A DNA stretch of 64,000 bases, taken from Gammaproteobacteria bacterium (GTDB lineage Bacteria; Pseudomonadota; Gammaproteobacteria; Steroidobacterales; UBA11654). This document shows, in pieces, positions 1 through 64,000 of the stretch; within the stretch, counting starts at the first letter, position 1; every line of letters starts with the position of its first letter. The notes below the pieces were generated by a model. It saw only the letters and a program-made list of their open reading frames with translations, was not told the origin of the DNA and made no database searches. The stretch is from NCBI GenBank assembly GCA_029244925.1, contig JAQWQE010000029.1, positions 24,749 to 88,748 on the forward strand. The letters are read 5' to 3'. A program made the position numbers and the translations under genes.

Positions 1-186
1 GTATCGCATGCGAATAATAGAACTCGCAGAATGTTTTTTCCAAACCTGCATACGCATCGTATTTGGGTTGAGAGCCAAAATAAATTCGTCAAACTACGAA
101 TAACAAAAAAAGGGCTCAGAACCATCGATAAGCTAGGTATTGATCATGTACTATCAAATCTAAAAGAATATGGGGTAAGAGGATAA
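1..186 (+). CDS. rpmB: 50S ribosomal protein L28, C-terminal part (5' end outside window)
   Basis: Absent from the ORF track because no start lies in the window. Frame 1 reads [61 protein letters not shown], stop TAA 184-186. It contains the L28 core pattern R..F.PNL...R.WV and is followed by L33, as in the conserved rpmBG pair. Confidence 0.9.
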
Positions 187-341
187 TGCGCGAAAAAATA
201 AAACTCGTCTCATCAGCAAAGACAGGTCATTACTATACAACGACCAAAAATAAGAAAGAACATCCTGATAAAATGGAAACTAAGAAATTTGATCCCACTA
301 TTAGAAAGCATGTCCTTTATAAAGAATCTAAAATTAAATAA
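186..341 (+). CDS. rpmG: 50S ribosomal protein L33
   Basis: Absent from the ORF track (51 aa). Translation [51 protein letters not shown] is typical L33 (TGHFYTT-like, K..DP..RKHV.YKE.K). The ATG overlaps the rpmB stop (TAATG). Confidence 0.9.
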
Positions 342-376
342 TTCTATCTTTAAACTAACTGTGCATAATTATCTTT

Positions 377-1198
377 ATGCCAGAATTACCAGAAGTTGAA
401 GTAACCAAGATAGAATTAGTGCCTCACATAGTAGGCAATACTATCAAGAAAATAATTATCAGAGATCATCGTCTAAGATGGCCTATTAATTATCATGCGT
501 TAAAAAAATTAGAAAATAAGAAAGTTATTTCTTTATCCAGAAGAGGAAAATATATTTTTATTAATAGTGAGGCAGGGACCGCTATGATTCATTTGGGTAT
601 GTCAGGTAGTCTCAGCGTTTTAGATCGGAATACTATCCCAGAAAAACATGATCACTTTGATATTCAATTAGAAAATCAAAAAATAGTTCGATTTAATGAT
701 CCCAGAAGATTTGGCTGCTTCGAGTGGGCTGGTAAAAATCCAGAAAATCATAAGTTAATATCTCATTTAGGTCTGGAACCCTTGGAGAAAGAGTTTACTG
801 GGGATTACTTATACCAAGTCAGTCGCAATAGAACTACTGCAGTAAAAGCTTTGATTATGAATGCTTCTATTGTTGTTGGTGTGGGTAATATTTATGCGAA
901 TGAATCTCTTTTCATGAGTGGTATTCATCCCAAAAGAATGGCAAAAAATATTGCTAAAAACAGATACATATCTTTATCCAAATCAATAAAAAAAATACTA
1001 AAAAAATCCATTAAAGATGGTGGCACTACATTGAGGGATTTTTCCTTCACTTATCAAGAAGAAAAAATTGGGTACTTTAAGCAGAAATTATTCACATACG
1101 ATAGAGAAAATAAAAAATGCAAACAATGCGATGGAACAATTAAGAGAATAGTTCAATTAGGACGAAGTACTTTCTATTGTATTAATTGTCAGCATTAA
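377..1198 (+). CDS. mutM: Formamidopyrimidine-DNA glycosylase
   Basis: 273 aa. N-terminal MPELPEVE catalytic motif and a C-terminal zinc finger CKQC-x16-CINC. Sits downstream of rpmBG as in E. coli. Confidence 0.95.
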   Translation: MPELPEVEVTKIELVPHIVGNTIKKIIIRDHRLRWPINYHALKKLENKKVISLSRRGKYIFINSEAGTAMIHLGMSGSLSVLDRNTIPEKHDHFDIQLENQKIVRFNDPRRFGCFEWAGKNPENHKLISHLGLEPLEKEFTGDYLYQVSRNRTTAVKALIMNASIVVGVGNIYANESLFMSGIHPKRMAKNIAKNRYISLSKSIKKILKKSIKDGGTTLRDFSFTYQEEKIGYFKQKLFTYDRENKKCKQCDGTIKRIVQLGRSTFYCINCQH

Positions 1199-1202
1199 GG
1201 AA

Positions 1203-2900
1203 CTAATAAAAATCTATTTCTGAATTTTCAATTAATGCTCTTGGATCAGAAGATGCCTTCACCGAACCATCAGATTTTTTATAAGTAACAACCTGCATGT
1301 TTCCATAATCGCCAATTTCTTTTAAAGAATGGCCTTTAGATACAAGGCTATCAATAACGTCCTCACCAAAAGCATCTTTCTCATGATGAATTTCATCTGG
1401 TAAGTATTGATGATGAAATCTTCTTCCTGATGTCATTGCATCGGCATCAGCTCCTTCAGTCCATGAAATTAAAGACAACAATACCATCGTAATGATTTTT
1501 GCGCCGCCAGGTGTACCTAAAATAGCAAGATCGTCTTTTGATTCAATAAAAGTTGGGCTCATGCTAGAAACCATTCTTTTATTTGGAGCTTTCGAATTAG
1601 CTTCACCATGGACTAAGCCGTATCTATTCGGAGCAAACGCTTTAGCAGAAAAATCATCCATTTCATTATTTAAAATAAATCCTGCAGATGGAAGCATATA
1701 GCCAGACCCAAACCAGGTATTAATAGTCTGTGTGGTAGAAACACGGTTACCATCTTGATCTAAAATAGAAAAGTGAGTGGTCTCTGTACCTTTTTCTTTA
1801 GGGTTTGCTTCAAAAGACTTGCCAATCTGTTTACTGGGTGTGGCTCGATCTAAATTAATACTAGAAGAGTGTTTAATTGCATTATTTTTACTAATAAGTT
1901 TTAAAACAGGTACAACTACAAAATCAGGGTCGCCGAGAAACTCCGATCGATCTTTATAAGCCCTTCTCATCGCCTCGGTAATTAAGTGCACAAACTCAGC
2001 AGTATTCATATCTCTATAATTATATTCTGAGAGAATATTTAAGATTGTAGCAATTGTGGTTCCGCCCGATGAAGGAGGGGGGGCTAATGTTAACTGATAA
2101 TCGGAAAACTTAACCTGAAGAGGTTCTCTTTCTACTATCTCATAGTTTTTAAAATCATTTGTAGTCCATATGGAGCCACTTTCATTGGATTCTGTAACGA
2201 TAGTTTCCGTAAGCTCGCTGTTGTAAAAACCATCGTGTCCTTGGCTAGCTATAACTCTTAAGGTATTGGCTAGCTCAGGCTGCTTAATCAATGTGCCAAC
2301 CTCTGGAATTTCACCCTCAAGAGTAAAATTCTCTATAAATTTTGGTGACATCACATCAATTGCTATAGCAACCTTAAGAGCTGTAATAAACCTCTCATAT
2401 ACAGGAAATCCATTCTCTGCTAAAGCAATAGCAGGAGCTAAAACTTGATCAAGTGGTAACACTCCATACTTCTCTGAAACATGAGTTAAGCCTGCTGCTA
2501 AACCAGGTATCCCAGCTGCTAACGTGCCATCAAGAGACACTCGAGGTATTACATTTTTGAATTCATCAAGATACATGTCTGCATCAGCCTTACCTGGTGC
2601 TTTTTCTCTAGCATCAACAAAAATCTGAAATTGATCAGATTCACGATGCAAAAGAAAAAATCCTCCTCCGCCTAAACCAGAGCTATATGGCTCTACCACT
2701 GATAAAACTGAACTGACCGCTACAGCTGCATCAAATGCATTACCACCTTGCTTTAAAATATCATAACCGGCTTGCGTTGCTAGTGGGTGTGCGGATGCAA
2801 TTGCTGGATCATTGGGGCTGACATTGCCAGCAAAAGAGCTCCAAGAAATAATGCAAGAGATAATAATGAAATATTTACAATTAGTAATGCTCTTAAACAT
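1203..2900 (-). CDS. ggt: Gamma-glutamyltranspeptidase
   Basis: 565 aa with a hydrophobic signal-like N-terminus. GGT motifs GLGGGGF and the autoprocessing Thr region GTETTHFSILD. Confidence 0.9.
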   Translation of the reverse strand: MFKSITNCKYFIIISCIISWSSFAGNVSPNDPAIASAHPLATQAGYDILKQGGNAFDAAVAVSSVLSVVEPYSSGLGGGGFFLLHRESDQFQIFVDAREKAPGKADADMYLDEFKNVIPRVSLDGTLAAGIPGLAAGLTHVSEKYGVLPLDQVLAPAIALAENGFPVYERFITALKVAIAIDVMSPKFIENFTLEGEIPEVGTLIKQPELANTLRVIASQGHDGFYNSELTETIVTESNESGSIWTTNDFKNYEIVEREPLQVKFSDYQLTLAPPPSSGGTTIATILNILSEYNYRDMNTAEFVHLITEAMRRAYKDRSEFLGDPDFVVVPVLKLISKNNAIKHSSSINLDRATPSKQIGKSFEANPKEKGTETTHFSILDQDGNRVSTTQTINTWFGSGYMLPSAGFILNNEMDDFSAKAFAPNRYGLVHGEANSKAPNKRMVSSMSPTFIESKDDLAILGTPGGAKIITMVLLSLISWTEGADADAMTSGRRFHHQYLPDEIHHEKDAFGEDVIDSLVSKGHSLKEIGDYGNMQVVTYKKSDGSVKASSDPRALIENSEIDFY

Positions 2901-2904
2901 TTAA

Positions 2905-3381
2905 TTATTTACCATATTTTTTAATCAATGCGCTCTGAACGACTGGGTGAACAAAGCCAGTAATGTCTCCACCTTCTTGGGCTATCTGCCTAATCAACGA
3001 GGAGGATATAAAAGCATTTTGGTCACCACTGCTTAAAAATATAGTTTCAATATCATCCGCTAATCTTTTATTCATGCTTGCAAGCTCAAATTCATACTGT
3101 CCATCTGCTGGTGACCTCAAGCCACGAACAATAACATGAGCATCTGATTGTTTAGCAAAATTAATTGTCAGGCCACTATACTTCTTAACTTCAATGTTAC
3201 TAAAAGCATTTAGAACCTCGTTGACCATATTTAACCTTTCATTGATATCAAATAATGGGCTTTTCTCAGGGCTCGAAGCAACTGCAACCACTAAAGTTTC
3301 AAATAGCGTCGAGGCCCTTCTGATAATTTCAAAATGACCATTGGTGATTGGATCAAAAGTGCCAGGATATACAGCAATCAT
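2905..3381 (-). CDS. coaD: Phosphopantetheine adenylyltransferase
   Basis: 158 aa. MIAVYPGTFDPITNGH (HxGH nucleotidyltransferase motif), with typical CoaD length and C-terminus. Confidence 0.95.
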   Translation of the reverse strand: MIAVYPGTFDPITNGHFEIIRRASTLFETLVVAVASSPEKSPLFDINERLNMVNEVLNAFSNIEVKKYSGLTINFAKQSDAHVIVRGLRSPADGQYEFELASMNKRLADDIETIFLSSGDQNAFISSSLIRQIAQEGGDITGFVHPVVQSALIKKYGK

Positions 3382-3400
3382 CTCTCTCTCCTTTTAACAA

Positions 3401-3961
3401 CTAATTACAACAAAGAAGATAATAATATACCTTTCCAGCTTTTGATTCTCTATATATGTTCCATAAAGGTCCATCTAGTTCTAACTCTAAAGCTCTATTG
3501 GTCTCATAATAAACATAGCCTTTTTTTGAAATCCAGTTATTCGCCTGAATTAAATTTAGGATTTTGTCAATTGAATAGTCACCATAAGGTGGGTCTAAAA
3601 AAATAAGATCAAATCTAGTTTCTTTGTTTTTCTGCTCAAGAAATTGAGTTGCGTCAATTTGGATATTTTCACAATTATCGAATTTAAATCTTTCAAGTTG
3701 TTGGCCTAGTGCAATACTAGCTTTTTTTGATTTCTCAATAAATGTAACGCTTTTAGAGCCCCTAGATAAGGCTTCAAGACCTAAAATACCTGAACCAGCA
3801 AAAAGATCTAACACTCTCTTATTTGGAATAATTGACTGCAACCAATTAAAAAGGGTTACCCGAACCCTATCTGTCGTTGGCTTGATGTCTTCTTCTACGA
3901 CCTTAACCTTACTATTTTTAAGCAGACCGCCTATGATTCTAATTGTTTTATTTTTATTCAT
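3401..3961 (-). CDS. rsmD: 16S rRNA (guanine966-N2)-methyltransferase
   Basis: 186 aa. RIIGG..., SAM motif DLFAGSGILGLEALSRG, and the DPPY motif (FLDPPY). Confidence 0.85.
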   Translation of the reverse strand: MNKNKTIRIIGGLLKNSKVKVVEEDIKPTTDRVRVTLFNWLQSIIPNKRVLDLFAGSGILGLEALSRGSKSVTFIEKSKKASIALGQQLERFKFDNCENIQIDATQFLEQKNKETRFDLIFLDPPYGDYSIDKILNLIQANNWISKKGYVYYETNRALELELDGPLWNIYRESKAGKVYYYLLCCN

Positions 3962-4073
3962 ATCATTCTATTATATAGCGCATTTTTATACTAAATACCT
4001 TAATATTTTTAGTACCTATATACCCTCTATTCTATTGATCTATAATGGTTTTTATCATTTTCTCTCATTATTT

Positions 4074-4100
4074 TTAGCACTCTAACAGATAGAGTGCTAA
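4074..4100. promoter_or_regulatory. Perfect 10-bp inverted repeat in the rpoH leader (operator or 5'-UTR hairpin)
   Basis: TTAGCACTCT (4074-4083), a 7-nt spacer, then AGAGTGCTAA (4091-4100). It lies 26 nt upstream of the rpoH ATG and downstream of a perfect TATAAT at 4041-4046. Confidence 0.35.
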
Positions 4101-4125
4101 AATTATTCTCTTTTTTTAAGAAATT

Positions 4126-4983
4126 ATGACAACAGAACTAACATTAAAAAATGAACTGATGCTAGCAGGCCCAATGGGGAGCCTGCAAGCTTATATCAGT
4201 ATTGTCAATCAAGCACCGCTTCTCTCGAGAGATGAAGAAAGAGAGCTTGCTTACCAATATCAAAATCATAACGATCTGGATGCAGCAAGAAAACTCATCA
4301 TGTCACAACTTCGTTTTGTAGTGCACATTGCAAGAAGCTATAATGGTTATGGTTTATCGCTTGCTGACCTTATACAAGAAGGCAATATTGGTCTGATGAA
4401 AGCAGTGAAAAAATTTGATGCCGATCGTGGAGTTAGGTTGGTTACTTATGCTGTACATTGGATAAGAGCTGAAATGCATGAGTTTATTTTTAGCAATTGG
4501 AAAGTAGTTAAGGTTGCCACTACCAAAGCACAAAGAAAGTTATTCTTTAACTTAAGAAAATCAAAAAAGAATCTAGGTTGGCTAACCAAGCAAGAAACAG
4601 AGTCCATTGCGAAAGATCTTGGAGTAAAACCAAAAGAAGTGACAACGATGGAACAGCGTTTTGCCTCTAAAGATATGGCTTTTGATGGCAAAGATAGTGA
4701 AGATGACTTCACTTCTCCATCAGGCTTTCTTACTGCACCTAATTCTGATCCTGCTGAAGCAGTTGAAGGTCATAACTGGCTTGATGAAAATACAGCTCTA
4801 CTAACAGAAGCTATGGAAGGGCTAGATGAAAGAAGCAAAGAAATTATCACTGCTCGATGGTTGAACGATAAAAAACTAACCTTAAAAGTATTGGCTCAAA
4901 AATATAGCATTTCCTTAGAAAGAGTAAGACAGTTAGAAGAAAATGCCATACTCAAGCTTCGTGAATCCCTCACCCAAGCTTAA
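4126..4983 (+). CDS. rpoH: RNA polymerase sigma-32 (heat-shock sigma factor)
   Basis: 285 aa. Region 2 DLIQEGNIGLMKAVKKFD, RpoH-box-like QRKLFFNLRK, and a region 4 HTH at the C-terminus. Confidence 0.95.
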   Translation: MTTELTLKNELMLAGPMGSLQAYISIVNQAPLLSRDEERELAYQYQNHNDLDAARKLIMSQLRFVVHIARSYNGYGLSLADLIQEGNIGLMKAVKKFDADRGVRLVTYAVHWIRAEMHEFIFSNWKVVKVATTKAQRKLFFNLRKSKKNLGWLTKQETESIAKDLGVKPKEVTTMEQRFASKDMAFDGKDSEDDFTSPSGFLTAPNSDPAEAVEGHNWLDENTALLTEAMEGLDERSKEIITARWLNDKKLTLKVLAQKYSISLERVRQLEENAILKLRESLTQA

Positions 4984-5638
4984 ACAAAAAAGAGAAGTCA
5001 CAAGTTTTGTCCGAAGAGCTGGAAGGATAACCTCTGGACAAAAACATGCATGGCAATCCTATTGGGAGCTATATGGAATTCAAAACACAAAAAGAATTAT
5101 TGATACAACCAATGTTTTTAATAAACCCAATAGAAAACTAATAATTGAAATTGGTTTTGGTAATGGGGAGGTCTTAATAGACAGTGCCATAAGAAATCCA
5201 GATAATAATTTCATAGGTATTGAAGTGTATGAATCAGGCATTGGGCAATGCTTAATTCATCTATCAGATAAAAAATTGACCAATGTAAAGTTAATCAATG
5301 AAGATGCAAAGCGTGTTTTAATCCATAGTTTTAAGGATCAAACCATTGATCAAATTAATATTTTCTTTCCGGATCCTTGGCCAAAAAAGAGGCACCATAA
5401 AAGGAGGTTAATCAATAAAGATTTTGTTCTTCTAATGCAAAAAAAATTAAAGAAAAATGGCTGTATTAATATCGCTACCGATTGGGATGATTACGCAGAA
5501 CAAATTATTGATGTGTTTAATAAGAGTAAACTCTTTAAGAAAGCCAATGATCTAACTCTTAACCTGGAAACAAAGTTTGAGAGAAGAGGTCTAAAGTTAG
5601 GTCATAAAATACAAAAATTTACCTTTCAACTCCATTAA
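4943..5638 (+). CDS. trmB: tRNA (guanine46-N7)-methyltransferase
   Basis: 231 aa. Motifs SFVRRAGRITSGQ, EIGFGNGE and FFPDPWPKKRHHKRR. The ATG at 4943 overlaps the rpoH 3' end by 41 nt. The resulting N-terminal length matches E. coli TrmB, so the overlap is probably real. Confidence 0.9.
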   Translation: MPYSSFVNPSPKLKQKREVTSFVRRAGRITSGQKHAWQSYWELYGIQNTKRIIDTTNVFNKPNRKLIIEIGFGNGEVLIDSAIRNPDNNFIGIEVYESGIGQCLIHLSDKKLTNVKLINEDAKRVLIHSFKDQTIDQINIFFPDPWPKKRHHKRRLINKDFVLLMQKKLKKNGCINIATDWDDYAEQIIDVFNKSKLFKKANDLTLNLETKFERRGLKLGHKIQKFTFQLH

Positions 5639-5642
5639 AATT

Positions 5643-7136
5643 CTATCTCTCTTCAGAGCCTAGTTTTATCATTGGTGCAGATAAGCTGCTGGAGCCTTGA
5701 AGATAGCGATCTATCGATAGAGCTGCGCCTCTGCCTTCATTCATAGCCCAAACCACCAATGATTGTCCTCGCCTGCAGTCCCCTGCCGTGAAAACCCCTT
5801 CTTTACTGGTCTCAAATGAGCCATGGGCCGCTGAAATATTATTTCTCTCATCCAAATCAATGCCCATTTGGTTGATTAATGTTTGATCCGGTCCAATAAA
5901 ACCAAGAGCTAGCAACACCAAGTCTGCCTCCCAAACCTTTTCTTTACCCTCAACAATATTCATTTCAAACCTTCCATTATTCTTTTGCCACTTTACTTCA
6001 TTCGTTTTTAAGCCAGTGAGATTATGCTTAGCATCAAAAATAAATTCTTGGCTTAGAGTTGCGTATTCTCGTGGATCATTACCAAATCGCTTTATAGCCT
6101 CTTCATGGCCATAATCAGTCCTGTGAATTACAGGCCATAGAGGCCACGGGTTCAAAGCATCTCTTTCAATAGGAGATTGATCAAGTAGTTCTAAATTAAT
6201 CAAACCCTTGCAACCATGTCTAATAGCTGTAGCAATGCAATCAGTCCCCGTGTCGCCACCTCCAATCACAATTACATTTTTATCTTTTGCATCAATATAG
6301 TTATCATCAGATAAAGAGCTGTTTAAAAGACTTTTTGTATTTTGTGTCAGAAAATCCATAGCAAAATGTATGTTCTTGCTGTCTCTTCCCGGTATATCTA
6401 GATCTCTCGGTATGGTTGAGCCAGTAGCAATTAATACGGCATCAAACGATTGCAGAACGGTCTCAGATTCTATATCAATACCAATATTTGCATTGGTCTT
6501 AAAAACAATACCTGAATCTTCGAGGAGGCTTACTCTCCTGTTCACTACGCTCTTAGATAGCTTCATATTTGGAATACCATACATAAGCAAGCCACCAATG
6601 CGATCCTCTCTTTCAAATACAGTCACTGAATGTCCAACTCCATTGAGTTGATCCGCTGCAGTTAGTCCCGCAGGTCCAGAGCCTATAATGGCAATAGATT
6701 TACCCGTTCTCTTATCAGGTATATTAGGTCTTATCCAACCTTCTTCAAAACCAACATCGACAATTGAGTTTTCAATATCTTTGATGGTGACTGCTGGTTC
6801 ATTAATACCAAGCACACAAGCGCCTTCACATGGAGCCGGGCAAACCCGGCCTGTAAATTCTGGGAAATTATTAGTCTTTGATAGTCTTTCCAACGCTTCT
6901 CGCCAGCGTCCTTTGTATACCAAATCATTCCACTCAGGGATTAAATTATCGATTGGGCACCCATGATCTGATTCACAAAAAGGAACGCCGCAATTCATAC
7001 ATCGAGCGCCTTGCAGTTTTAATTTATTTTTATTTGGTGGAGTATAAATTTCATAATAATCAAGACTCCTCTCAGATGCATCTCTCCAGGGTCTTTTCAG
7101 CCTTGGGAACTCCATAAATCCTGTTGATTTACCCAT
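5643..7136 (-). CDS. gltD: Glutamate synthase small subunit
   Basis: Fe-S Cys cluster (CMNCGVPFC...CPAPCEGAC) and dinucleotide fold IAIIGSGPAGL. The ORF track starts at 7172. I prefer Met13 (ATG 7136-7134, MGKSTGFMEF), which sits 1 nt after the gltB stop and is preceded by GGGGAA. Confidence 0.9.
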   Translation of the reverse strand: MGKSTGFMEFPRLKRPWRDASERSLDYYEIYTPPNKNKLKLQGARCMNCGVPFCESDHGCPIDNLIPEWNDLVYKGRWREALERLSKTNNFPEFTGRVCPAPCEGACVLGINEPAVTIKDIENSIVDVGFEEGWIRPNIPDKRTGKSIAIIGSGPAGLTAADQLNGVGHSVTVFEREDRIGGLLMYGIPNMKLSKSVVNRRVSLLEDSGIVFKTNANIGIDIESETVLQSFDAVLIATGSTIPRDLDIPGRDSKNIHFAMDFLTQNTKSLLNSSLSDDNYIDAKDKNVIVIGGGDTGTDCIATAIRHGCKGLINLELLDQSPIERDALNPWPLWPVIHRTDYGHEEAIKRFGNDPREYATLSQEFIFDAKHNLTGLKTNEVKWQKNNGRFEMNIVEGKEKVWEADLVLLALGFIGPDQTLINQMGIDLDERNNISAAHGSFETSKEGVFTAGDCRRGQSLVVWAMNEGRGAALSIDRYLQGSSSLSAPMIKLGSEER

Positions 7137-7137
7137 A

Positions 7138-10100
7138 CTAATTTCCCCGCCTTTTCGACTTTCTATCTTCAATATTAAAAGTGGATTCTATCTCTTCATT
7201 GTGCTCAGTTCTTTCTTGTAAAACTCTTTTATAATCCGTTGGCATAACTTTTATAAAATGAGATAACACACTTGGCCATTCATTCAGTATATTTTCTGCT
7301 ATTTCTGAAGATGTATAACGATAATGAAGCTCAACCAACCTTAACAGCTCTGCAATACTTTCCTTGTCTTCAACTGCTTCTAATTCAACCATGCCACTAT
7401 TGCAATTTGACTCAAAATTATTATTAGGATCATAGATATAAGCAATACCACCCGACATTCCAGCACCAAAATTAACTCCTGTTGGACCAAGAATAACCAC
7501 GCGCCCCCCTGTCATGTATTCACAAGCATGATCGCCTACACCTTCAACCACGGCTCTAGCTCCACTGTTTCTAACACAAAATCGTTCTGCTGCCCTGCCT
7601 CTAAAAAAACCAATCCCAGAGGTTGCGCCATACATTGCAACGTTACCAATAATGATATTATTCTCTGCCTTGAATAAACTTTCTTTGGGAGGGGTAACAA
7701 TTATTTTTCCACCTGATAACCCTTTACCAACATAGTCATTTGAGTCTCCGCTTAAATTAAAGCTAATTCCTTTTGACAAGAAAGCACCAAAGCTCTGTCC
7801 TGCTGAGCCTTTAAAATAAACATTAATAGTATCGTTTGGTAAGGCTTCTTCACCCCATGCCTTAACAACCTCATTGCTTAACATTGCACCTGTTGCTCTA
7901 TTTTGGTTGCTAATAGGAACCGATATTTCTATTTTTTCCTTAGACTTAATAGAAGCTTTAGCGGATCTAATTAAATGGCGATCTAACACATTTTTAATAT
8001 TATGGTCCTGTTCAATTGTTTTAATAACGCCTACATTGGGTCTTAAATCTGTGGCTTTCTGAAGCAGTAAACTAAGATCAAGGTGACTTCCCTTCCAGTG
8101 ATCAATCGCAGTATTAGACTCCAACAAATCAACTCTTCCGACTAACTCATCAAACGTTTTAATTCCTAGTGTCGCCATAATCTCCCGAGCTTCTTCAGCA
8201 ACCATAAATAAATAATTGATTACATGTTCAGGCTGTCCTGTAAATTTTTCTCTAAGAATTTTATCTTGTGTAGCAATGCCTACAGGGCAAGTATTAAGAT
8301 GGCACTTTCTCATCATAATACAACCCATAGTAATTAAGGGTGCGGTGGAGAATCCCATTTCTTCAGCTCCTAATAATGCAGCAATAATTATATCTCTACC
8401 TGTTTTAAGGCCACCATCAGTTTGAACTTTGACACGACTTCTAAGATTATTTAGCACAAGAGTTTGATGCACTTCTGCTATACCTAATTCCCAAGGTAAT
8501 CCTGCATTCTTTATGCTTGTGAGCGGAGAAGCCCCTGTGCCGCCAACGTCTCCTGAAACAACTATATGATCTGCATGCGCTTTTACAACGCCTGCTGCAA
8601 TAGTGCCAATGCCAACCTCAGATACTAATTTGACACTTATTTCAGCTCTTCGGTTGGCGTTTTTCAAATCAAATATTAATTGGGATAAATCCTCAATTGA
8701 ATAAATATCATGATGTGGAGGAGGACTAATTAAACCCACGCCAGGAGTTGAATACCTTATTGAGGCAATCTTTTCGTCCACCTTCCTGCCTGGTAATTCT
8801 CCCCCTTCCCCTGGTTTAGCACCTTGTGCGATCTTTATTTGTAACTGCTTAGCACTGGCAATATAAGAAGCAGTCACGCCAAATCGTCCAGAAGCAATTT
8901 GTTTGATCGCAGACGATTTAGAGTCTCCATTGCTTAATGGTTTAAATCGATTGGGATCTTCCCCTCCTTCTCCGCTATTGCTTTTTCCACCGATTCGATT
9001 CATCGCAATGGCTAAGGTTTCATGTGCCTCTGAAGATATGGAGCCAAAACTCATAGCGCCTGTATTAAAACGCTTAACAATTGAACTGGCTGGTTCAACA
9101 TCTGAAATATCAATTTGTTGATTCTTTTCAATTGCTTGGAAACTCAATAAACCTCTAAGGCTCAGGGATTCTTCAGCTTGAGCATTGGCTATCTTTGCAA
9201 ATTTTTTATAGGCAGACTGATCGTTCATCCTAGCTGCGTATTGAAGGGACCAAATAGCTTCTGGGTTCCAAGCTTTTTTCTCTCCCTTGCTCCTCCAATG
9301 ATACTCTCCCGGATTAGGTAAGCTTGCAATAGCTAAACTCTTATTATTTGGGAATCCTAGCTTATGCCTTCTGATGGCTTCGTCTTTCAAAACATTGAAC
9401 CCAGAACCTGACACTCTGGAAGCAGTTCCACTGAAACATAGCTCAATCACATTATTGGCTAATCCCACAGCTTCAAATATTTGTGCACCCTTATATGATT
9501 GTAGGGTTGAAATTCCCATTTTTCCCATAACTTTTAATATCCCTTTAACAGCAGCCTGTCTATAAGCATCAATAAGCTCAATATCATCTGTCAGGGGTAT
9601 TCTGTTTTCGGGTCCGCGATGATGGTGTGAGTGTCCTATTAATCCATCATCTCTTGCCTGTAATATTGCTCCATATGCTAGATAAGGATTAATTGCATCT
9701 GCACCATAGCCAAACAAGAGACAGAAGTGATGAACCTCTCTAGCTTCAGCTGATTCAACAACAATGCCTATTTGAGTTCTCTTAGCAATCTTCACCAAAT
9801 GATGATGCACAGCTCCACAAGCCATGAGCATAGACATTGCGGCTTTATCCTTCTTAGCCATTCGATCCGATAAAACAACAAAACTGAAACCCTCATCAAC
9901 TGCTTCTTCAACCTCACTGCATAATTCGTTAATCCTTATTTGCAGAGACTCTTTAGAATCCTCAGAAGCATCGAAAGTAATATCAACCGTTTTTGATCGT
10001 TGGCCATTGTGATTAAGATGTTTAATTGCAGCAAGGGCAGTGTCGGTTAGTATGGGGTTTTCTACCAGCAATCTGGCTGCATGTTCTTTGGTGGGTTCCA

Positions 10101-11769
10101 CTAAGTTTTTTTCAGGGCCAATATAACACTCTAAAGACATTATGATTTTTTCTCTAATTGAATCAATAGCAGGATTGGATACTTGAGCAAATAATTGCTT
10201 AAAGTAATCAAAAAGTAACCTTGGTTTATCGCTTAAAACAGCAAGCGCTGAGTCATTGCCCATTGATCCCAGTGGATCTCTTAAATCATGAATCATAGGC
10301 AAGAGAACAAACTCAAGAGTCTCAGAGGTATACCCAAATGCTCTCATTCTTTGTAGTAGTTCTTTCTGAGAATATCTTTCGGGAATTCTGTTGTTTTTAA
10401 TGTTTCTAAAAATAATTCGGTTTTGAATCAGCCAATCTTTGTAAGGGTGTTTTTCAATCAGTGGGTTTTTTACCTCATCATCTGAAAGAACCACACCCTT
10501 CTTAAAATCAATTAAAAAGATTTTACCTGGCTCTAATCTACCCTTAACTAGGACTTCACTCTCATGGACTGGCAAAACACCTACCTCGCTAGCCATAATC
10601 ACTTTTTGATCTTTGGTAATATAATACCTGCTAGGCCTAAGGCCATTTCTGTCGAGGATGGAACCAATGACATCTCCATTGGTAAAGGTTATACAAGCAG
10701 GTCCGTCCCAAGGCTCCATAAGCGTTGACTGATATTCGTAATAAGCCTTTCTTTCATCAGACAATGTTTTCTTTTTTTGCCAGGCTTCAGGAATCATCAT
10801 AAGAATTGATTCTTCAATGCTTCTTCCATTCATATATAGAAATTCAAGAGCATTATCAAAATTACCAGAATCGGAACAGTTGGGTTCTATTATTGGGAAA
10901 AGATCAGAAGTATTCTTACCAAATATTTTAGATGAAATGTTTCCCTCCCTTGCTTTCATCCAATTGTTATTCCCTTTTATTGTATTGATCTCTCCATTAT
11001 GAGAAATCAGCCTGTTGGGCATAGCTCTATCCCAACTAGGAAAAGTATTAGTGGAAAAACGCGAATGAACCATACCAAAATGAGATTGATAATCTTCATC
11101 TTGTAAATCCACATAAAGTTTGGAGAGTTGATCGCATGTCAGCATGCCTTTATAAACGATTGTTTTCGATGAAAGGCTACAAATATATAAAAGATCTGCT
11201 TCTTTTAGGCTTGCATTCATCCGCAATTGATTGCTGGTATTTTTTCTAATCAAATAAAGCTTTTGCTCAAAATCCTGCTGGTTAATGCCTTGGCTATTAT
11301 GCAACAGCAGTTGCTCTATATTAGGCATTGCTGCCATTGCTGAATCTCCAAGATTAGAACCTTTAATATCAAGAGGTACCATTCTCCAGCCTATAAATTT
11401 TAGATCATACTCATTGCATTTCTGTTCTATTATTTTCTTACAATAATCTTTTTCTTCCTGATTTTGGGGAAGAAAAATAATACCAGTCGCATATAAATGA
11501 AGCTCTGTTGTCTCAATATTAAAATCAACCTTAAGTATTTTTTTCAAAAAAGATAAAGGCATGCCGGTTAATATGCCTGCACCATCTCCAGTATTTTTTT
11601 CAGCTCCTCTTGCTCCCCTATGATCCATATTCTCTAGTACAGTCAGAGCATCTGTGACAATATTTCTGCTTTGATTGCCTTCTATATTGGCAACAAAACC
11701 TAAACCACAGTTGTCTTTCTCAAACTGAGAGTCATAAAGTCCAACCTTATTTTTTGGCTTAAAATACAT
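7138..11769 (-). CDS. gltB: Glutamate synthase large subunit
   Basis: 1543 aa. Short propeptide before the catalytic Cys (DNCGLGF), a central FMN/Fe-S region, and a C-terminal GXGXG domain. Immediately upstream of gltD. Confidence 0.97.
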   Translation of the reverse strand: MYFKPKNKVGLYDSQFEKDNCGLGFVANIEGNQSRNIVTDALTVLENMDHRGARGAEKNTGDGAGILTGMPLSFLKKILKVDFNIETTELHLYATGIIFLPQNQEEKDYCKKIIEQKCNEYDLKFIGWRMVPLDIKGSNLGDSAMAAMPNIEQLLLHNSQGINQQDFEQKLYLIRKNTSNQLRMNASLKEADLLYICSLSSKTIVYKGMLTCDQLSKLYVDLQDEDYQSHFGMVHSRFSTNTFPSWDRAMPNRLISHNGEINTIKGNNNWMKAREGNISSKIFGKNTSDLFPIIEPNCSDSGNFDNALEFLYMNGRSIEESILMMIPEAWQKKKTLSDERKAYYEYQSTLMEPWDGPACITFTNGDVIGSILDRNGLRPSRYYITKDQKVIMASEVGVLPVHESEVLVKGRLEPGKIFLIDFKKGVVLSDDEVKNPLIEKHPYKDWLIQNRIIFRNIKNNRIPERYSQKELLQRMRAFGYTSETLEFVLLPMIHDLRDPLGSMGNDSALAVLSDKPRLLFDYFKQLFAQVSNPAIDSIREKIIMSLECYIGPEKNLVEPTKEHAARLLVENPILTDTALAAIKHLNHNGQRSKTVDITFDASEDSKESLQIRINELCSEVEEAVDEGFSFVVLSDRMAKKDKAAMSMLMACGAVHHHLVKIAKRTQIGIVVESAEAREVHHFCLLFGYGADAINPYLAYGAILQARDDGLIGHSHHHRGPENRIPLTDDIELIDAYRQAAVKGILKVMGKMGISTLQSYKGAQIFEAVGLANNVIELCFSGTASRVSGSGFNVLKDEAIRRHKLGFPNNKSLAIASLPNPGEYHWRSKGEKKAWNPEAIWSLQYAARMNDQSAYKKFAKIANAQAEESLSLRGLLSFQAIEKNQQIDISDVEPASSIVKRFNTGAMSFGSISSEAHETLAIAMNRIGGKSNSGEGGEDPNRFKPLSNGDSKSSAIKQIASGRFGVTASYIASAKQLQIKIAQGAKPGEGGELPGRKVDEKIASIRYSTPGVGLISPPPHHDIYSIEDLSQLIFDLKNANRRAEISVKLVSEVGIGTIAAGVVKAHADHIVVSGDVGGTGASPLTSIKNAGLPWELGIAEVHQTLVLNNLRSRVKVQTDGGLKTGRDIIIAALLGAEEMGFSTAPLITMGCIMMRKCHLNTCPVGIATQDKILREKFTGQPEHVINYLFMVAEEAREIMATLGIKTFDELVGRVDLLESNTAIDHWKGSHLDLSLLLQKATDLRPNVGVIKTIEQDHNIKNVLDRHLIRSAKASIKSKEKIEISVPISNQNRATGAMLSNEVVKAWGEEALPNDTINVYFKGSAGQSFGAFLSKGISFNLSGDSNDYVGKGLSGGKIIVTPPKESLFKAENNIIIGNVAMYGATSGIGFFRGRAAERFCVRNSGARAVVEGVGDHACEYMTGGRVVILGPTGVNFGAGMSGGIAYIYDPNNNFESNCNSGMVELEAVEDKESIAELLRLVELHYRYTSSEIAENILNEWPSVLSHFIKVMPTDYKRVLQERTEHNEEIESTFNIEDRKSKRRGN

Positions 11770-12028
11770 AGATAATTTAGCTTTTTAACAGTTCTTTTGG
11801 AAAAATCGAGAATCAACAATTTAGAAAATAAATTGCACATCAAGAACAACAAAAAAGATCATACCATTTTTTGAATATTTTTTCTCTAAGCTATGTATTA
11901 TATGGAGAGAAAATAATTTTTCGGCTGTTTTAACAAGGAATCAAATGAATGAATTCAACTTAATTATAACAACCATCAATTCTATACTATAGAATGATTA
12001 CACTCTTTATTCACTTCTACTAACTGGG

Positions 12029-13606
12029 GTGGTTTTTACTGTGTGGAGTGGCTTCTCACAATACTATGCACTTACCCATGGGGTGAAGGTAATCAGAGGT
12101 GATTATGATAAAGCAGATGATCCAGGAGCTATTTCTCATTTTCAGGCGCTCTCAACTGCATTATCAGCAACGGTAGGCTTGGGTAATATTGGTGGTGTAG
12201 CGCTTGCAATTTCTTTAGGCGGCCCTGGGGCGGTCTTCTGGATGTGGATTGTCGGTTTTCTTGGCATGGCTATCAAATTGACAGAAGTTTCATTAGCTAT
12301 GATTCACAGAGATACTTCGAATAAAGAAAACCCCAATGGCGGTCCAATGTGGGTAGTTGAAAGGAATCTCATTGGTAAGTCACCTATAATTGTCTTTTTT
12401 GGTAAATTAATTGCTGGAATTTTTTGTACTGCATTGATACTTAATACAATAACAGCTGGTAATATGTTTCAAGCTTGGAATGTAGCCAACTTAACTCAAT
12501 CATATTTTGGCGTTCCCACAGTTGTTACAGGATGCATCTTAGCTATCTTAGTTGGTGCTGTGATAATTGGTGGCATTAAAAGGATTGGTGCTGTGGCATC
12601 AAAATTGGTTCCATTTATGCTTATCCTATATGTTTTAGCATGCATCTTTGTACTCTCAGCTAATCTGGGTCAAATACCAAGTATGTTGGCCTTAATAGTT
12701 ACTTCAGCATTTGAACCATTAGAGGCTAGCAATGCTTTTATTGGAGGCACTGCTGGTTATGCATTTATGTATGGAATGCAAAGAGCATTATTCTCAAATG
12801 AAGCAGGCCAAGGCTCCTCAGCTATTGCTCACTCCGCTGCTAAAACTGATGAACCAATCAGGGAGGGTGTAGTTGCCGGTCTAGAACCTTTTATCGATAC
12901 TATTGTAGTCTGCACTATGAGTGCTTTAGTAATTTTAGTCACAGGCATATGGAACAGGCCAGCTGAAATTAATCTTGATCAAACCACATTTACCCAAACC
13001 TCAGAAAATATATGGTCACTGGAGAGCAATGGATCTGCAATGGATTCATTGCAAAATGGCCAAAGAGTGTTTTTTGTGTATGAAGGTAATCTTAATATTG
13101 AAACTGGTAACAAACTGCAAAAAGTTTATGGAACAGTTTTGCAAACTAATGGCGTAAACTCTATTTCGTGGAACCCTATAGAAAGCAATACTAAACCTGT
13201 TAGCAATGATAATGGGCTCTACTTAGACTATGTTGGTGCAACACTAACCGCTGCAGCTTTTGATAAAGTATTGCCCGGCTTAGGTAAATGGCTGGTTACA
13301 TTAGCTTCTTGGTTGTTTGCTATTTCAACCATGATTTCATGGAGTTATTACGGAGAAAAAGGGGTTGTTTATTTAATGGGAGAAAAAGGGGTTTTTCTTT
13401 ATAAAATTATGTTTTGCATCCTTGTTGTTCTATCAACCACAGGATTTATCCAGACTGATGCTGAACTAAACATGTTTGCTAATCTTGGAACCGGTTTTTG
13501 TATTATAGCCAATCTTCCCATTATATGGTTGTTTGGTTATCAGGCAATGTCCTCCTATAAAGAATACATACGAAAATTAAAAGCGGGGGCATTCACTAGG
13601 AGTTAA
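12029..13606 (+). CDS. Alanine/glycine:cation symporter (AGCS family); N-terminus interrupted by an in-frame TAG (see findings)
   Basis: 525-aa ORF with a GTG start. AGCS signature ISHFQALSTALSATVGLGNIGGVA and many hydrophobic segments. An in-frame ATG at 11945 plus 15 codons precedes a TAG at 11990-11992. Confidence 0.85.
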   Translation: MVFTVWSGFSQYYALTHGVKVIRGDYDKADDPGAISHFQALSTALSATVGLGNIGGVALAISLGGPGAVFWMWIVGFLGMAIKLTEVSLAMIHRDTSNKENPNGGPMWVVERNLIGKSPIIVFFGKLIAGIFCTALILNTITAGNMFQAWNVANLTQSYFGVPTVVTGCILAILVGAVIIGGIKRIGAVASKLVPFMLILYVLACIFVLSANLGQIPSMLALIVTSAFEPLEASNAFIGGTAGYAFMYGMQRALFSNEAGQGSSAIAHSAAKTDEPIREGVVAGLEPFIDTIVVCTMSALVILVTGIWNRPAEINLDQTTFTQTSENIWSLESNGSAMDSLQNGQRVFFVYEGNLNIETGNKLQKVYGTVLQTNGVNSISWNPIESNTKPVSNDNGLYLDYVGATLTAAAFDKVLPGLGKWLVTLASWLFAISTMISWSYYGEKGVVYLMGEKGVFLYKIMFCILVVLSTTGFIQTDAELNMFANLGTGFCIIANLPIIWLFGYQAMSSYKEYIRKLKAGAFTRS

Positions 13607-13610
13607 AAAT

Positions 13611-14435
13611 ATGAAAAAAGAAATTAAGATTAAGCCTTTTTGGTATTCAGATATTTGGTTATTTCCAAAGCTGATTACTATTATCACTACTCTAGATAAA
13701 GAAGGGAATGTCAATGCTGGCCCTTATTCTCATATTATGCAATATGATGTTATGACGAAAAACCCAAGGATGATTGTTGGCTTTCGGCAAGATTCTCACT
13801 CTTTTGTTAATATTTGTGATACGGGTGAGTTTGTCATTAATTGCCCTAGTGCTTCACATCTAGACGATATGATGGAAACAGCTAAATTTTATCCTGAAGG
13901 AGTCAATGAGTTAGAGTTTACAAAGTTTACCCAAATCCCATCTTTAAAAGTAAAACCTCCAAGCTTAAAAGAGTGTCCACAAATTGCTGAATGCACTGTC
14001 GATGAAATTGTAAAGTTAGAGAAAAGCACTGGTATTGTTATTGCTACAATTCAAGCAATTGTAGTGGATGAAGAACTCGAAACAATGGGCAGAGAAGAGC
14101 GTATAAGAACAATGAATCTTCCTATCGGTATGGGTGACGAAGCTAGACAAGATTACTATCATGCAACCGTTGGAGAGCTAACGAAGCATAGGTTAGGACA
14201 ACCTAAGAATGCTATGCAAGGAGCAGATGCTGTGACCAATATGGAGTGGGATAAAGAAGCCATGAAAATGCTTATGAATGTTCCTCCACCACTTAGAAAA
14301 ATGGTTATTCAAAGTACTGAAGAGCATGCTGTTGAAAAAAAAGAAGTTGTTGTGACTTCTAAGGTTTTTACTGAACTTGCTAAATCAGTTGGAATGGATC
14401 CTGAAGTCATGGAACGCTTTAGAAGTGGGGGCTAA
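13611..14435 (+). CDS. Flavin-reductase-like (FMN-binding split-barrel) protein with a C-terminal PCP_red-like domain
   Basis: 274 aa. The N-terminal ~160 aa resemble the Flavin_Reduct family (ITIITTLDKEGNVNAGPYS...). The C-terminal WDKEAMKMLMNVPPPLRKMVIQSTEEHAVEKKEVVVTSKVFTELAK matches the recalled PCP_red pattern W..eA...L..iP.f.R........E..A...g...vT. Confidence 0.6.
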   Translation: MKKEIKIKPFWYSDIWLFPKLITIITTLDKEGNVNAGPYSHIMQYDVMTKNPRMIVGFRQDSHSFVNICDTGEFVINCPSASHLDDMMETAKFYPEGVNELEFTKFTQIPSLKVKPPSLKECPQIAECTVDEIVKLEKSTGIVIATIQAIVVDEELETMGREERIRTMNLPIGMGDEARQDYYHATVGELTKHRLGQPKNAMQGADAVTNMEWDKEAMKMLMNVPPPLRKMVIQSTEEHAVEKKEVVVTSKVFTELAKSVGMDPEVMERFRSGG

Positions 14436-14482
14436 ATATAAACCTTAATGCATCTTAGTTTTTTGTAAGCGGCCTCTAAAAA

Positions 14483-15940
14483 ATGGAAATAATAAATAAA
14501 AACCTTATTAAGCATCAATCCTATATTGATGGCGAATGGTTAGAGATGTTAGATGGATCAACTACATCAATATACAACCCTGCCAATCAAGAAAAAATAG
14601 GGGATGTATCAAGTTGTGGAATAAAGGAAATAAACAAAGCAATTGAAGCTGCCTGTATTGCTCAAAAAAAGTGGGCTAAAGTTCCTTCGAAAGAAAAATC
14701 AGAAGCCCTCAATAGACTGTATTTATTGATGCTTGAAAACCAAGAAGATTTAGCAAAAATTATTACTTATGAGCAAGGCAAGCCCTTACTAGAATCCAGA
14801 GGTGAAATTCTTTATGGAGCTGCATATATTCAGTGGTTTGCTGAAGAGGCTAAAAGAATTTATGGGGACATCATACCTGGGCATATGTCTGACAGAAGAA
14901 CAGTTGTCATAAAGCAACCAATTGGTGTTGTTGGTTGTATAACTCCTTGGAACTTCCCATCAGCAATGCTTGCTAGAAAAATGGGTCCAGCGCTTGCTTC
15001 AGGTTGTGCTATGGTTTGTAAGCCTGCTCCTCAAACACCATACTCTGCCTTAGCACTAGCCTATTTATCAAAAGAGGCTGGTCTGCCAAAAGGTTTGTTT
15101 AATGTGATAATAAGTGATGCTGAGATCTTTGGTAGTGCAATACTCAAAAGTTCTGCAGTCAGAAAACTTACCTTCACGGGATCTACAGCGACTGGGAAAA
15201 AATTACTTAAAGCTTCGGCTGATACAGTTAAAAGAGTATCACTCGAATTGGGTGGCCATGCCCCATTTATAGTGTTTGATGATGCTGACCTTGAGTCAGC
15301 AATTGATGGAGCGATAGCAGCCAAATATAGAAACTCGGGCCAAACTTGTGTGTGTGCCAATAGAATTTATGTGCAATCAAAAATTTATGAAAAGTTTTGT
15401 GAGGGGTTTATCGAAAAAGTAAAATTAATTAAAACTGGCAATGGATTAGATGATGATACCGATCAAGGCCCTTTAATTGATGAAAACGCTTTAATAAAAA
15501 CAAAGAAACATGTAAGCAATGCTACAGAACTTGGTGGTCTAATCGCCTTGGGTGGGAAAACCCATAAGTTAGGTGGCCTCTTTTTTGAGCCAACAATTAT
15601 TAAAAATTCGAATGATAAGATGTTAGTAGCGAATGAAGAGACTTTTGGGCCGGTTGCTCCTATTTTTGCTTTCGAAACTGAAAGAGAAGTAATTCAAAGA
15701 GCAAATAACTCTCCTTATGGCCTTGCTTCGTACTTCTATACCCGTGATTTAGCTAAAAGCTGGAGAGTGTCAGAAGAGTTAGAGTATGGAATGGTGGGCT
15801 TGAATACCGGAATAATATCCTCAGAAATGGCTCCATTTGGTGGCATAAAAGAGTCAGGCATGGGAAGAGAGGGTTCAAAATATGGTATGGATGACTACTT
15901 GGAAATTAAATACATCTCAATCGCAGGGGTTGACGACTAA
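14483..15940 (+). CDS. gabD: Succinate-semialdehyde dehydrogenase, NAD(P)+
   Basis: 485 aa, collinear with E. coli GabD as recalled: ITPWNFP, SLELGGHAPFIVFDDADL, RNSGQTCVCANR, EETFGPVAP, GGIKESGMGREGSKYG. Confidence 0.9.
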   Translation: MEIINKNLIKHQSYIDGEWLEMLDGSTTSIYNPANQEKIGDVSSCGIKEINKAIEAACIAQKKWAKVPSKEKSEALNRLYLLMLENQEDLAKIITYEQGKPLLESRGEILYGAAYIQWFAEEAKRIYGDIIPGHMSDRRTVVIKQPIGVVGCITPWNFPSAMLARKMGPALASGCAMVCKPAPQTPYSALALAYLSKEAGLPKGLFNVIISDAEIFGSAILKSSAVRKLTFTGSTATGKKLLKASADTVKRVSLELGGHAPFIVFDDADLESAIDGAIAAKYRNSGQTCVCANRIYVQSKIYEKFCEGFIEKVKLIKTGNGLDDDTDQGPLIDENALIKTKKHVSNATELGGLIALGGKTHKLGGLFFEPTIIKNSNDKMLVANEETFGPVAPIFAFETEREVIQRANNSPYGLASYFYTRDLAKSWRVSEELEYGMVGLNTGIISSEMAPFGGIKESGMGREGSKYGMDDYLEIKYISIAGVDD

Positions 15941-15998
15941 TACCAATTGCATTAAAGCCCTATCGCTGTATGATTCAGCAAAATTGATCAATTAAATC

Positions 15999-17360
15999 AT
16001 GAAACCTAATAATGCAAAATTAACTCAAGGCAAGCCTTCAAAGGCTATCATATCAATGATGGTGCCAATGGTTATAGGTTTGATAGTAATGATAGGCAAT
16101 GGCTTAGTTGATGCCTATTTTATTGGGAAACTTGGTTATATCCAACTAGCTGCTGTTAGTTATGCATTTCCAGTTTGGTTTATAGTCAGTGGAGTTGTTA
16201 TGGGGCTTGGAGTTGGTACCTCCTCATTAGTAGCAAGAGCTATCGGTTCTGATGATAAAAAAACAGTTAAGAAAATAGCAACTCACTCAATGATTCTTGC
16301 AGTGGTTTCTGGCTCTCTTCTAACTTTTGCTGGATTATCATCAATAGATTTTATATTTGGGTTACTTGGGGCCAATGAAGAAACAATGCCCTATGTAAGA
16401 GAATATATGGAAGTGTATTTTTGGGGTGCTTTATTTTTAGCTGTCCCAATGATTGGAAATTCAGTTCTAAGAGCGTCAGGAGACGCAAAAACCCCTTCCT
16501 TGTTGATGGCATCATCAGCAATTATAAATGCTATTTTAGACCCGATACTAATTTTTGGTTGGTTTGGAGCTCCGGCATTAGGGGTTCAAGGAGCAGCTTT
16601 GGCCAGTGTAGTTGCAAACATCATGTTTCTAATTGCATCACTTTCCGTTCTTATCTTTAGAGATGACTTAATTCAATTCAGAAATCAGACGATTGCAGCA
16701 ATACTTCATTCTTGGAAGAAAATACTTCATGTTGGACTGCCTGCTATTGCGAGTAATTTAATAGCCCCTCTATCATCTGCATTGGTGACGGCTTTGGTCA
16801 GTAGCTATGGCCAAGCTGCGGTTGCCGCTTTTGGCTTAGCTGGAAGAATTGAAGCTTTTATGATTGTTATCTTTATGGCTTTAGGAGGTGCAGTAGCACC
16901 CTATGTTGGACAGAATTATGGAGCAAAAAGATTTGATCGTCTTACTGATGGTTTTAAATTCTGTGCAAGATTATCGCTGTTTTATGCTATTTTTTGTATT
17001 ATTGTTTTTTATGCATTCTCTGGTCCATTATTGAGCTTCTTCACACAAGAGCCTGAAGTGATTCGAATTGCAAAACTACAATTGACTTACACGCCTTGGG
17101 GTTATGGTTTTTTAGGGCTAGTTGCACTATGCAATGGGTCCTTTAATGCATTTGGTAAGCCAATACCTGCCATGACTATATCCATATCAAGAACACTTCT
17201 TGTATATGTCCCAATGGCTTATTTTTTAGCTTCAATATTTGGCATCAAAGGAGTCTTTATAGGTCAAGTTATCTCCAATATTTTAGCTGCTATTGTTGGG
17301 GTTATTTGGTATAAAATAATTTTTAGAAAATTACAAAGTACCGTTGAAAACACTGGCTAA
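15999..17360 (+). CDS. MATE family efflux transporter
   Basis: 453 aa, about 12 hydrophobic segments, a MATE-like N-terminus ([30 protein letters not shown]) and a duplicated half-structure. Confidence 0.85.
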
Positions 17361-19321
17361 TCTTTTCCTTGCAGTTGCTCTAAAATACTCTCATCTTCTA
17401 AGGTAGAAATGTCCTGTGTAATCTTCTCATTTCTCGCTATAGATCTAAGCAGTCGCCTCATAATTTTTCCAGACCGAGTCTTTGGTAAATTATCTGAATA
17501 CCTAATTTCGTCTGGTTTTGCGATTGGCCCTACTTGCTCTGCAACCCAATTTCTAAGAATGACTGTCATTTTTTCAGCATCATCACCTAATGGTCGCTTG
17601 CCTTTTGGAACCACATACGCAAAAATTCCTTCGCCTTTAATTTCATGAGGTTTCCCTACTACTGCTGCTTCCGCTATTTCAGGATGAGCAACCAATGCTG
17701 ACTCTACTTCCATGGTTCCTAATCGATGGCCTGATACATTTAATACATCATCAATCCTTCCTAATATCCAAAAATAACCATCTTTATCTCTATGAGCGCT
17801 ATCCCCTGCAACATAAAACTCATTATTAAATTTCTCCCAATAAGTTTCGACATACCTGTCATTATCTCCCCAAATTGTTCTCAGCATCGAGGGCCAAGGC
17901 TTTTTAATAACTAAATAGCCTCCCTGGTAAGCCTCGGTTACAGGATTTCCTGATTCATCAATAATATCAGCAAAAATACCCGGCAATGGTATCGTGCAAG
18001 AACCTGGTTTGGTGGCTGTTTCAGAAGGAATGGGGCTAATCATAATCCCCCCGGTTTCTGTTTGCCACCAAGTATCAACAATGGGGCATTGTTCTTTGCC
18101 AATTGTTTTATGGTACCAAATCCATGCCTCCGGATTGATTGGTTCACCAACAGTTCCTAGCAGTCTTATTGAAGATAAGTCATAGGCATTTGGTAACTCG
18201 TCTCCTAACTTCATTAATGCTCTAATGGCTGTAGGTGCTGTATAAAATATTGTTACTTTGTGTTTTTGGCATATCTCCCAAAAACGACCGCCATGGGGGT
18301 ATGTGGGTGCCCCCTCATATATCATAATAGTAGCGCCTGCAGCTAGTGGTCCATAGGCAACATAACTATGCCCTGTAATCCAACCAACGTCTGCTGTGCA
18401 CCAAAAAACATCATTATCTTTAAGGTCAAACACCCATTGATTTGTTAATTTTGCATGCAAAATATAACCACCAGCAGAATGTTGTATGCCTTTTGGTTTT
18501 CCAGTGGAGCCTGAGGTATACAATATAAATAAAGGGTGTTCAGATGGCAGTGAAACAGCATCGCAATGTTTGCTTTCTCCGTGGATCAACCTGTCCCACC
18601 AAATGTCTCGTTTTTCATCCATTGCAATGCTTTCATTGGTTCTTTTCAACACAACGACGTGCTCTATGCATTCACAATCTTGTTCTAAAGCAGTATCCGT
18701 TGAATCTTTCAGTGGAATGATTTTGCCGCCCCTGTAAGCGCCATCTGCTGTTATTACTATTTTAGCGCCCGCATCATTAATACGATCTCTTAAAGCATTA
18801 GCAGAAAACCCTCCAAACACAACTGAGTGCACTGCTCCTATTCTTGCACAAGCTTGCATTGCGATAATAGCCTCTGGAACCATCGGCATATAAATGATTA
18901 CTCGATCCATGGGTTGAACTCCAAGTTTGAGCAAACCATTAGAGAAAGCCGAAACCTCTTCTAGTAAATCTTTATAAGTGAATGTCTTTAGTTCGCCGTC
19001 TTCGCTCTCAAAGATAATTGCCTTCTTATTGGGCATAATGCTGGCATGCACGTCCAGACAGTTGTAAGAGACATTGAGTTCTCCATCGGTAAACCATTCA
19101 TAGTTAGGAGCGTTAGATGAGTCCAATGTTTCCGTAAAGTCCTTGAACCAATGAATGTTATTTCTTGCTAGATCTGCCCAATATTCTTCATAATTTTCTT
19201 CTGCCTTTATCCTCAAATCTTGAAAGTCAGATTCTTTTAGCTTGGCCTTTTTTACAAAATTCTGAGTGGGTGCAAAGCTTCTGTTTTCTTTAAGGATAGA
19301 CTCTATGGTTTTTTCATTCAT
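17357..19321 (-). CDS. acs: Acetyl-CoA synthetase
   Basis: 654 aa. AMP-binding motif [20 protein letters not shown], and C-terminal [15 protein letters not shown]. Confidence 0.95.
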
Positions 19322-19347
19322 AAAAATATCTCTATTAAAAATTATAT

Positions 19348-19950
19348 TTAAGCTATTCGCTCTAACTTAATTCTTCGATGCAATGGGCTGTTTTTTGGAA
19401 TGTAGCCTAACAGAAATTTCATTTGATCAGCAAGAATGTTCCTTCCTTGTAAATAGATATACTCGGCATAATTAGGCACAAATGGAATGGCTAATAATTC
19501 AACACCTGCCTGCTCTGGTGTTCTCCCTCCTTTATGATGATTGCAGCGCTTACAGGCGCTTACCACATTATTCCAGTGATCATCTCCGCCTTGGCTAACG
19601 GGTGTAATATGATCTCTTGTTAGCTCTCTTCTGCCATGCCTTGTTCCACAATACATGCATAAATATGCATCTCTTTTAAATAAAGTCTGATTATTCAATG
19701 GAGGAGTGTAATCCCTCATTTTATCTTGAAAATGTTTTGTTTTTCCCTTAGTTGCAATAATAGAGTTCACAGTAATTTGGCTTCTGACTCCAGAAACCGC
19801 ATTAACTCCTCCATAGATTGTATAAAGCTCATTGCCCAGTGTATACACCACTTGCTCAACTGCATAAAGTTTAGTGGCATCCCTATAATCAATCCACTCC
19901 AATGGCAATCCAGTGGTGTCTATTCTTAATGATTGATGATAATTAGCCAT
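19348..19950 (-). CDS. HNH endonuclease domain protein
   Basis: 200 aa. CMYCG...[35 protein letters not shown] is a complete HNH/zinc motif. The N-terminal ~95 aa are uncharacterised. Confidence 0.8.
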
Positions 19951-20118
19951 GTATAAATTTATTATTTTTTAGATATATAGTATTAAACAATTGTCTTATG
20001 ATTAAAATATTAAAGATACTTCTTTTTTTTCTTGGTTTTTTCTCCAATCGTGTTAGCATTTCGCACAAATATACGGATTTTGAATCTTTTAATTATTTAG
20101 AAAAACTTATAGGCTCTC

Positions 20119-21231
20119 ATGACAATCAATATTGGCATTATACAAGAGACAAAAGCGGAAGAAACTAGGGTTGCCGTAGTACCAGAAATTTGTGAAAAAC
20201 TATCGAAAAGCGGAGCTACATTTCACATTCAATCAAATGCTGGAAAAAAAGCAGGCTATCTAGACGATTCATTTAAATCTGACTTCACATCGCTATACAA
20301 TACCCCCGAAGAATTTTTATCCAATTGCAATGTATTGCTAAAAGTTAATGCGCCAACATTAGCAGAGATAGAGCTATTAAAGGAAGAAACTGTTGTAGTT
20401 AGTTTTATGGATCCTTTTAATAACCAAGCATTAATTGAAACAATGGCTGAAAAAAAGTTACAGGCCTTTTCAATGGAGCTCATTCCAAGAATCTCAAGAG
20501 CTCAATCAATGGATGCTTTGTCATCACAAGCCTCCATAGCTGGTTACAAATCAGTGTTGCTTGCAGCAAATAAAATGAATAAATTCTTTCCCATGTTAAC
20601 AACAGCAGCTGGAACTGTTAGGCCGGCTCAAACATTAATTATGGGTGCAGGGGTTGCTGGCCTTCAAGCAATAGCAACAGCTAAGCGCTTAGGATCAAGA
20701 GTGCTTGCTTTTGATGTAAGAGCAAACTCTAAAGAACAAATTGAATCCTTAGGTGCACAATTTGTAGACACTGGTGTTTCCGCTGAAGGAGAAGGTGGGT
20801 ATGCAAGAGAGCTAAACCAAGAAGAGTTAGATCAGCAAAAAAAAATATTATCAAAAACTATTGCTGCCTCAGATGTAGTGATTACTACAGCAGCAGTTCC
20901 TGGCAAACCGGCACCTAAATTAATTGATCAAAAATCAGTTGAAGCAATGCAGCCAGGCTCAGTTATTATTGATCTTGGAGCAATGTCAGGTGGCAACTGT
21001 GAATTAACAAAACCAGACGAACTAGTTAATCACAATGGTGTGATCATTCTAGGTCCAACAAACTTAGCTGCAACCATGCCTAAGCATGCCAGTGAGTTAT
21101 ACGCCAGAAATCTAGCAAACTTCATTGCCCCCGCTTTAGGGGAAAATGGATTGGCAATAGACTGGGATGATGAAATTTTTTCAGAATCCAACCTCACGAA
21201 AGAAGGCAATATTATGTTTAATAACAATTAA
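20119..21231 (+). CDS. pntAA: NAD(P) transhydrogenase subunit alpha part 1 (dI)
   Basis: 370 aa. Alanine-dehydrogenase-like fold, GAGVAGLQAIATAKRLG dinucleotide motif, soluble. Confidence 0.9.
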   Translation: MTINIGIIQETKAEETRVAVVPEICEKLSKSGATFHIQSNAGKKAGYLDDSFKSDFTSLYNTPEEFLSNCNVLLKVNAPTLAEIELLKEETVVVSFMDPFNNQALIETMAEKKLQAFSMELIPRISRAQSMDALSSQASIAGYKSVLLAANKMNKFFPMLTTAAGTVRPAQTLIMGAGVAGLQAIATAKRLGSRVLAFDVRANSKEQIESLGAQFVDTGVSAEGEGGYARELNQEELDQQKKILSKTIAASDVVITTAAVPGKPAPKLIDQKSVEAMQPGSVIIDLGAMSGGNCELTKPDELVNHNGVIILGPTNLAATMPKHASELYARNLANFIAPALGENGLAIDWDDEIFSESNLTKEGNIMFNNN

Positions 21232-21246
21232 TACGAATAAAGAATA

Positions 21247-21537
21247 ATGGAAACATTTATAGCAATTTATATTTTTATTTTAGCAGCTTTTACTGGCTAT
21301 GAGGTCATCTCTAAAGTGCCAGTTATACTTCACACGCCTATGATGTCCGGTTCAAATTTCATCCACGGCATCGTTCTTGTTGGGGCTATGATTGCGCTGG
21401 GTTTTGCTGAAACAAATTTAGAAAAGACCATTGGTTTTATAGGAGTGTTTTTAGCTGCTGGCAATGCCTTAGGTGGTTATGTCGCAACAGAAAGAATGTT
21501 AGAGATGTTTAAATCGAGTAAAAAAGATGCTCAATAG
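21247..21537 (+). CDS. pntAB: NAD(P) transhydrogenase subunit alpha part 2 (membrane dII-a)
   Basis: 96 aa with three hydrophobic segments, located between the dI and beta genes. Confidence 0.85.
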   Translation: METFIAIYIFILAAFTGYEVISKVPVILHTPMMSGSNFIHGIVLVGAMIALGFAETNLEKTIGFIGVFLAAGNALGGYVATERMLEMFKSSKKDAQ

Positions 21538-22909
21538 TGAAATCATAATACAGGTTTGTTATCTGATCGCTGCAATTGTTTTTATTCTAGGCCTAAAAAG
21601 AATGAGCTCGCCTACAACAGCAAGATTGGGTATTGTTTGGGCGGGTGGTGGTATGTTATTAGCAACAGCAGCAACCTTCTTCACCCCTGGAATGGCAAAT
21701 ATAGAATTAATTATTATAGCGATTGCTATTGGGGGCGGACTCGCCTGGATGACTGCAAAAAAAGTTGCAATGACCGACATGCCGCAAATGATTGCTCTCT
21801 ACAATGGTATGGGCGGAGGTGCAGCAGCCGCTATAGCAGCTGTTGAAATGTTCAAGGTTCATGAGCTAGAAATTAGTGTAGAAATTCTAGCAATAATAGG
21901 TGGTATTATTGGTGCAATTTCTTTCTCTGGAAGTATAATCGCATTTGGAAAACTGCAAGGAATAATCAAAGGTTCTTTCCGGTTTAAAGGACAAAACCTT
22001 CTCAATCTTCTAATCATGCTTTTATTAATACTCATTAGTATTACAACCCTAATGGATTTTGAGTTAATGAAAAATCCAGTGGTTGCAGTATTTATTATTG
22101 CTCTGGTTTTTGGCATAGCGATGACTCTCCCAATCGGTGGCGCTGATATGCCTGTTGTTATTTCACTCTACAATGCTTTAACAGGTCTGGCCGTTGGTTT
22201 TGAGGGGTATGTACTACAAAATTATGCCATGATTATTGCTGGAACTGTCGTTGGTGCCGCCGGCACGCTTCTAACTCAGCTTATGGCAAAAGCTATGAAT
22301 CGGTCTTTAGGGAACGTTCTTTTTAGTGGATTTGGTGACCAAAGTATTTCAGTAGAGGGTGATTCTGAAAACCAAGGAGAAATGAAACCAATAGAATCTA
22401 GTGATGCAAGTATTATGATGGCTTTTGCTCAAAAAGTAATCATTATTCCTGGTTATGGAATGGCTGTTGCTCAAGCTCAACAAAAGGTCTGGGAATTCTC
22501 TCAATTATTAATAGAAAGAGGTGTTGATGTAAAGTTTGCCATCCACCCAGTAGCTAGAAGAATGCCAGGTCATATGAATGTCTTGCTGGCAGAAGCTGGC
22601 GTGCCTTATGATTTAATTTATGATGCTGAAGAAATCAACCAAGAATTTAAGAACTGCGATGTGGCTTTGGTCATAGGTGCAAATGATGTAGTCAATCCGG
22701 TTGCAAGAACAGACCCATCCAGTCCCATCTATGGTATGCCTATACTTGATGCTGATTATTCAGCAAATATCATTGTGGTTAAAAGAGGTCAAGGTGCTGG
22801 TTTCTCTGGCATACAAAACAGTTTATTCTTCTTGGATAATACAAAAATGCTCTATGGAGATGGTAAAGAAGTAGCTGCAAACTTAGTTCAAACAATTAAA
22901 GAACTCTAG
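21527..22909 (+). CDS. pntB: NAD(P) transhydrogenase subunit beta
   Basis: 460 aa. N-terminal membrane domain and a C-terminal dIII with IIPGYGMAVAQAQ and VIGANDVVNP. Overlaps pntAB by 11 nt. Confidence 0.93.
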   Translation: MLNSEIIIQVCYLIAAIVFILGLKRMSSPTTARLGIVWAGGGMLLATAATFFTPGMANIELIIIAIAIGGGLAWMTAKKVAMTDMPQMIALYNGMGGGAAAAIAAVEMFKVHELEISVEILAIIGGIIGAISFSGSIIAFGKLQGIIKGSFRFKGQNLLNLLIMLLLILISITTLMDFELMKNPVVAVFIIALVFGIAMTLPIGGADMPVVISLYNALTGLAVGFEGYVLQNYAMIIAGTVVGAAGTLLTQLMAKAMNRSLGNVLFSGFGDQSISVEGDSENQGEMKPIESSDASIMMAFAQKVIIIPGYGMAVAQAQQKVWEFSQLLIERGVDVKFAIHPVARRMPGHMNVLLAEAGVPYDLIYDAEEINQEFKNCDVALVIGANDVVNPVARTDPSSPIYGMPILDADYSANIIVVKRGQGAGFSGIQNSLFFLDNTKMLYGDGKEVAANLVQTIKEL

Positions 22910-22935
22910 ATAGCAATACACCTCTTATAGGTCTT

Positions 22936-24063
22936 ATGATATTCAGCATAATGTTTAAGAAATTTGAAATGGAACGCTTTCAGTCTCTTTATGAGAATGA
23001 GGTTAAATACAACCTAAGCGACAGTGGAAATCACCCGATGTCCATCAATCAACTATTCAATGAAGAAGAGGTTAAAGCCCTATTGGATATGGAAATATTT
23101 TATGGTTATAGCAAGGGTGATCCTAGGCTATGTGAAGCAGTATCCATGTGGTATCCAGAAAAAACATCTGATAATATTCTGATCACCAATGGTTCGGCTG
23201 AGGCAAACTTTGTGATGGCGACAACTTTAATTCAACCTGAAGATGAAGTGGTTTTAGTGCTTCCTAATTACATGCAAATTCCAGGTATAGTGGAAAATAT
23301 TGGTGCCAAAATAATAAATACATACCTTAAAGAAGAGTTGGACTGGCATATTGATATGGATGAAATGAGATCATTGGTTACACCTAAGACTAAGCTGATT
23401 TCTATATGCAACCCAAGCAACCCAACAGGCGCTGTGATGTCTGATAGCGAAATGGAAGAACTGGCTGAGATAGCTCGACAAAATAATGCTTTTGTTCATT
23501 CAGATGAGGTCTATAGAGGGTCTGAGTTAAATAACATAGAAACCAAAAGCTTTGCTAATTTTTATGAAAAAACAATCATCAGTTGTGGGCTATCAAAATC
23601 ATTTGCTCATCCAGGTTTAAGAATAGGCTGGGTGGTAGCGGACTCTTCCTTAATAGCTGATATGTGGTCACGTAAGGATTATTCATCTATTACATCATCC
23701 GTTTTATCACAAGAAATTGCCATCAAGATCATGTCTGAAACAAACAAAGAAAAAATACTATCGAGGTCATCTGTTATGTTGGAATCCAACCTTCAATTGT
23801 TCCAAACATGGCTGGATAAACATGACGGCTTGTTTAGTTTTGTGCCTCCAAAGGCTGGTGGGATGGCTTTTGTTGGATACCAAATGGATATTAATAGCAC
23901 AGAGTATGCTCATAAACTCAGAACCGAGCAAAGCGTTTTAATTGTCCCTGGCGATCACTATGGTATGGATAGCTATTTAAGGTTTGGTATTGGCTCAGAA
24001 GCTAATTACCTTTCAGAAGGTTTGTCTTTAGTAAGTGATAGCATTCAATCCCTAGGCTATTGA
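22936..24063 (+). CDS. Class I/II PLP-dependent aminotransferase
   Basis: 375 aa. PLP-lysine motif SKSFAHPGLRIGW and NPSNPTG. The start could be Met6 (MFKKFEMERF). Lies 26 nt after pntB. Confidence 0.8.
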   Translation: MIFSIMFKKFEMERFQSLYENEVKYNLSDSGNHPMSINQLFNEEEVKALLDMEIFYGYSKGDPRLCEAVSMWYPEKTSDNILITNGSAEANFVMATTLIQPEDEVVLVLPNYMQIPGIVENIGAKIINTYLKEELDWHIDMDEMRSLVTPKTKLISICNPSNPTGAVMSDSEMEELAEIARQNNAFVHSDEVYRGSELNNIETKSFANFYEKTIISCGLSKSFAHPGLRIGWVVADSSLIADMWSRKDYSSITSSVLSQEIAIKIMSETNKEKILSRSSVMLESNLQLFQTWLDKHDGLFSFVPPKAGGMAFVGYQMDINSTEYAHKLRTEQSVLIVPGDHYGMDSYLRFGIGSEANYLSEGLSLVSDSIQSLGY

Positions 24064-26054
24064 AAAAAACCATACTAAGCATTGCTCTTAATGCTCCAAT
24101 TAAAAACTTATTTGACTATTCATTAGAAAATCATTCAAGCATCACTCCAAAACCAGGGCAAAGAGTTAGAGTGCCTTTTGGCAAACAAGAAAAGTTAGGT
24201 TTTATCAGCAAAGTCTCGGATGCAACAACCATTGCCTCTAGTAAAATTAGACCCATTATTAATATTCTTGATGAAAGACCCATACTGGATTCTGAACTAT
24301 TAACACTTATAGATTGGACATCGAAGTATTACTACCATCCTATAGGTGAGGTTTTTGCTGCCGCTGTTCCTATATACCTAAGACAATCAAAATACCCCAA
24401 AATAGCCAAAGAAGATTCTGCTTCAAAACCCTTAGCTCTAGAAACAAGAAAAAAACTAACAAAAGAGCAACATCAATCTTTTAAAAACATCTCTAATGCA
24501 ATGATCAAGAAAGAGCCGATCGTCTTAAATGGAATAACAGGCAGTGGTAAAACTGAATTATACATGCAAGTTATTGAAAGAAATTTGAAAAAAAAAGAAC
24601 AAGCATTAGTGCTCGTCCCAGAGATAGGATTAACGCCTCAATTATTGGGAGAATTTAGATCTAGGTTTGGCAATACTATAGCTGTTATTCATTCTGAAAA
24701 TACCCCAAAAGAAAATGCTGTTAATTGGGTTAAGGCAAAAAATGGGTTGAGTAAAATTATCATTGGAACAAGGTCCTCAATTTTTACACCTTTTCAGTCA
24801 CTTGGTTTAATTATTGTTGATGAAGAGCATGATGCTTCTTATAAGCAGCAAAGCGGTTTAAGGTATTCAGCTAGGGATTTATCCCTTGTCAGAGCTGCAA
24901 ACAATGGTATTTCTGTGATTCTAGGTTCCGCTACCCCTTCTTTTGAAACGCTAATGAATGTTGAAACAAAGAAGTATCGGCAAACTGTTTTAAAAAAGAG
25001 GGTTTTTTCTAACTCATTGCCATCAACACAAATGATTGACCTAAGAGTACACCCCCAAGAAAGAGGCCTCACTAAAATATTAATTAATGAAATAAAAAAA
25101 CAACTTGATAACAAAAAACAATCACTAATTTATTTAAACCGAAGAGGTTATTCGCCTGCAACCGTTTGTATTGGTTGTGGGCATGTAGAAGAATGCCCAA
25201 GATGTGATACCAGTTTAGTACTCCATAAAAGTAAAGGTAAACTTATATGTCACCATTGCTCTACCACAAAAAATTGGGAAGAGAGTTGCACAGTATGTGG
25301 AGAAAGCGTTGCCCCCTTAGGAAAAGGAACGGAGCAAATAGAGGAATACTTAAAGGAGCAATTCCCTAAAACAAATATCATACGAATAGACAAAGACACC
25401 GTTAAATCTAAAAACAGTAGACAAGAAATGCTCTCACAAGCGAAATCAGGAAAGGGGGAGATCTTGCTAGGCACACAAATGCTAGCCAAAGGCCATGACT
25501 TTCCCAATCTAACATTGGTAGCAATTGTTAATGCTGACCAAGGTTTGTTCGGCAGTGACTTTAGAAGCAGTGAAAAATTTGCACAAACATTGTTGCAAGT
25601 CTCTGGAAGAGCTGGGCGCAGAAAGGAGAAGGGGTTAGTTATGATACAGACCTACAATTCTCAAAATCCCCTACTTAATAAGATTATTTCACAAGATTAT
25701 TTATCTTTTTATAAAGAGGCAATAAAAGAAAGAGAGATGCCTCAGTGGCCTCCTTATTCACACATAGCCCTACTTCATGCAGAATCTACAAGACAAGCCT
25801 CTGTTTTTAATTTCTTAAATCAAATTAATAACAATTGTTTAAAAAAGAATATTGGTTCCACATTGGTGCTAGGGCCTAATGCATCACCCATTGAAAAGAA
25901 ATCAGGCCGTTATCGGGGCCAACTTTTATTATTAAACGTCAGTCGAAAAGAACTGCATCAATTCATCAAAACAATGGATCTTTATATTCAAAAACAAAAA
26001 ATAAAAAGAGAGGTTAGGTGGGCAATCGATGTAGATCCAATTGATTTATCCTAA
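24060..26054 (+). CDS. priA: Primosomal protein N' (replication restart helicase)
   Basis: 664 aa with a TTG start overlapping the upstream stop. Walker A GITGSGKTE, VDEEHD, and Cys-rich zinc clusters CIGCGHVEECPRCD...CHHC...CTVCG. Confidence 0.9.
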   Translation: MKKTILSIALNAPIKNLFDYSLENHSSITPKPGQRVRVPFGKQEKLGFISKVSDATTIASSKIRPIINILDERPILDSELLTLIDWTSKYYYHPIGEVFAAAVPIYLRQSKYPKIAKEDSASKPLALETRKKLTKEQHQSFKNISNAMIKKEPIVLNGITGSGKTELYMQVIERNLKKKEQALVLVPEIGLTPQLLGEFRSRFGNTIAVIHSENTPKENAVNWVKAKNGLSKIIIGTRSSIFTPFQSLGLIIVDEEHDASYKQQSGLRYSARDLSLVRAANNGISVILGSATPSFETLMNVETKKYRQTVLKKRVFSNSLPSTQMIDLRVHPQERGLTKILINEIKKQLDNKKQSLIYLNRRGYSPATVCIGCGHVEECPRCDTSLVLHKSKGKLICHHCSTTKNWEESCTVCGESVAPLGKGTEQIEEYLKEQFPKTNIIRIDKDTVKSKNSRQEMLSQAKSGKGEILLGTQMLAKGHDFPNLTLVAIVNADQGLFGSDFRSSEKFAQTLLQVSGRAGRRKEKGLVMIQTYNSQNPLLNKIISQDYLSFYKEAIKEREMPQWPPYSHIALLHAESTRQASVFNFLNQINNNCLKKNIGSTLVLGPNASPIEKKSGRYRGQLLLLNVSRKELHQFIKTMDLYIQKQKIKREVRWAIDVDPIDLS

Positions 26055-26096
26055 AATACTCTTAAGTTAGCTAAAATAGAACATGAGGCAACTGTA

Positions 26097-27836
26097 TTGA
26101 ATAAGAAAATAACAAAAATAATTACTGCATCTATATTGAGTCTAGACATTCAAGATAAAAACTTGGCTGAGGATTTAAATGTAGAGGTTACCCAAACAAA
26201 AAATCTAAGTCATGGTGATTTTTCTTGTAGTGTTGCGATGCGACTTTCAAAGGTATTAAAACTACCGCCTTTGGATATTGCAAAAAAAATTATCAATGCG
26301 ATTGAAATCATTGATGGCATTGAAAGAATAGAGGCAGTGCCTCCTGGCTTTATTAATATTTTTCTAACGAAGTCTGAAAAAACACAAGTTTTAAAAAAGA
26401 TACTCAAAGAAAATAATGATTTTGCTACAGAAATACCAGGCTCAAAAAACTCAGTGCTCCTAGAGTTTGTTTCTTCCAATCCAACAGGACCCCTTCATGT
26501 TGGCCATGGCAGACATGCTGCATTTGGTGATTCACTTGCAAAACTACTGCGTAAAGCGGGTTATAAGGTAGAGACTGAGTATTATATTAATGATGCAGGC
26601 AGACAAATAGATATCTTGTTGATTAGTATTTTAATTAGGGCTTTAAATAAATTGGAAATAAAGAGTGCTCTTCCAAGAGCATGTTACCAAGGAGAGTATT
26701 TAAACCCTATAGCTGATCAAATAATTAAGCAGTACAAAAACCTATTGGCCTCTTTGCCTGTTAATAATTTTTTAAAGCAAGATGTTTCAGAAGATGTGGA
26801 AATAGATTTAGCAATCTTGAGTATCAAGAATGAAATAGGTGATGAGATGTTTGAATCCCTATCAGGTGAAATCTGTAATATCACAATCAACATGATCAAA
26901 GAAGATTTAAATACATTTGGAGTTAACTTTGATCATTGGTACTCAGAACGATCTATGATAAATAATGGTTTAATCAACAACAGCATTAATGACTTAAAAA
27001 AACTAAACCTTCTTTACAAACAAGAAGGGGCTTTGTGGTTAAAAACAACTAATTTTAATGATGACAAAGATAGGGTTGTCTTAAGAGATGATGGTAGATC
27101 AACCTATTTTGCCTCAGATATTGCTTATCATGCAGATAAAAAGAAGCGTGGTTATGATCAACTAATAAATATCCTGGGCTCAGACCATCATGGGTATATA
27201 GGAAGATTAAAAGCTGGGCTTTCATCATTGAATTTTTCTCCGGAAGATCTCGAGGTAGTTTTAGTTCAATTTGTTAGTCTTTATAGGGGAAAAAAGAAAA
27301 TACAAATGTCTACTCGTTCAGGTGAATTCATCCCAATGTCTGAGCTTTATAATGAAGTAGGTGTGGATGCAGCTCGTTTTTTTTATGTTTCAAAATCTCA
27401 AAGTCAGCACTTAGAGTTTGATCTTGAACTAGCAAAACAAACCAATAATGAAAATCCGGTTTATTATATTCAATACGCACATGCCAGAATTTGTCGTGTA
27501 TTAACCCAAATGACTAGCCAAACAATGTCTTTTGAGAAAGCAATAGCAGAAAAAAATCTTGATAAATTAACAACGAAACATGAGGTTGAGTTAATTGCGA
27601 AACTCAGTGGCTATCCTGCGTTAATTAAACAATCAGCACACAATAAAACAATACACACATTGGCTAATTACCTTCATGAGTTAGCTCAATTATTTCATTC
27701 GTATTATGGTGCAGAAACATTTTTAATTGCAGACAAAGAATTAAGAAATGCGAGAGTATTGTTGATACAAGCAGTAAAAATAATCTTAAAAAATGGGTTA
27801 TCTTTAATAGGTGTCTCTGCGCCTTCAAAAATGTAG
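26097..27836 (+). CDS. argS: Arginyl-tRNA synthetase
   Basis: 579 aa with a TTG start. SSNPTGPLHVGHGRH (HIGH region) and a C-terminal anticodon-binding region ending ...APSKM. Confidence 0.95.
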   Translation: MNKKITKIITASILSLDIQDKNLAEDLNVEVTQTKNLSHGDFSCSVAMRLSKVLKLPPLDIAKKIINAIEIIDGIERIEAVPPGFINIFLTKSEKTQVLKKILKENNDFATEIPGSKNSVLLEFVSSNPTGPLHVGHGRHAAFGDSLAKLLRKAGYKVETEYYINDAGRQIDILLISILIRALNKLEIKSALPRACYQGEYLNPIADQIIKQYKNLLASLPVNNFLKQDVSEDVEIDLAILSIKNEIGDEMFESLSGEICNITINMIKEDLNTFGVNFDHWYSERSMINNGLINNSINDLKKLNLLYKQEGALWLKTTNFNDDKDRVVLRDDGRSTYFASDIAYHADKKKRGYDQLINILGSDHHGYIGRLKAGLSSLNFSPEDLEVVLVQFVSLYRGKKKIQMSTRSGEFIPMSELYNEVGVDAARFFYVSKSQSQHLEFDLELAKQTNNENPVYYIQYAHARICRVLTQMTSQTMSFEKAIAEKNLDKLTTKHEVELIAKLSGYPALIKQSAHNKTIHTLANYLHELAQLFHSYYGAETFLIADKELRNARVLLIQAVKIILKNGLSLIGVSAPSKM

Positions 27837-27856
27837 TGGGTTAGCAATAATATTGT

Positions 27857-29134
27857 TTACTTTTTGTATTTAATATCTAAAGACTGAAGCTTTCTATATA
27901 AATTAGTTCGTTCCATACCCACTCTTCTGGATAATTCACTTATTTTGCCCTCAACAATTTCTAATTGGCGAATTAGGAAAGCTCTCTCAAATTGCTTTTT
28001 CGCTTCTTTCATGCTTAAAGTCATTACATCACTTTGCACTAAAAGGTTTCCTTGAGGACCTTGCAGGGTTAATGTTTCCTCAATTTCTTCTATATTAATA
28101 ATTTCTTTATCTTGTCTGGCTAAAGTGGCATGAACCATATCTATTAATTGTTTAATATTTCCAGGCCATGAATATTTTGAAAGCATGTTTTGTGAGGCTA
28201 AACTAAACCTTCTGATATTAAGCCCCTCATTTTCACTAAAATATTCCACACAAAGCTTTAATAGCTCTGGTATCTCATCTAAAAATTTTCTTAGTGGTGG
28301 TATCTCAAGACAATATTCATTCGTTAAAAACTCCAAGTCTTCTCTATCAATATTTGAATCAATAGCTATAAAACGATTAATATTATTGTTACTATGCATG
28401 CCATTAATAACAGATAAAACGATACTTTGTCTCTCATTATTTAAGCTTGAAAAGCCATTGATGTATAAGGTTCCAGTTTTAATTTCATTTATTTCCTCTA
28501 CTACATATCCTTTAAATGCATCAACCTCTTTATGATCAGAACTTAACATGTTTAAGTGCATATTTTTAAAGTTTGACTCGTCCTTATTAGTTCGTAAATG
28601 AAGATATCTAGCCCAACCATGTTTCTCTGTTCCAGTTTCACCAACAATAAAAAGTTTTTTTCTTGCTCTACTGTCCCCTAATGTTGAATTAAAAATATTA
28701 GACATTGTCTTACTTTTTCTCAATATATAAGACAAAATATCTTCATTTGACATGGCGTCCGTAAAATTAAAAGCTCGATTTAAAGCATCAAAAAGTTTTT
28801 CCATAGAGATGGGTTTTTCTATAAAATCAATAGCTCCTAGTTTTGTAGCCTCTATTGCAGTTTCTATGGTTGCATGTCCAGATATCATAATTACTGGAAA
28901 ATTTATTGCGTTTTCTTTTGACCACTTTTTCAATAATGAAATACCGTCAACATCAGGCATCCATATATCTAAAAAAACTAGATTGGGTATTTTATTTTTA
29001 ATCTTAATTTCAGCTTCTATAGCTGATTCAGCTATCTCGGTTGAATACCCTTCTTCTATAAGAATTTCCTGAATCACGGTTCTAATTTCCAACTCATCAT
29101 CAATTATCAAAATATGCTTTTTTTCTATACTCAT
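27857..29134 (-). CDS. NtrX/NtrC-family response regulator with a degenerate AAA+ core
   Basis: 425 aa. Receiver domain (DDE...FLDIWMPDVDG), a central AAA+-like region with altered Walker A (GETGTEK) and Walker B (GTLYINGF), no GAFTGA, and a C-terminal Fis-type HTH (ISELSRRVGMERTNLYRKL). Confidence 0.75.
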   Translation of the reverse strand: MSIEKKHILIIDDELEIRTVIQEILIEEGYSTEIAESAIEAEIKIKNKIPNLVFLDIWMPDVDGISLLKKWSKENAINFPVIMISGHATIETAIEATKLGAIDFIEKPISMEKLFDALNRAFNFTDAMSNEDILSYILRKSKTMSNIFNSTLGDSRARKKLFIVGETGTEKHGWARYLHLRTNKDESNFKNMHLNMLSSDHKEVDAFKGYVVEEINEIKTGTLYINGFSSLNNERQSIVLSVINGMHSNNNINRFIAIDSNIDREDLEFLTNEYCLEIPPLRKFLDEIPELLKLCVEYFSENEGLNIRRFSLASQNMLSKYSWPGNIKQLIDMVHATLARQDKEIINIEEIEETLTLQGPQGNLLVQSDVMTLSMKEAKKQFERAFLIRQLEIVEGKISELSRRVGMERTNLYRKLQSLDIKYKK

Positions 29135-30948
29135 GTAATCCTTCTTTTATTTTTTTGTGCTTTGAGAAAAAAGATATTCAAGGTAGCTCCTTTTTCTTTG
29201 TTATTTTTAATGGAAATTAACCCCTTATGCTCTTCTATAATCTTTTTAACTATTGGCAAACCCAGTCCTGTGCCTTTATTTTTTGTTGTTATGTATGGCT
29301 CAAAAACAGAGTCTAGAAGATTGTTTTCAAAGCCATGGCCATTGTCTTTAACCTCCAAAACTAAATATTCATTTGATTGGTGTATGACAGGCTTAGTTAT
29401 TATTTTTATTATTGGGTGGCTTTCTGACTTTAAAGCATCAATTGTATTTGTAAATACATTATTCAGTACTTGTCTTATACGTCTTATATCAGCCTCTATA
29501 AAGGAATTGCCATTATGCTCAACTAAAACTTGAAATGGGTCTTCGTCTCTTTTTAAAAATTCCAATGTTTCATCAATAAGCTTTGACACATCAAAGACTT
29601 CAAAATTTAATTCTGGTTGTTTTGCAAAATTGCCAAATTCTAACACCATATCTCTCAAAACCTCTACCTGGCTCACAATCGTATCTGTTGATTTATTTAA
29701 GAAATCAAGATCTTCATTTTTAAAAACTGATGCGTATCTTTTCTTTATACGCTCAGCTGAAAGCTGAATGGGTGTTAATGGATTGTTAATTTCATGAGCC
29801 ATTCTTCTGGCTACATCACTCCAGGCTGCTTCTTTTTCAGCCTTAATAAATGATTCAACCAATGAGCTGATTTCATCGCTGTCTGACTGGGGTGAATGCA
29901 TCATTGAATTTGACTCTGACGCTGACCGTGTTTTTTTCTCAAGTGACTCAATCGGCCTGACCAATCTATCTGCAAACTCTATAGAGCCGTAAATTGCCAA
30001 TAATAAAGCAAGCATAACAACCAGCAACAAAGTTAAAATATAACTATATTGAATTGGTATTTTTAAAAAACTAAGCCTGCCATATCTTGCATAGGTTTCT
30101 TCAACGGAATCCGCCATCATGCTTAATTGTGGATCAACAGCAAATATGCCCTGAAGGTATAGTGGTGTTTGGTTTGATGCAAAACTGAGAATGGGTATCA
30201 ATACCCTTATTGTATAGCCATCTGATTCGGATGAATCTAAACTACTCCAGGATTGTTGGGATTGAGCTATGTTTACTTCTAGCAAAGACGGTAGTTGTGG
30301 TGCGAATAATACGATTGTCTCAGTGCTAAAAGCAATAACTTGCAGGTTCTGATCTAATAGTAATAATTGTTTTGCAGAAATAGCTTCTCTTGCTTTATTA
30401 AGCTGTTGTTCAATGTCCTCAATTCCATCCAAAGAAAGAGCAATATTAGCAGTGTCAAATACTCTTTTTTGTTCTTGGTCATCCATAGCGGAGCGACCCA
30501 AAAGTAAAGCGTTTCTAAGTCCGTCTTCAACATCAGCATCAAACCAAATATCCAACCCTTTGTTCATAAAATCAGTGGCGAAAATAAATACAAGGAGAGC
30601 AGGCAAAACCGAAAGTCCACTAAATGCCAGTGCCATTCTAGCTCTCAACCGAGCACCCAACTTACTCTTCTTGTAATCCATCAATATTTTTCTAGCGCTT
30701 AAAAAAACCACACCCAATAAAACAAGAAGGGATACGCTATTTATTATAAGCAGTGGCATTTGCATGCGATTAAACTCGTTGGGGTTGTCTGCTGCAAACA
30801 TCAAAGCAACCAGAGAGCTAATGCTTAAAATAATTAGAAGAAAAATAATTTTTTTTGCTGAGTTAGATCTTATTTGAATAACTTCCATTCCACCATCTCC
30901 ATTTCTGTATCTAGGTTTTCTCTCCAGAAAGTTAAACTCTGCATCCAC
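29131..30948 (-). CDS. NtrY-like sensor histidine kinase
   Basis: 605 aa. N-terminal TM segments, H-box AHEINNPLTPIQLSAERIKKR (NtrY-type), and an ATPase domain (DNGHGF...GTGLGLPIVKKIIEEH). The start may be Met21 (30888). Overlaps the response-regulator start by 4 nt. Confidence 0.75.
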   Translation of the reverse strand: MDAEFNFLERKPRYRNGDGGMEVIQIRSNSAKKIIFLLIILSISSLVALMFAADNPNEFNRMQMPLLIINSVSLLVLLGVVFLSARKILMDYKKSKLGARLRARMALAFSGLSVLPALLVFIFATDFMNKGLDIWFDADVEDGLRNALLLGRSAMDDQEQKRVFDTANIALSLDGIEDIEQQLNKAREAISAKQLLLLDQNLQVIAFSTETIVLFAPQLPSLLEVNIAQSQQSWSSLDSSESDGYTIRVLIPILSFASNQTPLYLQGIFAVDPQLSMMADSVEETYARYGRLSFLKIPIQYSYILTLLLVVMLALLLAIYGSIEFADRLVRPIESLEKKTRSASESNSMMHSPQSDSDEISSLVESFIKAEKEAAWSDVARRMAHEINNPLTPIQLSAERIKKRYASVFKNEDLDFLNKSTDTIVSQVEVLRDMVLEFGNFAKQPELNFEVFDVSKLIDETLEFLKRDEDPFQVLVEHNGNSFIEADIRRIRQVLNNVFTNTIDALKSESHPIIKIITKPVIHQSNEYLVLEVKDNGHGFENNLLDSVFEPYITTKNKGTGLGLPIVKKIIEEHKGLISIKNNKEKGATLNIFFLKAQKNKRRIT

Positions 30949-31421
30949 CTTGGAACATCCTGAGCTCTTATATAGGTTATTAAATAAACATGATAATTCT
31001 CTTCAATGTTGATTAAAGAATCATCAATTAGGGGTAAGTTTTTAACATCACTAATATAGACTTCTATATCACTTAAATCAGAAGACGATAACTCTCTTCC
31101 TGTAATGCTGTTTAGAACTGAGTATCTTCTAGTAAATGCATTGTAGCGAACCAGGTATTTCTGCTCTACTTCTCCGATAGTTCTATCAAACCTCCAAGAC
31201 TTAATATTGACTATTGAAAACCTTAGGTCTACCTCAAAAGACAACCCCGAATTTAAAGCCTCAACCTGATCGGCTCTAAAGCCAACTGGTAGCTTGATGT
31301 TTGAATAATACACACCGTTCTCAAGATAGGACTCTCCATAGCTGTCTTTAACCTGAGAATATAACTCTCCAGAAAACAGAGTAAAAATAAAAAAAAGTAA
31401 TAATGATTTATTTTGTTTCAT
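30870..31421 (-). CDS. DUF4390-like secreted protein
   Basis: 183 aa with a signal peptide (LLLFFIFTLFSGELYSQ). Its position between fmt and the ntrY-like gene, and the central ...YLVRYNAFTRRYSV... region, fit my recollection of DUF4390. Confidence 0.55.
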   Translation of the reverse strand: MKQNKSLLLFFIFTLFSGELYSQVKDSYGESYLENGVYYSNIKLPVGFRADQVEALNSGLSFEVDLRFSIVNIKSWRFDRTIGEVEQKYLVRYNAFTRRYSVLNSITGRELSSSDLSDIEVYISDVKNLPLIDDSLINIEENYHVYLITYIRAQDVPRWMQSLTFWRENLDTEMEMVEWKLFK

Positions 31422-32368
31422 TGCTTTAAGCCTAATACTTTCCCTATCATTGGAAACCCTTTAATAAAATCCAAAGCATACATTTGTTTCTTACCTTCAA
31501 GTTGCAAGCTTTTTACAAATAAGCTTCCTGAGCCTGTTTTTATTACAACGCCTTCGCTTTGCAAAGCAAGCACCTCTCCTGGAATGCCTGTTTGCGACTC
31601 ATTGTTTTCTATTGCTGAATCCCAGAGCCTCAAATACTTATTATCAATATAGGTATAGGCAATTGGCCATGGGTTATATGCTTTTATGGCTCTATTGATT
31701 TCTTTTGCTGATTTATTCCAATTTATCTCTCCATCAGCTTTACTAATTTTAGTGCAAAAACTAGCTTTTTCATCTTGTTGCTCCTTGGGATGTATTTTGC
31801 CTGATAGAATGTTCCCTAGGTGCTTCCTAATCATTTCAGCAGACAATAATGAAAGTTTATTGGAGAGCGTTTGGTGGTTTTCTCCATCGCTAATACTAGC
31901 CTTTTCTGATATAAATACTGGACCCGCATCAAGCTTGCCCGACATTCTAATAATGGATACCCCTGTTTCTTTGTCCCCATTTAAAATTGAAGCCTGTATG
32001 GGTGTCGCCCCTCTCCATTTGGGTAATAATGAAGGATGAATATTGAGTGTTTCAATAGCAGCCAAATTCAAAATCTTTTCTGGTATAAAATTTCCATATG
32101 AGGCTGTTAAAATCACATCAGGCTTCAATGATTTTATCTCGGCTAGTGCATCATCAGTTTTTAGATTGGCTATATCTAAAATTTTTAACCCTAAGTCTAG
32201 GGCTAAAGTTTTAATTTTATTAGTCCGGCTTTTGAGCCCCCTACCTTGTTTTTTATCAGGTTGGGTAAGCACTCCCACTATTTCATACGGCATATTATAA
32301 AGCGTTTTTAATGGCTCTTCCGAGAAGGCAGATGATCCAGCAAATATAATTTTTAATGGTGAGGTCAT
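31418..32368 (-). CDS. fmt: Methionyl-tRNA formyltransferase
   Basis: 316 aa. HPSLLPKWRGATPIQ motif, downstream of def. Confidence 0.95.
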   Translation of the reverse strand: MTSPLKIIFAGSSAFSEEPLKTLYNMPYEIVGVLTQPDKKQGRGLKSRTNKIKTLALDLGLKILDIANLKTDDALAEIKSLKPDVILTASYGNFIPEKILNLAAIETLNIHPSLLPKWRGATPIQASILNGDKETGVSIIRMSGKLDAGPVFISEKASISDGENHQTLSNKLSLLSAEMIRKHLGNILSGKIHPKEQQDEKASFCTKISKADGEINWNKSAKEINRAIKAYNPWPIAYTYIDNKYLRLWDSAIENNESQTGIPGEVLALQSEGVVIKTGSGSLFVKSLQLEGKKQMYALDFIKGFPMIGKVLGLKQ

Positions 32369-32383
32369 TCTATGGGGTTTTCT

Positions 32384-32923
32384 TTATATGAGATAATCGG
32401 GTTTTGTTTGCTTCTCTAGGTTTAATGCTTTTTTTTCCTTAATTATTTTTTTTCTTAGTCGTTCAAGCTTTATCTCAGAAACATAATCAATAAATAACTT
32501 GCCATCTAGGTGGTCAATCTCATGTTGAATGCATACAGAAAGGAGGCCATCTGCTTTCATATAAAACTCTTCTCCATCCAGCTTATTTGCTTTTATCTCT
32601 ATGGATTCAAATCTATTAACTTCGGTTTTTATATCAGGAACAGATAAGCAACCCTCGCTGCTTTCAATCTCCCCACTTGAGTTTTTTATTTCAGGATTAA
32701 CAAACACCATTGGCTCGTTTCTTTTTTCTGAAATATCTATAACAATTAATCTAATATGATGGTTTACCTGTGGTGCTGCTAAACCTATACCCATAGATTG
32801 ATACATTGTTATTAACATGTCTTCTGCTAACTGCTTTAATTCATTATTAAATGTTTCAACCGCTATAGATGTTTCCCTTAACCTCTTATCTGGAAACTCT
32901 AAGATCTCTAATTTTATATTCAA
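32384..32923 (-). CDS. def: Peptide deformylase
   Basis: 179 aa. Motifs GIGLAAPQV, EGCLSVP and QHEIDHLDG. Confidence 0.95.
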   Translation of the reverse strand: MNIKLEILEFPDKRLRETSIAVETFNNELKQLAEDMLITMYQSMGIGLAAPQVNHHIRLIVIDISEKRNEPMVFVNPEIKNSSGEIESSEGCLSVPDIKTEVNRFESIEIKANKLDGEEFYMKADGLLSVCIQHEIDHLDGKLFIDYVSEIKLERLRKKIIKEKKALNLEKQTKPDYLI

Positions 32924-33083
32924 TTCAAATCCTTTTTCAATCTTTAAAATATGGAGATTTATATTATCATGATGTTGTTGTTTTTTTCCAAAAGTCTCTA
33001 CTTAGATGAAATGAATTAAAAAGAATTGACCTCTTAGTTTTTTTGGTTCATCCTCAATTTATTAAATTAAATATGCACCTAAT

Positions 33084-33572
33084 ATGAATCATAAATTAAA
33101 AGAAGCCTTTCTAGATGTGCTGCTTTATCTTTTTGAATATTATTCAGAAGACAATGATTTAGAAGAAGATGATGATTTTGAGATAAGAAACAAGCTGAAA
33201 GTGGCAGGATTTAGAGAGGATGCTATTGAACATGCATTAGATTGGGTTGGAATTTTTAAAGACTCTTCCTCAAACAACACTATTGAGAAACCAGGGTCGA
33301 AATCAATCAGGGTTTTAAACGATGAAGAAAAGAATCTTTTAGACGAAGAGTGCCAAAATTATATCTTAAGATTAGAAAAGTTTGGTTTGTTGCCACCCCT
33401 TAAAAGAGAGTTATTGATAGATAAGTTAACATCGATTGGTTTTGAGCCAATGGATATTGAGGTAGTGAAAGCTTTGAGTATTTTAATGTTATTTCAAGAA
33501 CCCTCTATTGATGTAAAACTGCATAGTGTCGAAGGGGAAGATCTTTGGGAAAAACCAATAACATTGAACTAA
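33084..33572 (+). CDS. smg: Smg (DUF494) protein
   Basis: 162 aa. N-terminus DVLLYLFEYY resembles E. coli Smg (FDVLMYLFETY). Conserved position upstream of the topA/tsaC/aroE string. Confidence 0.8.
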   Translation: MNHKLKEAFLDVLLYLFEYYSEDNDLEEDDDFEIRNKLKVAGFREDAIEHALDWVGIFKDSSSNNTIEKPGSKSIRVLNDEEKNLLDEECQNYILRLEKFGLLPPLKRELLIDKLTSIGFEPMDIEVVKALSILMLFQEPSIDVKLHSVEGEDLWEKPITLN

Positions 33573-33597
33573 AGAGCATTTTAATCATATAATCACT

Positions 33598-33614
33598 GCC
33601 GCGCATGACGCGGC
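33598..33614 (+). terminator. GC-rich stem-loop between smg and topA (possible terminator or attenuator)
   Basis: GCCGCG-CATGA-CGCGGC is a perfect 6-bp all-G/C stem, followed by TTAATATTTT. It stands out in ~30% GC DNA, 26 nt after the smg stop and 22 nt before the topA ATG. Confidence 0.35.
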
Positions 33615-33635
33615 TTAATATTTTGGGACAAACAA

Positions 33636-36095
33636 ATGAAAACACTCGTTATAGTGGAATCGCCAGCAAAGGCAAAAACAATTGGCAAATACCTCGGTAA
33701 TGATTATGAGGTATTGCCCACTATTGGACACATTAGAGAATTACCAAAAAAAGATGCTATAGACCCTAATAATAATTACGAAATGACTTATATCATTAGT
33801 CCGGGTAAAGAAGATGCTATTAAAAAAATAACAGCGTCAGCTAAAACATGTGATGAGATTATTTTAGCAACTGATCCAGATAGAGAAGGCGAGGCTATTG
33901 CATGGCATGTTGCAGATATTCTAGAAACCAAAAATCAAAAAAAAATAGCAGGAAAGAATATTAAAAGAGCTGTTTTTTATGAAATCAGTAAGGATGCGGT
34001 AAAAAAAGCAGTGCAATCCCCTGGAGAGATTGCCATGGATATGGTTTTATCACAAGAGACAAGGCGGGCATTAGATAGACACTTTGGTTTTACTCTTTCC
34101 CCTCTTTTATGGCGATTATTTCCAAGTAACAATCATTCTGCAGGACGAGTGCAGAGTCCTGCCTTAAGATTGATTGTTGAAAGGGAAAAAGAAATCGAAG
34201 CATTTCAGCCCCAAGAATATTGGAGTATTGATGCGGAAATAAAAAAAGACTCCTCCTTTCAGGTAAAACTAGCATCATTTGAGGGTGAAACTGTTAAAAA
34301 GTTTACATTCTCAACCAATGCTATTGTTGAAAGCGTTAGCAATAAGCTCGAAGAAGGTTGCATTGATGGCATGGAAGCAGCATCCATAACCAAAGCATCA
34401 CGAACACAAAACCCTAAGTCGCCATTCAGAACTTCCGTCTTACAACAACAAGCCTCTAATAAATTTGGTTTCACACCTAAAAGAACCATGCAGATAGCTC
34501 AATCGCTTTACGCAAGAGATGGTGGTGGTCTTATCACATATATTAGAACAGACTCTATTGAAATCGACCTAGGTAAGCTGCCTAGTATTTATGAAAAAAT
34601 CTCTAGCTTTTATGGTGAAAACTACTTGGAAAAAAGAAGTTTCAAAAATAAAAAAGAAGCTAAAAACATACAAGAAGCACATGGTGCCATAGTCCCTGTT
34701 GATATTAATATTGTGCCAAACGAGATTAAATCTCAATTAAACGATGATGAGCTAAAGTTGTATTCACTGATTTGGGAAAGAACAATTGCCTCCCAGATGA
34801 AAAGTGCTGTGTTTGAAAGAACATCCATTGAGTTCAGGCCTAAATCGGATCCAAATTTAGCTGTTTTCACTTTCTCTGATCAAGAACTTATTTTTGATGG
34901 ATACCTTAAGGCAACAAAAGAACTGGTTAAAAACAACCCTGCACCAAAGATTTCTGAAGGCGAGGCAATGGATTTTGTTGGCCTGATCAAAGAACAACAT
35001 TTTACAGAGCCTCCTCCTAGGTATAATGATGCCAGCATGATTAAAACCCTTGAAGAAAAAGGCATTGGCAGGCCTTCAACTTATGCTGATATTTTATCTA
35101 GGCTTACTGATAGACAATACATTACGTTAAAACAAAAGAGATACGCGCCATCTGATATGGGTAGATTGGTAAGTAATTTTTTAAACGAAAACTTTACCAA
35201 TTACATTAGTGATGAGTTTACTTCAATGATGGAGAATGACTTAGATGCTATATCCAATGGTCAAAAAAGTAAAAAAGAGGTGTTAGACCAGTTTTGGGAA
35301 CCCCTCGAAATGGGAGTCTCAAAAACCGGAGAAAATGTTACTCGGAGAGATGTAAATCCTCAGCGTTTATTAGGGCAAGATCCAGACTCTGGTAAACCAA
35401 TTTTTGCAAGAATGACAAAAAATGGTCCTGCGGTTCAGTTGGGCGATATAGACGTTGAAGAAAAACTGCAATGGGCTAGCCTCAAAGAGGAGCAATCTCT
35501 TTTTGCAATAACCCTTGAGGAAGCATGTGATTTATTTAAAAAACCTGAAGATAATATTTTAGGGCTTCACCCTGAAACCAATGAACCAATTATTGCGAGA
35601 GTTGCTCGATACGGCCCTACTATTCAACTGGGGACAACTGAAAATGGAAATAAACCAAGGTATGTTGGCGTTCTTCCAACCGATGATATTACTAATATTA
35701 CTTTAGAGAGAGCTCTCGCTTATCTTGCTTTACCTAGAGAGATTGGAAAAGATCCAGAGTCAAATGAGCCCATATTAATTACCATAGGTCCATATGGTCC
35801 TTATTTTAAAAAAGGATCAAGAAACTTCAGGGCTAGAAAGGGCATTGATCCATTTAATATTGATCTAGCAGAGGCCTTAGAAAATATTGCTGGAAGTAAA
35901 GGGTCAGGCAGTTTAAAAACCTTTGAAGACAGTAAGGTTAAAATAGTAGCTGGTCGTTGGGGGCCTTATATAACCGATGGCTCAAAAAATGTTTCTGTTC
36001 CAAAAGGCACTGAACCTGAAAGTCTTGAGCTTGAAGAATGTGTTGCTTTGCTAGCAGCTGCGCCAAAAAAGAAAAAAAGGAAAAAGAAGAAATAA
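33636..36095 (+). CDS. topA: DNA topoisomerase I
   Basis: 819 aa. Toprim motifs (LVIVESPAKAKTIGKYLG, DPDREGE) and the active-site Tyr region ITYIRTDS. The C-terminal third has no zinc-ribbon cysteines but four G(P/R)(Y/W)GP-type repeats (KNGPAVQLG, RYGPTIQLG, GPYGPYFKKG, GRWGPYITDG) and a poly-Lys tail. Confidence 0.95.
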   Translation: MKTLVIVESPAKAKTIGKYLGNDYEVLPTIGHIRELPKKDAIDPNNNYEMTYIISPGKEDAIKKITASAKTCDEIILATDPDREGEAIAWHVADILETKNQKKIAGKNIKRAVFYEISKDAVKKAVQSPGEIAMDMVLSQETRRALDRHFGFTLSPLLWRLFPSNNHSAGRVQSPALRLIVEREKEIEAFQPQEYWSIDAEIKKDSSFQVKLASFEGETVKKFTFSTNAIVESVSNKLEEGCIDGMEAASITKASRTQNPKSPFRTSVLQQQASNKFGFTPKRTMQIAQSLYARDGGGLITYIRTDSIEIDLGKLPSIYEKISSFYGENYLEKRSFKNKKEAKNIQEAHGAIVPVDINIVPNEIKSQLNDDELKLYSLIWERTIASQMKSAVFERTSIEFRPKSDPNLAVFTFSDQELIFDGYLKATKELVKNNPAPKISEGEAMDFVGLIKEQHFTEPPPRYNDASMIKTLEEKGIGRPSTYADILSRLTDRQYITLKQKRYAPSDMGRLVSNFLNENFTNYISDEFTSMMENDLDAISNGQKSKKEVLDQFWEPLEMGVSKTGENVTRRDVNPQRLLGQDPDSGKPIFARMTKNGPAVQLGDIDVEEKLQWASLKEEQSLFAITLEEACDLFKKPEDNILGLHPETNEPIIARVARYGPTIQLGTTENGNKPRYVGVLPTDDITNITLERALAYLALPREIGKDPESNEPILITIGPYGPYFKKGSRNFRARKGIDPFNIDLAEALENIAGSKGSGSLKTFEDSKVKIVAGRWGPYITDGSKNVSVPKGTEPESLELEECVALLAAAPKKKKRKKKK

Positions 36096-36637
36096 AAACA
36101 ATTCAGGAAATACATCAAATATTGCTTGATGGTGGAATCATTATCTATCCCACGGAATCAGTTTTTGGCCTTGGTTGTGACCCAAGAATTAAAACCTCTG
36201 TTAGTAAAATACTAAAAATCAAAGAAAGGCCTATAGGTATGGGGCTTATTTTATTAGGAGCCACGCTAGAGCATATAAAAAATTGGATTGTTGTTGATAA
36301 AGATCAAATAGAACAAGTTAACAAATCAACAACAAGGCCCACCACTTTTCTTATACCGGCTAGCAAGCAGGCACCAAAATGGCTAACGGGAAAACATGCT
36401 TCAATAGCTTTTAGAAAATCAAAAGACCCTTTTATCAAGGGCATTACGGACTTATTAAAAGCCCCGCTAGTCTCTACCAGTGCTAATTTTCATGGTGATC
36501 CCACAATTAATGAATATAAAATCATAAGAGAAAAGATGGGCGACATGGTAGATTATATTGTAGAAGGGCCTTGTGGGGAACAGGATCAGCCTTCAACAAT
36601 TGTTGACCTTATCTCTGGGAAAAACATAAGACCTTAG
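36038..36637 (+). CDS. tsaC: L-threonylcarbamoyladenylate synthase (t6A)
   Basis: 199 aa. IIIYPTESVFGLGCDP and STSANFHG motifs. Similarity to E. coli TsaC extends upstream of the internal TTG (36122), so the ATG at 36038 is the likely start. It overlaps topA by 58 nt. Confidence 0.85.
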   Translation: MCCFASSCAKKEKKEKEEIKTIQEIHQILLDGGIIIYPTESVFGLGCDPRIKTSVSKILKIKERPIGMGLILLGATLEHIKNWIVVDKDQIEQVNKSTTRPTTFLIPASKQAPKWLTGKHASIAFRKSKDPFIKGITDLLKAPLVSTSANFHGDPTINEYKIIREKMGDMVDYIVEGPCGEQDQPSTIVDLISGKNIRP

Positions 36638-36680
36638 GTAACAGTTATAATAAAAGATAGTATTTTTAAAAAGGCATAAA

Positions 36681-37496
36681 ATGGACGCATATGGTGTAGT
36701 GGGAAACCCAATCAATCACAGCAAGTCGCCTAAAATTCATCATCTGTTTGCTGAGCAGCTTGGTCATCAAATTTCTTATTCAAAGATAGAGTCTTCTTTG
36801 GAGGATTTTACACAAACAATAGAGTTGTTTTTTACCAAGGGAGGTAAAGGGCTTAACATAACCCTTCCTTTTAAAGAGGCTGCTTTTAAATTATCAGATT
36901 CTTATGGGCAATCTGCAGAAAATTCTCAGGCAGTGAACACTCTGAGTTTTTCGGAGGATGGTCGAATATATGGTGAAAGCACCGATGGTTTAGGGCTACT
37001 AAAAGATTTAGAAAATAATGATATTTATTTAGAAGGAAAAGAGGTTTTATTACTCGGTTCTGGCGGTGCTGCAAGGAGTGTTATTCCGTCCCTCCATCAA
37101 AAAGATATCGCTGGTTTAACGGTTTGTAACAGAACAAAAGAAAAAGCAATAAAAATAAAAGAAGACTTTATTCATCTCAGAGAGATCAATGTCTTGGATG
37201 GACTGAGCTTAAAGAATCACTATGACATAGTGATTAATGCGACTTCAGCAAACCTTAGTAATGAGGCCCCAGAAATAAACCCTAATGTGTTTGATGGGTC
37301 TGTTTGTTATGACATGGGTTATACCTATGGCGATACTTTTTTTCTCAACTGGGCAAAAAAATTTAATCCGTCTATTTGTTTACAAGGCTGGGGTATGCTT
37401 GTTGAACAGGCTGCTGAGTCATTCTATATTTGGCGAGGTGTTCGACCAGATACAGAAGAAATTATTCTCAGATTGCAGAAAGAAACCGAAAATTAA
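36681..37496 (+). CDS. aroE: Shikimate dehydrogenase
   Basis: 271 aa. GNPINHSKSPKIHH and GSGGAARS motifs, with conserved tsaC-aroE adjacency. Confidence 0.9.
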   Translation: MDAYGVVGNPINHSKSPKIHHLFAEQLGHQISYSKIESSLEDFTQTIELFFTKGGKGLNITLPFKEAAFKLSDSYGQSAENSQAVNTLSFSEDGRIYGESTDGLGLLKDLENNDIYLEGKEVLLLGSGGAARSVIPSLHQKDIAGLTVCNRTKEKAIKIKEDFIHLREINVLDGLSLKNHYDIVINATSANLSNEAPEINPNVFDGSVCYDMGYTYGDTFFLNWAKKFNPSICLQGWGMLVEQAAESFYIWRGVRPDTEEIILRLQKETEN

Positions 37497-37780
37497 TCTT
37501 TGCACCAGACATCGTAAACAATGGAGTAGTTTGCCGCTATCTGAGAAAACGCTATGGCACCTCTCAACAACTCCTCTTCTTTGCGTTTTCTTTTTTCTTC
37601 TGCTTGTTGAAGGTTGTTATTTTTTTCAACTTCTTTAAAAAGATAGTCAGCCATACCTAATGCAGTTCCAACACCGACCGTTGTTTCATTGCACTCTTGT
37701 TTATTCAGTAACGAAATACTGTCAGCAAAGACAGGAGTACTGGTTAATATCAAAAACCCAGTAATTACTATTTTCTTCAT
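37493..37780 (-). CDS. Small secreted protein of unknown function
   Basis: The ORF runs to 37840, but Met21 (ATG 37780-37778) is preceded by GGAGGA. It starts a signal peptide MKKIVITGFLILTSTPVFA, followed by a charged EEKRKRKEEELL segment. Confidence 0.45.
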   Translation of the reverse strand: MKKIVITGFLILTSTPVFADSISLLNKQECNETTVGVGTALGMADYLFKEVEKNNNLQQAEEKRKRKEEELLRGAIAFSQIAANYSIVYDVWCKD

Positions 37781-37784
37781 TCTT

Positions 37785-38027
37785 TTATTCCTCCAAATAC
37801 TTAGATAAATCATCATAGCCACCAACATGAATGCCATCAATAACTATTTGGGGAAAGGTCCTTGCATTAGGAAAAGATTTCTTTATAAAATCAAAATCAA
37901 AATCTTTATCTAATTCTTTATAGGTATATTTAATTCCTTTTTGATTGCATAAAAACTTAGCCTTTTCACAATGAATGCAGTCAAGTTTACCAAATATTTC
38001 AGCATGAAGGTGTTCTTTGTTGTTCAT
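37785..38027 (-). CDS. Glutaredoxin-like protein (CIHC active site)
   Basis: 80 aa. C-I-H-C redox motif and TFPQIVIDGIHVGGYDDL, typical of the Grx fold. Confidence 0.8.
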   Translation of the reverse strand: MNNKEHLHAEIFGKLDCIHCEKAKFLCNQKGIKYTYKELDKDFDFDFIKKSFPNARTFPQIVIDGIHVGGYDDLSKYLEE

Positions 38028-38125
38028 ATTTTATTTTTATTGAGTTAATCTCTTTTAAAATTAATGTATCTATTTAAATTATTTTTGTTCAGCATTAGAT
38101 AATATACAAATAAAAATTAAAAACT

Positions 38126-38893
38126 ATGAAAATAGCGAGTTGGAATGTCAATGGAATTAGGGCACGAATAGAGCATGTTACTGCATGGATAAAATCCAAT
38201 CAGCCAGATGTTTTAGCGCTGCAAGAAACAAAAGTAATGGATAATATGTTTCCATTCGAAGCCTTTACATCACTGGGCTATGAAGCAATGATCTACGGCC
38301 AAAAATCATACAATGGTGTAGCCCTATTATCAAAAAAATCCCCTAAAGAATGTACTAGAGGCATTGATGATTTTGTAGATGAACAGACTAGAGTAATCTC
38401 TGGAATCTATGAGGGGGTTAAGATTATTGATGTTTACATACCTAATGGTCAAAGCGTTGGTTCTGAGAAATTTGAATATAAAATGAGGTGGTTGACAAAC
38501 TTACATCGTTACTTAGAGGCATCAATAAAAAGAAATGAACAAATTGTTGTCCTTGGTGATTTTAACATAGCGCCTCAAGATATAGATGTTCATGACCCTA
38601 TAGAGTGGAAAGGTAAAGTCTTATGCAGTGATGAGGAAAGAGAATGGCTGCATAAAATAGAGAAAATAGGTTTTGTTGATAGTTTTAGATTGTTTAATCA
38701 AGATGAGGGTTTATTTAGTTGGTGGGATTACAGGATGGCTTCTTATAGAAGAAAAATGGGCATGCGAATAGATTTGATACTTATCTCTGAAGCATTAAGA
38801 AAAAATTGCATCAAAAGTTATATTGATGAAACCCCTAGGGCTTTAGAAAAACCATCTGATCACACGCCCGTGTTAATAGAGCTCAGGTTATAA
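38126..38893 (+). CDS. xthA: Exodeoxyribonuclease III
   Basis: 255 aa. SWNVNGIRAR, LQETK and C-terminal SDHTPV. Confidence 0.93.
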   Translation: MKIASWNVNGIRARIEHVTAWIKSNQPDVLALQETKVMDNMFPFEAFTSLGYEAMIYGQKSYNGVALLSKKSPKECTRGIDDFVDEQTRVISGIYEGVKIIDVYIPNGQSVGSEKFEYKMRWLTNLHRYLEASIKRNEQIVVLGDFNIAPQDIDVHDPIEWKGKVLCSDEEREWLHKIEKIGFVDSFRLFNQDEGLFSWWDYRMASYRRKMGMRIDLILISEALRKNCIKSYIDETPRALEKPSDHTPVLIELRL

Positions 38894-40048
38894 GACCGTT
38901 TTTTGCTCCATCAAGTCCTTTATTAAACCGTCATCATATCCAATCCCTTTCAGTACACTCCTTGTATTTTGACCTCTAGTGGGCGCGGTATGTTTATAGA
39001 TTGGAGTAGAATTAGAAAATTTTAATGGGCTGCCCGCTTGCCTCTCTGTCTCCTTAGCGCCCTTTGGAACATTGACTACCATTTGTCTATTTTGTAATTG
39101 TTGGCTCTCTATAGCTTCAGACAAACTTAGAACTGGTTCTACACAAGCATCAATATTTTCAAAAAGAGTAACGCACTCTTCAAAAGTTTTACTCCCGAAA
39201 GCGCTAGTCAAACCCTGATGGATTTTATCTTGTGCTTCTGGAGTTAAATAATCTAGATTATATAGGTCCATTCGACCCATTGCTTCGCAGAGTTCTTTAA
39301 AAAATTTTGGCTCAAGACTGCCGACAGAAAAATACTTCCCTTCCTTAGTTTTATAGTAATTATAAAAACCACCTCCATTGAGATTATTAGACTGAAAAGA
39401 CGCTTCATTATCATTTACAAGATAGTCAGCTGCATGAATTGAGTTAAGAGCAAAACTTGCATCAAGCATACTGATGTCAATATGTTGTCCAATGTTTCGA
39501 CTTTGCCTCTCAATGATGGCGGCTAAAATTCCTGTAACAGCATGCATAGAACCGCCCGCTAGGTCAGCTATTTGTATGCCAGATAAAGTAGGTCCTTCGC
39601 TTGTTGTACCACTATAACTACTAACCCCACTAAGAGATAAATAATTAATATCATGCCCTGCTTTTTGTTTTAAAGGGCCGGTCTGCCCATAACCTGTTAT
39701 GGAGCAGTAAATTAATTTAGAATTAAGTTGAGACAATGATTTATAACTCAACCCCAATCGATCCATAACGCCTGGCCTGAATTGCTCAACAAGAACATCA
39801 TAATCTTCAATTAATTTTTCAATAATAGCCCTCCCCTTGGGATCCTTAAGATTAATAGCAATAGATTTTTTGGATCTACCCAAATAAGACCTCATAGCTG
39901 CGCCACGATGCTTAAAAGATACATCGCCCTCGCTTACCGGCTCAACCCATAAAACGTCAGCCCCCATGTCAGCAAGGGTCATGGTTGCATAAGGTCCCGG
40001 AAGAAGTGTTGAAAAATCAAGAATTTTTATTTTATCTAAAGGGGCCAT
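38888..40048 (-). CDS. CoA-transferase family III protein (alpha-methylacyl-CoA racemase-like)
   Basis: 386 aa. KILDFSTLLPGPYATMTLADMGADV and GHDINYLSLSG, as recalled for the AMACR/CaiB-BaiF family. Confidence 0.8.
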   Translation of the reverse strand: MAPLDKIKILDFSTLLPGPYATMTLADMGADVLWVEPVSEGDVSFKHRGAAMRSYLGRSKKSIAINLKDPKGRAIIEKLIEDYDVLVEQFRPGVMDRLGLSYKSLSQLNSKLIYCSITGYGQTGPLKQKAGHDINYLSLSGVSSYSGTTSEGPTLSGIQIADLAGGSMHAVTGILAAIIERQSRNIGQHIDISMLDASFALNSIHAADYLVNDNEASFQSNNLNGGGFYNYYKTKEGKYFSVGSLEPKFFKELCEAMGRMDLYNLDYLTPEAQDKIHQGLTSAFGSKTFEECVTLFENIDACVEPVLSLSEAIESQQLQNRQMVVNVPKGAKETERQAGSPLKFSNSTPIYKHTAPTRGQNTRSVLKGIGYDDGLIKDLMEQKTVL

Positions 40049-40052
40049 ATCA

Positions 40053-41318
40053 CTATAGAGAAAGGTGGATTTTTTCTAGTTGTTGAACAACAAGGTCTAC
40101 GTGTTCTATTTGAAAGGTCATTGGTGGTCTTAGTTTGATCACATTGTTTTGTGGCCCTGTCTGGCCTACTAATATGCCATTATTCATTAACCGCTCCACA
40201 GTTAATGTGGTTGTTGCTTTATCTTTCATTTCGACGCCAATAAACAGGCCGCTACCTCGTATATCTTTTATGACTTCACTAGAGCCAATAGCTCTGCTTA
40301 GCTCTTTTTGAAAATAGTTACCTACTATTTTTGCATGCTCAACCAAGCCCTTGTCTTGAATGCATTGCATCACTGCCAGGCCAGCGGCACATGCAACAGG
40401 ATTCCCTCCAAATGTATTAAAGTAACCATAGTCATGGTTAAAGCTATCAGCAATTTCTCGTGTTGTTATTACAGCAGAAATAGGGTGTCCATTGCCCATA
40501 GGCTTACCCAATGTGACAATATCTGGAACAACTTCGGAATGCTCAAAGCCCCACATAAAATCGCCTGTTCTGCCAAAGCCTGACTGCACTTCATCTGCAA
40601 TGGTTAGCCCTCCCAATTCCTTAACCAAGGCATATAGTGTTGCTAGGTACTCTTTTTTAGGAAGATAAATGCCCTCACTGCTAAAAATATTATCTGCAAT
40701 AAAAGCTGCTAAAGAATGGCCATGAGATTTCAATATTTTAACCTGAGCCGTTGTATTTTGGATATATTGTTCTTCATGCTCTGGGTAAGCTTCTGGACCA
40801 GGTATGGTTGCAATCCAACTTTCTCTTTGTGTTTCACTACAATCCTCTGGGCTCATCTGAAAAACTGCTGTGGTATTACCGTGGTATGCATTCTCAGTAA
40901 CCAAACACCCTGTTTGGCCCGTATAATTTCTTGCAATTTGTAAAGCTAAATCATTTGCTTCACTGCCGCTGCAACAAAAATAACAAACGTTTAAACCTTC
41001 TGGCATGGACTCTATTATTTTCTCAGCTAAATCAACAATGTTGTGATGCAAATAACGAGTGTTGGTATTAAGCAATGCTGCTTGTTGGGCGATAGCGTCC
41101 ACTACTTCTGAATTGCAGTGCCCAACGTGAGCAACATTGTTATAAACATCTAAATATTTTTTCCCTGCTTCATCAAACAACCAAACATCATCGCCTTTTA
41201 TGATGTGTAGAGGTTCTTTGTAAAAATATTGATCTCCATTTCCCAAATAACTCATGCGCTTTTTAAAAACTGCTTGTTTATTAACTTCTTCGCTCATTTT
41301 TAAAACCCTAATCAACAA
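40053..41318 (-). CDS. Class III PLP enzyme of the AGXT2L (phospho-lyase) type
   Basis: 421 aa with a TTG start; the alternative ATG at 41297 gives [50 protein letters not shown] and ENAYHG closely resemble recalled motifs of ethanolamine-phosphate / 5-phosphohydroxylysine phospho-lyases. Confidence 0.7.
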
Positions 41319-42369
41319 CAGGTGTTAAGTTGTTTTTTAGTGTAGTCGACACACCTTCCAGGTCTGACTTTAATAGCGCTTCTAGAGTTTTCCACATTCG
41401 TTGTATTCCGCCTAAAATATACTCTTGGTTATCGGGGTGATCTATCGCTCTCCACTCACAAATGATTGCCGACATCGCAACCCTATTCATAATTAGCCCA
41501 GGTAATAAGTCGAGCTCTTTGGGCAACAGTGGGTATGCTTGATGGTAGCCGGACAATAAGCTTGAAGTGCCTTTAAAAATATCATTCATAGCAGCGGTTT
41601 GATAAGCGGCAGCCACTGCCAAATCATTAATTAAAGGTGCCTCCACCATGTCGCCAAAATCTATCATTCCGGCAACCTCTGATGATCCTGATGACACCAA
41701 TATGACATTATCAGAGTTCATGTCATTGTGAATTACCTGGGTCCGGAGCTTTGCCAATGGTTTCTCAACATGGTCTGTAAAATATAATAAAGCTTTGTGT
41801 GCCATACTTTTATTATGCTTATTTTTAATAAATGGAAGCAATTCATAAAGAAGGTGTGTGTGGCTCATGTCCCATAGTAATTTATGCTTTGATGAAGAAT
41901 GTTTAAAGTTTTTTAAGCCTTTCCCTAGGCTGCCTAAAAAAGAACCCATGTTTGAATACAGTTTTTGAATGTTTTTTGGGGAGTTTATGTCGCCCAGTGG
42001 TTTTCCATCTACAAAAGAAACCAGTCGAACTAAAAATTTTTGGTTATGCATTTTTACAGCCACAATGTCACTGCCTGATAAATTGCATTTAACCCTAGGT
42101 AGAGATAATTCAGAGTTATTAGAAAGGTGCTTAAGGGCTTTGTTTTGAAAATCTAAGGTATTAAAACTTTCCTTGCTGTTGGCTATTTTTAATACAAAAC
42201 GTTCATTGTTTGAACTTTCTATATAAAAGTTTTGATCTCTTTCACTGGCTAAATATTTAATGTTTTTTGGGCTATCAACCCATTGTTCGGCAATCTTTTC
42301 GGCATCACATATGCTTAAATTAGGGGCTGGGTTTTCCAAAACAGGGAATGCAAAAACAGGGCTCTTCAT
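41308..42369 (-). CDS. APH/homoserine-kinase-II-type phosphotransferase (hydroxylysine-kinase-like)
   Basis: 353 aa. Catalytic loop HNDMNSDNVIL and Mg-binding IDFGDM. Confidence 0.75.
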   Translation of the reverse strand: MKSPVFAFPVLENPAPNLSICDAEKIAEQWVDSPKNIKYLASERDQNFYIESSNNERFVLKIANSKESFNTLDFQNKALKHLSNNSELSLPRVKCNLSGSDIVAVKMHNQKFLVRLVSFVDGKPLGDINSPKNIQKLYSNMGSFLGSLGKGLKNFKHSSSKHKLLWDMSHTHLLYELLPFIKNKHNKSMAHKALLYFTDHVEKPLAKLRTQVIHNDMNSDNVILVSSGSSEVAGMIDFGDMVEAPLINDLAVAAAYQTAAMNDIFKGTSSLLSGYHQAYPLLPKELDLLPGLIMNRVAMSAIICEWRAIDHPDNQEYILGGIQRMWKTLEALLKSDLEGVSTTLKNNLTPVVD

Positions 42370-42372
42370 CTC

Positions 42373-43206
42373 TTAGACCTCGCTCCAAATGGATTCAATC
42401 CAGGACTTTATAAGCAACGCCTCTTCCCATCTGTCCGATAACTCCAGTTGATTTTGATCAGTAATAGCATATGCAGGAGGCCCTAGTTCGCATAAAAAAA
42501 CCAATGTGGCATCGTCATCATTCCTGGCCTTCCATTTTTTAATGCCTTCTTTCCACCAATTTTTAAAGACATTAACCCATACTTGGTGCTGAGGAAACGA
42601 TAACTGTATTTGAATTTGGCCTCTGGCTGCCACCCGGCCTTGAAAACACTCTGCCCGATCCAAAATAGTATTAATATAACCCTGATCTCTTTCATTAATA
42701 GGAGTCCACATCTCTCTATCCACTACAAAATGAGAAAGATCGGCACATAATTTCATCTCAGGTACCGCATCAATCAACTGCAGCGTGTAATACAAATCAT
42801 TTAAAATACTATCCCTATGTGTTTCAAACAGTATGTCTACTTCGGCTTTATCGGCATCCTCCATCCATCGCTTCACAACTGGAATGCCATCTCTATAATC
42901 AATGGGCATAACCCCTCCAATAACATTAACAAAACAAGCATTGAACTCTTTTGCCAAACCAAGGACGGGGTTAAGGTCATCAAGGTGGTAGGGAAATGCA
43001 TTAACCATGCATTCAAGCTCATTGCTTTTAAACAAGGCTTGCATTGATTTAAACTGCTCCACTTCATCAGCCGTTAGATCAATGCAAACTCCATCAAAAC
43101 CGCCTGCTTTAATTTTTTCAAACTTTGACTCATTTGAGGGCTCCTCATCTATTGGGTGTCTTTGCTCCATACCCCAAAGTGACTGATATATTTTTAGGTG
43201 TTGCAT
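42373..43206 (-). CDS. Xylose-isomerase-like TIM-barrel protein (sugar phosphate isomerase/epimerase family)
   Basis: 277 aa. The family call rests on overall pattern only (…FETH…, …CADLSHF…), so it is moderately supported. Confidence 0.55.
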   Translation of the reverse strand: MQHLKIYQSLWGMEQRHPIDEEPSNESKFEKIKAGGFDGVCIDLTADEVEQFKSMQALFKSNELECMVNAFPYHLDDLNPVLGLAKEFNACFVNVIGGVMPIDYRDGIPVVKRWMEDADKAEVDILFETHRDSILNDLYYTLQLIDAVPEMKLCADLSHFVVDREMWTPINERDQGYINTILDRAECFQGRVAARGQIQIQLSFPQHQVWVNVFKNWWKEGIKKWKARNDDDATLVFLCELGPPAYAITDQNQLELSDRWEEALLIKSWIESIWSEV

Positions 43207-43209
43207 TCT

Positions 43210-44238
43210 TTAGTCTGAAAAATAATGAGCCAATGTGGATTTTTGCAATATAACATCAACCATGGCTCTATCTTTAATTGCATTGTATTCATTACATAAA
43301 GCTAAAAAAGATTTTTTATGATAACGGTTAGGGGAGCCAATACGGTGTTCAAAAAGCTTGTTCTTTATCGTCACAGATAAAGAGTCATGCCCATCAATCA
43401 CTGCTTGATTGTTTGCTTGCAGCCATGGCATAAAAATACCCCCTATGTCTTGGGTCAAAATTGGCATTAATGTTTCCTCCAAGTTTTTCCAAGGCTCAAA
43501 ATCACCCCTCATTTCTGGGTTTTCCATTAAATGAATCCATTTTAGCGTTTTAGGATAGCTCAACTCAATAATCTTTTTTAAAGTTGGGTCTGACCATGCT
43601 TGATAGAGTTGCCCATAAATTCCAAAATCAGCAATAGAGGGTTTTAAGCCAAAAAAATAAGGTCTTGCCTGAAGGTGGGTCTCACTGTGTTTTAAAAAAT
43701 CTAAAAAAGACTCTTCGATTTGGCCCCCTGTATTTTTATTAGAACTTGTGACCCAGAGTCTTGCTATTTGACGCTTACGAATAGCTGAGGCAATTTTCTT
43801 ATGGGCGAAGCGATTAATAATAGGAATTATTTTGACCCAAGTGGGTAAAAATGGATCAGTAATCCTAAGCGCCGCATCCCATTGATCTTCCTTGTAACTC
43901 CAACGCGAATGAAACATCGGTTTGACCAACCACTCGTCAGCATACTCTTCCAACAGTCTTGCTATAAATGCTGTGTGTTCCTCTTTTGGAATTATAGAGC
44001 GCTCTTGAAATTGTTTTTCCATTAACTGAATAATTGGGGTTGAGTCTTGTATGGCTTTTTTTTCAGGGGTAATGACCAGTGGAACTATGGCTATTTTGGC
44101 ATGCTTCTTAAACTCGCTATTTGTTTTATGACTCCTTTCGATCCAGCTGTGCGGAATCCTTTTATATCTAAAATAAGATCGAACCTTTACAGAGTAAGGT
44201 GATGGTTCGTTGCCATACACAAGGTATTTTTCAGTCAC
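43210..44238 (-). CDS. Glutathione S-transferase-like protein
   Basis: 342 aa. N-terminal thioredoxin-like GST_N pattern YGNEPSPYSVKVRSYFRYKRIPH and a long helical C-terminal region. Confidence 0.55.
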   Translation of the reverse strand: MTEKYLVYGNEPSPYSVKVRSYFRYKRIPHSWIERSHKTNSEFKKHAKIAIVPLVITPEKKAIQDSTPIIQLMEKQFQERSIIPKEEHTAFIARLLEEYADEWLVKPMFHSRWSYKEDQWDAALRITDPFLPTWVKIIPIINRFAHKKIASAIRKRQIARLWVTSSNKNTGGQIEESFLDFLKHSETHLQARPYFFGLKPSIADFGIYGQLYQAWSDPTLKKIIELSYPKTLKWIHLMENPEMRGDFEPWKNLEETLMPILTQDIGGIFMPWLQANNQAVIDGHDSLSVTIKNKLFEHRIGSPNRYHKKSFLALCNEYNAIKDRAMVDVILQKSTLAHYFSD

Positions 44239-45518
44239 TACTTCAAGCCTCCAATACTGGGTAACACTTGTTGAATAACGGCATTTAAGCCTATTTCGCT
44301 CCGTTGATCATCTTTAAAATAACTGTTCCATACAACAACGTAGTCTTTGTTTGGGTTTGTGATTAAACCTTGTCCAGCCCAGCCCCCTTTAAAGAGGTCA
44401 CCATTCTCATAAACCATATCCCACTGATAAATATTGTATCTTAACTCTTTGGGTATTTTGTTGGCGCCCTCCCTGCGAATCAAATGGGGTCTTCCTTGGT
44501 TTAATAGGTATGCGATGTGATCTTCTGAAATGATGCGTTGGTCAGATACAGTTGAATAACTGGGTGTAAACAATAGGCCAAACCTGGCTAAGTCTTTTAG
44601 TGTTGTTAACAGTCCGCCATGCATAACAGGAATGCCATTCCTAGGAGCAAAAATGGCAGCATCACTCTCGGTCCCTATTTTTGTCCATATCATCTCACTC
44701 AAGGCATCTTGAAGTTGCATGCCGGTTATCTTTTCAACCAGCCAACCTAAAACGAATGTATTGACTCCGGAGTAGCTATAAACCGTTCCTTGCTCGTAAA
44801 GAGAGCCAAAATTCATATTCGCTATAAACTCATAAGGGTTATTAGGAGATGATTCATCCCAATAACCATCTCCCACAGCCATTGAATAAAGGTAATAACA
44901 AGATTTTTTATTTGTATAGTTATCTGGACAGTTAATGCCTGTCGCCATATCAAGAATATTGTTAATAGTGATGTTTTTAAAATCAGAATTTTTAAGTTCC
45001 GGTAGGTAGAAGTCAATGGGCAAACTAATATCAATCTTATTTTCTGCCTCAAGAATTGCTATCAAGCTGGATACAGTCACTTTTGTGACGGACCAGTGAA
45101 CTGGTTTTTCATATGGTTTCATTCTGGGGTAGTGCTCAAAAACAACCTTCCCTTTATGCAAAATAACTACCCCCATAGCTGTGGATTGTTCGCTATCAAG
45201 AAACGCTTTAAAACCCATGCTTCCTGCTTTAGTTTTGATCTGTAATGCATCAATATCGCTATTAAGATTGCTTTCTAGTTGTTTGACTGCACCCTTCCTA
45301 TAAACCGTGACTGTTGGAAAAATCTTATTGAGATTTTTAAAATTCCAAAGCATGTCTTTTCCATTAACCGTCCACCAAATATCGTCTTTACGCAATCGCT
45401 CTATTTGGTTTATGGTTTCATCAACACTTGGGTTCACAGAAATCACTTGCGCATGTGCATTAAAAATAAAAACCAGACACAGAAGGCAGAGGCTTTTGTT
45501 TTTAAATGTAACCGTCAT
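44238..45518 (-). CDS. Exported serine hydrolase (beta-lactamase / D-aminopeptidase-like)
   Basis: 426 aa. Signal peptide ending AHA-Q and an S-x-x-K motif (HWSVTKV). Confidence 0.8.
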   Translation of the reverse strand: MTVTFKNKSLCLLCLVFIFNAHAQVISVNPSVDETINQIERLRKDDIWWTVNGKDMLWNFKNLNKIFPTVTVYRKGAVKQLESNLNSDIDALQIKTKAGSMGFKAFLDSEQSTAMGVVILHKGKVVFEHYPRMKPYEKPVHWSVTKVTVSSLIAILEAENKIDISLPIDFYLPELKNSDFKNITINNILDMATGINCPDNYTNKKSCYYLYSMAVGDGYWDESSPNNPYEFIANMNFGSLYEQGTVYSYSGVNTFVLGWLVEKITGMQLQDALSEMIWTKIGTESDAAIFAPRNGIPVMHGGLLTTLKDLARFGLLFTPSYSTVSDQRIISEDHIAYLLNQGRPHLIRREGANKIPKELRYNIYQWDMVYENGDLFKGGWAGQGLITNPNKDYVVVWNSYFKDDQRSEIGLNAVIQQVLPSIGGLK

Positions 45519-45621
45519 TTTAAAATACTCATTTTTATCGCTTTAGCTGTTCATCAAAGAAATTGAATTGTAGACTGTTTATTGTATATCGGAATAACAA
45601 AAAATAGCATAAGGTGCATAA

Positions 45622-46419
45622 TTGATTCGTTCATTAAGTAGAGGGCTAGACATCATTGCAATTTTTAATAAAAGCGATAGTGTTAGCGCATCTGAGATCT
45701 CAAAAAAGTTAAAAATGCCTAGATCAACCGTTTATAGAATTCTTGAAACCCTAATTGAAAAAGGGTTTATCTATCAACACAGTTCTGATCGAAGGTTTAG
45801 GCTGACCCAAAAAGTTAGTTCGCTAAGTGATGGTTATACTGATGAAGATCACATGGCAAATATCAGTCGCAAATTTTTAGAGGAGTTTACCCAAGAACAC
45901 GATTGGCCTGTAACATTAGCGACAATTTCAGGTATTGATATTGTTGTTAGAGAGAATACAGACCGCCAAAGTCCTTTTGCATCAGAGCAATTTAGCATTG
46001 GTTATAGAATGCCAATCTTAGAAACAGCCTCAGGCCTATGCATGCTTGCCCATATGCCAACAAAAAGACAAAAACTCATACTAAAAACACTTGCGAAAAC
46101 AAACAACGACCCTAAAAAAATAGTTAACAATACTGCAGTTTTAGAGAAGAAGCTTGTAAAAATCTTAAACCAAGGTTTTTCGGTAAAAAATAGAGTCAGG
46201 CGTTTTGCCGACCTAACAGCAATATCTGTACCTATTATTACAGAAGAAGAGGCTGTACGTGGAGCATTAACTATTCGCTATTCAAGATCAGCAATTGCTT
46301 TGGAACAGGCGGTAGCAAAATTTGTTCCCAGTTTAATGAAAACCTCTCTAGAGATTGCCTCAAGAATCAACCTTCACATTAATAAGCAACAGTCTCTTAA
46401 CAATAAGGAGTCTTATTAA
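45622..46419 (+). CDS. IclR family transcriptional regulator
   Basis: 265 aa. TTG start preceded by AAGGTG, and an N-terminal wHTH ASEISKKLKMPRSTVYRILETLIEKGFI. Divergent from the hydrolase operon. Confidence 0.85.
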   Translation: MIRSLSRGLDIIAIFNKSDSVSASEISKKLKMPRSTVYRILETLIEKGFIYQHSSDRRFRLTQKVSSLSDGYTDEDHMANISRKFLEEFTQEHDWPVTLATISGIDIVVRENTDRQSPFASEQFSIGYRMPILETASGLCMLAHMPTKRQKLILKTLAKTNNDPKKIVNNTAVLEKKLVKILNQGFSVKNRVRRFADLTAISVPIITEEEAVRGALTIRYSRSAIALEQAVAKFVPSLMKTSLEIASRINLHINKQQSLNNKESY

Positions 46420-47327
46420 GGAGATCTTGGAATATGCTCTTGCTGGCATGTTGCATACCAATCGGTTAAATCGGACCTAGTCGTCCACCAAACTCCTTGG
46501 AGTTTTTGTGCTTCTTGAATGAACTCTTTTATGGCCCTAATTCGATAGGCTCGTCCGCTAACATGTGGGTGTAGACCAATATTCATAATCTTAGCGGTTG
46601 TTGCGCTCTCCTCATAAAGCACCGACATCTCCTCCAATAAAACATCTCTAAACTCATCCGTGGTGAGGCCTCTTCTTGTCAACAGAGTAAAATCATTAAT
46701 TTCATTATTGTATGGCACAGCTGTTATTTCTCCTGATGGCGTCTCAATCATATAAGGTTGATCATCATTCATCGTGTCGCAATAAAATTTAAGCCCGTTT
46801 CTAACCAAAATATCTGCGGTATTTAAAGTTCCCCTCAGAGATGAAGACAGCCAACCTTGTGGCTTGGTTCTTGTTGTTTCTTCAAACACTTTTAAAGTTC
46901 TTTTTATCAGCTCTTCTTCCTTTTCAGGATCATTATAAAAATTAGTTAGTAGCTCGCCTTGCTCAAAATTATGAGGTATGAGTTCACACCCTCTCTCCAT
47001 TGCAGCATCAACCATTTCTCGACGCCTATTACAGGTCTCAGCATTAATGGTGCAGCCAGGCTTTATGCCCAATTGATCAAATAATTCAAACAGCCTCCAA
47101 ACCCCTACTCTCTGTCCATACTCCCTCCACATATAATTGGGAAAATCTGGGACATTACCAGGAAGAAGGTCGGGTAGGATTGGTGGCCCGCCTGCGTAAT
47201 AGGGTTTATTTGTTTCTTTGATTAGGTTCCATGTTTCTAAATTAATTGTAATAATAATGGCAAGCTTTTTATTTTCTGGCCAAGAGAGCTTTCCTCTATT
47301 TACAATGGGTATGTATGGGTACTTCAT
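46416..47327 (-). CDS. Polysaccharide-deacetylase-fold protein (PuuE allantoinase-like)
   Basis: 303 aa. The C-terminal MNIGLHPHVSGRAYRIRAIKEFIQ...VWWTTRSDLTDWY resembles the recalled PuuE pattern (GLH.R..GrP.R...l..Fl....vW...r.dia.hW). Confidence 0.65.
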   Translation of the reverse strand: MKYPYIPIVNRGKLSWPENKKLAIIITINLETWNLIKETNKPYYAGGPPILPDLLPGNVPDFPNYMWREYGQRVGVWRLFELFDQLGIKPGCTINAETCNRRREMVDAAMERGCELIPHNFEQGELLTNFYNDPEKEEELIKRTLKVFEETTRTKPQGWLSSSLRGTLNTADILVRNGLKFYCDTMNDDQPYMIETPSGEITAVPYNNEINDFTLLTRRGLTTDEFRDVLLEEMSVLYEESATTAKIMNIGLHPHVSGRAYRIRAIKEFIQEAQKLQGVWWTTRSDLTDWYATCQQEHIPRSP

Positions 47328-47469
47328 TTTAAAAGGATGTCAGACACGACATAGCATTACAATAATAAAAACTAATCTTTCCCAAAATTGCTACAACTAA
47401 AAAAATAAAAAAAGCGTTATAGAAATAATTTAAGATAGAGTTAAAAAGACAATACGGGTTTGGTTATTT

Positions 47470-48879
47470 ATGAAAAGAAGAGATCTCTTAAAAACAACAC
47501 TAGCCGGTGGGGCTTTGCTTCCAATGAGCACAGACAGCCTTGCTGAAAAAGAACCTAAAACCACCTCTTTAAAAAACCATCAAAAAGGGGCGGAAATTCT
47601 TCGTGGAGGGCCCTTGGTTAACTTGGAGCGTGCTTATAAAGTTATGGCCGAAGAAAATCTTGATGGGCTTATAGTTACTCAACCAATAAACTTTTACTAC
47701 TTCACTGGTTACCATGATCATTTGGCAGTTCGGTATGATGCTCCAAGTTCTTTTGCCTTAATAACAAGGAATGAAAAACAGCCAATTAGCATCATTATGA
47801 ACCAGTTTATCTATTATTTTTGTGTCGCTGATAGTAATTTTAAATGGCCTTCTGATGTTTACCTTTTTACTGGATGGGATAAAAAAATAGTAGGAACAAA
47901 CCCTGATACCAAGCCATCAAATAAGGAGCCCAAAGCGAGTTCTCCTTTTATTTTTCAAGATAAAAAACAAATGCCTCAGAGTTATATTGAAAAGAATCGC
48001 TTAGAAAAGCTTGATATAGCGCTTGAGAACATTCCAGAAAGTGCTGATGCTAGATGGGCGTTGACTAAAGCAATTTGTAATAACGGTTTAGAAAAGTCGA
48101 AAATTGGTATTGACCACCCTGTAATAAATAGGGTTATTGATACCTCCGGCCTTGATATAAAGACGGTAGATGGTGACCATGCGCTTCGTAAAATAAGGTT
48201 GATTAAAACGCCTCGTGAAATTGAATTAATGCGTATCACAGCGGAAAATAATGCGACCGCTGCACTTAATGCAGTCAGAGCTGTTAGGGCTGGAGCAAAT
48301 CATTTTGAATTAAAATCATTGTTTTTTAGTGAATGTGCAAAACTTGGAAATATGCCTCTTTTGATGCAAATTGACAGTGTAAACTCAGAAGTTTTTAATG
48401 CTGAACTAAAAGACGGAGATGCTTTTGCAATTGATGGTGTGTCTCAGGCCTTTCACTACACTGGAGATTATGGGAGAACAGTTTTTCTAGGTGAGCCTAG
48501 CCGCTCAATGAAAAAAGCTACAGATGCTATAGCAATTGGATGGGACGCTGTAAGAGAAAAACTAAAACCAGGCCTTCGTTATTCAGAGATTAGAACAATA
48601 GGTCGTGATGCAATAAAAAAATCAGGTTACAACTTTAACGTTGCTGTGACACCACATAGTGTAGGCCTGTCTCATACAGATGAGCCTGGAAGAGATGGAC
48701 CTGGGTCTTATTGGGTCAAGGATGACTTGGTATTAGAAGAAAATATGATTATCAGTGTAGATATGCCCGTGTTACACACGGGCATTGGTGGTTCAGCTCA
48801 CCTTGAAGATCTCACACTAATTACCAAAGATGGCAGTGAACAAATAAACGATATTGGCGACCGTATCGTTATTGTTTGA
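47470..48879 (+). CDS. Tat-exported M24 (creatinase/prolidase-type) metallopeptidase
   Basis: 469 aa. Twin-arginine signal MKRRDLLKTTLAGGALLP, and a C-terminal pita-bread domain with candidate metal ligands (DAFAIDGV, PHSVGLSH, LEENMI, HLEDL). Confidence 0.8.
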   Translation: MKRRDLLKTTLAGGALLPMSTDSLAEKEPKTTSLKNHQKGAEILRGGPLVNLERAYKVMAEENLDGLIVTQPINFYYFTGYHDHLAVRYDAPSSFALITRNEKQPISIIMNQFIYYFCVADSNFKWPSDVYLFTGWDKKIVGTNPDTKPSNKEPKASSPFIFQDKKQMPQSYIEKNRLEKLDIALENIPESADARWALTKAICNNGLEKSKIGIDHPVINRVIDTSGLDIKTVDGDHALRKIRLIKTPREIELMRITAENNATAALNAVRAVRAGANHFELKSLFFSECAKLGNMPLLMQIDSVNSEVFNAELKDGDAFAIDGVSQAFHYTGDYGRTVFLGEPSRSMKKATDAIAIGWDAVREKLKPGLRYSEIRTIGRDAIKKSGYNFNVAVTPHSVGLSHTDEPGRDGPGSYWVKDDLVLEENMIISVDMPVLHTGIGGSAHLEDLTLITKDGSEQINDIGDRIVIV

Positions 48880-48885
48880 ATGTTA

Positions 48886-51255
48886 TTAGAAGCTGTATGT
48901 GGCTTTCACTCCATAATACCTTAAATCAGGAAGACCGCCGGTTAGCACTCTATTCACACTTGGTGGCAAATAGGCAAAATCGATTAAGAACTGATAGTTG
49001 GTAAAAGTTTTATCATTCGTGAGATTCTCTCCAACTAACTCTATACGAAGATTATCTTTTATAATGCCATATCTCATATTTACTCGATTACTAGATCCTG
49101 TTTCAGTGACATTTGCATCGGTGGCATAACTACTGCCAGTGTGAAGAAGATCAGCTCTTAGATACCACTCAGTTCCGTTACTCATTTGCCCATCAAGAGT
49201 TCCTGAGACAGATCGTTGAGTCTTGGGGTTTCTTTGCTTTCTTTTCCCCATTCCACTAATGTCTGATGTTCCCAGAAGAACAGTGCAATCAGCGCAATCT
49301 GTAAGTGTTTTTATTTCAGAATCATTATTGCTTAGCGTTGCCTCTAGTTTAAAGTTGTCTGAAACTGCCCAAGCACCCTCTATTTCATAGCCTGAAAGGT
49401 CAATTTCTCCGCCTGTAGCTGTACCGCCATAAAAGACATCGCCTACAAAAGCGCCTGCTGCCTGTTGTGCTCTCCAGTCTCCTTGATAAACCGCTGCTTG
49501 CATCCAAGCTCTTCCGTCCATTAGTGAGGCTTTGATTCCGAACTCAGTCATTTCTAACTCTTCTTCTTCAATCTCTTTATAAATCCCTGACAAGGCGAGC
49601 TGATCAAGAACAGGTTGTGACTCCCCAAATAAATTAACATTGAAGCCGCCAGGTCTTGTTCCTTCTCCGTAGCTTGCATAAAGTGTTACGTCCTCATTCA
49701 TTTGATAATCAAGAGCAATCCTTGGTGTAGTGCTATTAAAAGTACCTGATACAAACTCTGCTCCGCTTGATCTTGCTTCTTGAACATCATCTTTTTGTCT
49801 TCTGCCTTCTATATTGACAGTTAGATCATCTGTAATATCGTATTCAATTGCGGCGAAAAACCCTGTTGTATCAATATCAAAAACATTGCCAAGGCTTAAT
49901 GATCTGACTGAACTAAAAATATGAAAACCACTGGTTCTCTTTCCCTCAAAGCTAAATTTACTTAGTCCCAATAACCATCTTAATCTTTGGTCTTGTGGAG
50001 AACTTACTCTGATTTCTTGGCTAAAATCTTTTAAATCTCTTCCATTAAGAAGTGAGACATCTCTGAGTGAATCTGGTACATCTGTATTATGTCTTCTATC
50101 AAGATCATCTAATGCCATCCATCGGTTATCATTAGAGGCTGTTATAGAGGTAATACTAATACCACTATCAAGCGACCAATTCATAACCAAACTAGCTTGG
50201 CTAGCCTCTCTAGCAAAACCAAAACCATGAAGAAATGGAACATCAGTAATGGTATCTATGCTGAGGCCTGCTGTAGGGATACCTGTTAATAGGCTTACCT
50301 TATTAGGACTCATTTGAGCATCATATTGAATGTTTGCATCTTGAGGAAACGGTGCTACGCCACAAAACCAATTATTGGTACCGTTTCTTGCTGCCAATGA
50401 TGAGTTAGGTAAATTGCAATTGAAAAGCGCTTCTCCATTGTTAACGCCATAACCAAAAGCTGCGCCCGGACCATCATCGTCTTCCCAGGTGTGATAGCGA
50501 AGCTTTGCATTAAAATTATCGCTTGGTTCAAAATACAAGGTTCCTGCAAAGCTAACTGTCTGTCTTGCTCCAAGTTTTAATGTTGGTGTATTAGCTGCTG
50601 TGTATTGGCCTTCTGTATCTTGTGAGCTAATCGCTATTCGATAGGCTGTTGTATCATTAATAGGGCCTTCTGTAGAGAACCCAAGGTTTGTTGTTCCATA
50701 CTTGCCTACCTCAGCAACTATTTTGCTTTTTGATTCTTGGCCAGGCGTTTTTGTCACATAATTAACAGCCCCTGAAAGAGTTGCTCTACCAAAGTAAGCG
50801 CTTTGCGGGCCTCTAACAATCTCTATTCGTTCTGCGTCTTCAAGACCAGCAATTACACTGCCGTGCATTGGTGCGCCATCAACAAAAACTGTTGCGGCTT
50901 GTTGGTGGTCGTTTTCTTGACTGATATGCATGCCTCTAATGACAAGAATTCTATTGGATCTGTCCGCTCTTCCTACAGAGTGTTCTGCAAAATGAAAGCC
51001 TGGTGTAAATGAAATAATATCTTTGAATTCGCCTATTCCTTTGTCCTCAATGTCATTAGCGCTTAGTGCTGTGATTGCTAGTGGGACATCAAGTATATTC
51101 TCTTCTCTTTTTCTTGCGGTAACTACAATCTCTTCAACCAAAGACGCGCCGTCTTGTGCGATTGTGGTTTCAGAGGTGGTTAAAGTTATACAAAAAGTAG
51201 TTACTAATACTGCTAAATATCCAATTAATGAGTTTTTTAACTTCGTTTTAAACAT
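48886..51255 (-). CDS. TonB-dependent receptor
   Basis: 789 aa. Signal peptide, plug region EEIVVTARKREENILDVPLAITAL, a Gly/Tyr-rich beta-barrel, and a terminal ...ATYSF. Confidence 0.9.
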   Translation of the reverse strand: MFKTKLKNSLIGYLAVLVTTFCITLTTSETTIAQDGASLVEEIVVTARKREENILDVPLAITALSANDIEDKGIGEFKDIISFTPGFHFAEHSVGRADRSNRILVIRGMHISQENDHQQAATVFVDGAPMHGSVIAGLEDAERIEIVRGPQSAYFGRATLSGAVNYVTKTPGQESKSKIVAEVGKYGTTNLGFSTEGPINDTTAYRIAISSQDTEGQYTAANTPTLKLGARQTVSFAGTLYFEPSDNFNAKLRYHTWEDDDGPGAAFGYGVNNGEALFNCNLPNSSLAARNGTNNWFCGVAPFPQDANIQYDAQMSPNKVSLLTGIPTAGLSIDTITDVPFLHGFGFAREASQASLVMNWSLDSGISITSITASNDNRWMALDDLDRRHNTDVPDSLRDVSLLNGRDLKDFSQEIRVSSPQDQRLRWLLGLSKFSFEGKRTSGFHIFSSVRSLSLGNVFDIDTTGFFAAIEYDITDDLTVNIEGRRQKDDVQEARSSGAEFVSGTFNSTTPRIALDYQMNEDVTLYASYGEGTRPGGFNVNLFGESQPVLDQLALSGIYKEIEEEELEMTEFGIKASLMDGRAWMQAAVYQGDWRAQQAAGAFVGDVFYGGTATGGEIDLSGYEIEGAWAVSDNFKLEATLSNNDSEIKTLTDCADCTVLLGTSDISGMGKRKQRNPKTQRSVSGTLDGQMSNGTEWYLRADLLHTGSSYATDANVTETGSSNRVNMRYGIIKDNLRIELVGENLTNDKTFTNYQFLIDFAYLPPSVNRVLTGGLPDLRYYGVKATYSF

Positions 51256-51401
51256 TACAATTCCCCGTTGTTAGTTTGTTGAATAAGGATAGCCTCTATA
51301 GGTAGAGCTCACAAGATAAAAAAAATATGTCCTAATAGTGGACAACCGATAATATTAGAAAAAACTAAAAATTTTGATGTTTGATTTTAGTGCTTTTATC
51401 T

Positions 51402-52643
51402 TTACTTTGTTTTAAGGGTTGGGTAGCTCCCAAGTGACAACATTAAAATACCGCTGATAGCAGACATCATGGCAACAGTTTTTAACACCAATGTATAATT
51501 ACCAAAATAATCAAAAGCCATGCCAAATGCTGCTGGAGCCAAACCCGCACCAATAGAAAAGAATACATAGAGTGCTCCATAAAGTTTTCCATAATCATGG
51601 AGCCCAAAGTACCGGCTCACCAAGAAGGCCAATAAATCCAACTCTGCTCCAGCTGCCAAGCCAACGACAATCATAGCGAGTGAAACCATCGTTATTGAAG
51701 GCATTGCGGTGCTGAAAACATATATTGAAAAAATAGGTGCTGTTAAAAATATTGCTGCTATCAATGGAGCCCAAAAATGATCCACCAAGAAGCCCACGAC
51801 CAGCCTTCCAGAAATCACACTAAGACCTATAAGCCCAGCATATTGTGCTGCTTGCTGTAGTGTTTTTCCCTGATCAATAAGCATTGGAACACTGTTGGTA
51901 ATCAGGCCTGCTATAGCGGCCGCAGCCAAAACCAAAGCGATGCCTATAGCCCAAAAATGATAGCTCATAATTGCCGCCCTAAATGAAATTGACTGCTGTG
52001 TGTTTGTTTCTTTTTGTTCCTTATTTATGCTCTCTTTCGAGTTATTGTTTTTGGACTCAAAAAACAGAAAATAAACGCCCGGGAATCCAATTAATGTAAT
52101 GGTAAGAGCTAGTAGTAAATAGGCTTTTTGCCAACCAAACTCGGTAATCAACCAAGTAACATAAGTTGGAGCAAGGGTTGCAGCAAATCCTGTGCCTGCC
52201 AATGTTATGCCTAATGCTATTCCACGATGTTTATCAAACCAACCGTTTACAACTCGCGTCCAAGTGACAGGCAAAGTGCCTGCCGCCAAAACTGACATGA
52301 TGCTCCATGCAAGATAGTAAGCAGATAGCGATGTGGACAAGAAGTAAAAACTACCCATTGACAACCCATATAATGGAATGGAAATAAGCGCCACTCGACG
52401 AGCTCCAAAACGATCAACCAAAACACCAACAATGGGGGCTGTAATAATGGCCATTAAAATCATAATGCTAACGCCTAGCTGAACATCGCCTCTACTCCAC
52501 CCTGTATTGCTAGAAACACTCACAACAAAAGCGCCATGAGTATAAAAACTAATTGATGACAGGCCACAACCAGCGCCAATCATAGCTCCCATAAGTGGTT
52601 TGAGGCCTGAGAAAAATTCATTATTTTGTGTCATTACTCTCAT
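51402..52643 (-). CDS. MFS transporter
   Basis: 413 aa with about 12 hydrophobic segments and the MFS loop motif GVLVDRFGARR. Confidence 0.85.
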   Translation of the reverse strand: MRVMTQNNEFFSGLKPLMGAMIGAGCGLSSISFYTHGAFVVSVSSNTGWSRGDVQLGVSIMILMAIITAPIVGVLVDRFGARRVALISIPLYGLSMGSFYFLSTSLSAYYLAWSIMSVLAAGTLPVTWTRVVNGWFDKHRGIALGITLAGTGFAATLAPTYVTWLITEFGWQKAYLLLALTITLIGFPGVYFLFFESKNNNSKESINKEQKETNTQQSISFRAAIMSYHFWAIGIALVLAAAAIAGLITNSVPMLIDQGKTLQQAAQYAGLIGLSVISGRLVVGFLVDHFWAPLIAAIFLTAPIFSIYVFSTAMPSITMVSLAMIVVGLAAGAELDLLAFLVSRYFGLHDYGKLYGALYVFFSIGAGLAPAAFGMAFDYFGNYTLVLKTVAMMSAISGILMLSLGSYPTLKTK

Positions 52644-53390
52644 TTAATGTTCAGACATAAGGCTGCCAAACCCTTTTAGTTGATCATTGATATTATTGCT
52701 TCTCAGCGCATGCCAATATGTCGCTGTGTTAATCGCTATGACTGGTTTTGCGAATTCAATTTCAAACTCTTCAACCAAACGCGCCATGGGGAGGTTTGTT
52801 CCAACCTGAACCAGTGCATCAACGCCTTTATTGTTGATTTCCTCCATTTGTTGATGAATCACATTTTTTGGAACCTCGGCAATTTGTGTCCAGCTGGGAC
52901 ATTCTAAGCAAGTGTCTGCAACCACATCAAATCCCATTTCTTCAAAGTAGCGGCGTACCTGTTCATTGGCAGCTGGGAAATAAGGGGATAAAAACCCTAT
53001 TCTTTTCACTCCGCTAAACGCCTTCAACGCTGCTGCGGTTGCATGAGAGCCAATACTTACAGACAGGTTAGATCTGTTTTCAACTTGTTGCTGAAAATCA
53101 TCAGCGCCCTTAACACCGCCATAAAAAGTAATGGCGGACATTCCCATTACCAAATAACTTGGTGAGCAGGTCATTACACTGTCTACCGCATCCAAGACGT
53201 TGCTTGCTATAACAAGTGTTGCGTTCATAAATGATTCGTTGCTGACAGCATTTGCATTGGGGGTTAATATCCGACTGTAATGATTGGTTATCCCGTTAGG
53301 CCTCATGTCATCAAATTCTGGTTGAACAACCGTGTTTGTCGATGGCCCTAAAATGCCAAACAAACCTCTCCAACCCAATATATCGCTCAT
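52644..53390 (-). CDS. Asp/Glu/hydantoin-racemase superfamily protein (maleate isomerase / arylmalonate decarboxylase-like)
   Basis: 248 aa. N-terminus LFGILGPSTNTVVQPEF, and length and pattern typical of the family. Abuts the MFS start codon. Confidence 0.65.
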   Translation of the reverse strand: MSDILGWRGLFGILGPSTNTVVQPEFDDMRPNGITNHYSRILTPNANAVSNESFMNATLVIASNVLDAVDSVMTCSPSYLVMGMSAITFYGGVKGADDFQQQVENRSNLSVSIGSHATAAALKAFSGVKRIGFLSPYFPAANEQVRRYFEEMGFDVVADTCLECPSWTQIAEVPKNVIHQQMEEINNKGVDALVQVGTNLPMARLVEEFEIEFAKPVIAINTATYWHALRSNNINDQLKGFGSLMSEH

Positions 53391-54583
53391 ACTATGTCTC
53401 TCTCTCTTTCAATGCTGCTCGTCATTGATTGTTCTAACATATACGCTCTTCTTTTAGCTTTATTAGCGTGAATAACTCTCATTTCGTCCCACTGGGATTC
53501 AAAGCTTGTTTCGCCGCTTTCTTCTATCATTTTTTTATTTCTAATTGTCTGTCTTTGTATAAAGTCATTCATAACTGCACGCCTCTGCCTATCAAACTGT
53601 CCCAATAAACCTTTGTTGTGTCCATGGTTTATTATTAAACCTAGTTTTTGGGATAAATTCCAAGCATCATGCAGCCCACTATTCATACCTAAACCGCCCA
53701 ATGGGTTATTAAGGTGTGCCGCATCTCCTATAAGAAGGATGCGTTGATGCATCATTTTATCAACAACTCTTTGATGCACCCTATATATAGTTCTGTGTAT
53801 TGTTTCTACTTTTTTTGACTCCCCTAAAACCCTTTGAAAGACTTTGTTTATGTTTTTGTCGGATACAATGTCTGAGTCTTTTATGTCATTTTCAATGGGA
53901 ACTAAAATTCTCCAGGCCGAAGGAGCTTTTAATAAGACAAACCAATCTTTTGGGTCTGAAACATAGTTAACATAAGACAAATCATTAAAATAATTTTCTA
54001 TCTTCTCTTCTGTACTTAAGGTTAAAAACTTCTCTTTGTAGGTGAACCCTGAGAAATCAATTCCCAGCTGTCGCCTTACAATGCTGTTGGCGCCATCAGC
54101 GCCTATCAAATACATTCCTTTATATGTTCTAATGCCATCAGGTGTGTTCACCTCAACACTAGCGCCTGCATCATCTTGACTAACTATTAAAACTTCATGA
54201 TTAAATAAGATTTCTGCATGAGGGTGTTCTTCTAGTTTCTCAGCTAACATTCTTGCAAACTTATATTGTTCGCACTGAAGCCTAAAAGGAAACTCCAGTG
54301 TGTCCTTTAACTCGCCAAGGTTAAAGTCTAATACCTCTTTTGAGGATCGAATGCGATATTGAAAAACAGGAGCTTTTAAACCTTGATTTATCAAGGGTTT
54401 TGCCAAACCCAGTTGCTCTAAATACGACAAAGTAGGTGGATGAAATGTAGAGGCTCGCATATCAGTTTCGCAATGCTCGGCCGACTCTAAAACCAAAACG
54501 TCTATGCCTTGCTCGGCCAGACAAAAGGCAACAAAAGTGCCCACAGGCCCAGCTCCAGCAATAATAATTTGACCTTTCATCAT
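53387..54583 (-). CDS. FAD-dependent aromatic-ring-type monooxygenase
   Basis: 398 aa. IIIAGAGPVGTF (GxGxxG) and LLIGDAAHLNNPLGGLGMNSGLHDAWNL. Confidence 0.85.
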   Translation of the reverse strand: MMKGQIIIAGAGPVGTFVAFCLAEQGIDVLVLESAEHCETDMRASTFHPPTLSYLEQLGLAKPLINQGLKAPVFQYRIRSSKEVLDFNLGELKDTLEFPFRLQCEQYKFARMLAEKLEEHPHAEILFNHEVLIVSQDDAGASVEVNTPDGIRTYKGMYLIGADGANSIVRRQLGIDFSGFTYKEKFLTLSTEEKIENYFNDLSYVNYVSDPKDWFVLLKAPSAWRILVPIENDIKDSDIVSDKNINKVFQRVLGESKKVETIHRTIYRVHQRVVDKMMHQRILLIGDAAHLNNPLGGLGMNSGLHDAWNLSQKLGLIINHGHNKGLLGQFDRQRRAVMNDFIQRQTIRNKKMIEESGETSFESQWDEMRVIHANKAKRRAYMLEQSMTSSIERERDIV

Positions 54584-54689
54584 GGTATTGGTTAATTTTT
54601 ATGGCAAAACTTAAGTCGTTATAATAATGCCTTTTAAGTTATAGCATGTAATTAGAAATTAATAGTTCTTCTTAAATATTATAGATATG

Positions 54690-54703
54690 TTGATACGTAT
54701 CAA
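54690..54703. promoter_or_regulatory. Perfect 14-bp palindrome upstream of the monooxygenase operon (candidate operator)
   Basis: TTGATACGTATCAA is its own reverse complement. It lies 107 bp upstream of the monooxygenase ATG (54583). Confidence 0.3.
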
Positions 54704-54771
54704 TGGATTATCGCTTTTATTCCCAATAGTGGGCAAGAGTAAATCGCTGGTATTTTTAAAAGAAGACCGTC

Positions 54772-55161
54772 TTATAGCTTGCCATCTTCTCTGAGTTTCT
54801 TCCTTATTTTGGTGGCACTAATGGATGTTACCCTTTCATCAAAAACCTCTTCTTCGATAGCATAACCAACGCCTCGACCATAGGTAATATTTACAACATT
54901 GGGCACCAGCATGATTTCATAGTGGGCACCTCTTTGAAAACCATCTTTGCTCAGGCCTTCTTCTATGTTCTTACACACTTGGTCCCAGTCAAACGGATTG
55001 TCGTCTTGCCCGTCACCGCCCGAGGCTCCTCCTACATCTCTGACTTGAATGATCACTTGCCCTGTTTTAGCAAAACATCTTTTAAATAATTCTTGGTGTC
55101 CTTGATGCCATGGCTGCCACCTACCTAGCATTTGTACTGTTGGTTTTTTCCAATCAAACAC
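54772..55161 (-). CDS. Small HxGH nucleotidyltransferase (NadM/cytidylyltransferase-like)
   Basis: 129 aa. GRWQPWHQGH fits the GR.QP.H.GH pattern of NadM-type NMN adenylyltransferases. C-terminal ISATKIR fits the ISSTxxR-type motif. Confidence 0.7.
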   Translation of the reverse strand: MFDWKKPTVQMLGRWQPWHQGHQELFKRCFAKTGQVIIQVRDVGGASGGDGQDDNPFDWDQVCKNIEEGLSKDGFQRGAHYEIMLVPNVVNITYGRGVGYAIEEEVFDERVTSISATKIRKKLREDGKL

Positions 55162-55564
55162 GTTCTAAGATCCTATTAGCGATTGTTGTGTGGTTTGTTT
55201 CATTCCACTCTTTAATATGAAAGTCAACACTGTCTGGGTCTTCAAATATTTTATTGGTGTCTTCAAATCTTCCCTCTTTAATAGTGTCCATAAATATAAC
55301 GATATCGGGCTGGAAAATATCTCTTGTTTCTTTTGTGGGACAGATAAAATCACAAATAACAAACCTTGAATGTGATTTTTCAAAGTCGGCAAACGATTTC
55401 ATTCTAAGGCTCTGTCTGAGTCGACCTTCAGTGCTAAAATCCCAATCATTGGCCATTTTTCTGACTTGGTCTGCGTTGTACCAAGCTGAATGCAATAAGG
55501 GTTGTAACCTTTCTGCTAGATATGTTTTTCCACTGCCGGGCAGTCCCATAATTAGAATTTTCAT
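55154..55564 (-). CDS. P-loop kinase (APS-kinase / AAA_33-like)
   Basis: 136 aa. Walker A GLPGSGKT. NADQVRKMANDWDFSTEGR resembles the APS-kinase D..VR....DLGFS..DR segment. Overlaps the downstream gene by 8 nt. Confidence 0.7.
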   Translation of the reverse strand: MKILIMGLPGSGKTYLAERLQPLLHSAWYNADQVRKMANDWDFSTEGRLRQSLRMKSFADFEKSHSRFVICDFICPTKETRDIFQPDIVIFMDTIKEGRFEDTNKIFEDPDSVDFHIKEWNETNHTTIANRILERV

Positions 55565-55601
55565 AACGGTTTTTCCATAGTAAGCATAGGGTATAACTAT
55601 T

Positions 55602-56549
55602 TTAAATCTTTTTCTCTGTTCTTAAAAACTTGAAAAAACACCACGTAGAAAACGCAGATAAAATATGCCAAATACCATGCGGCTGAATCAAAGAATCTGG
55701 CTGACAGTAAGGTGTGTCTGGAACCCCCTGTAGCCAAATTATAAACGCAAATATATAAGAAAACATGCCCACAAAGAACCAAGGACTGTAGTTTCTTTTT
55801 TTCATGGGGTGGTTTGGCGACAAGGCTGCGGGAAGCCAAAACAAAATTATCCACCAGTATTCGATTAGGTTTGTGAAGATCTCTTGTGGCAAGATTCCAA
55901 AAACAGCTGCAACAAGAAAGCCGATAAAACCAGATGCCCACCTAAAGACGGGGGACCAGAAGCGAAACAGTGTTTCGGAAATAATCCACAATGCAATGGA
56001 GGTTCCAAACAGATCAAACCCAATACCAAGACTAGAGCCAAAAAACCAACTCAGCCCAGCAAAAGAAACAATGACTAATGTATATGTTTTAAAAAATTGT
56101 TGCTCGCTCCACCGACCCATTGCACTGACATTGATAAGCCAAGGCAGTGTGATGTAAACAACCATGCTGACATTATCAATCCACTGACCCCAATAAGTAT
56201 GTGTGCCGTGCATAAGCATAGAGCCTGGACCTAAAAAAAGAGCTGCCCCAGCATAAAGCTTTGCTATAGGTGTTAGCCCATGAAATTGATTGCTGTGTTG
56301 GGGCTTCTCCCCATCTTTGGTTAAAACAAAAAACATGCACAGACCTGCAAACATAAAGCCTAGATTTGATAGGGCGTTTACTGGCTCTCTAAAAATACCA
56401 TCACTGACTCTTTCACACCATCGAGATAAACCCCCAACCGTCATCCCTGGCTCCAAGGAAACCATATTGGTTAAAAAACCCAATAAAACATATGCCCCCA
56501 AAAAGACAGCGGACAGAGTTAGCGCAAGGTGAAATGGTTTCTGGTGCAT
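55602..56549 (-). CDS. Alkaline-ceramidase-like (CREST superfamily) 7-TM membrane hydrolase
   Basis: 315 aa and polytopic. WCERVSDGIFREPVNALSNLGFMF resembles the ceramidase N-terminal WCE...AE..NT.SN motif. Also MHGTHTYWGQWIDNVSM and a C-terminal H-x3-H (PHGIWHILSA). Confidence 0.6.
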   Translation of the reverse strand: MHQKPFHLALTLSAVFLGAYVLLGFLTNMVSLEPGMTVGGLSRWCERVSDGIFREPVNALSNLGFMFAGLCMFFVLTKDGEKPQHSNQFHGLTPIAKLYAGAALFLGPGSMLMHGTHTYWGQWIDNVSMVVYITLPWLINVSAMGRWSEQQFFKTYTLVIVSFAGLSWFFGSSLGIGFDLFGTSIALWIISETLFRFWSPVFRWASGFIGFLVAAVFGILPQEIFTNLIEYWWIILFWLPAALSPNHPMKKRNYSPWFFVGMFSYIFAFIIWLQGVPDTPYCQPDSLIQPHGIWHILSAFSTWCFFKFLRTEKKI

Positions 56550-56636
56550 ATAGGTTTTTATTTTCTCATATTTTCAATTAAACATAAAAAAACCAGCTAT
56601 TGATTAAAATAGATGGTTTTTATTTAATAATGAATT

Positions 56637-57350
56637 TTATTGTTCAGCAGAATAAAAAAGCTGGCATGATTCATATGTGTCTCTCACAACTTTATCAATA
56701 AGTGAGGATGCTTTAAGGTATTGTTGCCCCCATTCTGCGCCTGCAAAATACTCGTCTATCAGCCTGCCTGCCTCACTAGAGTTTGGAGAGACTCCTCGCA
56801 ATAAAAAAGTTCCTGTTTCATGAACACCTCCACCAAGCGGTTGGAAAACACCCATATTAAAATCATGGCCTGCATTTCTAATTGCTGCTTCTAACTTTGT
56901 TGCTGCAGCGATATAAGCGGGAACGTTTTCAGGTTTAATTTTTACACGTGTCACTCTTTCAAAGCCAGGGCTTAAAACAAATGGCTTTAGCGGCTTCCAT
57001 GCCACTCTATACTTAAGGGTTCTGAGTTTTGCCAATTCTTTTGATACTTCATCAAGGTCATAAGCTGTGGTTTCTTCCATGGCCCCTGTTACAGTAGAAT
57101 GGGCGCTCCAAACGAACATTTCTCCATTATAATCTTGGCCTGTTATGGTTACGCAAACACCGGCGGCGGCGGCATCAAATCCCCTAAAAAGCTCTGGGTT
57201 ATTTTTTAAATGCTTAATGTAGGCTGAGACGTCTGGTGCCTGAACCATAACCGTTGTAAAACTTCCTTCGCCAGGTCCAGAAAGATTATGGCCATCCGCA
57301 AAGGCGTAAAAGGGTAAGATTACAACCATGGATAAAATAAATTTCTTCAT
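56637..57350 (-). CDS. Secreted protein of unknown function with an internal duplication
   Basis: 237 aa. Signal peptide MKKFILSMVVILPFYAFA. Two ~100-aa halves share ...V.V.APDVSAYI... / ...VKIKPENVPAYI... and following G-rich strands. Confidence 0.5.
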   Translation of the reverse strand: MKKFILSMVVILPFYAFADGHNLSGPGEGSFTTVMVQAPDVSAYIKHLKNNPELFRGFDAAAAGVCVTITGQDYNGEMFVWSAHSTVTGAMEETTAYDLDEVSKELAKLRTLKYRVAWKPLKPFVLSPGFERVTRVKIKPENVPAYIAAATKLEAAIRNAGHDFNMGVFQPLGGGVHETGTFLLRGVSPNSSEAGRLIDEYFAGAEWGQQYLKASSLIDKVVRDTYESCQLFYSAEQ

Positions 57351-57420
57351 ATTGCTTCCTTATTTTTTATAATGTCATTATTAAATCATAGCGACATAAA
57401 AAATTCTTAAAAAGAATTTC

Positions 57421-58173
57421 TTGAGTGCTGGGCAGGTAACCAAAAACAATGCAGTCACACAATTAAAATCTATCATGAGGCAAATAATAGCTATAGGGGG
57501 TGGTGGTTTTGGCAGAACAACAAAATCAAAACTAATAGAAAATTATATTTTAAGACAATCGCCTGAAAAAAAGCCGAGTATTTGCTTTATCCCAACAGCT
57601 ACAGGTGATGCTGACCCCTATATTGAGAGCTTTTATGCTGTTTTCTCACAACTAAATTGTGTTCCTAGTCATATCGGTCTTTTTAAACGTACCATCAATC
57701 TTGAAGCTCATATTGAGAAGCAGAACATTGTGTTTGTTGGTGGTGGAAACACTAAAAGCATGTTGGCAGTATGGAAAGCTTGGGGCCTAGATAAAATTCT
57801 TAGGCGTGCCTATAAGAGAGGTGTTGTGATGTCTGGAGTGAGTGCTGGAGCAATCTGTTGGTTTGAAAATGGTTTAACTGACTCTTGGGAAGAGGGGTTA
57901 AAGCTCATGCCTTGCTTGGGTTTTGCTCCAGGTAGTTGTGCGCCTCATTATGATGAGGAGCCTGAAAGAAGGCCGGCAACAAAGCAGCTGCTTATCGGTG
58001 GTCGTATTTCTTCTATGTATGGAATTGAGGGTGGTGCTGCGCTTCATTTTATAAATGAAAAACCCATTAAAGCCGTTCAGTTTGAGAAAGAAAAACGCTC
58101 CTACCTAGTAACCCTTAAAAGCAATAAAACAAGTGACGAAAAACCACTTAGTCCTGAAAAAATAATTTACTAG
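57421..58173 (+). CDS. Peptidase S51 (dipeptidase E / cyanophycinase-like)
   Basis: 250 aa with a TTG start; the alternative is Met19 at 57475 (MRQIIAIGGGGF). VFVGGGNT and the nucleophile region MSGVSAGAICW. Confidence 0.75.
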   Translation: MSAGQVTKNNAVTQLKSIMRQIIAIGGGGFGRTTKSKLIENYILRQSPEKKPSICFIPTATGDADPYIESFYAVFSQLNCVPSHIGLFKRTINLEAHIEKQNIVFVGGGNTKSMLAVWKAWGLDKILRRAYKRGVVMSGVSAGAICWFENGLTDSWEEGLKLMPCLGFAPGSCAPHYDEEPERRPATKQLLIGGRISSMYGIEGGAALHFINEKPIKAVQFEKEKRSYLVTLKSNKTSDEKPLSPEKIIY

Positions 58174-58176
58174 TAG

Positions 58177-58413
58177 TTAGCTTTTTTTTGCTTTGTCTGT
58201 TTTTAAACCAAAATAGTTCTTTATCTTTGTTATCAGCTCAGGTCCCAATAAGAAAAAGCCTATAAAAAATGAAGTCCAGCTTGCTGCGTAAGCTATTGAG
58301 GTATATGTGGCTTTTTCCCCTAAAGAAAGCCCACTATTAAGGGCAATATAGCCCACCAAAGGGTAAACTAAAAACGACCCTATAAATAAAATTACACCAA
58401 CGCCTTGTTTCAT
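58177..58413 (-). CDS. Small two-TM membrane protein
   Basis: 78 aa with two hydrophobic segments and a Lys-rich tail. Last gene of the hydroxylase-methyltransferase string. Confidence 0.45.
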   Translation of the reverse strand: MKQGVGVILFIGSFLVYPLVGYIALNSGLSLGEKATYTSIAYAASWTSFFIGFFLLGPELITKIKNYFGLKTDKAKKS

Positions 58414-58439
58414 AGTTGACCTTTTAAAAACACAATTCT

Positions 58440-59072
58440 CTAACCCTTTCGCAACAAGACTACATCTTTACATGGGATCTCGCACCTCCAATTTCTTTGT
58501 GTTGCAATCACCTCAAAGGTTTTTTCTGAATAAAAGACCACATGGGTTGGGTCTCTTCTGTAATGCCAGTCTTCAAACGCATCTTTTGTTGTTAGAAAAC
58601 TGGTCATGATCCCCAGCCACCCCTGTGGGTTTAACAGACCACCTAAAATATCAAATTCTTTAGAGGGGTCAAAGAAATGCTCCGCGGTTTCAGTGCAAGC
58701 AATAAAGTCATACTGTTTAGAAAAAATAGTTTTGTTGGGAAAAAAGAATGGGTCATAAAGGTCTACATCAAAACCATCTGCGCTCAACATATCCGCAAGA
58801 GCAGGACCATGACCACAACCAAAGTCCAGACCTTTGCTGTTTGGTGATAGCTTTTCTTTTAATGGTATTGAAAGTCTTGAGAGAAAGGCTCTATAGTTTT
58901 CATCATTAACTTCATTGTTGTGCTCTAGGTAACGCTCTTTTTCTTCTGCCATGCTTATGTAGTGTTTTTTACCTAAGAATTTTGCAGAACAATTATCACA
59001 ATACCAATACTCCTTATTGTCTCTGGTTTTAAAAAGTTCTACTGACTTGCTTTTGCAAACAATGCATTTCAT
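58440..59072 (-). CDS. Class I SAM-dependent methyltransferase with an N-terminal zinc ribbon
   Basis: 210 aa. CIVC...CDNC and SAM motif I LDFGCGHGP. Confidence 0.8.
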   Translation of the reverse strand: MKCIVCKSKSVELFKTRDNKEYWYCDNCSAKFLGKKHYISMAEEKERYLEHNNEVNDENYRAFLSRLSIPLKEKLSPNSKGLDFGCGHGPALADMLSADGFDVDLYDPFFFPNKTIFSKQYDFIACTETAEHFFDPSKEFDILGGLLNPQGWLGIMTSFLTTKDAFEDWHYRRDPTHVVFYSEKTFEVIATQRNWRCEIPCKDVVLLRKG

Positions 59073-59074
59073 TC

Positions 59075-59908
59075 TTATCTTTTAGTATTTGGCGGTCCAA
59101 AAAAACAATATAAGCTCTCATTAAGGTATTGAGCCTCTCTAATGTCTTCTATTATTTCTTGCCAAGCCATAAAGGTTATTTTTACTGGGTTAAAGGTATT
59201 AACATTGCTTACCAAGCCATATTTTACAGGTTCTTTTTCTGGCTCAAATGTCCCAAACAACCGATCCCAAATGATAAATAAGTTTCCATAGTTTTTGTCG
59301 ATATAGGTTTCGTTTGCTCCATGGTGAACTCTATGATGGGACGGGGTATTAAAAACCCACTCTAGCGGTCCAAGTCTTCCAATGATTTGTGTGTGCCCAA
59401 CTATCCCCCATAAAGTGCTGACTACTCCGGCAACAGCTATAACTGTTGGGTCCAACCCAATTAATGGAAGCGCCATAAAGAAGGGAAGCTTGGCGACAGG
59501 ACCAAACCATGCTTGCCTAAAAGAAACCGCAAAATTCATCTCTTCGCTTGAGTGATGGCTCATATGAATTGCCCAAAGAAACCTGGTTCGATGCGACAGC
59601 CTATGAAAAAAATAAAATATAAAATCTATAGAAATAAAAGCTATGGTCCAGATAGCCCAAGTGGGTACAAAGGCGTTTAGGTCGAAAACCCTAAATTGGT
59701 ATAAATAAAAATGAAAGGCTAGTGTTGCCCCTTTTATTGCAAAAACCATAACAATGTTTCCAGCCAAAAGTCCGACTGTACATAAAGTGTCTTGTTTTTT
59801 ATAAAGGCCTTTGTTTTGCCAATTTGAAAGCAAGGCTTCGATAAAAATCATGCCCAAAACAATAGGAGCACCAATAAAATATGCCTGTGTGACGGTTAGT
59901 TCTGTCAT
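59075..59908 (-). CDS. Fatty acid hydroxylase / sterol desaturase superfamily membrane protein
   Basis: 277 aa. Three His boxes: HRLSHR, HMSHHSS and HHRVHH. Confidence 0.85.
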   Translation of the reverse strand: MTELTVTQAYFIGAPIVLGMIFIEALLSNWQNKGLYKKQDTLCTVGLLAGNIVMVFAIKGATLAFHFYLYQFRVFDLNAFVPTWAIWTIAFISIDFIFYFFHRLSHRTRFLWAIHMSHHSSEEMNFAVSFRQAWFGPVAKLPFFMALPLIGLDPTVIAVAGVVSTLWGIVGHTQIIGRLGPLEWVFNTPSHHRVHHGANETYIDKNYGNLFIIWDRLFGTFEPEKEPVKYGLVSNVNTFNPVKITFMAWQEIIEDIREAQYLNESLYCFFGPPNTKR

Positions 59909-60062
59909 TGTTTTAGTTTTTAATCTTCATTTTATTAGTTAGTCGGTAAGATTAGCATGAACGCGCTGTGCTTTCATTTTAGAGACAATGTTCTTAAAGA
60001 GTCTTCTCTTACTCCTTGTATTCTATTATCCTCAAGCTTAGATAAAACCCTATGGTCCAACA

Positions 60063-61370
60063 TTGAAGATAAGCAAAATAAATAAAACCTCATTTGATCG
60101 AATTAAAGAGCAGATCTTAGCTTCGCTTGAGAATGATTCTGGGCGGCAACAGTTTACTTTTTTAACCGGTGCTGCTGGCAATGGAAAAACCACTATGATT
60201 GAACGCATAAAAAAAGAATGTTCTCTTAAAAAGATGGTTGTTGCTCCCACTGGGATAGCTGCATTAAATATTGGTGGCAGCACAATTAACTCCGCTTTTA
60301 GGATTGGCTTTGACCTTTTCCCTGTTGTAAAAGAGTCTAAAGATCCTAGGTTTAAGGCTCTTTTAAAAAACCTAGAACTTTTGATTATTGATGAAATTTC
60401 AATGGTAAAGGCCCCAATGCTAGATGCAATATCAGATACTCTAAAGGTTCATCGTGGTTCTTCTGAGCCTTTTGGTGGCATTCATGTTTTGGTCTGTGGT
60501 GATTTATTTCAGTTGCCTCCCGTGGTTAAGAACCATGAAGAATCAGCAATATTTGAACGATATGACTCGGTTTATTTTTTTAGTTCAGATAGCTTTAAAG
60601 CCATTCAGTTGCCTTCTTTTTATGAGCTGACCGACTCTTTTAGGCAGAAAGATGATTCTGAATTTTATTCTTTACTGAATGATATTAGGTTGGGAGAAAA
60701 CCTGGACAGCTCTATTAAAAAAATCAACAAGGCCTGCTACAACCCTGAGTTTGAAACAGAATCATCGCTGGTTATTACCTCGAGAAAGTATAGGGCTGAA
60801 CAAATCAACAATGAAATGTTGCGGTTGGTTGAGGGGCCTTTGATTAAAACAAAAGCAAAAGAAACGGGTGACCTTAATGAGAATGACTTGCCAGCGCCAC
60901 GTGAACTGCATATAAAAAAAGATGCAAAAGTAATGTTTATTAAAAACGATAGTGAGGGTAGATGGGTTAATGGCACTGTAGGTGTGGTGAGCGAGTGTCT
61001 TGATAAAAAACAGTCATCTATCAAGGTTAAGGTTGGTAAAAAAACACATAAAGTAAAGCGTGAAGAATGGAACAAAATTAAATTTATATACGATGAAATC
61101 AATGATGAGATGGAAGAAATAGTGGTTTCATCCTTTAAACAATTTCCATTAAAACTTGGTTGGGCGGTTACAATTCACAAGGCTCAAGGCCTAACCTTAG
61201 AGAGCTGCTCTATTGACTTAGGTGATGGTGCTTTTGCAACAGGCCAAACCTATGTTGCATTGAGTCGCTGTAAAACCCTTGATGCTTTGAGCCTTTATAG
61301 AGAATTAAAAACGAAAGATGCTTTGGTGGACCCAGATATTCAAGCTTTTCACAAAGCCCGATTTCGTTAG
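60063..61370 (+). CDS. Pif1/RecD-like SF1B helicase
   Basis: 435 aa with a TTG start. Walker A GAAGNGKTT, IIDEISMV, CGDLFQLPPV and VTIHKAQGLTLE. Confidence 0.85.
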   Translation: MKISKINKTSFDRIKEQILASLENDSGRQQFTFLTGAAGNGKTTMIERIKKECSLKKMVVAPTGIAALNIGGSTINSAFRIGFDLFPVVKESKDPRFKALLKNLELLIIDEISMVKAPMLDAISDTLKVHRGSSEPFGGIHVLVCGDLFQLPPVVKNHEESAIFERYDSVYFFSSDSFKAIQLPSFYELTDSFRQKDDSEFYSLLNDIRLGENLDSSIKKINKACYNPEFETESSLVITSRKYRAEQINNEMLRLVEGPLIKTKAKETGDLNENDLPAPRELHIKKDAKVMFIKNDSEGRWVNGTVGVVSECLDKKQSSIKVKVGKKTHKVKREEWNKIKFIYDEINDEMEEIVVSSFKQFPLKLGWAVTIHKAQGLTLESCSIDLGDGAFATGQTYVALSRCKTLDALSLYRELKTKDALVDPDIQAFHKARFR

Positions 61371-61426
61371 CTCGTGGTTAAACAAGGCCCAACCAACCCT
61401 TGTTGGTGCGACTGTCTCTAAAAACA

Positions 61427-62794
61427 TTAGTTGGGTGCATAGGCTATTAGGTCCAATAAGGTATTTGCCCCTGGAACCACCAAAGGGCCGCCAAGACGAA
61501 TTGTTGTAGATGCCGGCTTGTCATCAGGAAAACAAGAAGCCCACTCCTCTATGGATTCTGCAAACCACTGAAAATCATCATGAAAACACACTCGCCGGCA
61601 AATATTATCAGTGGTTGTGCCTGCGGCTTTACAAATTGCATTGATGTTTTTCATCATATAGCGCATCTGTGCTTGGCCTGGTGAGCCATACCAAGGAAAA
61701 GAAGGATGACGAACCATACCTTCTGCTAAATTACCCGTTGAGTCAAATGCCATTTGGGTGCTGAAGAATAATAGATCGCCTGCCTTAACAGCCTGTGGTT
61801 CATGCCCAAGTGGTTGGGGAGCGTCTGGCGCTTCAATGGTTAGCGCTTTGGTTTTGCTGCGATTGGTTAGTAAGGTTAGCGCTATTTCTACTCGGCCTCC
61901 TGGTGTTCCCATACCCATGTAAGGTATTACAACGCGTGCTGGAGGGTTTTTTGGGAAGCGGCGTTTCCACACCCGGTCCATGGCTGCGAAATCCTTGGGG
62001 TGGCCGATATATACGTCTGCCTTTACCGCTTTGGCTAGAGATGAGCCCGCTGATTTGGCGTATGCTGATAACTTATCAAGAATATGCTCCGTTTGTCTTT
62101 CCACAGGGTCTTCATGCCATTGCATTGTGTTGTCATCTTCATAAAGGTCGGAGGCGTTTTCAGAAGCTAGAAACACCCAGTCCCCTCTTCTTATTCCTGC
62201 AGAGTGGCCTCCTGCTGCTTTAGCAATTCCCTTGGGCACTCTTATTTTTGTTGGTTTATTATTATCATTAAGACAAATCATATCTACTTCAAGGAGTGTT
62301 CCTAAACACAGTAGCTCACGAACCCCCAAATAAGAAGAAGGTGGGGCAGGCTTTTTTACTATTGTATCTCGCACATTCAGATATGGTTTTAAACTTATCT
62401 CAGGCCAGTTATCCCCCCAAGAAAAATCCTCCTCTGTGGGTTCGTCCGAAACAAGCCACTGCCACATACGGACCATGTGCTCATTAACATCACAACCACT
62501 CGCTTTAATGGTATTCGCAAGGTTTTTTAATACAAAGTTTGCCTGCAATGAAAGTTCGTTATCAAGGTAGTCATTAGCCGCCAATACCTCAGGTGCTAAC
62601 CCAGTCTGGAAATCACTTGCTATTTGTCCGGCAATAAATACCCAGTCTCCAGCTTTTATAGCGGGACTATAGGGCATTAATGGTTTTGGAACCCCTGCCT
62701 CGAGACCGGGCCATACTGCCTCTTTATTTTGTTTTATTTTTTTTATTGCTACTGTTTTTTTAGTGGTCTTTTTCGTCATTTTAGAGTCTCTCAA
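61427..62794 (-). CDS. Protein with three tandem RidA/YjgF/L-PSP-like modules
   Basis: 455-aa ORF with a TTG start; ATG Met6 at 62779 is more likely. Three repeats each contain a (Y/H)S.A(I/V)(K/R).GD.(V/L)F..(G/S)Q-type strand, a Q...(L/M).(N/K)(L/I) helix and a C-terminal (V/L)(E/D)(V/I/L) strand (details in findings). Confidence 0.7.
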   Translation of the reverse strand: MRDSKMTKKTTKKTVAIKKIKQNKEAVWPGLEAGVPKPLMPYSPAIKAGDWVFIAGQIASDFQTGLAPEVLAANDYLDNELSLQANFVLKNLANTIKASGCDVNEHMVRMWQWLVSDEPTEEDFSWGDNWPEISLKPYLNVRDTIVKKPAPPSSYLGVRELLCLGTLLEVDMICLNDNNKPTKIRVPKGIAKAAGGHSAGIRRGDWVFLASENASDLYEDDNTMQWHEDPVERQTEHILDKLSAYAKSAGSSLAKAVKADVYIGHPKDFAAMDRVWKRRFPKNPPARVVIPYMGMGTPGGRVEIALTLLTNRSKTKALTIEAPDAPQPLGHEPQAVKAGDLLFFSTQMAFDSTGNLAEGMVRHPSFPWYGSPGQAQMRYMMKNINAICKAAGTTTDNICRRVCFHDDFQWFAESIEEWASCFPDDKPASTTIRLGGPLVVPGANTLLDLIAYAPN

Positions 62795-62913
62795 TTTTGT
62801 TGTGTGTCCTGCAAAAAATGCGGGCGTAGTTTAATAATAGTATTGCTTTTTATAAAGTGGTAGACGGTTTGCTTGGTTGGGTTAAACATTACAAATGATA
62901 GTAATAATTATAT

Positions 62914-64000
62914 TTACGCTTGTACGACTTCAAATAACTCGCCTACAGCTCCACGCAATATAAACCCTGCAGGCTTGTCATCCAAAAGGTTGGGGAGCGC
63001 TCCCTCGCTAACAATTTCTATAGAGGCTTTGGCACACATGGTTCGGCACTTATCTAAATCATTAACTCGAAGTGTCAACATTGCAAGACCTGTTTTATCT
63101 AAGGAGCATGGGTAGATGGTGCCTGATTTCGCCTTCATTTCCCATACTTCAATACCAACATCGAGGCCAAGATTGCCCCAAAGAAAATAGGTCCCTGTAG
63201 GCGCGCCAATTAGCTCATTAACATTTTCTTGATAACACTCCATTTGTGACGTTCTCTTAATGCCAAATGCTTTTTTGAAAAAAGAATTCACAGGACGTTG
63301 ATCCAAGGTCGTTATGGAGGCGCTTCCAAAACCATTATGTAAACCGATAGAGCGCACAATTTTTTGATCGCTACGGATGCTAGCGGTAATAAACATTTGT
63401 TCGCCCCCTGGACCAAAAGGCGAGTAACTCATTGAGTCCACATCCATTCCCCACATCGTGTTACGGAAATAATAATAGCGTGGTGGTGATATGACAGGCG
63501 TATTTGCAGTAACCAGAGCGTGGTAGGATTCAGCCGGATCTCGTGTTCCGCCCTCAAGAACATAGAGTCCTGGATCATTGGGACCAGATTCCGGACGAGG
63601 CCTAATTGGACCTGCTCCAGGCGGTGCCTCAAGAATACGAACAACCTGGCTATTAATCCAGCCTGAATTAGGCATAGACAAAAGCACATGGCGGTGTCCT
63701 GCAAGACCCATGCCTTGCAAAGTGGTGGTGTTCTTTAAGACTGTATCGCTTTGAACCGTCATACCAATAACATCACGGTAAAAGACGACACTAGCATCCA
63801 CGTCCGATGACACTATTGTAAAAGTAACTACCTTTGCTTCTAGTGGGTTGGAGTCTAGCGGCGATCCAAAAACCTCCCCTGTCACCTCCTTTGTTGCGTT
63901 GGGTGTAGGCCTCCCTTTTATACTTGAGTCAGTCTCGGGGTGTGCTTGTGCGTGCTGTAAGGTTGGAATAGAAGTTGCAGCAGCCAGTGCGATTCCAGCT
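62914..64000 (-). CDS. Exported VOC-fold (glyoxalase/dioxygenase-like) protein, 5' end outside window
   Basis: The ORF-track start (GTG 63885) has no upstream stop. The frame stays open to 64000 and reads ...AGIALAAATSIPTLQHAQAHPETD..., a signal-peptide-like stretch. VOC-type modules begin VTFTIVSSDVDASVVFYRDVIGMTV and SASITTLDQRPVNSFFKKAFGI. Confidence 0.6.
   Translation of the reverse strand, partial: AGIALAAATSIPTLQHAQAHPETDSSIKGRPTPNATKEVTGEVFGSPLDSNPLEAKVVTFTIVSSDVDASVVFYRDVIGMTVQSDTVLKNTTTLQGMGLAGHRHVLLSMPNSGWINSQVVRILEAPPGAGPIRPRPESGPNDPGLYVLEGGTRDPAESYHALVTANTPVISPPRYYYFRNTMWGMDVDSMSYSPFGPGGEQMFITASIRSDQKIVRSIGLHNGFGSASITTLDQRPVNSFFKKAFGIKRTSQMECYQENVNELIGAPTGTYFLWGNLGLDVGIEVWEMKAKSGTIYPCSLDKTGLAMLTLRVNDLDKCRTMCAKASIEIVSEGALPNLLDDKPAGFILRGAVGELFEVVQA

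Follow-up and report, generated by a model that had tools for sequence, protein, structure and literature searches.

Organization of the locus

The window, a stretch of 64,000 nucleotides of gammaproteobacterial DNA, carries the features listed in Table 1. Six open reading frames on the minus strand were confirmed, tightly packed from 45518 down to 38888. The gap between the CoA enzyme and lyase genes is 4 nt, those between the kinase and TIM barrel genes and between the TIM barrel and GST-fold genes are 3 nt each, and the GST-fold and hydrolase genes overlap by 1 nt. With ATG 41297 as the start of the lyase, its gene and the kinase gene are 10 nt apart, and with TTG 41318 they overlap by 11 nt; the product from ATG 41297 has 414 residues and is the same as in the public gene calls. 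The xthA gene is convergent with the CoA enzyme gene and overlaps it by 6 nt.

Table 1. Genes and other features of the locus, in window positions
Feature	Position	Strand	Description
xthA (exodeoxyribonuclease III)	38126-38893	+	TIGR00195, 311 bits, over cut-off
CoA enzyme gene	38888-40048	-	family III CoA-transferase/AMACR-like
Phospho-lyase gene	40053-41297	-	ETNPPL/PHYKPL (AGXT2L) subfamily; ORF reaches upstream TTG 41318
Kinase gene	41308-42369	-	APH-fold, hydroxylysine-kinase (HYKK/AGPHD1)-like
TIM barrel gene	42373-43206	-	divergent xylose-isomerase-like
GST-fold gene	43210-44238	-	C-terminal extension of ~100 aa
Exported serine hydrolase gene	44238-45518	-	beta-lactamase fold, NylB-like
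Intergenic region, divergent	45519-45621		103 bp between hydrolase gene and iclR
iclR	45622-46419	+	HTH_IclR + IclR_C
Lineage-specific block	46416-55564		between ceramidase gene and operon
Alkaline-ceramidase/CREST-family amidase gene	55602-56549	-	PF05875

The initial annotation had described six packed minus-strand genes with a divergent IclR gene 103 bp upstream. Both points agree with the coordinates: the junctions range from an 11-nt overlap to a 10-nt gap, and the distance is exactly 103 bp. The six family labels were also upheld by profile, PDB and fold searches. However, the break in base composition claimed after xthA (GC of about 41% against about 30% at the 5' end) was not found. 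The six genes have a GC content of 38.8%, the whole window averages 37.7% (sd 2.8%, 1-kb windows), xthA has 35.7%, and the first 5 kb of the window have 35.5%, not 30%. The GC3 values differ modestly, at 0.32-0.38 for the five core genes and 0.27-0.30 for topA and xthA. The GC-based argument for a foreign island was rejected.

Conservation of the cluster

The comparison genomes are MAGs or SAGs throughout. A core of hydrolase, GST-fold, TIM barrel, kinase and lyase genes lies beside xthA in 12 species-level genomes and in metagenome contigs. Its junctions range from 8-nt overlaps to gaps of about 10 nt, while the protein identity drops to 42-58%. The order of all six genes together with IclR is found only in the window and in its two closest relatives, L007 and L008. 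Conservation of gene order thus holds for the five-gene core and fails for the IclR-linked six-gene operon, which is not an evolutionary unit, as the IclR and CoA enzyme genes are lineage-specific. Beyond the lyase gene, the complete type A loci (L001-L003, L010-L014, L019 and L056) have xthA in convergent orientation; this conserved flank is the 3' limit of the cluster in all relatives.

The gene of a ceramidase-family protein lies directly upstream of the core in 8 of the 12 genomes. It adjoins the hydrolase gene in L001-L003, L009-L014 and L016, and in L056, where the exported hydrolase is absent, it adjoins the GST-fold gene. Its place at the head of the cluster is ancestral. In the window it lies 10 kb upstream of the operon and may have lost co-regulation with it. 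At L019 the same slot is filled by an exported M20 amidohydrolase of the N-acyl-L-amino-acid amidohydrolase/carboxypeptidase group (TIGR01891, 332 bits), beside an acyl-CoA synthetase and an SDR, and a thiolase gene also adjoins the cluster. L017 has the same gene order, with two upstream genes that carry no annotation, and probably holds an M20 amidohydrolase in this position too.

The persistence of the five-gene order and spacing at such low identity, with an amidase of either type in the upstream slot, suggests that the genes are functionally coupled. The cluster is conserved in uncultured marine Gammaproteobacteria yet undescribed.

Enzymes of the cluster

The exported hydrolase matches PF00144 (Pfam, E 2e-23), and its best solved relative in the PDB search is the 6-aminohexanoate-dimer hydrolase NylB (E 2e-30). 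The SxxK motif, S143-V-T-K146, is invariant across 13 orthologues, and an N-terminal signal peptide, read from the sequence, ends at AHA, followed by QV. The fold and the nucleophile motif are common to this protein and NylB (EII). However, the similarity is moderate and the protein here is exported. The substrate of NylB is man-made, so the natural substrate of the hydrolase must be different. The protein could be an amidase or an esterase, cleaving an amide or ester bond.

The ceramidase-family protein, by homology an integral-membrane Zn-amidase, scores 53.5 bits against PF05875 (cut-off 32.5). The five catalytic residues of the CREST family are all present as S110-x3-H114-x10-D125 and H291-x3-H295, without variation across 12 orthologues and with the same spacing as S77/H81/D92/H217/H221 of ACER3 (PMC9436119). 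The family is known for acting on lipid amides, not peptides (PMC9436119). The suggestion in the initial annotation of amide or ester cleavage by the periplasmic hydrolase is supported by its NylB-like character and by this conserved upstream amidase, which had been overlooked. The idea of an amide substrate in particular is strengthened because the upstream partner is a ceramidase-family amidase or, in one sublineage, an M20 amidohydrolase.

The phospho-lyase, a PLP-dependent member of the class III aminotransferases, matches PF00202 (Pfam, E 3e-82) and is 45-48% identical to two solved phospho-lyases in the PDB search, 5g4i from A. aurescens (2e-100) and human ETNPPL, 6tor (2e-99); the best true aminotransferase match in the PDB reaches only 3e-48. 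Its lysine motif, GKPMGNGHP, is found at residue 265. The protein corresponds to the C-terminal half of the fused kinase-lyase family PRK06148 of NCBIfam (477 bits), and the kinase corresponds to the N-terminal third of the same family (236 bits). The kinase matches PF01636 (Pfam, E 2e-20), with K61, H214-x-D216-x4-N221 and D237-F-G invariant in 12 orthologues; a phmmer search of PDB chains at E 1e-3 gave no match. One homologue of the kinase, with 39% identity, is named 'hydroxylysine kinase' by its JGI source.

It is useful to compare this pair with known systems. In the system of HYKK/AGPHD1, PHYKPL/AGXT2L2 and ETNPPL/AGXT2L1 (Veiga-da-Cunha et al. 2012, as cited in PMC8154272), an APH-fold kinase likewise works with a class III PLP enzyme, which removes phosphate and ammonia from a phospho-amino-alcohol. 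However, the operon around the pair here also encodes a GST-fold protein, a TIM barrel and two envelope hydrolases. Phospho-amino-alcohols are the only known substrates of the lyase subfamily (PMC8154272). The same two-enzyme logic occurs in the RMM microcompartment, with its (S)-1-amino-2-propanol kinase and lyase (Mallette and Kimber 2018, as cited in PMC6787980), and on Rhizobiaceae plasmids, where a homologous kinase (35% identity) and lyase (45%) occur as a pair in the order ABC transporter-SDR-GntR-kinase-lyase. Those modules, which use small soluble amines as substrates, include shell proteins or an ABC transporter plus a dehydrogenase, whereas the cluster here carries amidases, a GST and a TIM barrel instead. 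The linkage of the Rhizobiaceae pair to an ABC transporter and an SDR indicates small soluble amino alcohols rather than lipids. Given the HYKK-type kinase and the identity of the lyase to known phospho-lyases, the pair could phosphorylate and deaminate a hydroxy-amine, as had been proposed earlier.

The GST-fold protein has GST_N_3 and GST_C_2 matches in Pfam. Its AlphaFold model (pLDDT 92.6) was matched by Foldseek to the GSTs StyI, tau class, GTE1 and PTGES2, and the motif S13-P-Y-S16 and the segment Q64-D-S-T67 are invariant across phyla. The TIM barrel protein has no Pfam match of its own, while its homologues carry PF01261, and its family profile has no match in the PDB. The AlphaFold model (pLDDT 89) has its best Foldseek PDB matches in L-ribulose/D-allulose 3-epimerases and the L-xylulose-5-phosphate 3-epimerase UlaE. 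The fold is common to these ketose 3-epimerases, with a TM-score of about 0.6. However, the identity is 11-14%, and the genomic partners here are amine-catabolic, not sugar-catabolic. Residues E128, D156, H207 and E240 are invariant, and this Glu/Asp/His/Glu set is a plausible metal site.

The GST-fold and TIM barrel proteins are the most tightly conserved members of the cluster, with 67-89% identity for the latter. Orthologues of the TIM barrel with about 60% identity are also found in a second amine-deaminating operon, and the family also accompanies a membrane desaturase-like gene in an operon that has neither kinase nor lyase, so it is not tied to kinase-lyase chemistry. In total it appears in three unrelated operon contexts. 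A consistent gene context was not found for GST homologues elsewhere, whose neighbours vary. Both observations, the varied GST contexts and the desaturase-like neighbour, count against the function proposed below.

Proposed function

The kinase/phospho-lyase module itself is known; its combination with envelope amidases, a GST and a TIM barrel is new. The gene content suggests, with roughly even confidence for and against, an operon that catabolizes an amide-linked amino alcohol, probably from a lipid-like source. At the envelope, the two hydrolases would cut acyl groups, bound by amide and/or ester linkages, off an N-acylated compound, lipid-like or other. This would free a molecule in which an amine neighbours a carbon that bears a hydroxyl. 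The HYKK-type kinase would phosphorylate this hydroxyl in the cytoplasm. The lyase would then eliminate phosphate in a 1,2-elimination and subsequently release ammonia, giving an aldehyde or ketone, NH3 and Pi. The metal-dependent TIM barrel, with its epimerase/ketol-isomerase-type fold, and the GST-fold protein might act on this carbonyl product or its precursor, which is the weakest step. Neither an aldehyde dehydrogenase nor a dedicated transporter is encoded in the cluster, which counts against the proposal, as do the missing exported hydrolase at L056, the distance of the ceramidase gene in the window and the gene linkage of the Rhizobiaceae pair. Within it, a sphingoid base or ceramide, or a hydroxylated aminolipid head group, is the preferred but tentative guess for the substrate class.

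Eukaryotic sphingolipid breakdown proceeds by ceramidase, sphingosine kinase and sphingosine-1-phosphate lyase. The order of steps would be the same, i.e. deacylation, phosphorylation of an amino alcohol and cleavage by a PLP enzyme, and the first enzyme belongs to the same family (alkaline ceramidase, PF05875). However, the kinase and lyase of that pathway are not homologous to the APH kinase and class III lyase. The kinase here has the APH fold, not the diacylglycerol-kinase fold, the lyase would catalyse a class III elimination, not a retro-aldol C-C cleavage, and the products would differ.

The simplest chemistry would be a B12-independent ethanolamine route, in which the hydrolases free ethanolamine from N-acylethanolamines or related head groups, and an ethanolamine kinase and a true phosphoethanolamine phospho-lyase yield acetaldehyde. 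Ethanolamine head groups are plentiful, and the two solved structures nearest to the lyase are deposited as 'phospholyase' (5g4i) and 'ethanolamine-phosphate phospho-lyase' (6tor). However, this route is rather unlikely: it leaves the TIM barrel and the GST, the most tightly conserved members, without a role, it has no acetaldehyde dehydrogenase, and the kinase groups with the HYKK-like PRK06148, not with choline/ethanolamine kinases.

A comparably low probability is given to a route in which peptides or N-acyl amino acids are cleaved by peptidase-type hydrolases to give 5-hydroxylysine (or 4-hydroxyornithine), and an animal-type hydroxylysine kinase and phosphohydroxylysine phospho-lyase yield aminoadipate (or glutamate) semialdehyde. 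The kinase-lyase pair corresponds in bacteria to HYKK/PHYKPL, with the homologue named above, the M20 replacement at L019 belongs to a fitting group, and bacteria possess hydroxylysine-containing membrane lipids according to PMC4484230. Against this, neither an amino-acid transporter nor a semialdehyde dehydrogenase is encoded, the TIM barrel and GST are again left without a role, and the ceramidase family is known for lipid amides, not peptides (PMC9436119).

The genes might also form no single pathway, the kinase-lyase module having been packed with unrelated detoxification or housekeeping enzymes in a streamlined genome. The three operon contexts of the TIM family, the variable neighbours of the GST homologues, and the 10-kb insertion and added CoA enzyme tolerated in the window lineage are consistent with this. 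It is nevertheless improbable in view of the five-gene order and near-zero spacing kept across 12 species-level genomes and an upstream slot occupied by one or another type of amidase.

An Amadori or amino-sugar route, offered earlier as an alternative, in which the TIM barrel would epimerise or isomerise a keto-sugar amine, the APH-fold kinase phosphorylate it and the PLP enzyme deaminate it, is very improbable: only the fold of the TIM barrel, closest to ketose 3-epimerases and UlaE, favours it, against the low identity to sugar epimerases and absent Pfam match of that protein, the lack of FrlB/FrlD-type genes, sugar transporters or glycosidases, the lipid/amide hydrolases as conserved partners, and a lyase subfamily known only for phospho-amino-alcohols (PMC8154272).

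Changes in the window lineage

The CoA enzyme (PF02515, E 1e-93) has its best PDB matches in M. tuberculosis MCR (3.5e-55) and SUGCT (9e-52) and falls under every NCBIfam cut-off. It shares the family III CoA-transferase fold with MCR, human AMACR and SUGCT and keeps the equivalents of the MCR catalytic residues His126 and Asp156 (AGHDINY, IADLAGG). Racemase and transferase activity are indistinguishable by sequence. Unlike the other enzymes it is outside the conserved core. Its gene, which adjoins the cluster in the window, L007 and L008 alone, is a lineage-specific addition between the lyase gene and xthA in the closest relatives of the window. The CoA-thioester step of the initial annotation thus falls outside the conserved pathway.

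The iclR gene, the first gene of the lineage-specific block, has no counterpart at type A loci except in these three. Its product is MhpR/PcaR-like (PRK09834, 164 bits, and the PcaR/PcaU/PobR subfamily, both under cut-off). The block also encodes a PuuE-like deacetylase, an Amdase/maleate-isomerase-like protein and an FAD monooxygenase (Pfam/NCBIfam), an M24/creatinase-like peptidase with a twin-arginine signal, a TonB-dependent receptor, an MFS transporter and two small genes. It is common to the window, L007 and L008 at 80-95% identity and absent from relatives whose ceramidase gene abuts the hydrolase gene. IclR arrived with this block of about 10 kb, which split the ancestral ceramidase-hydrolase junction.

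If the amino alcohol proposal is correct, the AMACR-like enzyme of this lineage would probably handle the released (branched) acyl chain. The operon is presumably now read from the conserved 103-bp region in common with iclR. No clean inverted repeat was found in this region, which presumably holds the promoter and operator for both the hydrolase operon and iclR. Its column identity with L007 and L008 is 95%, higher than the amino-acid identity of the flanking proteins among the three loci (hydrolase 77-94%, IclR 76-83%).

Organization and conservation of the gene cluster

The operon consists of six minus-strand ORFs, which encode, from 5' to 3', an exported hydrolase, a GST-like protein, a TIM-barrel protein, a kinase, a PLP-dependent lyase and a CoA enzyme. 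The tight spacing described in the initial annotation is confirmed by the ORF calls in the window, with junctions ranging from an 11-nt overlap to a 10-nt gap. The hydrolase and GST genes overlap by 1 nt, the GST/TIM and TIM/kinase junctions are both 3-nt gaps, and the CoA enzyme gene follows the lyase gene after 4 nt. The kinase gene ends 10 nt upstream of the lyase gene, or overlaps it by 11 nt if an upstream TTG start is used. The gene xthA is convergent on the last gene of the operon (CoA enzyme) with an overlap of 6 nt, and 103 bp separate the first gene (hydrolase) from a divergent IclR gene. The locations of these and other features are collected in the table; within the operon, the hydrolase gene lies at 44238-45518, the kinase gene at 41308-42369 and the lyase gene at 40053-41297.

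Location of the operon, its surroundings and the related loci used for comparison
Feature	Location	Strand
xthA	window 38126-38893	+
Six-gene operon	window 38888-45518	-
Five core genes (hydrolase to lyase)	window 40053-45518	-
TIM-barrel gene	window 42373-43206	-
Hydrolase-iclR intergenic region, 103 bp	window 45519-45621; L007:7586-7688; L008:7587-7689	
IclR gene	window 45622-46419	+
Lineage-specific 10-kb block	window 45622-55564	
Ceramidase-family gene (PF05875)	window 55602-56549	-
Unannotated 210-aa ORF	window 58440-59072	
Sterol-desaturase/fatty-acid-hydroxylase family gene (PF04116)	window 59075-59908	
Gene of the 455-aa RidA/L-PSP protein	window 61427-62794	
Loci representing further operon contexts of the TIM family	L004:8961-10858; L046:2201-10846	
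GST homologue in an unrelated MAG	L091:4198-8011	
Plasmid-borne kinase-lyase pair, Rhizobiaceae	L092:1-8263	
Plasmid-borne kinase-lyase pair, Rhizobiaceae	L093:1-8269	

It is important to compare this arrangement with that in related organisms. For this purpose the TIM protein was taken as the anchor of 83 loci, drawn from public metagenomes and from genomes taken one per species, and the loci were scored by tblastn and by all-against-all clustering of their ORFs. Twelve species-level genomes and three metagenome contigs share the order hydrolase-GST-TIM-kinase-lyase, with a convergent xthA after it wherever the locus is complete. The core junctions stay between 8-nt overlaps and gaps of about 10 nt, despite protein identities down to 42-58%. 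Some of these relatives are labelled Woeseia or Woeseiaceae, and proteins of the host lineage recur on many ocean metagenome contigs. A TIM-kinase pairing on Woeseia contigs was also considered as a conserved core; it was dropped after BLASTP comparison, the Woeseia kinase being unrelated to that of the window.

The initial annotation is upheld in its protein families, all six of which hold in profile, PDB and fold searches, and fails in two other parts of what it describes; its interpretation is supported in part. The first failing part is the IclR-linked six-gene operon as a conserved unit. Only the window, L007 and L008, the latter two being its closest relatives, have the CoA and IclR genes beside the cluster, and IclR was dropped as a conserved regulator of the cluster because synteny shows it missing from the other loci with the five-gene core. 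The second is the shift in base composition. The six genes have 38.8% GC versus a window mean of 37.7% (sd 2.8% in 1-kb windows), and the first 5 kb, for which 30% had been claimed, measure 35.5%. The idea of a GC island was abandoned, since direct measurement of base composition shows no break. The GC3 values of the core genes and of the ceramidase gene are 0.32-0.41, while those of topA, xthA and the TonB-receptor genes are lower, 0.27-0.30, at equal overall GC.

The simplest history of the locus is the insertion of a block of about 10 kb between the ceramidase and hydrolase genes, together with the addition of the CoA gene between the lyase gene and xthA. The lineage-specific block encodes IclR, a PuuE-like deacetylase, an M24/creatinase-like protein with a twin-arginine signal (MKRRDLLK), a TonB-dependent receptor, an MFS transporter, an Amdase/maleate-isomerase-like protein, an FAD monooxygenase, and small APS-kinase-like and unannotated genes. 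The impression is of an independent catabolic island, acting on a nitrogenous or aromatic compound.

The 103-bp region between the hydrolase and IclR genes is 95% conserved among the window, L007 and L008, while the flanking proteins are only 76-94% identical, and this suggests a dense regulatory content. No clean palindrome or inverted repeat was detected in it. Promoter and terminator scans gave nothing better than shuffled sequences, and an Rfam scan of the 64-kb window returned no match. The window's own proteins are annotated by NCBI in generic terms only. The 90%-identity protein cluster that contains the 353-residue kinase of the window also lists 414-residue members named "class III aminotransferase", probably an artefact of clustering or gene calling at the kinase/lyase junction.

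Kinase and phospho-lyase

The PLP enzyme is predicted to belong to the ETNPPL/PHYKPL phospho-lyase subfamily and not to the generic class III aminotransferases. It is matched over its full length by PF00202 and contains the PLP lysine motif GKPMGNGHP. Its closest solved relatives are the phospho-lyases of A. aurescens (PDB code 5g4i, E-value 2e-100) and human ETNPPL (PDB code 6tor, 2e-99), with 45-48% identity, whereas the best aminotransferase match is far weaker (3e-48). Enzymes of this type, ETNPPL and PHYKPL, eliminate phosphate and ammonia from phosphoethanolamine and phosphohydroxylysine, respectively, to leave a carbonyl compound (PMC8154272), and bacterial aminopropanol systems follow the same kinase-lyase logic (PMC6787980).

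The kinase, judged by its fold and catalytic motifs, is a putative hydroxylysine-kinase-like member of the APH family (PF01636, E-value 2e-20). The residues His214, Asp216 and Asn221 of the HxDxxxxN loop, the Asp237-Phe-Gly sequence of the Mg site and the ATP lysine Lys61 are invariant in 12 orthologues. A search of PDB sequences with the kinase gave nothing usable. One source names one homologue of 39% identity, and this naming as hydroxylysine kinase is only indirect. Of the distant homologues, one has only a lyase as its partner, and another, with about 38% identity, has a neighbourhood that resembles methionine salvage. The specificity for 5-hydroxy-L-lysine is therefore not transferable to the present protein.

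The two proteins correspond to the two parts of the fused bacterial family PRK06148, its N-terminal third being matched by the kinase and its C-terminal part by the lyase. The same pairing occurs in L087, the locus of a distant kinase homologue, and on Rhizobiaceae plasmids; the two genes form a portable module. On the Rhizobiaceae megaplasmids, from Sinorhizobium and Agrobacterium, a homologous pair adjoins an ABC transporter and an SDR, with a GntR regulator in L093. Homologues of the lyase are present in 387 plasmid records, 42 of them from Klebsiella.

Hydrolases and the upstream gene

The exported protein belongs by its sequence to the class C beta-lactamase-related, NylB-like serine hydrolases, which have the beta-lactamase fold. 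In addition to a signal peptide it carries the SxxK motif in invariant form (Ser143-x-x-Lys146), matches PF00144 with an E-value of 2e-23, and has the amidase NylB as its best match (2e-30).

In eight of the species-level genomes, as in the three metagenome contigs, a gene of the PF05875 "ceramidase" family lies directly upstream of the cluster, and in the window it is on the same strand as the operon. Its product is a predicted alkaline ceramidase/CREST membrane protein with at least six hydrophobic segments, scoring 53.5 bits against a cut-off of 32.5. The active site of this superfamily comprises a conserved Ser, three His and one Asp, which in ACER3 are Ser77, His81, Asp92, His217 and His221 (PMC9436119). 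The invariant residues Ser110-x3-His114-x10-Asp125 and His291-x3-His295 of the bacterial protein have a spacing identical to that of human ACER3. A search of PDB sequences with this protein gave nothing usable, and no bacterial PF05875 member of characterised function was found in the literature searched.

In one relative, L019, the ceramidase position is occupied by an exported M20 amidohydrolase, encoded at 3687-4991 behind an acyl-CoA synthetase and an SDR, and a thiolase gene separates the lyase gene from xthA. The locus L017 has the same gene order, with its two upstream genes unannotated, and probably also carries an M20 enzyme in this position. The upstream partner is thus always an amidase of some family, and enzymes of acyl-chain metabolism tend to accumulate around the cluster.

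Within a few kb of the window's ceramidase gene, a membrane protein of the sterol-desaturase/fatty-acid-hydroxylase family is encoded directly upstream of an unannotated ORF. The two may be another lipid-modifying pair.

TIM-barrel, GST-fold and CoA proteins

The AlphaFold model of the TIM protein (pLDDT 89) places it, as a predicted structure, in the xylose-isomerase-like superfamily, to which all of its top 40 PDB matches belong. The TM-scores with UlaE and ketose 3-epimerases are about 0.6 at 11-14% identity. No Pfam or NCBIfam match was obtained for the protein itself at E 0.01; homologues carry PF01261, and the invariant Glu128, Asp156, His207 and Glu240 are a putative metal site. The family profile had no meaningful match among PDB sequences, and a test for membership in a characterised subfamily (ketose 3-epimerase, UlaE, FrlC or hydroxypyruvate isomerase) came out against it. 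The family comprises 3788 database matches, the best 120 of which are at least 59% identical.

The TIM family has three operon contexts, each tightly coupled and unrelated to the others. In 15 loci it belongs to the present amidase-kinase-lyase cluster, in 34 its only partner is a membrane FA_desaturase-like protein, and in 31 it stands last in a longer operon, with TIM orthologues about 60% identical. This longer operon, which encodes a GntE-like class III PLP enzyme, two CrtO/amine-oxidase-like flavoproteins, a GcvT-like protein and an ADP-forming acyl-CoA ligase, would likewise deaminate something, and this gives a hint of the role of the TIM protein.

The GST-like protein has the Pfam domains GST_N_3 and GST_C_2, and its model (pLDDT 92.6) matches GST structures with an extra C-terminal module, predicting a member of the cytosolic glutathione transferase fold. 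The sequence fragments Ser13-Pro-Tyr-Ser16 and Gln64-Asp-Ser-Thr67 are invariant. The neighbours of distant GST homologues show no consistent pattern. An unrelated MAG has a homologue of 48% identity after the genes of an APH-fold kinase and a 562-residue Exo_endo_phos protein, and PlsB adjoins the group, a different context that is possibly again lipid-related.

The CoA enzyme is matched by PF02515 over its full length, and its best solved relatives are the alpha-methylacyl-CoA racemase of M. tuberculosis (MCR) and SUGCT. In the phmmer alignment with PDB code 1x74 the equivalents of MCR residues His126 and Asp156 are identical. As to racemase versus CoA-transferase, SUGCT scores almost as high over the full length, and the protein falls under every NCBIfam equivalog cut-off.

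Proposed pathway and substrate

A kinase with a phospho-lyase is a known means of taking nitrogen out of amino alcohols. To our knowledge, such pairs have so far been studied only with small soluble substrates, namely ethanolamine, aminopropanol and hydroxylysine. From the family membership and conserved co-location of the proteins we infer a pathway in which envelope hydrolases would deacylate a compound with an amide, perhaps also an ester, link. The kinase would phosphorylate the freed amino alcohol, and elimination of phosphate and ammonia by the lyase would then yield a carbonyl compound. We conjecture that the TIM protein catalyses an epimerase- or ketol-isomerase-type reaction beside the new carbonyl. 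The cluster would work on the same lines as the animal HYKK/PHYKPL and ETNPPL systems and bacterial aminopropanol utilisation. It resembles eukaryotic ceramide breakdown in outline, but the kinase and lyase are non-homologous.

A lipid substrate, such as sphingoid bases, ceramides, or hydroxylated ornithine or lysine lipids, is suggested by the ceramidase family, by the acyl-CoA enzymes of L019 and by the AMACR-like protein. The closest solved lyases, the depositors' phospholyase and an ethanolamine-phosphate phospho-lyase, point to ethanolamine, and the HYKK-like kinase together with the M20 enzyme to a hydroxy amino acid. The Amadori or amino-sugar route, offered initially as an alternative, has the TIM fold in its favour and nothing else.

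With a lipid as substrate, the alkaline-ceramidase homologue and the NylB-type hydrolase would deacylate it, and the HYKK-type kinase and class III phospho-lyase would stand in for the sphingosine kinase/S1P-lyase pair, so that nitrogen would leave as ammonia and phosphorus as phosphate. The GST-fold protein and the divergent TIM barrel, as two new enzyme families, would then process the long-chain hydroxy-ketone. This most far-reaching reading, that uncultured abundant marine Gammaproteobacteria degrade sphingoid bases and ceramides or hydroxylated aminolipids by a route undescribed in any organism, is in our judgement unlikely to be correct. The literature searched, also with regard to ceramidase in SAR86, contained no description of this gene combination and no degradation route for sphingoid, ceramide or ornithine- and lysine-type aminolipids.

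In the present cluster the kinase-lyase pair is a fixed part of a conserved operon, in company with a bacterial counterpart of the eukaryotic alkaline ceramidases, an amidase-type hydrolase of the periplasm and the two unassigned enzyme families, TIM and GST. Should the substrate prove to be the head group of a membrane lipid, such as sphingoid bases, ceramides or aminolipids of the ornithine or lysine type, this would be the first catabolic route for phosphorus-free, nitrogen-bearing lipids and the first function for bacterial PF05875 proteins, and it would provide a function for a TIM-barrel family with thousands of members. Ethanolamine or hydroxylysine would make it a modest extension of known biochemistry.

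At a distance of 16 kb from the operon, the window encodes a 455-residue protein with three RidA/L-PSP domains (three stretches matched by PF01042). Reactive enamines and imines such as PLP lyases release are quenched by RidA proteins.

Follow-up and report, generated by a model that had tools for sequence, protein, structure and literature searches.

Positions 54772-57350 of the window (the whole 64,000-nucleotide stretch of gammaproteobacterial DNA analyzed here) hold four minus-strand open reading frames (ORFs), listed in Table 1, and raise the question of whether these genes serve a single pathway or are independent units that lie side by side. The original prediction put forward the former as a speculative reading: a secreted protein would present an exogenous sphingolipid or other lipid, a membrane hydrolase would release a base or alcohol, and a kinase and a nucleotidyltransferase (NTase) would activate the released compound. 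The layout itself was described correctly, as the ORF listing exactly matches the four co-directional genes with gaps of 87 nt (sec_237/hydrolase) and 37 nt (hydrolase/kinase) and an 8-nt overlap (kinase/NTase), in which the NTase start codon overlaps the kinase stop codon (GTGTTTGA).

Table 1. Protein-coding features of the locus, in order of transcription.
Feature	Position in the window	Strand	Length	Start codon	Description
sec_237	56637..57350	-	237 aa	ATG	Predicted secreted tandem ferredoxin-like protein
Ceramidase-like hydrolase	55602..56549	-	315 aa	ATG	CREST membrane protein, PF05875
Kinase	55154..55564	-	136 aa	ATG	APS-kinase-type P-loop kinase with a shortened C-terminal region; gene 1 of the putative module
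NTase	54772..55161	-	129 aa	GTG	HxGH nucleotidyltransferase, archaeal/NadM-type NMNAT closest; gene 2 of the putative module

A promoter and terminator scan of positions 54400-57600 returned counts at chance level, and an Rfam scan of the window gave no matches. In the clade to which the window belongs, the kinase and NTase genes probably ride on the transcript of the hydrolase gene, because the gap between hydrolase and kinase is only 37 nt long and carries no recognizable terminator. With all four genes co-directional, tightly spaced and free of a terminator at that junction, co-transcription and some clade-specific functional coupling are possible.

The membrane protein belongs to the alkaline-ceramidase branch of the CREST superfamily

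Sequence and structural comparisons placed the 315-aa protein in the alkaline-ceramidase branch of the CREST superfamily, as a genuine bacterial member. It matched the Pfam Ceramidase profile (PF05875) with 53.5 bits (gathering cutoff 32.5; E 3e-14), residues 44-309 aligning to profile positions 9-230 of 259, and the same domain is carried by all 120 of its homologues among the matches listed. The CREST signature comprises an SxxxH motif that ends core TM2, an Asp that opens TM3 and an HxxxH motif that opens TM7 (PMC3146951), and in ACER3 each of the residues S77, H81, D92, H217 and H221 is needed for activity (PMC9436119). In the 315-aa protein, S110xxxH114, D125 and H291xxxH295 are invariant in 19 homologues of 58-82% identity, as are W44-C45-E46 and E55, and the motifs that the original prediction had quoted (R43-W44-C45-E46; F53-R-E55-P-V-N58-A-L-S61-N62-L-G-F; H291-x3-H295) are all present. 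In the AF2 model (pLDDT 79, pTM 0.82), S110 and H114 lie at the end of helix 94-116, D125 at the start of helix 119-145, and H291 and H295 at the start of helix 290-309, within the seven-TM core fold common to ACER3, AdipoR and SID-1. The top Foldseek matches of this model in the PDB were all CREST proteins, namely SIDT2, SID-1, AdipoR1/2, ACER3 (6g7o) and Myomaker. Neither phmmer nor a 19-sequence profile searched against PDB sequences gave a direct sequence link to ACER3 or AdipoR, and CREST membership therefore rests on the Pfam match, the motifs and the fold search, which together bear out the family assignment of the original prediction.

Comparison with the eukaryotic alkaline ceramidases (ACER1-3 and yeast Ypc1/Ydc1; PF05875; 6G7O) showed equal spacings between the catalytic residues of ACER3 and of the 315-aa protein (S-to-H, 4; H-to-D, 11; H-to-H, 4) and the same positions at the TM2 end, TM3 start and TM7 start, at about 16% identity in the structural alignment. 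In contrast to ACER3, the bacterial protein starts with an additional TM helix and probably has another two between TM5 and TM7, which brings the total to about 10. The N-terminal calcium site specific to the ACER enzymes (D19-W-C-E-x-N24 and A-E33-F) and the C21-C196(TM6) disulfide (PMC6303388) are altered as well. The D19 and N24 positions are occupied by R43 and an invariant V48, while W-C-E and the equivalent of E33 (E55) are kept; the site is thus preserved in part and may not bind calcium. Among the 19 sequences, the invariant cysteines are C45, C282 and C304, with none in the TM6-equivalent helix, and C45 probably pairs with C282 of the loop that precedes TM7 instead of with a cysteine of TM6.

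The charge distribution of the family, in which K+R-rich segments (the N-terminus, loop 243-255 with a net charge of +2.3, and the C-terminus) alternate with acidic loops bearing WCE and C282, together with the extra N-terminal helix, predicts by the positive-inside pattern that the catalytic motifs and the invariant C45/C282 pair face the periplasm; this orientation is a further difference from the ACER enzymes. An active site so placed would probably meet its substrate in the outer leaflet of the inner membrane or receive it from outside. By analogy with ACER3, the ceramidase-like protein probably acts as a zinc-dependent lipid amidase facing the periplasm, in which H114, H291 and H295 would hold the zinc ion, D125 would activate a water molecule and S110 would stabilize the oxyanion, so that an acyl-lipid amide (or ester) bond would be cleaved into a fatty acid and an amine or alcohol head. 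Alternatively, the protein might not hydrolyze lipids at all and might instead act as a PAQR-type receptor, a hemolysin-III-like pore or a transporter, given that the reported functions of CREST members are very diverse (PMC3146951), that the best Foldseek matches are SIDT/SID-1 rather than ACER3, and that R43 and V48 stand in for the calcium-site residues. We consider such a non-enzymatic role improbable, as all five residues essential in ACER3 (PMC9436119) are invariant, the Pfam match is to Ceramidase and not to HlyIII, and SIDT2 itself is reported to have lipid-hydrolase activity (PMC10272179).

The hydrolase is widespread and its neighborhood is not conserved

Relatives of the ceramidase-like gene were found in at least 186 reference species, mostly marine Gammaproteobacteria, and about two-thirds of the 80 best hydrolase loci, counted by record titles, belong to SAR86, Pseudomonadales, Woeseia and other marine Gammaproteobacteria. 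The family had been presumed rare and uncharacterized in Gammaproteobacteria; rarity is contradicted by this count, and the uncharacterized bacterial groups were already on record. In 2011, Pei et al. described the bacterial CREST "hypothetical groups 1 and 2", which are proteobacterial and adjoin the alkaline ceramidases; gene-neighborhood analysis of these groups gave no functional information, and none of the bacterial group next to the alkaline ceramidases had been assayed (PMC3146951). The hydrolase belongs to this known bacterial group, flagged since 2011, with which it shares a seven-TM core, hypothetical annotation and an uninformative neighborhood, whereas the family seen here extends far more widely into uncultured marine lineages (SAR86, PS1, OCS116, SAR202, Woeseia and Acidimicrobiia) than in the 2011 picture. 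Our literature searches found no characterized bacterial PF05875 enzyme.

In a hydrolase-anchored survey of 80 reference-genome loci, with up to 8 kb of flank per side and less where the contig ends, the kinase and NTase genes lay beside the hydrolase gene at a single locus (L011; hydrolase 92% identical), and the only other case among the earlier loci was L010 (82% identical). Neither a kinase nor an NTase gene was present in the flanks of any of the 78 hydrolase loci outside the window clade. All four genes occurred together only in close relatives (L010, L011, L101-L112 and L125; hydrolase 81-98% identical), and adjacency of the hydrolase gene to the kinase-NTase pair is restricted to a single narrow clade of marine bacteria. 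Clustering of 1078 ORFs from the 80 loci gave no universal neighbor of the hydrolase gene: the largest family reached at most 16 of the 80 loci, and the best neighbor families (enoyl-CoA hydratase, SAR86 lipoprotein, GST-like, beta-lactamase-like, HMGCS/DUF35-like plus thiolase, and TonB receptors) reflect lineage synteny.

The kinase and nucleotidyltransferase form a putative autonomous module

The kinase matched PF01583 (APS_kinase) with 29.4 bits (cutoff 21.1; E 1e-6) and AAA_28 only at E 0.004, and its profile, searched against the PDB, identified 2yvu (E 1.2e-11) and about 20 other APS kinases. The alignment covers residues 3-85 only, and the protein measures 136 aa compared with 175-210 aa for APS kinases; the D-x-x-R, F and R positions involved in APS binding are retained. 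An identification as CysC was rejected on score (TIGR00455, 26.3 against a cutoff of 138.7; PRK05541, 31.3 against 127) and on its short length, and the kinase is better described as APS-kinase-like. In the NTase, the motifs G13-R-x-Q-P-x-H19-x-G-H22 (HxGH) and I114-S-A-T-x-I-R120 (ISxTxxR) are invariant, and its profile matched only NMNATs in the PDB, namely 1f9a (E 2.6e-7), 4yp7, 2qjt and 2qjo. Its scores against the NMNAT equivalog models were low (PRK01153, 30.5 against a cutoff of 127; TIGR01527, 26 against 181), with alignments ending at about residue 87, before the NMN-binding segment. The family assignments originally predicted for the two proteins were thus correct in kind. Homologues of the NTase number at least 8000, the top 120 being 81-98% identical.

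The same kinase-NTase pair (136 aa and 129/130 aa, overlapping by 8 nt) recurs in three other settings: after a 233-aa multi-TM gene at loci L091-95 and L192-193, after a gene for a soluble 365-aa protein (L096-100, L190) and, within a polysaccharide cluster, after a KpsF-like gene (L188-189). The ceramidase-like gene is absent from all three contexts. The kinase/NTase junction (A/G)TGTTTGA is conserved at the DNA level in all four contexts, that of the window included. As read from these sequences, the pair is an autonomous, translationally coupled module. It stands directly behind unrelated genes elsewhere, just as it stands behind the hydrolase gene here. The 233-aa and 365-aa genes were considered as hidden CREST relatives and rejected: the former encodes a multi-TM protein that weakly matched GPDPase_memb, the latter a soluble and weakly methyltransferase-like one, and both are unrelated to the hydrolase.

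In Xylella and Stenotrophomonas phages and in metagenomes, the kinase and NTase occur fused as a single protein. The kinase aligned to positions 2-115 (E 2.5e-29) and the NTase to positions 124-228 (E 2.9e-19) of phrog_10255, and in phage Sano gp35 the kinase is 44% identical to residues 4-122 and the NTase 41% identical to residues 137-242. All six of the 260-277-aa relatives tested were APS_kinase plus CTP_transf_like fusions, and literature searches found no characterized kinase-NTase fusion.

The two enzymes would carry out phosphorylation and nucleotidyl transfer on one cytoplasmic small molecule. Its nature is probably that of a nucleotide or cofactor rather than a lipid base, because the halves resemble APS kinase and archaeal/NadM-type NMNAT, and the proposal that the pair activates a lipid base or alcohol loses its footing on the same likeness. 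Two routes may be envisaged. The first would be a NadR-like conversion of nicotinamide riboside to NAD. NadR and the phage NARP3 protein Bas30_86 (PMC13464706) resemble the module in pairing a P-loop kinase with an NMNAT-type HxGH NTase that act in sequence on one substrate, in occurring in both bacteria and phages, and in the existence of a fused form. They differ in that the module has the reverse order, a kinase of the APS-kinase rather than the RNK (AAA_28) family and an NTase of 129 aa compared with about 170 aa, and the NCBIfam NadR/NMNAT models all scored far below their cutoffs on the module proteins. An identification of the module as a NadR-type NR kinase/NMNAT, phage NARP3 included, was rejected on the kinase-then-NTase order, the preference for APS_kinase over AAA_28 and the restriction of NadR model matches to the P-loop; PnuC was absent from the immediate neighborhood of the module in all four contexts. 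In the second route, the substrate would first be adenylylated and then phosphorylated at the 3' position, as happens in the synthesis of PAPS or CoA. In CysC with ATP sulfurylase, and in PPAT with dephospho-CoA kinase, AMP-X is formed by an adenylyltransferase of the HxGH superfamily and the adenosine 3'-OH receives a phosphate from a P-loop kinase, and it is APS kinases that the kinase half of the module matches best (2yvu, as above). Compared with CysC, the module kinase is short (136 aa) with a shortened lid region, and curated CysC models gave 26-31 bits against cutoffs of 127-163; compared with ATP sulfurylase, the module NTase is unlike in both size and sequence.

A secreted protein with a tandem ferredoxin-like fold

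The sec_237 protein has a typical Sec signal peptide with predicted cleavage between MKKFILSMVVILPFYAFA and DGH, and residues 1-26 have pLDDT below 50 in the AF2 model (overall pLDDT 86, pTM 0.80). The model comprises two tandem beta-alpha-beta-beta-alpha-beta units. The original prediction of a secreted duplicated-domain protein holds for the signal peptide and for the two structural units, but not for a duplication at the sequence level, where no internal repeat was detected (hhalign probability of N-half against C-half, 4.7%). The protein had no match in Pfam, NCBIfam or PHROG, and its homologues, only 58 and all unnamed or "hypothetical", share invariant C66 and C229. The best fold match was 2pgc, an uncharacterized protein from a marine metagenome (E 6e-9, TM 0.62-0.72); tandem ABM-like monooxygenases, SOR and ChdC/Cld ranked next. 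The tandem ferredoxin-like fold is thus shared with 2PGC (JCSG) and tandem ABM/Dabb-type barrels (3MCS, 3F44, SOR, ChdC/Cld and PenE; Foldseek E 6e-9 to 1e-5, TM 0.5-0.7), from which sec_237 differs in being only 7-15% identical, in its secretion and in its invariant cysteine pair. On the model, sec_237 would be a periplasmic tandem ferredoxin-like protein of the dimeric alpha+beta barrel type, with at most a loose link to the hydrolase. Such an enzyme-like barrel lends no support to the role of lipid presenter first proposed for it.

Could sec_237 and the hydrolase nonetheless form a functional pair in the periplasm, for product binding or oxidation or for substrate delivery, with the kinase-NTase module unrelated to both? 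The two proteins are both predicted to act there, and sec_237 homologues of 34-42% identity neighbor the hydrolase gene on the same strand at a distance of 58-84 nt, on the upstream side in SAR86 (L059) and on the downstream side in OCS116 (L017/L021); in PS1 (L018/19/23) the separation is about 6.7 kb. A second secreted family of about 236 aa, sec2, connects to both genes: 14 SAR86 loci have it 45 nt away from the hydrolase gene, and in 17 metagenome loci it follows sec_237 homologues at a distance of 36 nt. However, sec_237 homologues occurred in only 7 of the 80 hydrolase loci (6 of the 78 outside the window clade), and neither the hydrolase, the kinase nor the NTase gene appeared in the flanks of any of 71 sec_237-anchored loci (40-85% identity). 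The two secreted families are, moreover, not demonstrably homologous, the PS1 homologue follows a heme-uptake-type operon, and the fold neighbors of sec_237 are enzymes of varied chemistry that give no indication of lipid binding. We therefore regard a two-gene pair as a doubtful, if conceivable, arrangement.

The occurrence of sec_237 beside the hydrolase gene in three distant lineages and in two orders is more than chance adjacency predicts. Homology between sec_237 and sec2 was sought and is not established (no hmmsearch match; hhalign probability 42-52%, partly on the signal peptide), and sec2 had no PDB or Pfam match. The ChdC/Cld fold and the PS1 operon (TBDR-PBP-FecCD-ABC-HugZ-like-sec_237) suggested a heme-handling role for sec_237, but heme-type genes were present at none of 80 sec_237-anchored loci, and the idea was dropped as a general association.

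Discussion

Taken together, our comparisons favor a lineage-specific juxtaposition of three independent units, namely the hydrolase, the kinase-NTase module and sec_237, over a four-gene pathway, with a probability that we put at roughly 0.78. A single salvage pathway, in which a sphingolipid would be presented, its base or alcohol released, phosphorylated and then CDP- or AMP-activated, would be in keeping with the co-directional, tightly spaced genes and their 8-nt overlap, with a hydrolase that truly belongs to the ceramidase family, and with a gene order kept in all close relatives sampled. This order is nevertheless confined to one narrow clade (hydrolase at least 81% identical) and does not extend to the other hydrolase loci. 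The original prediction named a lack of co-occurrence in other genomes as refuting it, and, very close relatives aside, this is in effect what was observed. The module is also present in three further, unrelated settings and in phages that lack the hydrolase, and its enzymes are of the APS-kinase and NMNAT types rather than the choline/ethanolamine-kinase or LicC/PCYT type; the sec_237-anchored loci lack the other genes; and the hydrolase active site is predicted to be periplasmic, whereas the module is cytoplasmic. A four-gene system is not supported by these observations, and we hold the salvage pathway to be highly improbable. Equally slight is the chance that, in one uncultured marine gammaproteobacterial clade, the hydrolase and the module were recruited into one transcript and cooperate, such that the base or head group of an exogenous (e.g. 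algal or viral) sphingolipid would be freed, imported, phosphorylated and nucleotidylated; if true, this would constitute a bacterial lipid-head-group salvage route without a described counterpart. More likely than such cooperation is that the module constitutes a two-step nucleotide-metabolite pathway that is uncharacterized, very widespread (at least 8000 sequences) and also carried, as a fusion, by phages.

Because the four-gene system does not hold up, the direct importance of the locus as such a system is low. Its parts carry more weight. The pair of APS-kinase-like and NMNAT-like proteins makes up a very large, unnamed enzyme unit of high conservation, with two separate proteins in bacteria and a fused one in phages, and its product could reveal a new step of nucleotide-cofactor salvage or modification, with possible relevance to phage-host NAD conflicts. 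Among the most abundant oligotrophic marine bacteria (SAR86, PS1, OCS116 and SAR202), in turn, ceramidase-family CREST proteins are common and show strong conservation, with identities of about 60% across phyla and an active site that probably faces the periplasm; if they hydrolyze ceramide-like lipids, they would provide a turnover route for algal and bacterial sphingolipids in the ocean.

A ceramidase-family membrane protein in a compact gene cluster

The layout claimed for the four co-directional genes, with gaps of 87 nt and 37 nt and an 8-nt overlap, matched the ORF listing exactly. The GC content across the region was unremarkable (38-43%), an Rfam scan of the whole window returned zero RNA families, promoter and terminator consensus counts in the cluster region were at chance level, and the 37 nt separating the hydrolase and kinase genes contained no terminator-like structure.

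Coordinates and contexts of the features discussed (window positions unless a comparison locus, L, is named)
Feature	Location	Strand	Description
Secreted protein (sec_237)	57350-56637	-	237 aa; ORF listing
Ceramidase-like hydrolase (Cer)	56549-55602	-	315 aa; ORF listing
APS-kinase-like kinase	55564-55154	-	136 aa; ORF listing
NMNAT-like nucleotidyltransferase (NTase)	55161-54772	-	129 aa, GTG start; ORF listing
Fatty-acid-hydroxylase-superfamily membrane protein	59075-59908		1.7 kb upstream of cluster
Catabolic-type unit	48886-54583	-	directly downstream of cluster
Alphaproteobacterial Cer neighbourhood	L001-L009, L012-L017, L021, L022, L028		484-aa protein and thiolase after Cer
PF00144 serine hydrolase	L032, L042, L044, L047, L068, L072, L079		19 nt downstream of Cer
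PF00144 serine hydrolase	L059 5917-7143; L057; L041		adjoins Cer
sec2	L060-L066, L070, L074, L077, L078, L083-L085		~45 nt downstream of Cer, convergent
sec2	L129-L132, L156-L158, L163, L164, L171-L174, L180		~40-700 nt downstream of sec_237 homologues
sec2	L146, L152, L155		~4 kb downstream of sec_237 homologues
Heme-uptake-type operon	L019 9895-16375; L018, L023; partly L013		PS1 clade
PhzF-like/sec_237/192-aa group	L113-L125 type, e.g. L121 6764-7342, 5130-5915		sec_237 homologues at 76-85% identity
Module, context 2	L091-95, L192-193		after 233-aa multi-TM gene, before psiE
Module, context 3	L096-100, L190-191		after 365-aa soluble gene, arsC convergent
Module, context 4	L188-189		after KpsF-like SIS-CBS gene, polysaccharide cluster
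Xylella phage Sano gp35	L186 5593-6330		245 aa

Cer scored 53.5 bits against the Pfam Ceramidase profile (PF05875; gathering score 32.5), and the best 120 of its 1732 homologues in a large protein collection all belonged to PF05875 (58-96% identity). The CREST superfamily is defined by seven core transmembrane helices, with SxxxH ending TM2, an Asp starting TM3 and HxxxH starting TM7 (PMC3146951). The counterparts in human ACER3 are S77/H81, D92 and H217/H221, where activity was abolished by mutating the Asp or any one of the His residues and S77A retained 0.17% (PMC9436119). Among 19 aligned Cer homologues, S110, H114, D125, H291 and H295 were invariant, together with W44-C45-E46, E55, N58, S61 and N62, and the S-to-H (4), H-to-D (11) and H-to-H (4) spacings were identical to those of ACER3. 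In the AlphaFold model (pLDDT 79, pTM 0.82), the motif sites were located at the end of helix 94-116 and the starts of helices 119-145 and 290-309. Foldseek ranks 1-22 against the PDB were exclusively CREST structures (SIDT2, SID-1, SIDT1, AdipoR1 and ACER3, 6g7o), with AdipoR2 and Myomaker following at lower ranks, interspersed with GPCRs. The proposed alkaline ceramidase/CREST assignment was thus borne out by the profile score, the invariant catalytic residues and the CREST-only top ranks. Since the fold scores were modest (TM 0.4-0.55) and HMMER searches against PDB sequences did not reach ACER3, Cer is a distant member of the ceramidase family. Cer retains the ACER-specific calcium site (D19-W-C-E-x-N24, A-E33-F and the C21-C196 disulfide; PMC6303388) only in part: W, C, E and the counterpart of E33 do not vary across the homologues, whereas R43 and V48 stand at the D19 and N24 positions. 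Cer belongs to an already known bacterial CREST group and is a putative hydrolase.

About ten helices were modeled, among them an additional one at the N-terminus (residues 4-26). Family-wide, K+R-rich segments (the N-terminus, the start of helix 149-170, loop 243-255 with net +2.3, and the C-terminus) alternate with acidic loops (WCE/C45 loop, net -1.5; C282 loop, net -1.4). By the positive-inside rule, both termini would be cytoplasmic, and the WCE loop, SxxxH, D125, C282 and HxxxH would all lie on the periplasmic side, opposite to ACER3, whose site faces the cytoplasm. Three cysteines (C45, C282 and C304) are invariant among the 19 homologues, and the predicted orientation would be compatible with a C45-C282 disulfide.

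The four-gene order is confined to one clade

With one genome scanned per species, Cer relatives were identified in at least 186 species, many of them gammaproteobacterial, which contradicts the supposed rarity of the family in Gammaproteobacteria; bacterial groups adjoining the alkaline ceramidases were reported, and proposed for testing, as early as 2011 (PMC3146951). The best 80 loci, from which neighborhoods were drawn, comprised Gammaproteobacteria (SAR86, the Pseudomonadales OM182 and HTCC2089, Woeseia and others), Alphaproteobacteria (PS1, OCS116, Rhodobiaceae), SAR202/Dehalococcoidia, Acidimicrobiia and Acidobacteria. Cer identity across these loci was 53-66%. The exception was a MAG, L011 ('Gammaproteobacteria bacterium cluster2_bin.70'), whose 92% identity assigns the window to an uncultured clade of marine Gammaproteobacteria.

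The window proteins were searched by tblastn against these loci, with flanks of up to 8 kb on each side (shorter at contig ends). Only L011 and L010, a metagenome contig with an 82% identical Cer, carried the kinase and NTase, and neither was detected in the flanks of the other 78 loci (0/78). The full order was shared by L010, L011, L101-L105, L106-L112 and L125, and as Cer identity was 81-98% in all of these, they represent one clade. Contigs with Cer at 60-65% identity displayed a different neighborhood, itself conserved, in which a Rieske oxygenase, a methyltransferase and DoxX precede Cer and a 484-aa ACP_syn_III_C/ChsH2-OB protein and a thiolase follow it. ORF clustering of the 80 loci revealed no neighbor family in more than 16 loci, the commonest reflecting lineage synteny.

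Several further features of these surroundings were observed. The alphaproteobacterial neighborhood, from Rieske oxygenase to thiolase, is kept across lineages; its 484-aa protein, HMG-CoA-synthase/DUF35-like, and its thiolase share the strand of Cer, and a HugZ-like PNPOx/DUF2470 gene also lies upstream. A signal-peptide-bearing PF00144 beta-lactamase-family serine hydrolase (408-422 aa) adjoins Cer in about ten gammaproteobacterial loci, and a GST-like 341-aa gene is nearby in eight. The fatty-acid-hydroxylase-superfamily protein upstream of the cluster (PF04116, E 5e-31; weak OlsE-like match) has homologues (27-35% identity) 1-7 kb from Cer in five other loci (L040, L044, L046, L058, L081). 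The downstream unit resembles a separate catabolic one, comprising an FAD-dependent aromatic-type monooxygenase (398 aa), an Amdase-family protein (248 aa, named from precomputed Pfam matches on syntenic relatives), an MFS transporter (413 aa) and an ORF of 789 aa, at whose position the syntenic L101-L105 have a 789-aa TonB-dependent receptor; the unit is kept alongside the cluster in close relatives only.

The secreted protein is at most loosely linked to the hydrolase

The sec_237 protein, which carries a signal peptide and an invariant pair of cysteines, had no family match in Pfam, NCBIfam or PHROG, and none of its 58 homologues was informatively named. Its model (pLDDT 86, pTM 0.80) displayed two tandem beta-alpha-beta-beta-alpha-beta units; the proposed domain duplication thus held at the level of predicted structure but was undetectable in sequence. 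The best Foldseek match was 2pgc, an uncharacterised marine-metagenome protein, followed by tandem ABM-type monooxygenases, sulfur oxygenase reductase, coproheme decarboxylase/chlorite dismutase and PenE, with identities of 7-15% throughout.

In SAR86 (L059; beta-lactamase-like, sec_237, Cer) and OCS116 (L017/L021; cyclase, Cer, sec_237, 484-aa protein, thiolase), a sec_237 homologue is the immediate same-strand neighbor of Cer; in PS1 (L018/19/23) the distance is 6.7 kb. In a reverse metagenome scan anchored on sec_237 (80 loci), only nine loci carried Cer, all at ≥90% identity, and Cer was found in 0/71 loci at 40-85%. The usual neighbors were a His-rich 192-aa secreted protein, a PhzF-like protein and sec2, a second secreted family (~236 aa; motifs NPPxVVxAMDxF...SDC...GDWTxD...PIKAW) often present in one to three tandem copies. 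In SAR86, sec2 lies beside Cer at 14 loci, and at 17 metagenome loci it accompanies sec_237 homologues; the family had no Pfam or PDB match, and comparison did not establish homology to sec_237. Given the sec_237 neighbors and the presence of sec2 beside both genes, a loose link between Cer and this periplasmic group, short of a general rule, is conceivable but rather unlikely.

Two other sec_237 contexts were noted. In the PS1 clade, a homologue lies 70 nt after the HugZ-like gene of a heme-uptake-type operon (TonB-dependent receptor, Peripla_BP_2, FecCD, ABC ATPase, HugZ-like), a pattern that did not recur among the 80 sec_237-anchored loci. In the L113-L125 type loci the context, again conserved, has a PhzF-like 261-aa gene upstream and the 192-aa secreted protein (His-rich N-terminus, SSHSHSHDDSDHKH) 47 nt downstream, a hint of a gene set for handling metals or small molecules in the periplasm.

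The kinase and nucleotidyltransferase form an autonomous module

The 136-aa and 129/130-aa pair with its 8-nt overlap recurred in three further contexts, on contigs with 82-88% identical copies, and the ceramidase-like gene was absent from all three. The junction (A/G)TGTTTGA, where the NTase start codon overlaps the kinase stop codon, was conserved in DNA. Both proteins matched complementary halves of phrog_10255 (kinase, positions 2-115, E 2.5e-29; NTase, positions 124-228, E 2.9e-19). By tblastn, the NTase was found in 12 phage records (Xylella, Xanthomonas, Stenotrophomonas and Clavibacter hosts); residues 4-122 of Xylella phage Sano gp35 aligned with the kinase (44% identity, E 1e-40) and residues 137-242 with the NTase (41%, E 6e-24). 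When representatives at 50% identity were searched exhaustively, the yield was 1037 clusters, 414 at E ≤ 1e-10, and all six tested relatives of 260-277 aa were APS_kinase + CTP_transf_like fusions. The contexts without Cer, the conserved junction, the shared phrog and the fusions together argue that the kinase and NTase constitute a single functional unit that is independent of the hydrolase. The module lay, in all contexts, 2-160 nt behind a co-directional unrelated gene, which suggests that it commonly rides on its neighbor's transcript; the tight spacing in the window is therefore weak evidence for shared function.

The module is split in marine bacteria, with the conserved ATGTTTGA start/stop overlap, and fused in phages of the four host genera named above and in metagenome proteins. 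Odd joined domains were seen in NTase relatives of 281, 244 and 190 aa (P0330, P0338, P0324): some were joined to fragments of the shikimate-pathway enzymes chorismate synthase or 3-dehydroquinate synthase, probably through gene-call read-through on short contigs, and one further relative to a DUF2061 membrane domain.

Profile searches of the PDB placed APS kinases first for the kinase (2yvu, E 1.2e-11, and about 20 more). It retains D32-x-x-R35, F43 and R48 at the sites where APS kinases contact the adenine and phosphosulfate of APS. Their retention is consistent with an AMP-X substrate, in which case the NTase would act before a 3'-phosphorylation by the kinase, the sequence known from PAPS and CoA synthesis. 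The NTase profile retrieved only NMN adenylyltransferases (1f9a, E 2.6e-7; 4yp7; NadM 2qjt/2qjo), and by composition NadR, including phage NARP3, is the nearest characterised analogue. In NARP3, however, NMNAT precedes RNK and PnuC accompanies the enzyme (PMC13464706), whereas the present module has the opposite domain order, a kinase from a different family and no neighboring PnuC. No curated NCBIfam model came near its cutoff for split or fused forms. Under the NadR-like or the APS-kinase-like reading, the predicted substrate is a nucleotide-type molecule and not a lipid base.

Implications

The analysis did not support the original proposal of a four-gene sphingolipid or head-group salvage system. 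The most fitting interpretation is that three units have come to lie side by side in this clade: a putative periplasmic protein (sec_237), a ceramidase-family putative zinc hydrolase, probably acting on an acyl lipid at the periplasmic face, and an autonomous APS-kinase-like/NMNAT-like module. At least 8000 homologues exist for the NTase; the top 120 share 81-98% identity and carry names such as 'cytidyltransferase', 'ATP sulfurylase' and 'phosphopantetheine adenylyltransferase'. The module, which lay outside the earlier claim, is the more intriguing part of the locus: an abundant, highly conserved and unnamed two-enzyme unit, with about 1000 clusters at 50% identity.

Follow-up and report, generated by a model that had tools for sequence, protein, structure and literature searches.

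How does a single polypeptide with three Rid modules, in which the Pro-Ala-Arg motif is found only in the middle one, build an active site, and which reaction might that site serve? The gene that raises this question lies in a window of 64,000 nucleotides (64 kb), meaning the whole stretch of DNA that was analysed, and its product is referred to here as the 3x-RidA protein. The window carries an intact gene of the 3x-RidA class, the product of which is predicted to form a pseudo-trimer; on balance, we consider it somewhat more likely than not that this protein uses a pocket shared by Arg282 and module 3 for imine/enamine-type hydrolysis in a dedicated catabolic pathway.

Gene structure and domain architecture

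The open reading frame at 61427..62794 comprises 455 codons on the minus strand (ORF list), while the plus-strand frame of the same interval is full of stops. The preliminary description placed the gene at these coordinates and left the strand unstated; all peptides quoted there are located in the minus-strand frame. As judged from the sequence, the probable start is the ATG at 62779 (MTKKTTKK..., 450 aa), because GAGAG precedes it by about 10 nt and homologue P0001, at 99 % identity, has the same length of 450 aa, while the TTG at 62794 is a less likely alternative (Table 1). The weak hairpin following the stop codon is a pattern match only, as the consensus scan found one such element with 2.4 expected. 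The other flank of this hairpin is occupied by a convergent PIF1-like helicase gene, opposite the 3x-RidA gene.

Table 1. Features of the 3x-RidA locus (positions are those of the window)
Feature	Position	Strand	Details and evidence
3x-RidA gene	61427..62779	(-)	ATG 62779, 450 codons, stop 61427-61429; ORF, sequence, three PF01042 stretches, homologue P0001
Disordered Lys-rich N-terminal tail, residues 1-22 (MTKKTTKKTVAIKKIKQNKEAV, 8 Lys)	62714..62779	(-)	pLDDT 50-63
Module 1, residues 28-171	62267..62698	(-)	PF01042 40.5 bits alone; HMM mapping
Module 2, residues 182-303	61871..62236	(-)	PF01042 56.0 bits alone; PDB alignments
Module 3, residues 314-447	61439..61840	(-)	PF01042 44.7 bits alone; HMM mapping
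Weak terminator-like hairpin	61389..61406	(-)	About 20 nt past the 3x-RidA stop codon; consensus scan

The Pfam profile PF01042 (Ribonuc_L-PSP) recognises three stretches in the protein with a total of 129.6 bits, and each module scanned singly exceeds the gathering cut-off of 27.3 bits (Table 1), the three scores being well beyond chance. The three Rid modules in one chain that had been read from the sequence earlier are thus recovered by the profile, which places the protein in the Rid/YjgF/YER057c/UK114 superfamily, and its three tandem Rid domains in one polypeptide are those of the 3x-RidA class (Niehaus 2015). No other Rid-domain gene was found in the 64-kb window. Identity among the modules, and between them and E. 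coli RidA, is only about 20-21 %, and no DNA-level repeat was found among the three; the triplication is therefore ancient. The positional orthology of the modules in distant members (63/91, 86/91 and 78/91) points to one such ancient event.

An assembly or frameshift artefact joining three separate RidA genes, a danger raised in the preliminary description, is excluded, its probability being negligible. The reading frame is continuous, the inter-module linkers are conserved and short, the modules share only about 20 % identity and no repeat at the DNA level, and the predicted model shows confident inter-domain packing (pTM 0.92). In addition, independent assemblies, complete chromosomes among them, yield more than 559 full-length homologues of 430-490 aa (54-99 % identity).

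Residues of the three modules

Residue equivalence was assigned by HMM mapping of the modules onto E. coli RidA numbering. Arg105 is equivalent to Ser148 in module 1 (the first Ser of P-P-S-S), Arg282 in module 2 (P-A-R; Arg codon CGC, 61934-61936) and Ser424 in module 3 (P-A-S-T-T), and the Arg motif is kept by module 2 alone, as had been noticed before. At positions 17/31/56/88/105/114/120 the residues are Y,G,N,L,S,L,E in module 1, H,S,K,D,R,G,E in module 2 and E,T,N,I,S,V,L in module 3, and the full RidA pocket signature (Tyr17, Gly31, Asn56, Asn88, Arg105, Pro114, Glu120) is found within none of them. The protein scores 43.1 against the equivalog NF008490 (enamine/imine deaminase), far below the cut-off of 222.

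Module 1 keeps the 'Glu-side' residues Tyr37, Gly51, Asn86 and Glu164, where Y37, G51 and E164 are invariant, and has an insertion of about 25 residues ahead of its PPSS motif. Module 2, the only one with the Pro-Ala-Arg motif ('pparv', paired with 'KPARV' in the PDB alignments), contains Asp268 at the Asn88 position, while its own Glu side is partly decayed (His192, Ser206, Lys236, Glu298); the entropy of its Arg side is 0.20 bits. Module 3 has no Arg and carries Ser424-Thr425-Thr426 (61502-61510) in that region, and its Glu side is remodelled, with Tyr17 replaced by Glu327 (61799-61801), Gly31 by Thr341 and Glu120 by Leu441, while Asn378 is kept. Two residues after Leu441 is the invariant Asp443, and R357, Y364, R395, R396, C398 and H400 are the other invariant polar residues of this module, which is the most conserved of the three (30/58 invariant columns; entropies of 0.14 and 0.28 bits).

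The restriction of Arg to the middle module is a family-wide trait, as far as the aligned homologues indicate. P280, A281 and R282 are shared by all of 75 sequences, and 110 of the 211 three-domain proteins carry the triplet (S,R,S) at the Arg positions, with most of the remaining patterns also having Arg in the middle module only. The triplet (R,R,R) occurs in only five of the 211, and these are without positional orthology to the (S,R,S) family.

Predicted fold

The AlphaFold (AF2) model of the 3x-RidA protein has a pLDDT of 92.1 and a pTM of 0.92. The top full-length matches in a Foldseek search against the PDB are the chorismatases 5a3k, 5ag3 and 4bps, which are described as single-chain RidA-like pseudo-trimers; they align over 390-398 columns (E = 1e-12 to 3e-11; TM 0.57-0.61, normalised to the target; 0.59-0.61 for the best matches, with 398 columns) at a sequence identity of 10-12 %. 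Monomeric RidAs match single modules with TM values of 0.85-0.90. The model and its structural matches display the chorismate-mutase-like beta-alpha-beta-alpha-beta(2) fold and a trimer-like barrel. The protein is thus predicted with high confidence to be a compact covalent pseudo-trimer, its packing being judged from the structural matches, and the asymmetric pseudo-trimer proposed in the preliminary description agrees with this model.

Modules sharing the Arg282 pocket

In the RidA pocket, Asn88 and Arg105 are contributed by one chain, while Tyr17, Gly31, Asn56, Pro114 and Glu120 come from its neighbour (PMC12218379; PMC1884159). Arg105 is stated to be the only essential residue of S. enterica RidA (PMC12218379), so that a remodelled wall alone does not rule out imine hydrolysis. 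For the fused chain, the question is which module faces Arg282.

If this were module 1, Arg282 together with Tyr37, Gly51, Asn86 and Glu164, all four of which are invariant or near-invariant, would form a perfect classical site, and the protein would possess one ordinary imine/2-aminoacrylate deaminase site, with the other two clefts dead and module 3 acting mainly as a scaffold. Such an arrangement is possible, though we hold it to be unlikely. It would be the most parsimonious decay from an (R,R,R) ancestor, and it fits the score of 119.1 bits (cut-off 106.25), summed over three partial stretches, with the NCBIfam model TIGR00004 'Rid family detoxifying hydrolase'. A covariation signal opposite to that described below speaks for it as well, as the canonical Glu side is found in module 3 only when module 1 has Arg (6/12 vs 0/80). 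However, loss of the Arg in module 2 leaves the Tyr, Gly, Asn and Glu of module 1 unrelaxed, no association being found in the same covariation test (all p > 0.2). It tracks instead the loss of Glu at position 17 (39/65 vs 2/27, p = 1.9e-6) and of Asn at position 56 (38/65 vs 3/27, p = 2.4e-5) of module 3, although most of this signal comes from a single clade or a few clades (27 Arg-less representatives), so that the p-values overstate independence. Furthermore, the half-site entropies are concordant only for the pairing of modules 2 and 3 (r = +0.96), in contrast to -0.71 for the pairing of Arg282 with module 1, and a site shared with module 1 would leave the most conserved module without a role.

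The active site of the chorismatase FkbO reportedly lies between the central and C-terminal domains, and the fold is said to have RidA-like pseudo-3-fold symmetry. In the chorismatase Hyg5, the C-terminal domain bears the catalytic Glu (Glu-334) on its last strand (PMC7170507). This analogy, which puts the site at the central/C-terminal cleft and thus argues against module 1 as the partner, favours, together with the covariation and the concordant conservation, a pocket in which Arg282 faces module 3. The neighbour-wall positions would then be occupied by Glu327, Thr341, Asn378, Val434 and Leu441, and no pocket would be fully canonical, so that the earlier estimate of at most one canonical site was probably too generous. 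The pairing of Arg282 with module 3 and the remodelled wall appear to be new.

Gene neighbourhoods of the family

The neighbourhoods of relatives were collected by tblastn of family representatives (90 loci). In most relatives, the 3x-RidA gene comes first in an operon that also encodes a CocE/NonD hydrolase and a beta-hydroxyacid dehydrogenase. An NAD(P) oxidoreductase gene adjoins the 3x-RidA gene in 53 of the 90 loci (about 60 %), the partner dehydrogenase being a beta-hydroxyacid dehydrogenase with the lysine motif GxGxxxKLxxN, while CocE/NonD hydrolase, luciferase-like monooxygenase and alpha/beta-hydrolase genes are found within 8 kb in 51, 28 and 24 loci, respectively. Among cultured carriers, Porticoccaceae bacterium nBUS_09 (CP179212.1, locus L042) has the operon, and the gene of Novosphingobium soli (L086) is flanked by different genes. 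The operon often faces genes for a luciferase-like monooxygenase, a PcaD-like hydrolase and a flavin reductase, and the alpha/beta-hydrolase of the relatives is closest to PcaD enol-lactonase (248.3 vs cut-off 255.85). Taken together, the operon and the facing genes make it probable that the protein acts in a dedicated catabolic pathway and not in the housekeeping removal of 2-aminoacrylate. The association with the NAD(P) oxidoreductase and CocE/NonD hydrolase operon appears to be new.

Orthology of the relatives' operon with the Rut pathway was considered and rejected, as the scores are below the cut-offs for RutC (77 vs 169.1), RutD (99.9 vs 238.5) and RutF (67.4 vs 254.75) and there is no match to RutA. 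A tblastn search of PLSDB for a plasmid-borne copy with an annotated catabolic context returned nothing at E <= 1e-20.

The gene in the window is an ordinary, intact member of the family that stands outside the operon; like the copies on contigs L009-L011, it is a paralogue in which all conserved pocket residues are kept. MAG cluster2_bin.70 has both such a paralogue and the full operon (L011 and L081). None of the operon partners was found in the 64-kb window by tblastn, so that this copy may play a different physiological role from the operon-encoded relatives. The upstream VOC/glyoxalase gene was rejected as a partner, since it occurs in the window and in the 99 %-identical contig L009 but not in L010, L011 or any other locus. 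The product of this gene has a signal-peptide-like N-terminus.

N-terminal basic tail

The Lys-rich N-terminal tail ahead of module 1, pointed out in the preliminary description, is found at the expected place and is predicted to be disordered (Table 1). Relatives of at least 77 % identity have basic tails of 16-55 aa, with K+R mostly 7-26 and D+E 0-4, while in clades of no more than 70 % identity the N-termini are mostly short and non-basic. The disordered Lys/Arg-rich tail of the clade of at least 77 % identity appears to be new.

Such a tail might suggest a mainly non-catalytic protein, either a sensor or binder of a ligand or a factor associated through the tail with nucleic acid or another polyanion, echoing old reports of 'L-PSP endoribonuclease / translation inhibitor' activity. 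The histone-H1-like character of the tail is kept by composition, not sequence, across the clade of at least 77 % identity, and the copy in the window lacks metabolic operon partners, both of which fit this role. We nevertheless regard it as highly improbable, as the tail is missing from most of the family while the pocket residues are invariant throughout, most members sit in catabolic operons, and the operon-embedded members P0006 and P0012 are also tailed.

Proposed function and mechanism

In the reading preferred here, with Arg282 opposite module 3, three anciently triplicated Rid (YjgF/L-PSP) domains would form a covalent pseudo-trimer replacing the usual homotrimer, and the three inter-module clefts would have diverged from one another. 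The first cleft would contain the sole arginine, Arg282 of module 2, with Asp268, most likely opposite a rebuilt wall of module 3 composed of Glu327 (for Tyr17), Ser340-Thr341-Gln342, Asn378 and Leu441 with Asp443. The second cleft, which is conserved, would combine Ser424-Thr425-Thr426 of module 3 with the canonical Tyr37/Gly51/Asn86/Glu164 of module 1, while the third, between modules 1 and 2, would be decaying. Arg282 may anchor the carboxylate of a small alpha-substituted acid, and Glu327, Asp443 and Asn378 may position or activate water for the acid/base-assisted hydrolysis or tautomerisation of an imine/enamine-type intermediate, the product of which would be an oxo-acid or a semialdehyde. 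We thus infer that the 3x-RidA protein is a hydrolase of the imine/enamine type with a single site, and that its substrate is a carboxylate intermediate.

Alternatively, the RidA fold may have acquired new chemistry in the manner of the chorismatases, in which case a pocket formed by Arg282/Glu327/Asp443 or by Ser-Thr-Thr/Tyr-Gly-Asn-Glu would act on a pathway carboxylate, for example as a lyase, isomerase, decarboxylase or enol-ether/ester hydrolase, with no C=N hydrolysis. This would agree with the chorismatases being the best global structural matches, with the presence of two conserved clefts, neither of them canonical under the favoured pairing, and with the nature of the operon partners, which are hydrolases, a flavin monooxygenase and dehydrogenases and include no obvious imine-generating PLP or FAD enzyme. 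It is improbable, however, as the identity to chorismatases is so low and no chorismatase-specific Pfam domain is present, the Glu120 position of module 3, where chorismatases have the catalytic Glu, is occupied by Leu441, and Arg with its carboxylate-binding geometry is common to all characterised Rid deaminases.

A more far-reaching proposal, which we advance as a speculation and rate as rather doubtful, is that the (Ser,Arg,Ser) 3x-RidAs constitute a distinct enzyme family, in which fusion of the trimer would have let the clefts specialise, and where the resulting Arg282/Glu327/Asp443 and Ser-Thr-Thr/Tyr-Gly-Asn-Glu pockets would catalyse a reaction, or two coupled steps, new to Rid proteins. 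The family would serve a widespread and undescribed catabolic pathway (luciferase-like monooxygenase, CocE/NonD hydrolase, beta-hydroxyacid dehydrogenase) found largely in environmental MAGs, marine ones among them, and the histone-like tail of one clade would tether the enzyme to a polyanion.

Significance

Rid proteins are ubiquitous, and for most of their paralogues no role has been assigned. Fusion of the trimer amounts to a natural experiment, as covalent linkage lets each cleft evolve separately, and the outcome in the 3x-RidA family would be one Arg left, one partner wall rebuilt and one cleft decaying, a divergence that parallels the origin of chorismatases from the same fold. Members are frequent in Proteobacteria, Actinomycetota and further phyla, chiefly in environmental MAGs, and the family shows a tight linkage with a catabolic operon that has yet to be studied. 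Were the substrate identified, hundreds of genes that bear no annotation beyond 'RidA family protein' would gain a function, and a degradation pathway not yet described could come to light.

Comparison with known systems

The three-domain architecture is already known and is not new. The preliminary description knew of no characterised example, and in this respect it has to be corrected, as the class was named '3x-RidA' by Niehaus et al. 2015 (BMC Genomics 16:382, PMC4433059), who described 'presumably covalently linked trimer units' and gave EF_0115 of Enterococcus faecalis V583 as the example. A search of the literature for characterised tandem, fused or triple RidAs or for the operon found only this paper. 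Its per-genome table credits Novosphingobium sp. PP1Y and Sphingomonas wittichii RW1 with one 3x-RidA apiece, and homologues of the present family in these sphingomonad genera share about 50-53 % identity (L060, L084, L086, L088). The protein resembles the class in having three tandem Rid domains in one polypeptide of about 400-480 aa. The published account is without per-module residues, structure, neighbourhoods or assay, and it assigns the class to the RidA subfamily, whereas no single module here has the full RidA signature.

The Rut operon is similar in that the Rid protein of the relatives is encoded near a luciferase-like FMN monooxygenase, an alpha/beta-hydrolase, a flavin reductase and a semialdehyde-type reductase, and module 2 gives a partial match to RutC. 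This match (TIGR03610, 77 bits) is far below the cut-off of 169.1, however, and no rut partner genes are present in the window.

The homotrimeric RidA/TdcF/YjgF proteins (E. coli RidA 1QU9, TdcF 2UYK) share with the 3x-RidA protein the domain fold of each module, the carboxylate-binding Pro-Ala-Arg motif (in module 2) and the location of the pockets at inter-subunit clefts, which are here inter-module clefts. They contain three identical full sites, whereas the fused chain has one Arg in total and all of its clefts are different.

Chorismatases are biochemically characterised single-chain RidA-like pseudo-trimers with one active site, the layout of which corresponds to that favoured here. FkbO, Hyg5 and XanB2 (4bps, 5a3k, 5ag3) match the model over its full length in the Foldseek search, so that the global fold, a single-chain RidA-like pseudo-trimer, is shared. 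They are about 330-340 aa long and only their C-terminal domain is YjgF-like by sequence, in contrast to the three clean PF01042 domains here, and PF01042 was the only Pfam domain detected in the 3x-RidA protein at E <= 1, with no chorismatase-specific domain. The protein is thus not a member of the chorismatase sequence family. The essential acid of the chorismatases is found on the C-terminal domain (Hyg5 Glu-334, PMC7170507), whereas the corresponding position on the last strand is Leu441 here, with the invariant Asp443 nearby. Finally, the chorismatases operate in polyketide, ubiquinone and xanthomonadin biosynthesis, whereas the context of the 3x-RidA family is catabolic.

The gene and its three modules

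The 3x-RidA gene is an intact, ordinary member of a known, uncharacterised architecture class. The ORF list contains a 455-codon frame on the minus strand (Table), which holds all peptide strings quoted in the preliminary description, while the plus-strand translation of the same interval has many stops. The probable start is an ATG giving a 450-aa product (N-terminus MTKKTTKK), as GAGAG lies ~10 nt upstream and P0001, a homologue of 99 % identity, has the same length.

Table. Features of the 3x-RidA region (nucleotides of the window, or residues of the protein)
Feature	Position	Strand	Remark
3x-RidA ORF	61427-62794	minus	455 codons
Probable ATG start	62779	minus
Basic tail	62714-62779	minus	residues 1-22
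Module M1 (N-terminal)	residues 28-171
Module M2 (central)	residues 182-303
Module M3 (C-terminal)	residues 314-447
VOC/glyoxalase-fold gene	62914-64000	minus	upstream of 3x-RidA, same strand, 134-bp gap; runs past window end
VOC gene in contig L009	L009:2613-3773		386 aa
Loose lipid-related group and PIF1-like helicase	55602-61370		adjoin 3x-RidA
GC-rich stretch	61050-64000		3x-RidA and VOC gene

Pfam family PF01042 (Ribonuc_L-PSP) is matched in three stretches of the protein, the outcome that the preliminary description expected of a profile scan, and its reading of three RidA modules in one chain holds, since each module scanned singly (40.5, 56.0 and 44.7 bits) exceeds the gathering cut-off of 27.3. 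Sequence matches in the PDB are only monomer-sized RidA/YjgF chains (≤165 aa), each aligning to one module at a time. The modules share ~20-21 % identity with one another and with E. coli RidA, and no DNA-level repeat was found among the three, which indicates an ancient triplication and rules out recent duplication or mis-assembly, the artefact named beforehand as a possible refutation.

Residue anatomy

To assign the canonical positions, E. coli RidA served as the seed of an iterated HMM covering every protein collected (Table). The P-A-R motif occurs in the middle module only, as had been noticed from the sequence, and this characterises the family: in a 75-sequence alignment P280, A281 and R282 do not vary, 110/211 three-domain proteins show (S,R,S) as their Arg-position triplet, and most other patterns also have Arg in the middle module only.

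Table. Residues of the three modules at canonical E. coli RidA positions
E. coli RidA	M1	M2	M3
Tyr17	Tyr37	His192	Glu327
Ser30	Ala50	Ala205	Ser340
Gly31	Gly51	Ser206	Thr341
Asn56	Asn86	Lys236	Asn378
Asn88	Leu134	Asp268	Ile410
Arg105	Ser148	Arg282 (Pro280-Ala281-Arg282)	Ser424, then Thr425, Thr426
Glu120	Glu164	Glu298	Leu441 (invariant Asp443 two residues on)

In distant members, the closest match of a module is usually its counterpart at the same position in the window protein's family (63/91, 86/91 and 78/91), suggesting a single old triplication, after which the modules specialised. The (R,R,R) triplet is found in only 5/211 proteins (P0153, P0175, P0177, P0216 and P0252), which lack such module-by-module correspondence and form a symmetric type of their own, arising either from an independent triplication or as the ancestral state; P0153 carries the complete Tyr/Gly/Asn/Asp/Arg/Glu signature in each module. 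Another 27 proteins (P0136, P0161, P0162, P0192 and others) have lost the M2 Arg, mostly for Thr or Leu, together with M3 Glu17 and Asn56, leaving no Arg-bearing pocket; this sub-lineage is still ~410-460 aa long and conserved.

Predicted fold

With 75 homologues as input, AlphaFold2 gave a model of high confidence beyond the first ~20 residues (mean pLDDT 92.1, pTM 0.92), the pTM implying a prediction for how the three modules pack against one another as well as for each module alone. The covalent pseudo-trimer proposed earlier appears largely right as a structure. The top PDB structural matches are chorismatases (5a3k, 5ag3 and 4bps; ~398 alignment columns, E ~1e-12, TM 0.59-0.61 normalised to the 332-aa target, identity 10-12 %), with dozens of matches to monomeric RidA, RutC and UK114 chains ranking next, each on a single module (TM 0.85-0.90); neither sequence nor structure search found a solved 3x-RidA structure in the PDB. 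Chorismatases were reportedly described by Juneja et al. in 2014 as monomeric, with a single active site and a pseudo-3-fold symmetry like that of RidA.

Partner of the arginine half-site

In the RidA trimer, the pocket combines Asn88 and Arg105 of one chain with Tyr17, Gly31, Asn56, Pro114 and Glu120 of its neighbour (PMC12218379, Fig. 5 legend), where a bond across the interface joins Glu120 to residue 107 (PMC1884159). By this two-chain rule, the wall opposite Arg282 comes from M1 or M3. Arg282 facing M1 would make a perfectly classical site, as the M1 wall keeps Tyr, Gly, Asn and Glu all invariant, and a canonical Glu side appears in M3 only where Arg has been regained in M1 (6/12 vs 0/80). 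Covariation favours M3: among 92 representatives, which are phylogenetically non-independent, Glu at M3 position 17 occurs in 39/65 proteins with the M2 Arg vs 2/27 without it (p = 1.9e-6) and Asn at M3 position 56 in 38/65 vs 3/27 (p = 2.4e-5), while loss of the M2 Arg shows no association with the four M1 residues (all p > 0.2; same 92). Half-site conservation is correlated under the M2/M3 arrangement (M2/M3 0.20 + 0.28, M3/M1 0.14 + 0.46 and M1/M2 1.24 + 1.10 bits; r = +0.96) and anticorrelated under the alternative (r = -0.71), with the same sign in 55 distant S-R-S representatives.

The active site of the chorismatase FkbO lies between its central and C-terminal domains. The inter-module linkers of 3x-RidA are ~6 residues long in the secondary structure of the model, and linkers so short should give every fusion of this kind the same handedness. 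Hyg5, another chorismatase, has its essential acid Glu-334 on the final strand of the C-terminal domain (PMC7170507). On these sequence patterns and this analogy, it is likely that Arg282 pairs with the M3 wall.

With M2/M3 pairing, 3x-RidA probably has no fully canonical RidA pocket, and the term 'canonical' in the preliminary description is probably slightly wrong. Pocket 1 would comprise Arg282/Asp268 and Glu327/Ser340/Thr341/Gln342/Asn378/Leu441 (Asp443); a second, also conserved, would set Ser424-Thr425-Thr426 opposite Tyr37/Gly51/Asn86/Glu164, while the third cleft would be decaying. This arrangement would account for M3 being the most conserved module (30/58 invariant columns).

N-terminal tail

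By its composition the tail is histone-H1-like, on a putative metabolic enzyme. Across homologues P0001-P0023, relatives of ≥77 % identity carry a disordered N-terminal tail of 16-55 aa (K+R mostly 7-26, D+E 0-4) with AKKx/TKKx repeats, conserved in composition and not in sequence. It is kept in AT-rich and GC-rich genomes alike and on operon-embedded members; clades of ≤70 % identity have mostly short, non-basic N-termini.

Genomic neighbourhood

The VOC gene, which matches no NCBIfam model, has a signal-peptide-like N-terminus (...AGIALAAATSIPTLQHAQA followed by HPETD), and its product looks secreted; outside the window it lies beside 3x-RidA only in contig L009 (99 %). On the 3' side of 3x-RidA is a convergent PIF1-like helicase gene, with fatty-acid hydroxylase, methyltransferase, peptidase S51 and ceramidase-like genes farther away, and no pathway indication was seen among these window neighbours. 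The lipid-related group (ceramidase-like, fatty-acid hydroxylase, methyltransferase) with the helicase also adjoins 3x-RidA in L009, where it includes a fatty-acid desaturase gene, and the arrangement is kept in relatives' loci L009-L011. The 3x-RidA/VOC stretch is the most GC-rich part of the window (45-47 % vs mean 37.7 %, sd 2.7; top 0.5 % of 1350-bp windows), with GC3 raised only modestly, and the nearest relatives outside the window sub-clade are in Rhodospirillaceae MAGs (80-84 % identity), which hints at horizontal acquisition.

Distribution

More than 559 full-length homologues (430-490 aa, 54-99 % identity) were found, named 'RidA family protein' or 'enamine deaminase RidA' in databases; clustering at 50 % gave 119 clusters with E < 1e-30, many of 410-470 aa and with identity down to ~28 %. 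At least 145 reference genomes carry homologues, the best 80 of which include Gammaproteobacteria (Porticoccaceae, Woeseiaceae, Steroidobacteraceae, Halieaceae), Alphaproteobacteria (Rhodospirillaceae, Sphingomonadales, Hyphomonadaceae, Acetobacteraceae), Actinomycetota, Marinimicrobia and Akkermansiaceae; the genomes listed include complete chromosomes as well as cultured strains. Two MAGs have two copies each: Gammaproteobacteria bacterium cluster2_bin.70 has an orphan (L011, 89 % to the window protein) and one in a full operon (L081, 51 %), and Porticoccaceae SI054_bin69 (L018/L036) has one followed by isochorismatase (79 %) and one in an operon (61 %). Locus L010 (JAAZYG010000001.1), a 7.4-kb contig labelled 'Candidatus Uhrbacteria bacterium', is syntenic with the window over FA-hydroxylase, PIF1 helicase and 3x-RidA (the latter two 89-91 % identical as proteins); its CPR assignment is probably a binning error.

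Operon context, precedent and function

Counting 89 related loci and the window, an NAD(P) oxidoreductase gene lies ≤200 bp away on the same strand in 53/90 (NAD_binding_2 40, SDR 13), while genes within 8 kb encode CocE/NonD-family hydrolase (51/90), amidohydrolase (33), luciferase-like monooxygenase (28), alpha/beta-hydrolase (24), Asp/Glu-racemase-like protein (19), isochorismatase (18) and flavin reductase (9). The commonest operon is 3x-RidA - beta-hydroxyacid dehydrogenase - CocE/NonD hydrolase - (racemase-like) - (second dehydrogenase), with LysR / luciferase-like monooxygenase - alpha/beta-hydrolase - flavin reductase divergent from it. The partner dehydrogenase contains the catalytic-lysine motif of beta-hydroxyacid dehydrogenases, which would fit an enzyme that reduces an oxo-acid or semialdehyde product. 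The window sub-clade (the window copy, L009, L010 and L011; ≥89 % identity) is syntenic and has lost all operon partners.

The architecture and its trimer interpretation are already known from Niehaus et al., whose table lists one 3x-RidA each in Novosphingobium sp. PP1Y, Sphingomonas wittichii RW1 and E. faecalis V583 (PMC4433059); on novelty the preliminary description was too optimistic. No other paper with the term '3x-RidA' or tandem RidA was found in the literature searched, in which the per-module asymmetry, likely remodelled pocket, operon and tail are not described. The protein is most likely a single-site, Arg-dependent hydrolase or tautomerase, presumably acting on an imine/enamine-type carboxylate intermediate of a catabolic pathway. 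In its logic the relatives' operon is similar to the Rut operon, but the proteins it encodes are not Rut orthologues.
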